This document shows, piece by piece, positions 1-17,972 of a stretch of DNA of 17,972 nt (positions are counted from its first letter, which is position 1; each line of letters starts with the position of its first letter). Source of the stretch: Dubosiella newyorkensis (lineage in GTDB: Bacteria > Bacillota_I > Bacilli_A > Erysipelotrichales > Erysipelotrichaceae). The stretch covers positions 1-17,972 of the forward strand of contig NZ_MPKA01000077.1 of NCBI RefSeq assembly GCF_001945605.1, given 5' to 3'. The notes under the pieces were generated by a model that ran no database searches, was not told the DNA's origin, and saw nothing but the letters and a program-made list of their open reading frames with translations. A program made the translations under genes and the position numbers.

Positions 1-251
1 GGATACGAACATCCTCCTGCCAAATATTCCTCAATCACTTGTATTTTGAATTCTTTTGAATAGGATTGATTTCTTGGTTTCTCCAGAAAAACTTCAGCAT
101 CCGACTTTTGAAATTGTTTTACCCATTTCATTACAGTGTTTGGATTAAGATTTAAATCTTTTCCAATCGTGACGGATCCTTCTCCTTTATTTAAATAGCG
201 GTCAACAACAGATAATTTAAAATCTATAGTGTATTTTGATTTTCTTCCCAT
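1..251 (-). CDS. IS3-family transposase OrfA (helix-turn-helix), N-terminal ~83 aa, truncated by the window edge
   Basis: Not in the ORF track because it runs off the window. Reverse-strand translation from ATG (251-249) gives MGRKSKYTIDFKLSVVDRYLNKGEGSVTIGKDLNLNPNTVMKWVKQFQKSDAEVFLEKPRNQSYSKEFKIQVIEEYLAGGCSY. The pattern KYT-x-x-FK..V..YL.G.GS......N...V.KWV..F......L.K..N..YS.EFK..V...YL.G is characteristic of IS3/IS150-type OrfA proteins. Confidence 0.8.
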   Translation of the reverse strand, partial: MGRKSKYTIDFKLSVVDRYLNKGEGSVTIGKDLNLNPNTVMKWVKQFQKSDAEVFLEKPRNQSYSKEFKIQVIEEYLAGGCSY

Positions 252-320
252 ATAAAAAGCCCCCTAATAGGACCTCCAAATTTAGTTGTTTGGCGTGTCT
301 ACTATTAGGGGAGCTTATCA
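1..320 (-). mobile_element. IS3-family (IS150-group-like) insertion sequence, 5' part only; element continues beyond the window start
   Basis: Contains the OrfA N-terminus (see CDS 1..251) plus a ~70 nt upstream untranslated end. The outer boundary is guessed at ...GCTTATCA (ends at 320), which reads TGATAAGC... on the element strand; IS3 ends typically start with TG. The boundary cannot be verified without the other inverted repeat. Confidence 0.65.
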
Positions 321-348
321 GAATGGGAACCTCTGCTTTTTTTTGCCT

Positions 349-447
349 TTAATGTCTTTTCCCGAGGATGAATCCGATCACGAGTCCGATGAGCAAACTA
401 ACGATGACAAATAGGAAAAGATGGAAACCGGTAATAGAAATATACAT
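349..447 (-). CDS. candidate 32-aa hydrophobic single-TM peptide (below the ORF-track size cutoff)
   Basis: Minus-strand ORF ATG(447-445)..TAA(351-349) encodes MYISITGFHLFLFVIVSLLIGLVIGFILGKRH. A GGAGG Shine-Dalgarno (complement of 456-460) lies 8 nt upstream of the ATG. A possible TTGTCA-17nt-TACGAT promoter sits on the minus strand at 496..468. The hydrophobic core with a GxxxG-like motif and basic C-terminus looks real, but it is too short to verify by composition alone. Confidence 0.35.
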   Translation of the reverse strand: MYISITGFHLFLFVIVSLLIGLVIGFILGKRH

Positions 448-669
448 ACATTTTTCCTCCTATTCGTATCGTAGTTTTCTTGAAGGAGAATGACAATGGT
501 TTTGCTTGTGAAGGCATTTTTGATAATTTCACTCATTTTGGAAACAGAATGGCAAATTCGATTTTTTTGGTGAATTTGAATTGCCATATTTGGTATAGAT
601 AAGGTGTGTAATTAAATTAGTATGATATCTGTTACGTTTTTATTGCTCCAAAAAAAATCGATTTTTTTG

Positions 670-683
670 TGAAAACGATTCCA
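670..683 (+). promoter_or_regulatory. cre-like site (CcpA operator-like) upstream of glgC
   Basis: TGAAAACGATTCCA compared with the cre consensus TGWAANCGNTNWCA has one mismatch (C at the W position). It lies ~40 nt upstream of the putative -10 of glgC. Confidence 0.35.
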
Positions 684-720
684 ATTTATGCGAAAAAGCA
701 TTTTTAAATCGCATAAAAGG

Positions 721-729
721 TGCTATAAT
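721..729 (+). promoter_or_regulatory. putative glgC promoter, extended -10 (TGcTATAAT)
   Basis: A perfect TATAAT at 724-729 is preceded by TGc, giving an extended -10. It lies 36 nt upstream of the glgC ATG. The -35 is weak (TTTTTA). An inverted repeat TTATGCGA-N15-TCGCATAA (686-716) lies just upstream. Confidence 0.45.
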
Positions 730-764
730 TTTAACAGCTTTAATAGATGAATAGGAGGATAATT

Positions 765-1904
765 ATGGAACAGAATAATATGCTCGCAATGATTCTTGCG
801 GGTGGACGCGGTACGCGATTATTCGATCTGACAAAAAAGACAGCGAAGCCGGCTGTTTACTTTGGCGGAAAGTACAGGATCATCGACTTTCCGATTAGTA
901 ACTGCGCGAATTCGAATATCAATGTCGTTGGTGTATTGACGCAATACGAGCCTGTTGAGCTAAACGCTTACGCTGGTGCTGGGCAGCGTTGGGGTCTAGA
1001 CACTAGAGGCAGTGGGGTTTATGTTCTTCCGCCAAGCGAAAAAGACGGAACGAAATTTGATGTATATAGAGGAACAGCGGATGCGATCACGCAAAATATC
1101 GAGTTCATCGATAAATTCAATCCAGAATACGTATTGATCCTTTCTGGAGACCACATTTATAAAATGGATTACGATAAGATGCTTTCGGCACATAAAGCCA
1201 ATGCGGCCGACGCGACGATCGCGGTCTTGCAAGTGCCTTGGAAAGAAGCGAGCCGCTTTGGAATCATGGAAATCGATGATCAAAGCAACATCATTGCCTT
1301 CAAGGAAAAACCAAAAGAACCAAAAAGCAATTTGGCAAGCATGGGAATCTATATCTTCAACTGGAAGCTGCTGCGTAAAGAATTGTTGGATGATATGAAG
1401 CGGGAAGGAAGCTCGCACGATTTCGGTAACGATATCATCCCAAGTCTTCTCAACCAAGGAAAACACCTTTCCGTCTACCAATTCGAAGGCTATTGGAAAG
1501 ATGTTGGAACGATCGATTCATTGTGGGAAGCCAACATGGATCTGCTCAACAAGAACAACGAGCTCGACCTCGACGATCCAAATTGGAAGATCTATACTTC
1601 GGACATTCCTTCGCTTCCACACTATGTTGGTCCAAATGGAAAAGTAGAACATTGCTATATCAACCAAGGCGCTGTGATCTACGGTACGGCAAAAGACTCG
1701 GTTCTTTTCAATAATGTTGTGATCGAAGAAGGCGCGGATGTGCAACAATCTGTTTTGATGCCAGGCGTGCATGTGGGCGCGGGCGCTAAAGTGTATCGGG
1801 CCATCGTTGCAGAAAATGTGAAGATCGATCCAGAAGCGGTCGTATCGGATCCTGACAGCAAAGAGATCGCGCTCGTTGCCAAAAGGGTCAAGAAAGGGGA
1901 ATAG
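765..1904 (+). CDS. glgC: glucose-1-phosphate adenylyltransferase (catalytic subunit)
   Basis: Track ORF 747..1904. I prefer the start at ATG 765 ([19 protein letters not shown]) because AGGAGG at 753-758 lies 6 nt upstream. It has the LAGGRGTRL nucleotide-binding motif, KPAV.FGG.YRIIDF, and a C-terminal left-handed beta-helix-like repeat region. Confidence 0.95.
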
Positions 1905-1916
1905 AGGTGAGTCAGT

Positions 1917-3032
1917 ATGTTTAATGCATTAGGAATCATAGCTTACAACAACACCAATATTTATATCGAAGGATTGGAAAAGTATCGTCCAATCGCGGCG
2001 TTCAACTTCATCGGGCGCTATCGTTTAGTCGACTTTCCGATTTCCAATATGACAAATTCTGGTATGTGGGATATCGATATTTATGTCAACGGAAATCCAA
2101 AAGTTTTATTCGAACACATTGGTTCAGGCCGTCACTATAACATCAACTCGAAGCATGGCCATTTAGGATTGATCCCTGTCTTCCCAGATGGAACACGTGC
2201 CAACGCGGTGCCGGATGTTGAAATGTATTACGACAATCTCGTTGATATCGAAAACGATCCAAACGACTATGTGATCATCGCACCGGTCAACTTTATTTAT
2301 AAAGCCAACTATTCGGATCTTCTCGATCAGCACGTCGCTAGCGGAGCGGATATTTCCATGCTCTATCAACGTATTGACGATGCCAAAGATAAATATCTGC
2401 ATTGCGATGTCTTGACGCTCAATAAACAAAAAGGCGTATTAGGGATCGAAGAAAATTTAGGCGCTTATAAAGTGCGCAATCTTTCTCTTGCCACTTATAT
2501 CATGTCGAAGGAAGTCTTCATCAATCTTGTAAAGAAGGCAAGAGCGACAAGCTCGATGTATTGGCTAAAAGATATCATCAATGACAGCTGCCCGGATATG
2601 GATATCCGCGCAATCAATTATAGAGGACGTATTTATCCGATCTACAACCAAGAATCATATTTCAAGAGCAACATGATGATGCTTCATGAAGACAATATGA
2701 AAGATTTCAGCGATGCGAACTGGCCGATCTATACTCGTACCTACGATTCAGCGCCTACGATCTATCTCAATGATGGAACGACTCGAAACACGTATGTTTC
2801 CAATGGTTGCCAAATTAGCGGCGAGATCACGAACTCGATCATTGGACGCGCTGTCAAGATTGGAAAGAACGCGAAAGTGGATGGCTGCATCATTCTTCCT
2901 GAAGCCGTTGTCGGAGATAACGCGAACTTGAAGAACTGCATTATCGATAAAGGAGCAAGGATCATCCATAAAAAAGATCTAGCGGGTACAGAAGAGTCGC
3001 CTCTGTATATCGGCAGAAGGGAGACTGTATAA
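1917..3032 (+). CDS. glgD: glucose-1-phosphate adenylyltransferase regulatory/non-catalytic subunit GlgD
   Basis: This 371-aa GlgC paralogue (YRLVDFPISNM) lacks the GGxGxRL motif, as GlgD of Firmicutes does. It lies directly between glgC and glgA. An RBS GAGGTGAG lies upstream. Confidence 0.88.
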   Translation: MFNALGIIAYNNTNIYIEGLEKYRPIAAFNFIGRYRLVDFPISNMTNSGMWDIDIYVNGNPKVLFEHIGSGRHYNINSKHGHLGLIPVFPDGTRANAVPDVEMYYDNLVDIENDPNDYVIIAPVNFIYKANYSDLLDQHVASGADISMLYQRIDDAKDKYLHCDVLTLNKQKGVLGIEENLGAYKVRNLSLATYIMSKEVFINLVKKARATSSMYWLKDIINDSCPDMDIRAINYRGRIYPIYNQESYFKSNMMMLHEDNMKDFSDANWPIYTRTYDSAPTIYLNDGTTRNTYVSNGCQISGEITNSIIGRAVKIGKNAKVDGCIILPEAVVGDNANLKNCIIDKGARIIHKKDLAGTEESPLYIGRRETV

Positions 3033-4474
3033 TGGCTTCGATTTTAATGGTCGCATCCGAAGGACTTCCTTTTGTTAAAACAGGTGGTCTTGCGGACGTC
3101 GTTGGTTCGCTTCCTGCCGCTCTTTCTGAGATCGGCCACGAAGTGAAAGTCGTTTTGCCTCTTTATAAAAAGATCGCGGAAAACAACTTTCAAGATTTGA
3201 CGCTTTGTGCAGATTATACAGTTTCGATCAATTATCATGAGGTTCCAGTGCGCATTTACTCGCAAACGATCGATAAGGTCGCTTACTTCTTCGTTCAGCA
3301 TCAAGGCTATTTCGAACGCGACGCCTTGTATGGCTATGAAGATGATGGAGAACGTTTCGCTTATTTCCAAAAGGCTGTGATTGAAATGCTCAATCAGCTC
3401 AACTATTGGCCAAATATTATCCATTGCCATGATTGGCAATCAGGAATGATCCCTTGCATGATCAAAGAAACGCACGATTTTGATCCTCGGTATCGCCAAA
3501 TCCGTTTCGTCTATACGATCCACAATTTGGCGTTCCAAGGAAATTTTGGGCCTCAAATGCTCGATTCGTGCCTTGGTCTTCCATACTATTTGCTCGATAA
3601 TGGAAACGTTCGCTATGATGGCGGTATTTCCTTCATGAAATCGGGTATCTTGTATTCCGATAAGATCACGACGGTTTCCCCTACATATTCACAAGAGATC
3701 TTGACTCCTCAATATGGCGAACATTTGGAACTTGTTTTGAATATGCGCAAATACGACTTGTGGGGTATCGTAAACGGTATCGATACGAAGAACTGGAATC
3801 CTAAGACCGATCCAGATATCCCATATCATTTCGACAAGGTTAATTTGAAGGCTGGAAAAGCATTGGATAAGGCTTCTTTGCAAGCTGAGCTCGGTTTAGA
3901 GCAAAATCCAGATGTGATGCTTGTCGGTGTCGTTTCTCGTTTGACTTGGCAAAAAGGCTTCTACTTGATGATGGAGCAATTGAGCGCGTTTGCCAACGCT
4001 CCGATCCAGCTTGCGATTTTAGGCAGCGGTGAAAGCCAGATCGAGGAAGCGTTCCGTAATTTGGAAAACGCCAATAAAGGAAAGATCGCATTCTATAAAG
4101 GATACAACGAAGCGCTGGCGCATCGGATTTATGCGGGTTCCGACTTATTCTTGATGCCTAGCTTGTTCGAGCCGTGCGGCTTATCGCAGCTTTGCTCATT
4201 GCGTTATGGAACTTTGCCACTTGTTCGTGAAACGGGTGGTTTGAAAGATACGGTGGATCCATACAACGAGTACGATAAGAGCGGAAACGGTTTCTCTTTC
4301 GCGGCTTATAATGCGCAAGATCTCGTTCATACTCTGTACTACGCGACAGACGTATACTATAACCGCAAAGAAGACTGGGATACATTGCAGACGAATGCGA
4401 TGAATACGGATGTATCGTGGGAAAACAGCGCCCGGACTTATTCATTGCTCTATAACGAATTGATGAGTCAATGA
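3032..4474 (+). CDS. glgA: glycogen synthase (ADP-glucose type, GT5)
   Basis: 480 aa with the N-terminal KTGGLADVVGSLP motif and a C-terminal PSLFEPCGLSQL..LRYGT.P.VRETGGL motif. The start overlaps the glgD stop (TAATG), suggesting translational coupling. Confidence 0.95.
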   Translation: MASILMVASEGLPFVKTGGLADVVGSLPAALSEIGHEVKVVLPLYKKIAENNFQDLTLCADYTVSINYHEVPVRIYSQTIDKVAYFFVQHQGYFERDALYGYEDDGERFAYFQKAVIEMLNQLNYWPNIIHCHDWQSGMIPCMIKETHDFDPRYRQIRFVYTIHNLAFQGNFGPQMLDSCLGLPYYLLDNGNVRYDGGISFMKSGILYSDKITTVSPTYSQEILTPQYGEHLELVLNMRKYDLWGIVNGIDTKNWNPKTDPDIPYHFDKVNLKAGKALDKASLQAELGLEQNPDVMLVGVVSRLTWQKGFYLMMEQLSAFANAPIQLAILGSGESQIEEAFRNLENANKGKIAFYKGYNEALAHRIYAGSDLFLMPSLFEPCGLSQLCSLRYGTLPLVRETGGLKDTVDPYNEYDKSGNGFSFAAYNAQDLVHTLYYATDVYYNRKEDWDTLQTNAMNTDVSWENSARTYSLLYNELMSQ

Positions 4475-4896
4475 CCATGAAAGTCGGGATGAGCGCTTGT
4501 TTAGCAGGAGTCAATTGTAAATACAATGGCAAGAACAACTATGATTCGGATTTGATGGAACGCTTTAAAAATGACGAGATCATATTGATCTGTCCTGAAA
4601 TGGAGGGCGGCCTTCCTTGTCCAAGGATCCCTTGCGAGATCAAAGAGGGAAGAGTGATCGACGCCAATGGGCAAGATCATACGCAGGCCTTTGAAGAGGG
4701 AGCTCTGCATGCTCTTGATCGGATCAAAGATTGTGATCTTCTTGTTTTGCAGCCCCGTTCTCCAAGCTGCGGCGTTCATGAGATCTATGATGGAAGCTTT
4801 ACAAATAAGCGCGTTCCTGGCTCTGGAATCTTTGCGCAAAAGGCGAAAAAGTTGAAAATTCCATTAATGGAAGCGTCTACAAAAAAGACGATTTAG
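4471..4896 (+). CDS. DUF523 family protein (TudS / 2-thiouracil desulfurase-like, Cys-rich)
   Basis: 141 aa. The N-terminal GMSACLAGVNCKYNG matches the DUF523 signature (SACLLG...RYDG). Further conserved-looking Cys residues occur (CPE..GGLP.PR, SPSCG). The ATG overlaps the glgA stop (ATGA); an alternative start is ATG 4477. Confidence 0.75.
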   Translation: MTMKVGMSACLAGVNCKYNGKNNYDSDLMERFKNDEIILICPEMEGGLPCPRIPCEIKEGRVIDANGQDHTQAFEEGALHALDRIKDCDLLVLQPRSPSCGVHEIYDGSFTNKRVPGSGIFAQKAKKLKIPLMEASTKKTI

Positions 4897-4898
4897 TA

Positions 4899-4927
4899 TT
4901 GTCTTATCAAATAAAATGGCATAAAAT
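4899..4927 (+). promoter_or_regulatory. putative ptsH promoter (TTGTCT-17nt-TAAAAT)
   Basis: -35 TTGTCT at 4899-4904, exactly 17 nt of spacer, -10 TAAAAT at 4922-4927. It lies 30 nt upstream of the ptsH ATG, with AGGAGG at 4941-4946. Confidence 0.45.
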
Positions 4928-4956
4928 AAATTTAGATTTTAGGAGGAAAACATAAA

Positions 4957-5223
4957 ATGAAACAAGTAACTGTAACGGTCATCGATCCAGTAGGACTTCA
5001 TGCGCGTCCTGCAACTGTAGCTGTCAATGCAGCAAGCAAATATAAAAGCGATATTAATGTTGCATTCAAAGGCCGCGAAGTAAACATGAAATCGATCATG
5101 GGTGTAATGTCTTTAGGTATCCCAACACAATCTGAAATCACGATTAGCTGCACTGGTGAAGACGAAGACGCAGCCATCGCTGCAATTGAAGAAGTTCTTC
5201 GCGCCCAAAAGATCATCGCGTAA
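4957..5223 (+). CDS. ptsH: phosphocarrier protein HPr
   Basis: 88 aa containing the His15 site (GLHARPA) and the HprK-phosphorylated Ser46 context (KSIMGVMSLG). It has a strong RBS. Confidence 0.93.
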   Translation: MKQVTVTVIDPVGLHARPATVAVNAASKYKSDINVAFKGREVNMKSIMGVMSLGIPTQSEITISCTGEDEDAAIAAIEEVLRAQKIIA

Positions 5224-5242
5224 GAAAAAATTCAAAATCAAA

Positions 5243-5269
5243 AGTCTCGTTTTCTCGAGACTTTTTTTA
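5243..5269 (+). terminator. rho-independent terminator after ptsH
   Basis: AGTCTCG-ttttct-CGAGACT hairpin (5243-5262) followed by T7. Confidence 0.8.
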
Positions 5270-5300
5270 TCATTGAAAAAGAATAGAGGAGGAATTAAAA

Positions 5301-7007
5301 ATGTCGATTGTTGAAGAACGTTATGAAAAATGGGTCAATCATCCAAATCTTGATCCTCAATATCTTGAAGAGCTCAAAGGGATGAGTGAAGAAGAAAAGA
5401 ATGACGCGTTCTACACGCTCATTGAATTTGGAACGGCAGGAATGCGCGGATTATTAGGTCCTGGAACAAATCGGATCAACCTGCATACGATCCGCAAAGT
5501 GACGCAAGGCTATGCGAACTACATCAAAGCGCACGGGGAAAAAGCATGTGAAGAAGGGATCGCGATCGGTTATGACAATCGCCACATGTCTAGAGAGTTC
5601 GCGTTTGACTGCGCCAAGATCTTAGCGAAAAACGGAATCAATTCTTATGTTTTCGAATCGCTTCGTCCTACTCCTGAATTGTCTTTCGCTGTTCGTCATT
5701 TACACTGCTTTGGCGGGATCATGATCACGGCGAGCCACAATCCTAGAGAATATAATGGATATAAATTATACGATGATAAAGGATGCCAACTTGTCCCGGC
5801 TCTTGCGAGTCAAGTGATCGATCAAGTCAACGCGATCGAAGATGAGCTTGCGATCGATGCGACAGTCACGCCAGAAGAAGAAAAGCGGATCACGGTGATC
5901 GGTAAAGATGTCGATGAAGCGTATTATGAAAAAGTGCTCGGTATCCAATTGAATCCAGACGTTACAAAGGATATCAAGATCGTTTTCTCTCCAGAACACG
6001 GTACAGCCAACATTCCTGTTCGGACTGTTTATGAAAGAGCGGGTTACAACTGCATTCCTGTTGAAGAACAATGCACCCCAGATCCGGATTTCTCAAATAC
6101 GCCAACTCCAAACCCTGAACAAATCGGTGCCTATGAGCTCGCTTTGAAATACGCGAAAGATAACGATGCCGATATTATCTTAGTATGCGATCCAGACGCT
6201 GACCGGATGGGTGTTGGAGTGAAACACGATGGCGATTATGTGATCATGACAGGCAACCAATCGGGAGCGGTATTACTAGAGTATATTTTATCGCAAATGG
6301 AAGCGCATGGAATCATGCCAGAAAATCCTGTGATGTTCAATACAGTCGTAACGAGCGATCTTGGTGAAAAAGTCGCTTCTGCGCACGGAACAGAAACGGA
6401 AAAAACGCTGACAGGCTTCAAATTCATCGGTGAAAAAGTCGCAAAATATGAAAAGACAGGAGAAAAGAACTATGTATTCGGTTATGAAGAAAGCTATGGT
6501 TCTTTGATCAAACCTTTTGTCCGAGATAAAGACGCGCCACAAGCTTGCTTGATGTTGGCAGAAGCTGCCTCGTTCTACAAACAACAAGGCAAAGATCTCA
6601 TCGACGTATTGAACGATCTCTACGAACAACATGGAACGTATGAGGAAAGCCAAGTGGCATTGACTCTTTCTGGCGAAGCGGGAGCGAATCGGATCAAAGA
6701 GATCTTAGCGGATCTTAGAAAAGACGCGCCAAAAGAAATCGGCGGAACACCGGTGGTGCGTTTTGAAGATTATAAAGAGAGTGTCATCAAAGAAAATGGC
6801 GAAACAAAAGAGTTGACAGGCTTCACAAAATCGGATGTATTAAAATACTATCTGGAAGATGGAAGCTGGATCGCCGTACGTCCTAGCGGAACAGAGCCAA
6901 AATGCAAGTTCTACTACTGCATCAAAGGTGACAACGCGTTAGACGCCCATGAAAAAACGTTAAACTATCAAAAAGCGATGGCTGAATTGACTGGAACAAA
7001 CGAATAA
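5301..7007 (+). CDS. pgcA: phosphoglucomutase / phospho-sugar mutase (alpha-D-phosphohexomutase family, PgcA-like)
   Basis: 568 aa. It has the active-site loop TASHNPREYNGYK, the metal-binding DPDADR motif and the sugar-binding GYEESYG motif. The RBS is GAGGAGG. Confidence 0.9.
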   Translation: MSIVEERYEKWVNHPNLDPQYLEELKGMSEEEKNDAFYTLIEFGTAGMRGLLGPGTNRINLHTIRKVTQGYANYIKAHGEKACEEGIAIGYDNRHMSREFAFDCAKILAKNGINSYVFESLRPTPELSFAVRHLHCFGGIMITASHNPREYNGYKLYDDKGCQLVPALASQVIDQVNAIEDELAIDATVTPEEEKRITVIGKDVDEAYYEKVLGIQLNPDVTKDIKIVFSPEHGTANIPVRTVYERAGYNCIPVEEQCTPDPDFSNTPTPNPEQIGAYELALKYAKDNDADIILVCDPDADRMGVGVKHDGDYVIMTGNQSGAVLLEYILSQMEAHGIMPENPVMFNTVVTSDLGEKVASAHGTETEKTLTGFKFIGEKVAKYEKTGEKNYVFGYEESYGSLIKPFVRDKDAPQACLMLAEAASFYKQQGKDLIDVLNDLYEQHGTYEESQVALTLSGEAGANRIKEILADLRKDAPKEIGGTPVVRFEDYKESVIKENGETKELTGFTKSDVLKYYLEDGSWIAVRPSGTEPKCKFYYCIKGDNALDAHEKTLNYQKAMAELTGTNE

Positions 7008-7012
7008 TAGAG

Positions 7013-7038
7013 AAAACCTCGTTCTCGAGGTTTTTTTT
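7013..7038 (+). terminator. rho-independent terminator after pgcA
   Basis: AAAACCTCG-ttct-CGAGGTTTT hairpin followed by a T-run (T8 in total). Confidence 0.8.
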
Positions 7039-7041
7039 AAT

Positions 7042-7070
7042 TTGAAATAAAATTAAGATTGTTGTACAAT
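7042..7070 (+). promoter_or_regulatory. putative promoter TTGAAA-17nt-TACAAT of the VanZ-like gene (would give a leaderless mRNA)
   Basis: -35 TTGAAA at 7042-7047, 17 nt spacer, -10 TACAAT at 7065-7070. The ATG at 7078 lies 7 nt after the -10, and no Shine-Dalgarno lies in between. Confidence 0.5.
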
Positions 7071-7077
7071 TCGAAAC

Positions 7078-7620
7078 ATGAAAAAAACGAGTATTTTAAT
7101 GAGGATCCTTTTAGCGTTCTTATTTCTCGCTTTAAGTGGCATCATCGTTCTTGCCGCTTATACGCTCTCCGCCGAAGATGGAGCGACAACTTCGAACCGA
7201 AGCGAGGTCGTCACTGAAAATTTAAAACAAGAATTCAAAGACCGCTTGATGACAAGTCCGGAGGGAATCAGCTTATACGAAAGGATCAAAGGCTTAGTGA
7301 TCCGCTTTTCTCCATATGGAAGCAATTGGAATCAAAATGTCCGCAAGCTTGCGCACTTCTCCATCTATTTTGCGTTAGCCGCTATGGTCTATTTGACCCT
7401 TGCTATTTTAGGAATGAAGAAGTTTTCACGCTTGTTTTTAAGTTTATGCATCGCTTTAGCGCTTGCGATCTTTGATGAATGGCATCAAGGATCTGTAGCG
7501 GGACGAGTCATGTCTAAAAAAGATGTTTTGATCGATTTTTTAGGTGCCTGCACATCCACGGGAATTCTTACTGTGATTTCTATGATCAATTCGATGATCA
7601 AAAAAATTATCAATATCTAA
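7078..7620 (+). CDS. VanZ-like family membrane protein
   Basis: 180 aa. It has an N-terminal TM segment, then the RKLAHFSIYFALA...DEWHQ......GR....DVLIDFLGA pattern typical of the VanZ-like family, with multiple TM segments. Confidence 0.75.
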   Translation: MKKTSILMRILLAFLFLALSGIIVLAAYTLSAEDGATTSNRSEVVTENLKQEFKDRLMTSPEGISLYERIKGLVIRFSPYGSNWNQNVRKLAHFSIYFALAAMVYLTLAILGMKKFSRLFLSLCIALALAIFDEWHQGSVAGRVMSKKDVLIDFLGACTSTGILTVISMINSMIKKIINI

Positions 7621-7650
7621 GCGCAAGGGAAGTTCTTTGCGCTTTTTTTT
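7621..7650 (+). terminator. rho-independent terminator after the VanZ-like gene
   Basis: GCGCAAGGG-aagt-TCTTTGCGC hairpin (with G-U pairs) followed by T8. Confidence 0.75.
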
Positions 7651-7752
7651 GAAGCGGAAAAGATCAAGAGTAGCTCTATGCAGATATGTTGTAAAAACAT
7701 GGTAAGATTCAAGAAGAATCAAAAAGGATCATCATTGATTTGGAGGTTTAAA

Positions 7753-8562
7753 ATGAATACATATATTGATCAAATGTTTGGATTGAAAGGAAAAGTCGCG
7801 TTGATCACAGGAGCGACGCATGGTATTGGCTTTGGCATAGCTTGCGCTCTGGCAAAAGCCGGCGCGACGATCTGTTTCAATGGCCGCTATAAAGAAAAAA
7901 ACGAACAAGCTCTTCAAGCTTACGCGAAAGAAGGCATTCAGGCGCATGGTTATGTATGCGATGTAACCAACGAAAGTGAAGTTGCGGACATGATGAAAAA
8001 GATCGAAGCCGAAGTCGGCACGATCGATATTCTTGTCAACAATGCAGGAATCATTCAAAGAAAGCCAATGCTTGAAATGGATGTGGCCGATTTTCGCAAA
8101 GTTGTCGATGTCGATTTAACAGGGCCATTCATCATGGCAAAAGCGGTCTTACCAGCAATGATCGAAAAGAACGCGGGCAAAATCATCAATATTTGCTCTT
8201 TGATGTCTGAATTAGGACGGGAAACTGTAGTGGGATACGCGGCAGCTAAAGGCGGTCTGAAAATGCTGACCCGAAATATTTGCGCGGAATTTGGAGAATA
8301 CAATATCCAATGCAATGGGATCGGACCAGGTTATATCGCGACTAGCCAAACTGCACCATTGCGTGAAAAACAAGCGGATGGCTCGCCAAATCCATTCGAT
8401 GCTTTTATTTTAGCGAAAACGCCTGCCCATCGATGGGGCAAGCCAGAAGATCTAGAAGGACCTGCTGTTTTCCTCGCTTCTAGTGCATCGGATTTTGTGA
8501 ATGGCCAAATTCTATTTGTAGATGGCAGTATTTTGGCAAGTCTAGGCCGGACGCCGCAATAA
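7753..8562 (+). CDS. SDR-family oxidoreductase, gluconate 5-dehydrogenase / KduD / DhuD-like
   Basis: The track ORF starts at 7678, but GGAGG at 7743-7747 supports ATG 7753 (MNTYIDQMFGLKGKVALITGATHGIGFGIA). It has the TGxxxGIG cofactor motif, NNAG, and the catalytic S...YAAAK. Confidence 0.85.
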   Translation: MNTYIDQMFGLKGKVALITGATHGIGFGIACALAKAGATICFNGRYKEKNEQALQAYAKEGIQAHGYVCDVTNESEVADMMKKIEAEVGTIDILVNNAGIIQRKPMLEMDVADFRKVVDVDLTGPFIMAKAVLPAMIEKNAGKIINICSLMSELGRETVVGYAAAKGGLKMLTRNICAEFGEYNIQCNGIGPGYIATSQTAPLREKQADGSPNPFDAFILAKTPAHRWGKPEDLEGPAVFLASSASDFVNGQILFVDGSILASLGRTPQ

Positions 8563-8573
8563 AGGAGATGACT

Positions 8574-9230
8574 ATGAAAATCGCATTGATCATGGAGAAT
8601 TCTCAAGCGCAAAAAAACGCGAGCGTTGAGAATGCCTTAAAAAAAGCGGTGCTGCCTTACGGCTATGAGGTCGTTAATTATGGAATGTTTAACGAAAAAG
8701 ACGACCCGCTCACTTATGTACAAAATGGGATCCTCGCCGCGATCTTGCTTAACTCCAAAACAGCCGATTATGTCGTGACAGGTTGTGGTACTGGGGAAGG
8801 GGCGATGCTAGCCTGCAACGCGTTTCCAGGCGTGTTATGTGGACATATCGAAGATTCTTTGGATGCGTATACGTTTGCTCAGATCAACGATGGAAATGCC
8901 ATTTCTCTTCCGTTTGCGAAAGGTTTTGGCTGGGGAGGCGATCTGAATCTTGAATACATTTTTGAAAAGCTCTTTTGCGAGCCATCTGGTCAAGGGTATC
9001 CAAGAGAAAGAGCGATCCCGGAGCAGGGCAACAAAAAAATCCTCGATGAAGTGAAATCGATCACGTGCCGCGATCTCAAAAAGATCCTGCCAGAGCTCGA
9101 TCCGGAGCTTTTATCTGGTGTGATTGGAAGAAAATCGTTTCAGGAGCTGTTTTTCAGGAATTGCCCAGATCCTGAATATATTCAATTGATCTGCGAATTG
9201 ATCGGTCCTAAAAATAAGGAAGAGGCATGA
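8574..9230 (+). CDS. RpiB/LacA/LacB-family sugar(-phosphate) isomerase, long (~218 aa) DhuI-like form
   Basis: The track ORF starts at 8568. AAGGAG at 8562-8567 favours ATG 8574 (MKIALIMENSQ...). TGCGTGEGAMLACNAFPGV resembles the RpiB/LacAB CGTGIG core. It lies directly downstream of the SDR with an 11-nt gap. Confidence 0.75.
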   Translation: MKIALIMENSQAQKNASVENALKKAVLPYGYEVVNYGMFNEKDDPLTYVQNGILAAILLNSKTADYVVTGCGTGEGAMLACNAFPGVLCGHIEDSLDAYTFAQINDGNAISLPFAKGFGWGGDLNLEYIFEKLFCEPSGQGYPRERAIPEQGNKKILDEVKSITCRDLKKILPELDPELLSGVIGRKSFQELFFRNCPDPEYIQLICELIGPKNKEEA

Positions 9231-9245
9231 TGTCTCTTCCTTTTC
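9216..9245. terminator. bidirectional hairpin terminator between convergent genes
   Basis: AAGGAAGAG-gcatgatgt-CTCTTCCTT is flanked by A-rich sequence on the left and T-rich on the right. The stop codon of the isomerase gene lies in the loop, and the minus-strand aminotransferase gene ends at 9246. Confidence 0.6.
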
Positions 9246-10436
9246 TTAGGATCGATTTGAAGGATTTTCTTCTTGTTTTTGTTCAAGAGAGGCGAGGAAC
9301 GCCTCGATGCGGTCACATCCTTCAATGATATTATCCATCGAACAAGCGTAGGACATCCGCATAAAACCTTCGCCTTTTTCGCCAAAAGCGGTTCCTGGTA
9401 CGCAAGCCACGCGTTGCTCCTCGACGAGTCGATTACAAAATTCTTCGCTTGTTAGGCCCGTTTGCGAAATATTAGGGAAAACATAAAATGTGCCGTGGGG
9501 CATATTTGTTTTTAGTCCCATACGATTTAAACGAGAAACCAAGAGATTTCTTCGATTCATATACTCGTTGCGCATATGGGATACGTCGGAAAGTCCATCG
9601 GTCATCGCTTCTAAAGCGGCATATTGGGCGGGAGTAGGCGCGGACATGATGATATATTGATGGATCTTGGTCATCGCAGCGCTTAAATTCGGATTCGACA
9701 TGACATAACCTAAACGCCACCCTGTCATGGCGAACGCTTTCGAGAAACCGTTGATCACGACGATTTGATCGCGGATGCTTGGAAATTGCGCTAACGAAGC
9801 GAACTCTCCATCAAAGGTAAGTTCAGCATAGATCTCGTCCGATACGACATAGATCCCGCTTTCTTCAATGATCGGGACGAGCTTTTCATAATCTTCGTAT
9901 GTCATGACACCTCCAGTCGGGTTGCTTGGAAAGTTGATCAAGATTGCTTTTGTTTTATCCGTGATCGCGTTTTTCAAAGCTTCGGGAGTAAGCTTAAATT
10001 CACTCTTTTCTTCTAGGGGAATAATGACAGGGATTCCGCCTGCCATTTCGATCGCGGGCGTATAGGCAACATAATTTGGATCCATCGTGATCACTTCATC
10101 GCCTGGATTGATCATGGCCCGCATCGCTAGATCGATCGCTTCCGAACCGCCAACCGTAACCAAGATCTCGTTTTCAGGATTATAGTGCTGATCGTAACGG
10201 ATTCGATGGAATTCTGCGATCAGTTTTCTAAGTTCTAGAAGACCGCGGTTGGCTGTATAATGGGTCTTTCCTTCCGACATGGAATAGACGGCATTTTCAC
10301 AAATATGCCAAGGCGTGTCGAAGTCGGGTTCGCCTACACCAAAGGAGATGACGTTATCCATTGTGCTTGCGAGATCGAAGAACTTCCGGATACCGCTGGG
10401 CTTTAAATTCTCGATCGTTTTCGATAATGGCTTCAT
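9246..10436 (-). CDS. class I/II PLP-dependent aminotransferase (AlaT/YugH- or AspB-like)
   Basis: 396 aa. It has N-terminal SGIRKF...ISFGVGEPDFDTP, the PLP-lysine motif SKAFAMTGWRLGY, and a C-terminal RMSYA. The start overlaps the stop of the upstream Lrp/AsnC gene (TAATG), the same pairing as B. subtilis alaR-alaT (yugG-yugH). Confidence 0.88.
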   Translation of the reverse strand: MKPLSKTIENLKPSGIRKFFDLASTMDNVISFGVGEPDFDTPWHICENAVYSMSEGKTHYTANRGLLELRKLIAEFHRIRYDQHYNPENEILVTVGGSEAIDLAMRAMINPGDEVITMDPNYVAYTPAIEMAGGIPVIIPLEEKSEFKLTPEALKNAITDKTKAILINFPSNPTGGVMTYEDYEKLVPIIEESGIYVVSDEIYAELTFDGEFASLAQFPSIRDQIVVINGFSKAFAMTGWRLGYVMSNPNLSAAMTKIHQYIIMSAPTPAQYAALEAMTDGLSDVSHMRNEYMNRRNLLVSRLNRMGLKTNMPHGTFYVFPNISQTGLTSEEFCNRLVEEQRVACVPGTAFGEKGEGFMRMSYACSMDNIIEGCDRIEAFLASLEQKQEENPSNRS

Positions 10437-10930
10437 TATGGAGTCACCACCAATCGTGTGGATTCGACATCTTCTTCATCTTTCATGACGATTCCATTTT
10501 GCTTATATTGTTTAAGGACGAATAAAGTCTTGGTCGCTCTTACATCTTCTACGCATGCGATCTTGTCGGAGACGAAACGAGCGACTTCGAACATCGTTTT
10601 TCCTTGGACAAGGCAGAGAAAATCACAATCTCCCGATAGTAGATACATCGTATCGATTTCAGGATAATTGGCGATCTTCATCGCCGTCTTGTCGTAGCCT
10701 TTATGTCGTTGTGGCGTACAGTCGACTTCGATAAAAGCCATGACTTTTTCATTTTTTAACGCTTTATTGTAGTTGATCACCGTATGATAACCGCAGATGA
10801 TCTTCTCTTTTTCAAGCTGCTGGATCTCGGACTTGATCAACGCTTCATCTTCGTGAAGGATATCCGCGAGATCCTGCGTCGTTAAGCGAGCGTTGTTTTC
10901 GAGCAGCTCCAATAGAATATTCGTATTCAT
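10436..10930 (-). CDS. Lrp/AsnC-family transcriptional regulator (AlaR/YugG-like)
   Basis: 164 aa. It has an N-terminal winged HTH (LLELLENNARLTTQDLADIL) and a C-terminal RAM-like domain (AFIEVDC....Y........P.I...YLLSGDCDFL). The RBS AAGGAG lies upstream. Confidence 0.88.
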   Translation of the reverse strand: MNTNILLELLENNARLTTQDLADILHEDEALIKSEIQQLEKEKIICGYHTVINYNKALKNEKVMAFIEVDCTPQRHKGYDKTAMKIANYPEIDTMYLLSGDCDFLCLVQGKTMFEVARFVSDKIACVEDVRATKTLFVLKQYKQNGIVMKDEEDVESTRLVVTP

Positions 10931-10965
10931 AATCTCTCCTTATATCATCCGTTAGGGTATATGTA

Positions 10966-10994
10966 ATTTTGACACTTTTTGTAAAGAATGTCAA
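10966..10994 (-). promoter_or_regulatory. putative promoter of the Lrp/AsnC-aminotransferase operon (TTGACA-17nt-CAAAAT on minus strand)
   Basis: The complement of 10989-10994 is TTGACA, followed by a 17-nt spacer, and the complement of 10966-10971 is CAAAAT. It overlaps the 7-bp inverted repeat CTTTTTG-N10-CAAAAAG (10975-10998). Confidence 0.4.
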
Positions 10995-11039
10995 AAAGCA
11001 TTCATATGAGTGTAAGCCTTTACAAATTCGTGCAGTACA

Positions 11040-11068
11040 TTGACTTTTCAGTTGGCTAATTTTATAAT
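11040..11068 (+). promoter_or_regulatory. gap promoter, near-consensus sigma-A (TTGACT-17nt-TATAAT)
   Basis: -35 TTGACT at 11040-11045, exactly 17 nt of spacer, -10 TATAAT at 11063-11068. The RBS AAAGGAGG lies at ~11084-11091. Confidence 0.7.
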
Positions 11069-11101
11069 ATTGATGAAATTTAAAAGGAGGATTTACTGAA
11101 A

Positions 11102-12118
11102 ATGACAGTAAAAGTTGCAATTAACGGTTTTGGACGTATCGGACGCTTGGCATTCCGTCAAATGTTTGACGATCCTAACTATGAAGTAGTAGCGATCAAC
11201 GACTTGACTAGCCCTGATATGTTAGCTCATTTGTTAAAGTACGACTCGACACAAGGTACTTACAAATTGGCTGATAAAGTAGAAGCTGGTGAAGATTCTA
11301 TCACAGTTGATGGAAAGAAGATCACGATCTACAAAGAAGCAGACGCTAGCAAATTGCCTTGGAAAGATCTTGGTGTAGACGTTGTTCTTGAATGTACAGG
11401 TTTCTATACTTCAAAAGCAAAAGCACAAGCTCATATCGATGCAGGTGCTCGTAAAGTCGTTATTTCCGCACCAGCTGGTAACGATCTTCCAACTGTAGTT
11501 TACAATGTTAACGAAAAAATCTTGAAACCATCGGATACAGTAATTTCTGCCGCAAGCTGCACGACAAACTGCTTAGCTCCTATGGCGAAAGCTTTGAACG
11601 ATCTTGCCCCAATCAAAGGTGGAATCATGACTACAGTTCATGCTTACACAGGCGATCAAATGACATTGGATGGACCTCAAAGAAAAGGTGACAAACGTCG
11701 TAGCCGCGCTGCTGCTGTCAACATCGTTCCTAACTCTACAGGTGCTGCTAAAGCCATCGGTTTGGTAATTCCTGAATTGAACGGTAAATTGATCGGATCG
11801 GCACAACGTGTTCCTGTTCCTACAGGTTCTACAACTCTTCTAGTTGCTGAAGTTGAAGGTGAAGTGACAGTGGATCAAGTAAACGCTGCTATGGCTGCTG
11901 CTCAAACTGAATCTTTCGGATATAACACGGAAGAAATCGTATCTAGCGATGTAATCGGTATGAAATACGGTTCATTGTTCGATGCTACACAAACAATGTG
12001 CACACCTACTGGCGATGGAAATACATTAGTTCAAGTTGTTTCTTGGTATGACAACGAAAACTCTTACACTAGCCAAATGGTTCGTACAATTAAATACTTC
12101 TCTGAATTAGGCGACTAA
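11102..12118 (+). CDS. gap: type I glyceraldehyde-3-phosphate dehydrogenase
   Basis: 338 aa. It has N-terminal INGFGRIGR, the active site SCTTNCLAP, and C-terminal WYDNE. Codon usage looks strongly biased towards a highly expressed gene. Confidence 0.96.
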
Positions 12119-12140
12119 TCGTATAGGATAAAGTATGATC

Positions 12141-12169
12141 AAGACACTCTGCATAGAGTGTCTTTTTTT
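12141..12169 (+). terminator. rho-independent terminator after gap
   Basis: AAGACACTCT-gcat-AGAGTGTCTT 10-bp perfect stem followed by a T-run. Confidence 0.85.
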
Positions 12170-12176
12170 ATCGTTC

Positions 12177-12205
12177 TTGAAAATCTGTATCCTTTCGAGT
12201 ATCCT
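12177..12205 (+). promoter_or_regulatory. putative promoter (TTGAAA-17nt-TATCCT) for the small ORF and cysS operon
   Basis: -35 TTGAAA at 12177-12182, 17-nt spacer, -10 TATCCT at 12200-12205. It lies between the gap terminator and the AGGAGG at 12214-12219. Confidence 0.35.
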
Positions 12206-12224
12206 TAAGGAATAGGAGGTTTTT

Positions 12225-12389
12225 ATGCCTGTTAAAGTACGACTCACGAATGAAGAAAAAGACGAGACGACAAAAGATGTCGACGATCTTGATCTTGTCT
12301 ATCTTGAAAAAATGAAAGAAAGCGGCATCGATGAAGAGCTGCTCGATCAATTTAAAGAATTGAGCATTGAGCTAAACCAGCAACGATAA
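12225..12389 (+). CDS. candidate 54-aa acidic small protein / leader ORF upstream of cysS (below the ORF-track cutoff)
   Basis: ATG 12225 is preceded by AGGAGG (12214-12219, 5-nt spacing). It encodes MPVKVRLTNEEKDETTKDVDDLDLVYLEKMKESGIDEELLDQFKELSIELNQQR, with TAA at 12387-12389. It shares a strand with the downstream operon. The track shows only an antisense 60-aa ORF here, which has no RBS. Confidence 0.45.
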   Translation: MPVKVRLTNEEKDETTKDVDDLDLVYLEKMKESGIDEELLDQFKELSIELNQQR

Positions 12390-12394
12390 TCAAC

Positions 12395-12418
12395 GCATAG
12401 GATGACTATGCTTTTTTT
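12395..12418 (+). terminator. weak intrinsic terminator / attenuator hairpin immediately upstream of cysS
   Basis: GCATAG-gatga-CTATGC (6-bp stem) followed by T7 (12412-12418). It starts 5 nt after the small-ORF stop and ends 16 nt before the cysS ATG. Confidence 0.45.
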
Positions 12419-12434
12419 CTAGGAAGGAAATACT

Positions 12435-13772
12435 ATGAAATTATATAACAGCTATACACAAACGATCGAAGAGCTAAAGCCGATCGAAGAAGGGAAAGTG
12501 TCGATGTATGTTTGCGGACCAACCGTATACAACTATCCGCATATAGGTAATGTTCGGCCGATCATCGTCTTCGATACGTTAAAAAAGACGCTTGAGGCCC
12601 AAGGGATGGACGTTCTCTACGCTTCCAATTATACAGATGTCGATGATAAGATCATCAATACGGCAATCGAAAAAGGCGTCAGCGAGCAAGAAATCACGAC
12701 TCAGTTTATCGAAGCGTATGATCAAACACGCGCTGATCTGAATGCCGATCAACCTGATGTCGCTCCAAAAGTCACCGAAACGATGGATGCGATCATTCGA
12801 TTTATCGATCAGCTTATTCAAAAAGGTGCCGCTTACCAAGTCGATGGCGATGTATATTATCGTGTCGATTCCAACAGCCTCTATGGCGAGCTATCCCATC
12901 AAAAGGTGGAAGATCTAATGGTAGGCGCCCGCATTGATGAGAATACCAAAAAAGAAAATCCGCTTGATTTTACATTATGGAAAGAAACGGATCGTGGTAT
13001 TCAATGGGATTCTCCATGGTCGAAAGGGCGTCCAGGATGGCATACAGAATGTGTGGTTATGATCAATGACGTCTTCCAAAAGCCTCTGATCGATATTCAT
13101 GGTGGTGGACTGGATCTAAAGTTCCCGCATCATGAAAACGAGATCGCTCAATGCGAATCGCTGCATCATACACATCTTGCCAATATATGGGTACATAATG
13201 GCATGATCAATATCGATGGGATCAAAATGTCAAAATCTTTGGGGAATGTTTGGTGGGCCAAGGATCTGATCGCGATGTATGGGGAAAACGTGATTCGCTG
13301 GGTCATGATTTCCGCGCATTATCGGGCTCCACTCAACCTTAACGAAAAGGCGTTTGAAAGTGCTCAAAAAGAATTAGCCAAGATCGAAAACGCGTACCGG
13401 CAAGGACAAGTCAAAGTGCAGATCGCAAATGAGGAAGAAGAACCCAAAGAGCTAGATCAAACGCTTTGGAATCCATTTATCGAAGCGTTGAACGACGATC
13501 TCAACACACCAAACGCGATCACGGCGCTTTTAGAATGTGTCAAGAAGATCAACCAGCTTCAAAGGCAAAAAGAAATCGATGTTAAAGCGCTCAACGACGC
13601 TTTATTCACGCTTGAAAAGATGCTCACTGTATTAGGAATCAAATTACCGACGATCCACTTGAGTCAAGAAGATAAAGAACTATATCGTTCATGGCGAAAC
13701 GCAGTCCAAGAGAAAGATTTTGAACACGCGGATCTATATCGGGCGCGTTTACAAGAGCAAGGGATCCTCTAA
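12435..13772 (+). CDS. cysS: cysteine--tRNA ligase
   Basis: 445 aa. It has the class I HIGH motif (YPHIGNVRP), the KMSKS motif (KMSKSLGN), and the WHTEC zinc/cysteine-binding motif. Confidence 0.96.
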   Translation: MKLYNSYTQTIEELKPIEEGKVSMYVCGPTVYNYPHIGNVRPIIVFDTLKKTLEAQGMDVLYASNYTDVDDKIINTAIEKGVSEQEITTQFIEAYDQTRADLNADQPDVAPKVTETMDAIIRFIDQLIQKGAAYQVDGDVYYRVDSNSLYGELSHQKVEDLMVGARIDENTKKENPLDFTLWKETDRGIQWDSPWSKGRPGWHTECVVMINDVFQKPLIDIHGGGLDLKFPHHENEIAQCESLHHTHLANIWVHNGMINIDGIKMSKSLGNVWWAKDLIAMYGENVIRWVMISAHYRAPLNLNEKAFESAQKELAKIENAYRQGQVKVQIANEEEEPKELDQTLWNPFIEALNDDLNTPNAITALLECVKKINQLQRQKEIDVKALNDALFTLEKMLTVLGIKLPTIHLSQEDKELYRSWRNAVQEKDFEHADLYRARLQEQGIL

Positions 13773-14161
13773 TGGAAATCGTCACCCAAAACGCGACCTC
13801 CTTAGCCTGGATCGGCGATGGTTATATGACACTAGAAATACGAAAACATCTGCTGTCTCTTGGCTACACGAAAGCGGATATCCTTCAAAAGAAGAGCGCC
13901 AAGATCAATAGTGCCAAGGGACAATCCAAGATCTTGGAAGTTTTGGAATCGGAACATTTTTTTAATGAAGACGAAAAGCAGATCTTGCAGCGAGGAAGAA
14001 ACGCGTCGATTCATTCGAAAGCGAAAAACGCGGATGGAAAAACGTATTTACGGTCTACTTCGCTCGAAGCTTTGATTGGTTATTTGTATTTATACGATCA
14101 CCATGAGCGACTGAACGAACTCATGGAAAAGATCATCCAAGAAGGAGATAAGCTATGTTAG
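13772..14161 (+). CDS. mrnC: Mini-ribonuclease 3 (Mini-III)
   Basis: 129 aa. LAWIGDGYMTLEIRKHL is an RNase III-like signature. It has the size and position (directly after cysS, TAATG overlap) of B. subtilis yazC/mrnC. Confidence 0.87.
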   Translation: MEIVTQNATSLAWIGDGYMTLEIRKHLLSLGYTKADILQKKSAKINSAKGQSKILEVLESEHFFNEDEKQILQRGRNASIHSKAKNADGKTYLRSTSLEALIGYLYLYDHHERLNELMEKIIQEGDKLC

Positions 14162-14877
14162 TCTATGGCAAAAATGTATTCAATCAAATCCAAAACGATC
14201 CTTCCTCGATCCAGGAAGTGTTTATTCTACAAAATTTAAAGGATCAGAAGATCCAAAAAGCCGTTCAGGCGCTATCCTGCAAAAAACAAGTCGTTTCTAG
14301 AAAAAAACTCGATGAATTAACGGAGAACGCATCGCATCAAGGAATTGTGGCGAAAGTCAAAGATATACCCACCTATTCTCTTGAAGAACTTTTGAAAAAG
14401 AAAAAAGGGAATAAGCCTGGATTGTATGTCGCATTGGATGGGATCCAAGATCCTCACAATCTTGGTTCGATCTTGCGAAGCGCAGACTGTACAGGCGTGG
14501 ATGGTGTGATCATCACCAAACATAACAGCGTAGGACTTACTCCAGCTGCCATAAAGGCGAGCACAGGGGCTGCTTATACGATTCCTGTCGCAGTCGTGAG
14601 CAACTTGTCGCAAGCATTGAAGAAAATGAAAGAAGAAGGCTATTGGGTCGCTGGTGCGGATATGGATCATGCTCGCGATTATCGGCAAGGCATGTACGAG
14701 GAGCCAACAGTGCTCGTGATCGGTTCGGAAGGCAAGGGGATCTCGCCTCTTGTTAAAAAGCAATGCGATTATATGGTCAAGCTGCCGATGCTTGGCGAGA
14801 TCTCTTCGCTCAACGCTTCCGTCGCTTGCGCGATTCTTCTTTATGAAATCTTGAATAAACGCGAGCCTCTGCAATAA
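14155..14877 (+). CDS. rlmB: 23S rRNA (guanosine-2'-O)-methyltransferase RlmB (SpoU/TrmH family)
   Basis: 240 aa. It has an N-terminal L30e-like substrate-binding domain (YGKN...) and SPOUT motifs (DGIQDPHNLGSILRSA, VIGSEGKGIS, LNASVA). Its position matches B. subtilis yacO. It overlaps the mrnC end by 7 nt. Confidence 0.88.
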   Translation: MLVYGKNVFNQIQNDPSSIQEVFILQNLKDQKIQKAVQALSCKKQVVSRKKLDELTENASHQGIVAKVKDIPTYSLEELLKKKKGNKPGLYVALDGIQDPHNLGSILRSADCTGVDGVIITKHNSVGLTPAAIKASTGAAYTIPVAVVSNLSQALKKMKEEGYWVAGADMDHARDYRQGMYEEPTVLVIGSEGKGISPLVKKQCDYMVKLPMLGEISSLNASVACAILLYEILNKREPLQ

Positions 14878-14883
14878 TGGCCT

Positions 14884-15474
14884 ATGGAACAAGAAAATAT
14901 TTATGAGCTCATCTATCTTTATTTTTTGAAAGATGATGAAGCGATCGCTCGTTTGATCGAGTATTATCGGCCACTCGTCTATCGGCTCTTAAAAGAAAAA
15001 AGATCATTTTCTAGAACGCAGGATGGATGGTTCGAAGATCGTTTGGCGTTGGCGGATACGGTGCTGCTCGATTGTTTAGAATCGTATCGTCCTTATCAGA
15101 ATATTCCTTTTACCGTTTATTATAAGAGCGCCCTGCAAAATAAATTGATTGATGAAGGAAAGTATGAACAGCGGCATTCGCTCAACTATCATTTTGATGT
15201 GGTTTCCCTTGATCGAAAAGTCAAAGAAGATGGTGTGACCCAATATGTCGATCTGATCGCCGATCCACAAGCAGAGCATGCGAAAAACACATTGATCAAA
15301 GACTGGATCGATTCTTTGCAGGAACAAAAGCTCTTTTCTGCAGAAGATCTCGAAGTGATCAAGCTCAAGGCGGAAGGGTATAAGCAATCCGAAATCAGTC
15401 GCATGACAGGAAAATCCCGTAAATATATCCGGAAAGTGCTCGATCAATTCAAAAATTGGTATCTTAACAATTGA
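14884..15474 (+). CDS. sigH: sigma-70 family alternative sigma factor, SigH/ComX-like by size and synteny
   Basis: 196 aa. It has a region-2-like segment (YRPLVYRLL..., FTVYYKSALQNKLID) and a C-terminal region-4 HTH (LSAEDLEVIKLKAEGYKQSEISRMTGKSRKYIRKVL). The order cysS-mrnC-rlmB-(yacP)-sigH is conserved in Bacilli. There is no obvious Shine-Dalgarno, and the start lies 6 nt after the rlmB stop. Confidence 0.65.
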   Translation: MEQENIYELIYLYFLKDDEAIARLIEYYRPLVYRLLKEKRSFSRTQDGWFEDRLALADTVLLDCLESYRPYQNIPFTVYYKSALQNKLIDEGKYEQRHSLNYHFDVVSLDRKVKEDGVTQYVDLIADPQAEHAKNTLIKDWIDSLQEQKLFSAEDLEVIKLKAEGYKQSEISRMTGKSRKYIRKVLDQFKNWYLNN

Positions 15475-15520
15475 TAGAAGATAAGAGGATATCGATCTGG
15501 ATTCAAGAGATGATTTACAA

Positions 15521-15566
15521 AAAGAGTGCTAAGGAAACGGTGTAAACCGGTATCTTAGCACTCTTT
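15521..15566. terminator. bidirectional terminator between the sigH-like gene and the convergent regulator gene
   Basis: A 13-bp perfect stem AAAGAGTGCTAAG ... CTTAGCACTCTTT contains an inner CGG/CCG sub-stem. T-rich tracts lie on both strands' downstream sides. Confidence 0.7.
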
Positions 15567-15624
15567 TATTTTTCTTATAATAGAATAATTATGAAGCGAT
15601 AGCGAATAAGACTTGTGCATTTCT

Positions 15625-16929
15625 TCAGTGAAAGGCATTATTTAATTTTAAATACTGGATCAGTTTCTCTTGTAAAACAATGACCTGCTCCAAATCATTT
15701 TGTTGTCGATAGTAATCGATCAGCAAGCTGTAAAATGGAATTTCCAGCTCTATCGCTCTGTAAAAAGGCAGCAAAGATGTAATTTGAAATTCCAGATCGA
15801 ATACGTCCAGTTCCTGATTCAACACTTTGATCATCAGCTGCATGAACAGTTTGATCGGTAGGGCACGATCCTCTTTCCTCTCCTGGTCAATGAATTCCTG
15901 CGCAAAGTTTTTGCATTGATCAAATCGTTTCAATCGATAGCTGGAAAAAACCAATACGATATAAATATCCGGAAAAGAACTGCCAAGCTCTCTGGATCTC
16001 ATGGCATATTCAAGCGCCTGTTCATCTTTTTCCTGAATGAACAGGCACCAGGAAAAATTATCGTAAAGAGATGTTAAGATTTGATGATCGATGACCTGCT
16101 CTTTATTTACTGATAAATTTGTAAAAATCTCGATCGCTTTCGAATAGATCCTGAGTTTTCGATATAGTATCCCTTCGTTCATTTGTACCGTTAAGATTCG
16201 TCGATATGCGCCCGCTTGTTGAAGATGCTCTTTGCAGTTTTTTACAAGTTCAAGTGCCTGCATCGGTTTATTTAAATCATCAAGTCGGTACATTAAATGG
16301 TATTCGATCAAACCAATCAGTCCATGATGATCGATCTGCCGCGCACAGCGAAGCGCTTTTTGAAGATATTGAATTTGAGATCCGATCACATCAAGATCTA
16401 TCGCATCCTCTATGATCCCGCACAGATCATAGAGGATCGATACGTAGTATTCACTTACAAAATATTGTGAATCAATAATTTTTTTGATATCTTCTGCTGT
16501 TCCTGTATTTTGGAAAAGATCATAAAACGATTCCACGATTTTATAATGAAAATACGCAAAAGAATGCTTATTATTTTCCTGATCGAGATAAATTTTAATT
16601 TCATCCAGCTTTTTAAAATAGGAAAGATGGATAAAATCTTGTACGCAGCGATCGATCCATTGTTCCGCTTCCTCTAATTGCGCAATTTTTCTATTGAATT
16701 TATAATCCGGATCATACTTCTCAAAATATTCAATCGCATGATTAAACAGATCCACATCCATATTCGCCTGTCCAGACTCCATTCTTGACAGTGAAGAATT
16801 GCTAACATGAAGAATTTTCGCCAGATCTTTCTGTGGGACTTCATAATATTTCCTCAATTCTTGAATATAAGCAGCATAAAAGCGATCTTTCCTATATTTT
16901 TCCTGATTTGTCTTTCTATAAATGGTCAT
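15625..16929 (-). CDS. XRE-type HTH plus helical-repeat (TPR-like) transcriptional regulator, RRNPP-family-like (NprR/PlcR/Rgg-type architecture)
   Basis: 434 aa. Residues ~20-70 (IQELRKYYEVPQKDLAKILHVSNSSLSRMESGQANMDVDLF) form a classic XRE/Cro HTH. The remaining ~360 aa are all-helical-looking, with repeated A/Y/L-patterned ~34-aa units (e.g. ALEYAMRSRELG, AIEIFTNL, YRAIELEIPFYSLLIDYY). The gene is more AT-rich than its neighbours, and no Shine-Dalgarno precedes the ATG. Confidence 0.72.
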   Translation of the reverse strand: MTIYRKTNQEKYRKDRFYAAYIQELRKYYEVPQKDLAKILHVSNSSLSRMESGQANMDVDLFNHAIEYFEKYDPDYKFNRKIAQLEEAEQWIDRCVQDFIHLSYFKKLDEIKIYLDQENNKHSFAYFHYKIVESFYDLFQNTGTAEDIKKIIDSQYFVSEYYVSILYDLCGIIEDAIDLDVIGSQIQYLQKALRCARQIDHHGLIGLIEYHLMYRLDDLNKPMQALELVKNCKEHLQQAGAYRRILTVQMNEGILYRKLRIYSKAIEIFTNLSVNKEQVIDHQILTSLYDNFSWCLFIQEKDEQALEYAMRSRELGSSFPDIYIVLVFSSYRLKRFDQCKNFAQEFIDQERKEDRALPIKLFMQLMIKVLNQELDVFDLEFQITSLLPFYRAIELEIPFYSLLIDYYRQQNDLEQVIVLQEKLIQYLKLNNAFH

Positions 16930-17021
16930 ATTTTATTTTTAGAATTTCGCAAAAAAACGATTCCCTTTCTTTTTAATAAATTTTATCATGAATATAACAA
17001 AGAAAGAAGGAAACAGGTTTT

Positions 17022-17165
17022 ATGAAAAGGAACTATATTAAATTCATTATGATGGTATGCGTCGGAGGTGTTCTTCTCTTGCCTGAGTATTGCCCTGAAC
17101 ACCATAAGGTTGATGATTGCTGGAAAACAAGCTTACCTTACGGCGATAATAAAGGGCATAAATAG
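17022..17165 (+). CDS. candidate 47-aa secreted pre-peptide (possible cognate signalling pro-peptide; below the ORF-track cutoff)
   Basis: ATG 17022..TAG 17165 encodes MKRNYIKFIMMVCVGGVLLLPEYCPEHHKVDDCWKTSLPYGDNKGHK. It has a basic N-terminus and hydrophobic core (signal-peptide-like) followed by a polar 26-aa tail with two Cys. AAGGA at 17007-17011 lies 10 nt upstream. It is divergent from the regulator (92-nt intergenic region) and 35 nt upstream of the next same-strand ORF. Confidence 0.45.
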   Translation: MKRNYIKFIMMVCVGGVLLLPEYCPEHHKVDDCWKTSLPYGDNKGHK

Positions 17166-17200
17166 TAAGGTTGTAAAAGATAGAAGGAGAATAATTCATT

Positions 17201-17890
17201 ATGGAAAAGTTTAAAATTAAAAATTTGTTCGTAAATATTTTTAGTATAATGGTGTGTCTATGCATGGGGATTTTATTAGTTACACCTGTTTCGGCTTCTG
17301 AAGAAAATATTCAGAATAGGAAAGAATCAAACCCAATCATTCTTGAGTTTAACAAGATTCAAGATAAAATAACCGAATCATTATCAATTGAAGGCAATCA
17401 TTATGTATATGATAAAAACTACATCAATCATTTATTTGATGAATTTGATATAAATACATTTAACGAAATCACAGGTAAAAAATATACATTAGAAAGCTTA
17501 AAATCAGATATTTACTATGCTTTAGATACATATATAATTTCTAATCAGATTTCCACATATGGAACTTATTACAATAGAAACGCAACAGAAGAAGGTTGGA
17601 ATTATTGGCGATGGTACATGAGTGAAGCTAAAACAAATGAAATGATTCAGTCTTTAACTAATATTAGTAATGGAGAATTAGGGACTTCGATTATTTTAGG
17701 TATAATTTCAGTACTTCCTGGAGCTGGAGTAATTGGATGGGCTGGGTTAACCGCAACTTTGAAAGCAGGATGGAATGGACTATATAGACAATCACTAATT
17801 AATGTTAACGGGCCAGGAGGAACCGTTACTGATATTAATAAATTTACTATATATATTGCCTTTAATAAGCCAAACAAAGTCGATCAATGA
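17201..17890 (+). CDS. hypothetical exported protein with a C-terminal glycine-zipper-like hydrophobic segment
   Basis: 229 aa. It has an N-terminal Sec signal (MEKFKIKNLFVNIFSIMVCLCMGILLVTPVSA|SEE). The mature part is N/Y/I-rich and aromatic-rich (GWNYWRWY). The C-terminal segment is TSIILGIISVLPGAGVIGWAGLTATLKAGW. The RBS GAAGGAG lies at 17183-17189. The gene is very AT-rich. I recognise no family. The last ~9 codons overlap a convergent transposase-like ORF, so the native C-terminus may be missing. Confidence 0.6.
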   Translation: MEKFKIKNLFVNIFSIMVCLCMGILLVTPVSASEENIQNRKESNPIILEFNKIQDKITESLSIEGNHYVYDKNYINHLFDEFDINTFNEITGKKYTLESLKSDIYYALDTYIISNQISTYGTYYNRNATEEGWNYWRWYMSEAKTNEMIQSLTNISNGELGTSIILGIISVLPGAGVIGWAGLTATLKAGWNGLYRQSLINVNGPGGTVTDINKFTIYIAFNKPNKVDQ

Positions 17891-17972
17891 CTTGGTACGG
17901 GCGCTGATTGACCCATTTTTCGAATTCTTTGACCCTCGCACTGATTTCCTGCTTTGTATGAATGAATACATT
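17862..17972 (-). CDS. C-terminal fragment of a transposase/integrase-like protein (enters from beyond the window end)
   Basis: Minus-strand reading from the window edge gives NVFIHTKQEISARVKEFEKWVNQRPYQVIDRLCLAY*, with the stop at 17864-17862. The ...W/L-x-N-x-RP-x-x-V/L... segment resembles the C-terminal region of DDE (IS30 / rve-type) transposases. G+C rises abruptly at about 17880. Only 36 codons are visible, so the call is weak. Confidence 0.3.
   Translation of the reverse strand, partial: NVFIHTKQEISARVKEFEKWVNQRPYQVIDRLCLAY

Follow-up and report, generated by a model that had tools for sequence, protein, structure and literature searches.

The end of the window (the whole stretch of Dubosiella newyorkensis DNA analysed here, 17,972 nt) is an AT-rich island of about 3.5 kb, to which an IS630 element was later added, integrated at the 3' end of a sigH-like gene, and it most likely carries a new regulator/pro-peptide module of the RRNPP type. 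The cassette seems to represent a hitherto undescribed branch of a cell-to-cell signalling system that is well known in Gram-positive bacteria, and its core here would be a cytoplasmic regulator, with an XRE-type HTH and about nine TPR repeats, together with a divergent gene of 47 codons. The original prediction had gone further and taken the regulator, the small gene and the exported-protein gene beyond it as a single regulator-signal-output unit. This is not borne out, as the cargo is swapped between loci and the regulator and the peptide are the only two that stay together.

All three ORFs are exactly as had been claimed, with the regulator at 15625-16929 on the minus strand (434 aa), the small ORF at 17022-17165 on the plus strand (47 aa) and the 229-aa ORF at 17201-17890, also on the plus strand, and the gaps between them are likewise confirmed, at 92 nt and 35 nt respectively. 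There is no obvious Shine-Dalgarno sequence before the regulator gene. In the regulator, Pfam identifies HTH_3 at residues 22-56 (E 1e-4) and a weak TPR_12 match at residues 245-315, and the layout is that of an XRE-type helix-turn-helix at about residues 14-72 followed by 19 paired helices, which make up about nine TPR-like repeats. The AF2 model is all-helical (pLDDT 80.8), and the initial reading of the protein as an XRE HTH joined to helical repeats stands. Profile searches match the HTH with those of XRE-type structures, 9sf2, PezA and SinR among them.

Residues 80-434 were examined for TPR and RRNPP matches, and these were found. The best Foldseek matches to the regulator are 5dbk_A and 4gpk, both of them NprR (NprR apo, E 8e-6, and NprR/NprX), in a list that also includes Rap and PlcR, although the NprR fold match is only marginally above generic TPR proteins such as LGN and OGT. 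A profile of the regulator family and its nearest relatives (A7), searched against the PDB, aligns with NprR over about 345 residues (E 3.4e-8; profile 88-430 on NprR 13-361) and with Rap3T (E 3.1e-8), and gives single collinear alignments also to Rap105 and RapF; other natural TPR proteins match this profile mostly over short stretches of about 50-110 residues, and up to about 210. RapH is also among the profile matches of the family, and the wider profile A6 reaches NprR with E 1.2e-26. Neither a single-sequence phmmer search of the regulator against the PDB, which finds only Rap3T and that weakly (E 0.002), nor the close-family profile A1 matches NprR. The match appears only once relatives of 17-36% identity enter the profile, and because the link to NprR depends on profiles holding such distant relatives, some profile drift is possible. 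There is no Rgg family match for the regulator in NCBIfam or Pfam, and its 20 close homologs are all from Erysipelotrichaceae or mouse-gut samples. Judged from the profiles and the model, the regulator appears to be a remote homolog of NprR and Rap with RRNPP architecture, as had been proposed, with NprR at the top of the Foldseek list and profiles that are collinear with both. Three features by which RRNPP(A) systems are recognised, a cytoplasmic receptor with a right-handed TPR superhelix as sensor, an N-terminal HTH, as in every member that is a transcription factor, and a linked adjacent small ORF of about 10-100 aa, are all found here.

The small ORF is preceded by a Shine-Dalgarno-like GAAGGA (17006-17011), and its product consists of MKRNYIK (net charge +3), a hydrophobic stretch of 14 aa (FIMMVCVGGVLLLP) and a roughly neutral polar tail of 26 aa (EYCPEHHKVDDCWKTSLPYGDNKGHK). 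There is no Pfam or NCBIfam family for this product. When homologous regulators (about 31-60% identical) were checked for an adjacent small ORF, a homologous one was present in at least eight other Erysipelotrichaceae loci, divergent to the regulator in L002/3, L004 (two copies), L008, L013, L014, L019 and L026-28, and with a constant length of 47-48 codons. The regulator and peptide pair of the proposed trio does therefore recur elsewhere, while the 229-aa gene is not an obligate partner. In every locus examined a regulator, or a regulator fragment, lies beside the peptide gene. The family regulators L005, L006/L015 and L007, and the more distant relatives L018 and L021, are without an intact peptide gene. 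Between loci the small ORF has a pN of 0.15-0.30 in most pairs and 0.41-0.49 in those involving L013, against a saturated pS of 0.5-0.9, and its dN/dS of 0.04-0.43 indicates purifying selection. Because it is conserved across loci, the 47-codon ORF is a real, selected gene and not a chance reading frame. The peptide family contains only 10 clusters among the 5.8 billion proteins searched, all of them Erysipelotrichaceae.

The small-ORF products share the motif LP-x-[YF]-C-x2-H-x-K-x-D-[DH]-[CY]-W, and in a six-sequence alignment nothing varies at LP, C, H, DDCW and two G. In L019 and P0028 the second Cys of the motif has given way to Tyr. The conserved part, about 13 residues with two Cys and a His, is longer and far better conserved across paralogs than the typical RRNPP pheromones, which usually diverge together with their receptors. 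Cys 24, His 27 and DDCW stay invariant even though the regulators beside them share only 31-60% identity, a pattern that pheromones do not usually show and that is commoner in structural or ligand-binding motifs. This invariance would fit a small protein that instead stays with the cell as a partner of the regulator, for example a membrane-tethered one with a Cys/His tail that senses redox state or metal ions, or one by which the TPR regulator is sequestered or released; the module would then be the sensor of a private stimulus and not of cell density. There is no canonical A-x-A (-3/-1) signal-peptidase site in the 47-aa peptide, which also fits a cell-bound partner, as does the presence in one genome of several paralogous regulators, each of which would meet nearly the same peptide core. 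This explanation is nevertheless unlikely. Across the peptide family the n-region is basic (+2 to +4) and the h-region is 12-15 residues long in most members (19 in two), which in most of the peptides seems too short for a stable membrane anchor and is typical of the h-region of a Sec signal peptide. The positive N-terminus predicts that the tail is outside the cell, out of reach of a cytoplasmic regulator, the change of the second Cys to Tyr in L019 and P0028 means that the peptide can do without a disulfide or metal site, and the receptor is homologous to NprR and Rap, which bind imported peptides.

The 92 nt between the regulator and the peptide gene (16930-17021, 22% G+C) form a divergent control region that, in an alignment of nine loci, is more strongly conserved than the coding DNA beside it, being 66-74% identical between loci whose regulator third-codon positions match at 37-47%. 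Its length is also stable across loci, at 88-93 nt. In the direction of the regulator the conserved blocks are TTCCTTTCTTTGTTAT, ATGATAgAATTTA, AAAAGAAAGGGAAT and TTTCGAAATTC. Within ATGATAgAATTTA there are overlapping -10-like hexamers, TATCAT on the plus strand (16984-16989) and TGaTAAAAT on the minus strand (16988-16980), which may represent two overlapping divergent promoters. An inverted repeat, CCTTTCTTT-N26-AAAGAAAG (16964-17006), is centred on the overlapping -10 elements, and each of its arms covers the expected -35 position of one divergent promoter. This repeat matches the window once, where none would be expected from 200 shuffles, and the motif recurs in the intergenic DNA of the cassettes of L001, L004 (both copies), L005, L012 and L029. 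It is a candidate operator.

If the cassette is an RRNPP-type module, the pre-peptide would be exported and then trimmed, and a fragment with the conserved core YC-x2-H-x-K-x-DDCW would build up outside the cell, from where it would be re-imported to bind the concave face of the regulator TPR domain. The peptide-bound regulator would then act on the inverted repeat that spans the back-to-back promoters, switching on the peptide gene, in positive feedback, and the genes downstream of it. A more specific form of this explanation, put forward tentatively and with more doubt than conviction, is that of a new RRNPP subfamily restricted to Erysipelotrichaceae of the gut, whose nine-TPR, NprR-like receptor would control antagonism and biosynthetic cargo, not dormancy, and whose signal would be an unusually long Cys/His peptide, possibly disulfide-looped or metal-binding. 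As the peptide core is almost invariant across paralogous cassettes and genera, it would in this case act as a shared 'public' signal synchronising several weapon loci, and possibly species, as against the private, fast-diverging pherotypes of Rap/Phr or AimR/AimP.

The downstream cargo is interchangeable among family members and in each case is a secreted or antagonism-type product. There are small secreted proteins in L002 and L004, a secreted Peptidase_C92 (amidase) in L008, a ThiF enzyme with a 56-aa peptide in L014, and a 712-aa radical-SAM enzyme with a separate Cys-rich precursor and ABC transporters in L026 (L026-28). The peptide gene is always the first gene of the cargo-side transcription unit and in some loci has peptide-modifying enzymes beside it (radical SAM in L026, ThiF in L014), as would be the case if the 47-aa product were itself a secreted effector, a small antimicrobial or metal-binding peptide encoded by the first gene of the regulated operon, with the regulator answering some other ligand or partner, since TPR domains accept partners of many kinds. 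That the peptide is an effector is nonetheless quite improbable, because most of the peptide loci lack any modifying enzyme, exporter or immunity gene dedicated to the peptide, the polar, roughly neutral tail is without the amphipathic or cationic character of typical bacteriocins, L026 has a separate precursor of its own, and the regulator is the only invariant neighbour of the peptide.

In D. newyorkensis the cargo is the gene for the 229-aa predicted exported protein, the native part of which is codons 1-216 (17201-17849, plus strand). The protein has a predicted signal peptide ending in VSA, before SEEN, and, from its hydropathy, a hydrophobic segment at about residues 160-185 that is rich in Gly and Ala, for which the earlier label of 'glycine zipper' is loose, as the spacing of the glycines is not canonical GxxxG. 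It has no family in Pfam, NCBIfam or PADLOC, its homologs fall into only 5 clusters, and its AF2 model is poor (pLDDT 51.5). Given the gap of only 35 nt, the AGGAG ribosome-binding site and the absence of any terminator-like site on the plus strand between 17000 and 17850, it is probably co-transcribed with the peptide gene. Elsewhere the 229-aa gene follows BlaI/BlaR-like regulators and has a small 3-TM protein as its partner; a 77%-identical copy sits behind a BlaI/BlaR1-like pair, with no RRNPP-like regulator nearby. In alleles free of the IS the gene for a small 3-TM protein comes after the 229-aa gene, and the two proteins are suggestive of a toxin/immunity-like pair.

From 17850 to the end of the window (17850-17972, minus strand) the sequence is the end of an IS630-family element that runs off the window, as seen by comparison with the IS-free locus L001. 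In L012, which matches window 9201-17972 exactly (adding 9200 to an L012 coordinate gives the window position), this is an insertion of 1176 bp with a 2-bp TA overlap, the target duplication. The transposase is on the minus strand, with its stop at 17862, is split into ORFs of 173 aa and 162 aa, and has DDE_3 (E 5e-35) and N-terminal HTH_23/28/29/33 domains. Codons 217-229 of the 229-aa ORF (IYIAFNKPNKVDQ) and its stop are IS sequence (17850-17890), where the C-terminal end in the IS-free alleles is SYYTVVRQTDFYV. Since the element has replaced the conserved last 13 codons, the output of the 229-aa gene may be crippled in this genome, with the regulator and the peptide intact.

The transposase had been taken for the right edge of the island, but the IS630 is inside the 229-aa gene and the island runs on to the second copy of a 44-nt direct repeat. 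The real island edges are these repeats of the sigH 3' end. The left copy (15445-15488, plus strand), which would be an att-like left boundary, is the 3' end of the sigH-like gene at 14884-15474, and the second copy, found by a repeat search with 84% identity to the first, lies shortly before rpmG, about 3 kb past the end of the window (6245-6288 and 10900-10943 in L012 coordinates), with an exact core of 29 nt (TTCAAAAATTGGTATCTTAACAATTGA). The G+C content is 0.338 for the island part 15489-17849 and 0.428 for bases 1-15474, in agreement with the AT-richness seen at the outset, for which all four hand counts of G+C (10, 17, 26 and 37 per 60 nt) are exact. It is on the direct repeats of the sigH 3' end and the low G+C that the reading as a horizontal island rests. 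The bidirectional terminator proposed for the left side, in the interval between the sigH-like gene and the regulator (15520-15575), is confirmed by an inverted repeat with 22-nt arms at 15520-15541 and 15546-15567 that are 86% complementary, with an A-run before and a T-run after, and by the folding energy of the RNA from 15475-15624 (-40.7 kcal/mol, z = -4.54). AT-rich DNA yields many short ORFs, several overlapping ones among them in the window, and the 229-aa gene does occur elsewhere without an RRNPP-like regulator, but a chance meeting, in acquired AT-rich DNA, of a generic regulator of the XRE/TPR kind with a spurious ORF and the gene of a hypothetical secreted protein is hardly credible. 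It holds in part for the third gene, which need not accompany the other two, and is refuted for the regulator-peptide pair by a small ORF that keeps its sequence, length and position in at least eight other loci with dN/dS well below 1, and by the conservation of the intergenic DNA and the inverted repeat.

Dubosiella and other Erysipelotrichaceae are abundant commensals of the mouse and human gut and are of current probiotic interest. What is known of RRNPP-type peptide quorum sensing comes almost wholly from Bacilli (PMC9765709). A full-text literature search found no paper joining RRNPP with Erysipelotrichaceae, and the text and available supplements of a large RRNPP_detector survey contain no Dubosiella or other Erysipelotrichaceae. 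If the module is as proposed, it would offer a handle on the density-dependent control of secreted peptides and proteins in this family, including radical-SAM and ThiF clusters, and a compact inducible regulator/operator pair. It would also add a nine-TPR receptor controlling biosynthetic or antagonism cargo, where such control is associated mainly with five-TPR receptors and nine-TPR receptors mainly with the control of dormancy, not with biosynthetic clusters (PMC12700828).

The nearest known system is NprR/NprX of the Bacillus cereus group, in which the receptors are nine-TPR proteins of RRNPPA clan B (PMC12700828). NprR is the best structural match of the regulator (5dbk, 4gpk), with a profile alignment that is collinear over the whole TPR domain, and the two have in common an HTH followed by about nine TPR repeats and a similar size (434 aa here), as well as a small adjacent gene for a pro-peptide of about 45 aa with an N-terminal export sequence, which is predicted here. 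There is, however, no direct pairwise sequence match between the regulator and NprR. The nprX gene is downstream of nprR and in the same direction, whereas the peptide gene here is upstream and divergent, and the Dubosiella peptide, with its conserved Cys/His motif, is unrelated to NprX. The host is from the Erysipelotrichaceae, and the cargo is secreted products, not a protease or necrotrophy regulon. With neither a direct NprR match nor a downstream, co-directional NprX-type peptide gene, the regulator is not placed within the NprR subfamily (clan B) itself.

In Rap/Phr systems the signal is likewise an exported, processed and re-imported peptide encoded beside its receptor, but a phr gene is co-directional with rap and overlaps its 3' end, and the mature Phr peptides are of 5-6 residues. 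The TPR domain is homologous to that of Rap at the profile level (Rap3T, E 3e-8; Rap105, RapF, RapH). Rap proteins have no HTH and act on proteins, not DNA (PMC9765709), whereas the Dubosiella regulator has an HTH. PlcR, a five-TPR receptor (PMC12700828), is in the Foldseek list with PapR (2qfc) at rank 47. The likeness to PlcR/PapR is in an XRE-HTH and TPR activator acting on a palindromic box between promoters, and in a Sec-exported pro-peptide, both operator and export being predictions here. The candidate operator, CCTTTCTTT-N26-AAAGAAAGG, is not known to be related to the PlcR box. PlcR is also smaller, at about 285 aa, with papR downstream and in the same direction.

Rgg proteins are of about 280 aa, and SHPs are hydrophobic peptides of about 22 aa that are exported by PptAB and cut by Eep, whereas the receptor here is NprR-like, with 434 aa, and the peptide has a polar tail of 26 aa. 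The Rgg receptors are clan A proteins with five TPRs (PMC12700828). With 434 aa, about nine repeats and a 47-aa peptide, the module does not belong to Rgg/SHP, with which only the divergent layout is common, the regulator and small peptide gene being divergent and directly upstream of a variable secreted-product operon. The variable cargo does parallel that of streptococci, in which Rgg/SHP systems control radical-SAM peptide (RaS-RiPP) operons such as those for streptide and tryglysin (PMC8092268, PMC13361665), and L026-28 has exactly this Rgg/SHP-type RaS-RiPP layout.

The three open reading frames are present as described in the original prediction: a 434 aa regulator at 15625–16929 on the minus strand, a divergent 47-codon ORF at 17022–17165 on the plus strand and a 229 aa ORF at 17201–17890, also on the plus strand, with gaps of 92 nt and 35 nt between them. 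The unannotated 47-codon ORF is a real gene, with its sequence, length, and divergent placement beside regulators kept across loci. It lies divergently upstream of a regulator with 50% identity in a second D. newyorkensis locus (L002/L003), and is found beside regulators with 60% identity in 'Firmicutes bacterium M10-2' (L004, two copies), 55% in an Allobaculum MAG (L008), 59% at loci L026–28, 54% at L014, and 37% at L013. Beside the more distant relative at L019 (31% identity) the second Cys is a Tyr. The peptide has 47 codons in all of the loci examined except L013 and L019, where it has 48. Its dN/dS is 0.04–0.43, with pS saturated (0.5–0.9) and pN 0.15–0.30 in most pairs, and an alignment of six peptide sequences has invariant LP, C24, H27, DDCW, and two Gly. 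A profile search with the peptide finds just 10 clusters. Some regulators have no peptide gene (L005, L007) or only a decayed remnant of one (L006/L015). The gene is absent from the stored gene calls of L012 (D. newyorkensis GCA_041448535.1), which is base-for-base identical to window 9201–17972; it is called in L001, L002, and M10-2. In M10-2 (L004 3286–5965) the module is duplicated in tandem: the peptide gene is present twice in identical form, one regulator is full and the other truncated, and the region also has the 229 aa gene in a frameshifted form and a gene for a protein with three transmembrane segments (3-TM).

The N-terminus of the peptide is basic (+2 to +4) and has a hydrophobic run of 12–15 residues in most members and 19 in two, which is the length of a signal peptide rather than that of an anchor. 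The polar tail has 21–27 residues in eight of nine variants and 32 in L014, with one to five His, and no canonical signal-peptidase site was found in the peptide sequences. A small-toxin/antitoxin reading is rejected as a poor fit with the 360 aa TPR domain and the hydrophobic segment of only 12–15 residues. The conserved 'GG' in the peptide is also rejected as the cleavage site of a double-glycine leader: it is not invariant, being WN, GF, and GI in L014, L013, and L019, the leader itself is basic as well as hydrophobic, and most loci have no linked C39 peptidase or ABC exporter. A lipoprotein signal is rejected, there being no lipobox ahead of the Cys.

The best-supported reading of the module is that it is RRNPP-type. 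The predicted HTH and helical repeats of the regulator are borne out by a match to Pfam HTH_3 at residues 22–56 and a weak match to TPR_12, and its AlphaFold model (pLDDT 80.8) has an HTH and then 19 helices. When this model was compared to the PDB with Foldseek, NprR in its apo form ranked first (E 8e-6) and NprR/NprX second, with generic TPR proteins close behind and Rap and PlcR lower; on its own this is suggestive, not discriminating. Sequence profiles are the sharper test. In a single-sequence search Rap3T was the sole match (E 0.002), and a profile of the close family gave no improvement. With the nearest outside relatives added, the profile matched NprR (E 3.4e-8) in a single collinear alignment of profile 88–430 to NprR 13–361, with Rap3T (3.1e-8), Rap105, and RapF also aligned collinearly in one piece, while the matches of other natural TPR proteins were mostly short, at ~50–110 residues. 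A wider profile reached E 1.2e-26 for NprR and 1e-18 to 1e-21 for the Raps. By these alignments the regulator is remotely homologous to the nine-TPR NprR/Rap group, called 'clan B' in PMC12700828, but lies outside the NprR subfamily proper.

Only 20 close homologs of the regulator are present among 5.8 billion proteins, and those in genomes are all from Erysipelotrichaceae (Dubosiella, Allobaculum, and M10-2). An exhaustive HMMER search places it at the tip of a larger family, as yet without a name, of 410–435 aa proteins that align end to end; 619 representatives reach E ≤ 1e-3, and 88 reach E ≤ 1e-10. Among the residues invariant in the regulator family are R243/R244, N291, W294, and Q299. 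In the public L012 annotation the regulator begins at Met50 and has 385 aa; this start is rejected, since residues 13–49 are conserved and hold the first helices of the HTH, half of which is removed in the stored gene calls. In Erysipelotrichaceae bacterium OPF54 (BQKD01000001.1) there are three identical partial matches to residues 293–428, the C-terminal third of the regulator (L009, L010, L011), at a spacing of exactly 71,006 bp on a single 3.1 Mb contig, which suggests a threefold 71 kb tandem repeat or an assembly artefact.

The control region between the regulator and peptide genes is 88–93 nt long across the loci and is 66–74% identical, as against 37–47% for the third codon positions of the regulator and 59–66% for whole-gene nucleotide identity. 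It contains an inverted repeat at 16964–17006, CCTTTCTTT-N26-AAAGAAAG, which has no other occurrence in the window (0 expected by chance) and is also present at other cassettes. The arms are CCTTTCTTT and AAAGAAAGG, and TTTCGAAAT is a block within the same control region. At the centre of the repeat are two overlapping -10-like elements, TATCAT on the plus strand and TGaTAAAAT on the minus strand, and each arm falls at the expected weak -35 of one of the divergent promoters. Between the repeat and the start codon of the regulator there is another conserved block, TTTCGAAATTC. From this arrangement we infer a symmetric divergent promoter pair with a candidate operator that an HTH dimer or tetramer would bind. 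There is no Rfam match in this region or anywhere in the window, and the conserved intergenic DNA is therefore not a known RNA.

The proposal that the three genes form one regulator-signal-output unit does not hold for the third gene, which is cargo and differs between loci. The 229 aa protein is the cargo in the window and in L001, a metagenome contig with 98.8% identity that has the same island, and is a frameshifted pseudogene in L004, where the second copy of the module has a 135 aa secreted protein. In L002 there are 167 aa and 157 aa secreted or membrane proteins, and in L008 a secreted Peptidase_C92 amidase. In the case of L014 (3–1213), a very acidic 56 aa peptide, MKQLNEKEINSENIKQNMINDDDVKNNQTFDKFEDLDDVDYKVEDIAFTYGEYRHM, is accompanied by a ThiF-family adenylating enzyme (PF00899, E 7e-35), which looks like another modified-peptide cluster. 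The cargo of L026–28 includes a 712 aa radical-SAM enzyme, a 70 aa Cys-rich peptide, and ABC transporters; in L026 (4988–7630) the enzyme is followed by an 85 aa protein and then the peptide, which has 15 Cys (MNSINACHTCDVSCGLNCNTGANACKGTCSIECNANCNNTNTGVCYNCANSCAATCAAKAGMMNISDLFS), with the transporters flanking. Here the same regulator/peptide module would govern a candidate radical-SAM peptide cluster that is so far uncharacterised.

In this strain the 229 aa gene is truncated by an insertion sequence. The window departs from L001 after 17849, the difference being a 1176 bp IS630-family element with a TA duplication and DDE_3 and HTH domains; since L001 lacks it, the element lies inside the 229 aa gene and is not the right edge of the island, as had been predicted. 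The last 13 codons and the stop of the ORF are IS sequence, while intact homologs have a conserved C-terminal end, ...GTVTDINKFTSYYTVVRQTDFYV. The 229 aa protein is 100% identical to a D. newyorkensis protein encoded on the L012 contig. In the element (window 17850–17972; L012 8650–9825) the transposase is in two ORFs, of 173 aa (HTH domains) and 162 aa (DDE_3), and could be a frameshifted pseudogene or subject to programmed frameshifting; the stored gene call is a single 349 aa product with coordinates not divisible by three.

A 77% identical copy of the 229 aa gene is found behind a BlaI/BlaR1-like pair, with an 83 aa homolog of the island's 3-TM protein 8 nt after it (L023–25) and an ADP-ribosyl-toxin fragment (PF03496) nearby. 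The exported protein and its small polytopic membrane partner are thus a portable pair, and one might reasonably guess at a toxin/immunity or bacteriocin/immunity role for them. Neither protein has a match in Pfam, NCBIfam, or PADLOC, and the AlphaFold model of P0022, an IS-free homolog, is too poor for structure searching (pLDDT 51.5). The cluster in L023 (334–696 and 1058–8097) includes several more unannotated proteins, at least one with a signal-like N-terminus, and may be a secreted-effector island.

The greater AT-richness of the block is confirmed, with 33.8% G+C in the island part of the window against 42.8% in the housekeeping part, and all four earlier hand counts of G+C are exact. 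The predicted left terminator also stands, as a hairpin with 22 nt arms between an A-run and a T-run (folding z = -4.5). The island's neighbours in the window are cysS and the genes for mini-RNase III, a SpoU-type methylase, and a sigma factor, and it is followed by rpmG, secE, and nusG; from Bacillus synteny, we take the host site to be the sigH locus. A 44 nt direct repeat of the sigH 3' end (29 nt exact) flanks the island, with one copy at 15445–15488 and the second immediately upstream of rpmG, a pattern such as site-specific integration would leave. There is no integrase in the island. An empty site, in which the rpmG-side flank would follow the sigH 3' end without a break, was not found in metagenome contigs, and a looser pattern matched only island-bearing contigs, one with an internal deletion; the evidence for mobility thus consists of the direct repeats and the base composition.

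The island extends further to the right, where it has a terminator, an 88 aa 3-TM protein, and a second, degenerate copy of that protein (L012 10006–10272 and 10673–10879, ~2–3 kb past the right end of the window), the two gene copies forming a 174 nt direct repeat with 83% identity. Some metagenome variants of the island have internal deletions (L030 1–860; proteins P0025 and P0035) that either join the start of the 229 aa gene to the 3-TM gene or interrupt the peptide gene; part of the population thus has a decaying cassette. Elsewhere in the window, the 316 nt gap upstream of cysS (12119–12434), which includes a called 54 aa ORF at 12225–12389, has no Rfam match at the gathering threshold; in Firmicutes, cysS is commonly preceded by a T-box leader.

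Searches of the literature (RRNPP with Erysipelotrichaceae; Dubosiella with quorum sensing) found no report of such signalling in either taxon. Surveys such as RRNPP_detector predict many new subfamilies, and the present regulator/peptide family is absent from the accessible text and supplements of that paper. The kind of system is already known, and it is rather unlikely that the chemistry of the peptide and its behaviour as a 'shared signal' are genuinely out of the ordinary. As an RRNPP-type system, the pre-peptide would be exported and then processed, and a fragment would build up outside the cell and be re-imported to bind the TPR domain of the regulator, which, through the inverted repeat, would switch on both the peptide gene and the cargo downstream of it. 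The departures from a textbook RRNPP system are the unusually long and unusually conserved peptide core, the lack of a clear cleavage site, and the presence of some orphan regulators, which could listen to peptides from paralogous cassettes. The closest layout is that in which Rgg/SHP pairs control radical-SAM peptide operons (PMC8092268, PMC13361665), although the receptor here is NprR-like.

What the first reader, a model, noticed from the sequence alone, without database searches (positions are those of the whole stretch)
17022..17165. Unannotated 47-aa ORF: Phr/PapR/NprX-sized pre-peptide with two Cys in the polar tail and an internal GG
**Seen**
- The sequence is MKRNYIKFIMMVCVGGVLLLPEYCPEHHKVDDCWKTSLPYGDNKGHK.
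- It has a K/R-containing N-region and a ~15-aa hydrophobic core, followed by a charged, His-rich tail with C-x8-C spacing.
- It has a plausible RBS, is not in the supplied ORF track (under 60 aa) and would be missed by standard gene callers.

**Established**
- Known RRNPP pro-peptides such as PapR (48 aa), NprX (43 aa) and the Phr peptides (~40 aa) have this size and layout.
- The active 5-10-mer is usually cut from the C-terminal part.

**Alternative reading (inference)**
- The first 16 residues end in GG, so a double-glycine-type leader is conceivable. That would release a 31-aa Cys-pair peptide, i.e. bacteriocin-like or a disulfide-cyclised signal.
- However, the leader is more hydrophobic than typical GG leaders, and no C39-peptidase ABC exporter is visible in the window.
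Basis: partly seen in the sequence, partly recalled or inferred. Interest (0 to 1): 0.7.

Follow-up and report, generated by a model that had tools for sequence, protein, structure and literature searches.

The report
Candidate quorum-sensing peptide gene, Dubosiella
The 47-codon ORF is a real, conserved gene that sits back-to-back with a peptide-sensor-type (helix-turn-helix plus TPR) regulator in mouse-gut Erysipelotrichaceae, so it is most likely the secreted signal of an undescribed quorum-sensing cassette that switches on varied secreted-protein, antimicrobial-peptide and export genes.

Summary
The ORF at 17022-17165 exists as described, in Dubosiella newyorkensis. An ORF of this size is not unusual in this AT-rich DNA. 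What makes it real is conservation: 23 variants of 46-51 aa share one layout. This is a basic N-end, a 12-17-aa hydrophobic stretch, an invariant Pro, then a 27-29-aa polar tail with the core C-x2-H-x3-D-x-C-W. dN/dS is 0.07-0.43 with synonymous sites near saturation.

In every testable locus the gene lies divergently about 90 bp from a 426-456-aa HTH+TPR regulator or its remnant (about 600 bp in one Allobaculum MAG). The regulator's predicted fold matches NprR, Rap and PlcR best. A conserved box (ATTTCGAAA...TTCCCTTTC...TATCAT) lies between the two genes.

Downstream cargo differs between loci. Here it is a 229-aa secreted Gly-rich protein; elsewhere it is radical-SAM or ThiF peptide clusters, ABC exporters or PedC-like proteins.

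Best reading: the pro-peptide of a new RRNPP-type subfamily (confidence about 0.6).

- The double-glycine-leader alternative is rejected.
- No canonical signal-peptidase site follows the hydrophobic stretch.
- The most conserved part is the Cys-pair core, not the C-terminus, so the mature signal is unknown.
- Secretion, re-import and receptor binding are inferred, not shown.

The parts
15625..16929 (-). 434-aa cytoplasmic regulator: N-terminal XRE-type HTH (about residues 19-56) followed by an all-alpha TPR superhelix (about residues 83-432). Candidate peptide receptor.
   Evidence: Pfam gives HTH_3 E=1e-4 and a weak TPR_12 hit. The AF2 model has pLDDT 90.2. Foldseek top PDB hits are NprR apo and NprR-NprX, phi3T Rap, RapI/F and PlcR. 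20 homologues at 37-99% identity.
16944..16969 (+). Conserved intergenic box ATTTCGCAAAAAAACGATTCCCTTTC, with an imperfect dyad GAAT...ATTC. Candidate operator overlapping the -35 position of the peptide promoter.
   Evidence: Present exactly once per cassette in 20 of 35 loci. It always lies between the regulator and the peptide gene, and is kept in loci that have lost the peptide. Binding by the regulator is inferred.
16984..16989 (+). TATCAT, a conserved -10-like hexamer 32 nt upstream of the peptide start codon.
   Evidence: Near-invariant column block in alignment A4. No full sigma-70 consensus promoter was found in the intergenic region by the scan. This fits an activator-dependent promoter but does not prove one.
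17006..17011 (+). Ribosome-binding site GAAGGA, 10 nt before the ATG.
   Evidence: Read directly from the sequence. AAAGGA/AAGGA is conserved at the same place in the related loci.
17022..17081 (+). Peptide residues 1-20: basic n-region (MKRNYIK) and 13-aa hydrophobic stretch (FIMMVCVGGVLLL). Export signal or signal-anchor.
   Evidence: The same layout occurs in all 23 family members, with a charge of +2 to +4 (mostly +3/+4) and a hydrophobic stretch of 12-17 aa. AF2 predicts a helix at residues 3-19.
17082..17123 (+). Peptide residues 21-34: conserved core PEYCPEHHKVDDCW (P21, C24, H27, D31, C33, W34).
   Evidence: Invariant or near-invariant across the family. It is the most conserved segment at 73% mean pairwise identity.
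17124..17165 (+). Peptide residues 35-47 (KTSLPYGDNKGHK) plus stop: variable C-terminal tail with a conserved Gly41.
   Evidence: The least conserved segment at 48%. It carries the within-species substitutions L38S and H46Q.
17201..17890 (+). 229-aa cargo gene. It has a canonical signal peptide (VSA|SEE) and a C-terminal Gly-rich hydrophobic domain. It is probably co-transcribed with the peptide gene: the gap is 35 nt, it has its own RBS, and no terminator-like site lies between them.
   Evidence: No Pfam, NCBIfam or PDB sequence match. No terminator-like site. Homologues follow the peptide gene in L001 and L013.
17849..17972 (-). End of a strain-specific IS630-family insertion that replaces the last 13 codons of the cargo gene.
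   Evidence: The same-strain contig L024 has a 349-aa DDE_3 transposase overlapping the cargo 3' end. The common allele ends ...NKFTSYYTVVRQTDFYV, whereas this strain ends ...NKFTIYIAFNKPNKVDQ. Strains L025 and L026 lack the IS.

Best explanation
The ORF encodes the pro-peptide of a two-gene cell-cell signalling cassette of the RRNPP type, in an accessory island of Dubosiella newyorkensis.

Proposed mechanism:
1. The 47-aa precursor is exported through its basic and hydrophobic N-terminus.
2. It is cut outside or within the membrane. This releases all or part of the 27-aa polar region P21-K47, which carries the Cys24-x8-Cys33-Trp core.
3. The product accumulates with cell density and is re-imported.
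4. It binds the TPR domain of the divergently encoded 434-aa HTH-TPR regulator.
5. The regulator acts at the conserved box at 16944-16969 next to a weak promoter. It switches on the operon that starts with the peptide gene (positive feedback) and continues into the cargo.

Here the cargo is a 229-aa secreted Gly-rich protein. In relatives it is a radical-SAM or ThiF peptide-modification cluster, an ABC exporter or a PedC-like oxidoreductase.

Shown:
- The gene is real and under purifying selection.
- It is paired with the regulator.
- The regulator has the fold and architecture of RRNPP receptors.
- A conserved intergenic box exists.
- The cargo is interchangeable.

Inferred: export route, cleavage, identity of the mature signal, re-import, binding, and the direction of regulation.
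For: Coding and selection:
- 23 variants of 46-51 aa share one layout.
- Pairwise pS is 0.5-0.8 against pN 0.15-0.35, giving dN/dS 0.07-0.43.

Pairing with the regulator:
- Regulator-first searches found the peptide divergently adjacent in L001, L009/10, L011, L013, L014/15, L018 and L019, and about 600 bp away in L005.
- Peptide-first searches found the regulator adjacent in L020-23, L025/26, L029, L031 and L032. Truncated regulator remnants are adjacent in L027 and L028.

Receptor:
- HTH plus TPR.
- AF2 model with pLDDT 90.
- Best PDB matches are NprR (5dbk, 4gpk; E=3e-6, TM 0.45-0.66), Rap and PlcR.
- A weak profile hit to phage Rap3T, E=0.015.

Family signature: the RRNPP signature in PMC10075063 requires a small neighbouring propeptide and a 250-500-aa TPR receptor.

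Regulatory region: a conserved box occurs once per cassette.

Cargo:
- It varies while the pair stays constant.
- RRNPP systems next to RiPP clusters are a known theme (PMC10075063).

Within-species variation is concentrated in the peptide. There are 4 differences in 144 nt (3 non-synonymous) against 2 in 1945 nt of flanking genes, Fisher p=3e-4. This is as seen for pherotype-forming signals.
Against: - No canonical -3/-1 signal-peptidase site follows the hydrophobic stretch. The only rule-compatible site, V-G-G|V, lies inside it. SignalP could not be run.
- The polar part is long and its centre is strongly conserved, with two Cys, a His and Asp residues. This is unlike known linear 5-10-residue RRNPP pheromones.
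- The regulator has no sequence-level match to any named RRNPP subfamily model. Generic TPR proteins (LGN, OGT) score nearly as well by fold.
- Orphan receptors exist (L002, L003/L017, L004/L016), as do intact peptide genes beside truncated receptors (L027, L028).
- A W34L variant is common in the species and is paired with a window-type receptor in L025.
- AF2 gives no confident fold for the tail. A receptor-peptide co-fold could not be run.
- No Opp or other peptide transporter is in the window.
Confidence: 0.6

Rival explanations
1. A small exported or membrane-anchored Cys-pair protein that is co-regulated with the cargo but is not the regulator's ligand. It could be a signal-anchored peptide whose C-x2-H-x3-D-x-C motif binds a metal or forms a disulfide loop, serving as an accessory or sensing factor at the cell surface.
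For: - No canonical cleavage site follows the hydrophobic stretch.
- The invariant C, H, D, C, W positions at fixed spacing look like a structural or metal-ligand motif.
- PedC-like thiol-disulfide oxidoreductases recur in related loci.
- Intact peptide genes persist beside truncated regulators in L027 and L028.
Against: - The hydrophobic stretch is only 12-17 aa (13 here), which is short for a stable membrane anchor.
- The gene travels with the regulator, not with any particular cargo.
- The AF2 tail is low-confidence, so there is no sign of an autonomous fold.
- Within-species non-synonymous change hits W34 and residues 22 and 38. This is easier to reconcile with a specificity-evolving signal than with a fixed structural motif.
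Confidence: 0.2
2. A ribosomally made antimicrobial peptide. It would be either a double-glycine-leader bacteriocin cut after G16, or a Sec-dependent class II bacteriocin with one disulfide.
For: - GG, GA or GS sits at the same position in 12 of 17 variants, and V-G-G|V satisfies the -3/-1 rule.
- There is a Cys pair.
- Bacteriocin-type genes (ABC exporters, PedC-like proteins, RiPP enzymes) lie in related loci.
Against: - The GG becomes GD, WN, GF or GI in other variants.
- The leader is basic and hydrophobic, with no acidic residues and none of the conserved double-glycine-leader pattern.
- No C39 peptidase domain occurs in any neighbouring ABC transporter.
- The released part would be hydrophilic with a net charge of -2 to +1, not cationic or amphipathic.
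- No immunity-like gene is consistently adjacent.
- The constant partner is the regulator.
Confidence: 0.05
3. A RiPP precursor that is the substrate of the radical-SAM enzymes seen downstream in related loci (for example thioether or other Cys cross-links). In this window it would be left as a remnant without its enzyme.
For: In L009/L010 and L020/L021 the 47-aa gene lies upstream of a 590-712-aa radical-SAM gene. The peptide has conserved Cys and Asp residues.
Against: - Most loci with an intact, selected peptide gene have no radical-SAM enzyme. These are the window, L001, L005, L011, L013, L014 and L018.
- The radical-SAM loci carry their own far more Cys-rich 70-aa candidate substrate.
- A hydrophobic, basic N-terminus is a secretion-type signal, not a cytoplasmic RiPP leader.
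Confidence: 0.05
4. A type I toxin-like small hydrophobic membrane peptide, or a chance ORF with no product.
For: - Its size and its N-terminal hydrophobic helix with a charged tail resemble Hok/Fst-type toxins.
- ORFs of this size are frequent by chance in this DNA.
Against: - Strong purifying selection is concentrated on the polar tail rather than the hydrophobic part.
- No RNA family or antisense element was detected.
- Synteny with the regulator is strict.
- A chance ORF is excluded by conserved length and frame at 30-50% nucleotide divergence.
Confidence: 0.03

Closest known systems
NprR-NprX (Bacillus cereus group)
   Same: - The receptor has the same size class (423 vs 434 aa) and architecture: N-terminal XRE-type HTH followed by a long TPR superhelix.
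- It is the best structural match (5dbk, 4gpk).
- The pro-peptide is small (43 aa vs 47 aa) with an N-terminal export signal.
- The active part of NprX is internal rather than C-terminal (own knowledge). That would also fit a conserved internal core here.
   Different: - Sequence identity is only 14-18%, and there is no NprR hit by sequence profile.
- nprX lies downstream of nprR and co-oriented with it (own knowledge); here the genes are divergent.
- NprX is a linear heptapeptide signal without Cys.
- NprR also acts as a Spo0F phosphatase-like protein, for which there is no evidence here.
PlcR-PapR (Bacillus cereus group)
   Same: - An HTH+TPR activator with a 48-aa secreted pro-peptide.
- The regulator binds a palindromic box upstream of target promoters and autoinduces the peptide gene.
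- Pherotype polymorphism occurs within the species (own knowledge).
- PlcR is among the fold hits (2qfc, 3u3w).
   Different: - PlcR is shorter (285 aa, 5 TPR), and the fold match is weaker (TMq 0.33-0.35).
- The PapR signal is the C-terminal heptapeptide; here the C-terminus is the least conserved part.
Rgg-SHP systems controlling radical-SAM RiPP operons in streptococci (streptide-type loci)
   Same: - The small peptide gene is often divergent from its regulator.
- The N-terminus is basic then hydrophobic, without a SignalP-type cleavage site (PMC10075063).
- Control of an adjacent radical-SAM peptide cluster resembles L009 and L020.
- The first 16 residues here (MKK..hydrophobic..VGG) resemble whole SHP precursors (own knowledge).
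   Different: - Rgg receptors are about 280 aa, with TPR-like repeats that sequence models do not recognise.
- SHPs are about 22-24 aa, and the hydrophobic C-terminal octapeptide is the signal.
- Here 31 further residues follow the VGG, and they are the most conserved part.
Rap-Phr (Bacillus and its phages/plasmids)
   Same: The TPR domain fold is similar, and Rap3T is the only (weak) sequence-profile hit (8rst, E=0.015). The pro-peptide is a small secreted protein of about 40 aa.
   Different: - Rap proteins lack the HTH and act by protein-protein interaction.
- phr lies downstream and overlaps rap.
- The signal is a C-terminal penta- or hexapeptide.
TprA-PhrA (Streptococcus pneumoniae)
   Same: A peptide-responsive HTH-TPR-type regulator with an adjacent small secreted peptide gene, controlling a neighbouring antimicrobial-peptide (lantibiotic) cluster (own knowledge; reviewed in PMC7595303).
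   Different: It is a PlcR-like short receptor acting as a repressor relieved by the peptide. The peptide is a linear C-terminal signal. No sequence relation was detected here.

Membership tests
RRNPP-type quorum-sensing system (signature of PMC10075063) | Receptor about 250-500 aa | tested here: met
   434 aa here; homologues are 426-456 aa.
RRNPP-type quorum-sensing system (signature of PMC10075063) | Receptor carries a TPR-type peptide-binding domain | tested here: met
   - Weak Pfam TPR_12 hit (E=0.005, below the curated cut-off).
- TPR_2 and TPR_12 are precomputed on homologues.
- The AF2 model shows paired helices from residue 83 to 432.
- Best matches are the NprR, Rap and PlcR TPR domains.

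The feature is met at fold level and is marginal at sequence-model level.
RRNPP-type quorum-sensing system (signature of PMC10075063) | Small propeptide gene (10-100 aa) directly next to the receptor gene | tested here: met
   47 aa, 92 bp from the receptor start and divergent. The same arrangement is seen in all testable related loci.
RRNPP-type quorum-sensing system (signature of PMC10075063) | Propeptide is secreted (Sec/SPI tag by SignalP, or PptAB-type basic and hydrophobic N-terminus) | tested here: inconclusive
   - A basic n-region and a 12-17-aa hydrophobic stretch are present in all members.
- No -3/-1 site follows the stretch; the only candidate lies inside it.
- SignalP is not available here.
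RRNPP-type quorum-sensing system (signature of PMC10075063) | Mature peptide is re-imported and binds the receptor, changing its activity | not testable with these tools
No transporter gene is in the window. This needs binding and reporter experiments.
NprR subfamily | Sequence-level match to NprR (subfamily profile) and an nprX-like gene downstream, co-oriented | tested here: not met
   - The profile of 15 homologues does not retrieve NprR from PDB sequences at E<=1.
- Identity in the structural alignment is 14-18%.
- The peptide gene is divergent, not downstream.
Double-glycine-leader peptides (class II bacteriocins and pheromones exported by C39-ABC transporters) | Conserved leader ending in GG/GA/GS, with an acidic and hydrophobic consensus | tested here: not met
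   GG is replaced by GD, WN, GF, VG or GI in 5 of 17 variants. The leader has a +2 to +4 charge (mostly +3/+4) and no acidic residue.
Double-glycine-leader peptides (class II bacteriocins and pheromones exported by C39-ABC transporters) | Dedicated ABC transporter with an N-terminal C39 peptidase domain in the locus | tested here: not met
   There is none in the window. ABC transporters in related loci are 528-601 aa with ABC_membrane and ABC_tran only.
Bacterial lipoprotein | Lipobox [LVI][ASTVI][GAS]C at the end of the signal peptide | tested here: not met
   The residues before invariant Cys24 are P-x-[YFHDP] (PEY here), which is not a lipobox.
Radical-SAM RiPP precursor | Obligate co-occurrence with its modifying enzyme | tested here: not met
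   A radical-SAM gene is near the peptide in only 3 locus types (L009/10, L020/21, L022/23). It is absent from the window, L001, L005, L011, L013, L014 and L018.

The most novel reading that the evidence does not exclude
The signal is not a short linear peptide. It is the conserved 11-residue core C-P-E-H-H-K-V-D-D-C-W, or a longer piece containing it. This core would be held as a loop by a Cys24-Cys33 disulfide or by a bound metal (a Cys/His/Asp/Cys ligand set) and read by a cytoplasmic NprR-like TPR receptor.

That would be a structurally constrained pheromone class for RRNPP receptors. In mouse-gut Erysipelotrichaceae it would serve as a portable switch for interchangeable antimicrobial cargo, with pherotype-like variation inside one species.
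Probability: 0.15. Interest if true: 0.7.

Novelty: new member of a known kind. Interest (0 to 1): 0.45.

Why it matters
Dubosiella newyorkensis and its relatives are prominent mouse-gut commensals that are increasingly studied for their effects on the host. No peptide signalling system was found described for them in the paper library searched.

If the reading is right, this cassette is a density-dependent switch for secreted proteins and modified-peptide gene clusters that differ from strain to strain. That would make it a handle on competition within the gut community.

It would also add an RRNPP subfamily from outside Bacilli and Clostridia. Its pro-peptide has an unusual, strongly conserved Cys-pair core. 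This could widen the range of ligands these receptors are thought to read.

In practice, the regulator is mis-started in several RefSeq records (385 or 378 aa, losing the HTH), and the peptide is uncalled in this strain's record. The pair is therefore invisible in current annotation.

Tried and rejected
- **Double-glycine leader.** Rejected on the variability of the GG, the leader composition and the absence of C39 transporters.
- **Lipoprotein.** Rejected; there is no lipobox.
- **RiPP precursor for the neighbouring radical-SAM enzymes.** Rejected on co-occurrence.
- **RNA element instead of a gene.** Rfam found no match at E<=1 in 15400-17972.
- **Phage or viral origin.** The regulator has no match in 50,697 phage records, and the peptide has none in IMG/VR.
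- **Long homologues in cluster 1.** The cluster seemed to show 139-166-aa relatives of the peptide. Their sequences are unrelated, so it is a clustering artefact and not a truncation of a longer gene.
- **Conserved upstream ORF.** The intergenic box reads as MIKFIKKKGNRFFAKF on the regulator strand, and it is fused in frame to the regulator in L001, L009, L011 and L013. Stops interrupt it in the window, L014 and L018. I therefore treat the conservation as DNA-level (promoter/operator).
- **Operator search.** A first fixed-spacing search found nothing. A regex with flexible spacing found the box.
- **Family and structure searches.** Pfam, NCBIfam and PDB sequence searches gave nothing for the peptide or the 229-aa cargo.
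- **RRNPP_detector supplements.** They hold no Dubosiella, Erysipelotrich*, Allobaculum or Faecalibaculum entry.
Full report
**1. The observation**

The ORF is present as described.
- Window 17022-17165(+) translates to MKRNYIKFIMMVCVGGVLLLPEYCPEHHKVDDCWKTSLPYGDNKGHK plus a stop.
- GAAGGA lies 10 nt upstream of the ATG.
- The layout is a +3 n-region, a 13-aa hydrophobic stretch, a Pro, and a 27-aa polar tail with Cys24-x8-Cys33 and three His.

The ORF alone is not beyond chance. The surrounding 2.5 kb of AT-rich DNA holds 32 ORFs of 20 aa or more, several of them 47-72 aa.

Exact-sequence look-up places the window in Dubosiella newyorkensis (Erysipelotrichaceae). The identical 47-aa product is on record from about 100 contigs. 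However, it is not called in the NCBI record of this strain (L024). The claim that gene callers miss it is therefore only partly right.

**2. It is a real gene**

Homologues were found from three directions.
- *Word-indexed protein searches* gave five hits at 73-94% identity, one of them a frameshifted 54-aa version. A profile search added more distant hits, down to 34%.
- *A full HMM scan of 1.84 billion representatives* gave 13 hits at E<=1e-3. Nine are 47-73-aa proteins of the same kind (one being that frameshifted 54-aa version). Four are unrelated long eukaryote-like repeat proteins.
- *Translation of loci fetched through the neighbouring regulator* gave further members.

In total 23 variants of 46-51 aa share one architecture. 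P21, C24 and H27 are invariant, and D31, C33, W34 and G41 nearly so.

Nei-Gojobori comparisons of eight loci give pS 0.5-0.8 (near saturation) against pN 0.15-0.35. The resulting dN/dS is 0.07-0.43.

By region, the core (residues 21-34) is most conserved at 73% mean pairwise identity. The hydrophobic stretch is at 58% and the C-terminal 13 residues are lowest at 48%.

**3. The neighbour**

The ORF at 15625-16929(-) encodes a 434-aa protein.
- *Domains.* It has an XRE-type HTH (HTH_3 E=1e-4, just under the curated cut-off) and a weak TPR_12 hit.
- *Model.* An AlphaFold model built on 15 homologues is confident (pLDDT 90.2). It shows a five-helix HTH followed by paired helices from residue 83 to 432.
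- *Fold search.* Foldseek against the PDB puts NprR first, both apo and bound to NprX (E=3e-6, TM 0.45-0.66). Next come phage phi3T Rap, RapI/RapF and PlcR, but generic TPR proteins (LGN, OGT) are interleaved.
- *Sequence search.* Apart from HTH matches, the only RRNPP-family hit is a marginal one to Rap3T (E=0.015), alongside weaker generic TPR (Fis1) matches; no named RRNPP subfamily model matches.

The protein therefore has the architecture and fold of RRNPP receptors but is not a member of any described subfamily.

**4. The pairing**

*Starting from the regulator.* Eight genome loci and eleven metagenome or MAG loci were examined. The peptide gene lies divergently, about 25-95 bp from the called regulator start, in these loci:
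- Firmicutes bacterium M10-2 (L001, two copies);
- L009/L010, L011 and L013;
- a second, paralogous cassette of D. newyorkensis (L014/L015; regulator 50% identical);
- L018;
- L019 (regulator 37% identical).

In an Allobaculum MAG (L005) it lies about 600 bp away.

*Starting from the peptide.* The regulator is adjacent in L020-L023, L025/L026, L029, L031 and L032. Truncated regulator remnants are adjacent in L027 and L028. L030 ends at a contig edge.

*Decay in both directions.* Receptors occur without a usable peptide gene in Dubosiella muris L002 (MKN-stop), L003/L017 (N-terminus kept, the rest replaced) and L004/L016.

**5. The intergenic region**

An alignment of nine loci shows a block ATTTCG(A/C)AAA-N-TTCCCTTTC-N-TAAAT-N-TATCAT (window 16944-16989).
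- It occurs exactly once per cassette in 20 of 35 loci, and never elsewhere in them.
- It carries an imperfect dyad. This is clearest in L018 as TGGATTT-N6-AAATCCA.
- The TATCAT is a plausible -10. The -35 position falls inside the conserved box and is poor.
- The consensus scan finds no full sigma-70 promoter there, and no terminator between the peptide gene and the next gene.

I infer an activator-dependent promoter that drives the peptide gene and the cargo as one transcript. This is inference.

**6. The cargo**

| Locus | Genes downstream of the peptide gene |
|---|---|
| Window | 229-aa protein with a canonical signal peptide (VSA\|SEE) and a Gly-rich hydrophobic C-terminal domain; no family or PDB match |
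| L001, L013 | Homologues of the 229-aa protein, followed by an 85-aa multi-pass hydrophobic protein |
| L009/L010, L020/L021 | 590-712-aa radical-SAM enzyme, an 85-aa protein, a 70-aa very Cys-rich peptide and an ABC exporter |
| L018 | 56-aa acidic peptide and a ThiF-family enzyme |
| L011 | PedC-like oxidoreductase, a 230-aa Cys-rich secreted protein and an ABC exporter |
| L014 | Two unknown secreted proteins |
| L005 | C92-family amidase |

The constant unit is the regulator, the box and the peptide gene. The payload is interchangeable and mostly looks like secreted or antimicrobial-peptide machinery. RRNPP systems next to RiPP clusters are a documented theme (PMC10075063).

**7. Processing**

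A simple -3/-1 rule scan finds no signal-peptidase I site after the hydrophobic stretch. Pro follows Cys24, and bulky residues occupy the -1 position.

The only recurrent rule-compatible site is [VI]-G-[GSAT]|[VIT], eight residues before Cys24 and inside the hydrophobic stretch. It occurs in 14 of 17 variants. The same rule correctly finds VSA|SEE in the cargo protein.

Two routes therefore remain open:
- cleavage after G16, giving a 31-mer that starts VLLLP;
- no Sec-type cleavage, with release by another protease, as for SHP and PrgQ-type peptides (PMC10075063).

AlphaFold on the peptide alone gives a helix at residues 3-19 and a low-confidence tail. SignalP was not available.

**8. Within-species pattern**

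Strain L025 was compared with the window.

| Segment | Differences |
|---|---|
| Regulator | 2 in 1305 nt |
| Cargo | 0 in 640 nt |
| Peptide gene | 4 in 144 nt, three of them non-synonymous (E22A, W34L, L38S) |

The excess in the peptide gene gives Fisher p=3e-4. L025 carries the peptide allele of the more distant strain L026. It also has a 141-bp tandem duplication of the box and the regulator's 5' end, which looks like a recombination scar.

Concentrated non-synonymous change in the signal gene is what pherotype-forming systems show. It could also reflect decay, since the L026 cargo is frameshifted. This is left open.

**9. Interpretation**

The best explanation is a new subfamily of RRNPP-type signalling cassette, with this ORF as the pro-peptide (about 0.6).

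The main rival (about 0.2) is that the product is an exported or anchored Cys-pair mini-protein with another role. This is suggested by the missing cleavage site and by the fixed C-x2-H-x3-D-x-C-W spacing, which looks structural or metal-binding.

The following are disfavoured for the reasons given under rivals and membership tests:
- double-glycine-leader or Sec-dependent bacteriocin;
- RiPP precursor;
- lipoprotein;
- type I toxin;
- chance ORF.

**10. Novelty and score**

The kind of system is known, and many candidate subfamilies have already been predicted computationally. A specialist would not be very surprised by another.

I found no description of this family. The RRNPP_detector supplements contain no Dubosiella, Erysipelotrich*, Allobaculum or Faecalibaculum entry. 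Searches combining Dubosiella newyorkensis with 'quorum sensing' and 'bacteriocin' found nothing relevant.

The unusual pro-peptide and the interchangeable cargo in a much-studied mouse commensal give it moderate interest (0.45).

The most novel reading not excluded is a disulfide- or metal-constrained loop pheromone read by a cytoplasmic TPR receptor (probability about 0.15; interest if true 0.7).

Noticed in passing
window 17849-17972 (and L024 6662-7713): A strain-specific IS630-family element (349-aa DDE_3 transposase, minus strand) is inserted at the 3' end of the 229-aa cargo gene. It replaces the gene's last 13 codons. The common allele ends ...NKFTSYYTVVRQTDFYV; this strain ends ...NKFTIYIAFNKPNKVDQ. 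Strains L025 and L026 lack the IS.
   Followed up: partly
window 15625-16929 (-): RefSeq records of several D. newyorkensis strains start this regulator at internal Met codons (385, 380 or 378 aa, named 'hypothetical protein'). This removes the HTH at residues 19-56. Alignment of homologues shows conservation from about residue 8, so the 434-aa start, or one further upstream, is right. No Shine-Dalgarno sequence is evident before the 434-aa ATG.
   Followed up: partly
window 16940-16989, minus strand; L001 3935-4000: Read on the regulator's strand, the conserved intergenic box encodes MIKFIKKKGNRFFAKF-stop. The same stretch is fused in frame to the regulator in L001, L009, L011 and L013 (454-456-aa calls). 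It is interrupted by stops in the window, L014 and L018. Whether it is ever translated, as an upstream ORF or an N-terminal extension, is unknown.
   Followed up: partly
L025 2768-3000; L001 1730-2033: Duplications occur at the cassette. L025 has a 141-bp tandem repeat of the box plus the regulator's 5' end. M10-2 (L001) has a second identical peptide gene about 2 kb away, with a regulator N-terminal fragment and different downstream genes.
   Followed up: partly
window 14884-17972; L024, L025: The cassette (regulator, peptide, cargo, with or without the IS) sits between a sigma-70-family gene that follows cysS-mrnC-rlmB and the rpmG-secE-nusG genes. It therefore looks like an accessory insertion in a conserved housekeeping gene order.
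   Followed up: partly
protein cluster 1 (P0002, P0003, P0005 and others): The 90%-identity cluster holding the 47-aa peptide also holds unrelated 139-166-aa secreted D. newyorkensis proteins (MTIKLKKAFLLIASACF...). This appears to be a clustering artefact. A similar secreted protein follows the peptide gene in L028, so the two may sometimes be neighbours.
   Followed up: partly
L009 153-365 (-), L020 7418-7630 (+): A 70-aa peptide is extremely rich in Cys (MNSINACSTCDNSCGRNCHSGADNCEGACSVECISNCNNTNIGVCYNCANNCAATCAAKVG...). It lies next to a 590-712-aa radical-SAM enzyme, an 85-aa protein and an ABC exporter. This is a likely uncharacterised modified-peptide gene cluster under the cassette's control.
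   Followed up: no
L018 3-1213 (-): A 56-aa highly acidic peptide (…DDDVKNNQTFDKFEDLDDVDYKVEDIAFTYGEYRHM) is followed by a ThiF-family enzyme, downstream of the peptide gene. This is another candidate modified-peptide cluster.
   Followed up: no
L026 3180-3870; L027 2474-2908; L028 2464-2909: Decay is seen within D. newyorkensis populations. The cargo gene is split by a frameshift in L026. The regulator is truncated to 144 aa (L027) or to fragments (L028), while the peptide gene stays intact.
   Followed up: partly
window 747-4474: The upstream part of the window is ordinary housekeeping. It holds glycogen synthesis genes (two NTP_transferase/hexapeptide proteins and a starch-synthase-type glycosyltransferase), HPr, phosphoglucomutase, GAPDH and cysS. 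None is a peptide transporter or protease relevant to the cassette.
   Followed up: yes
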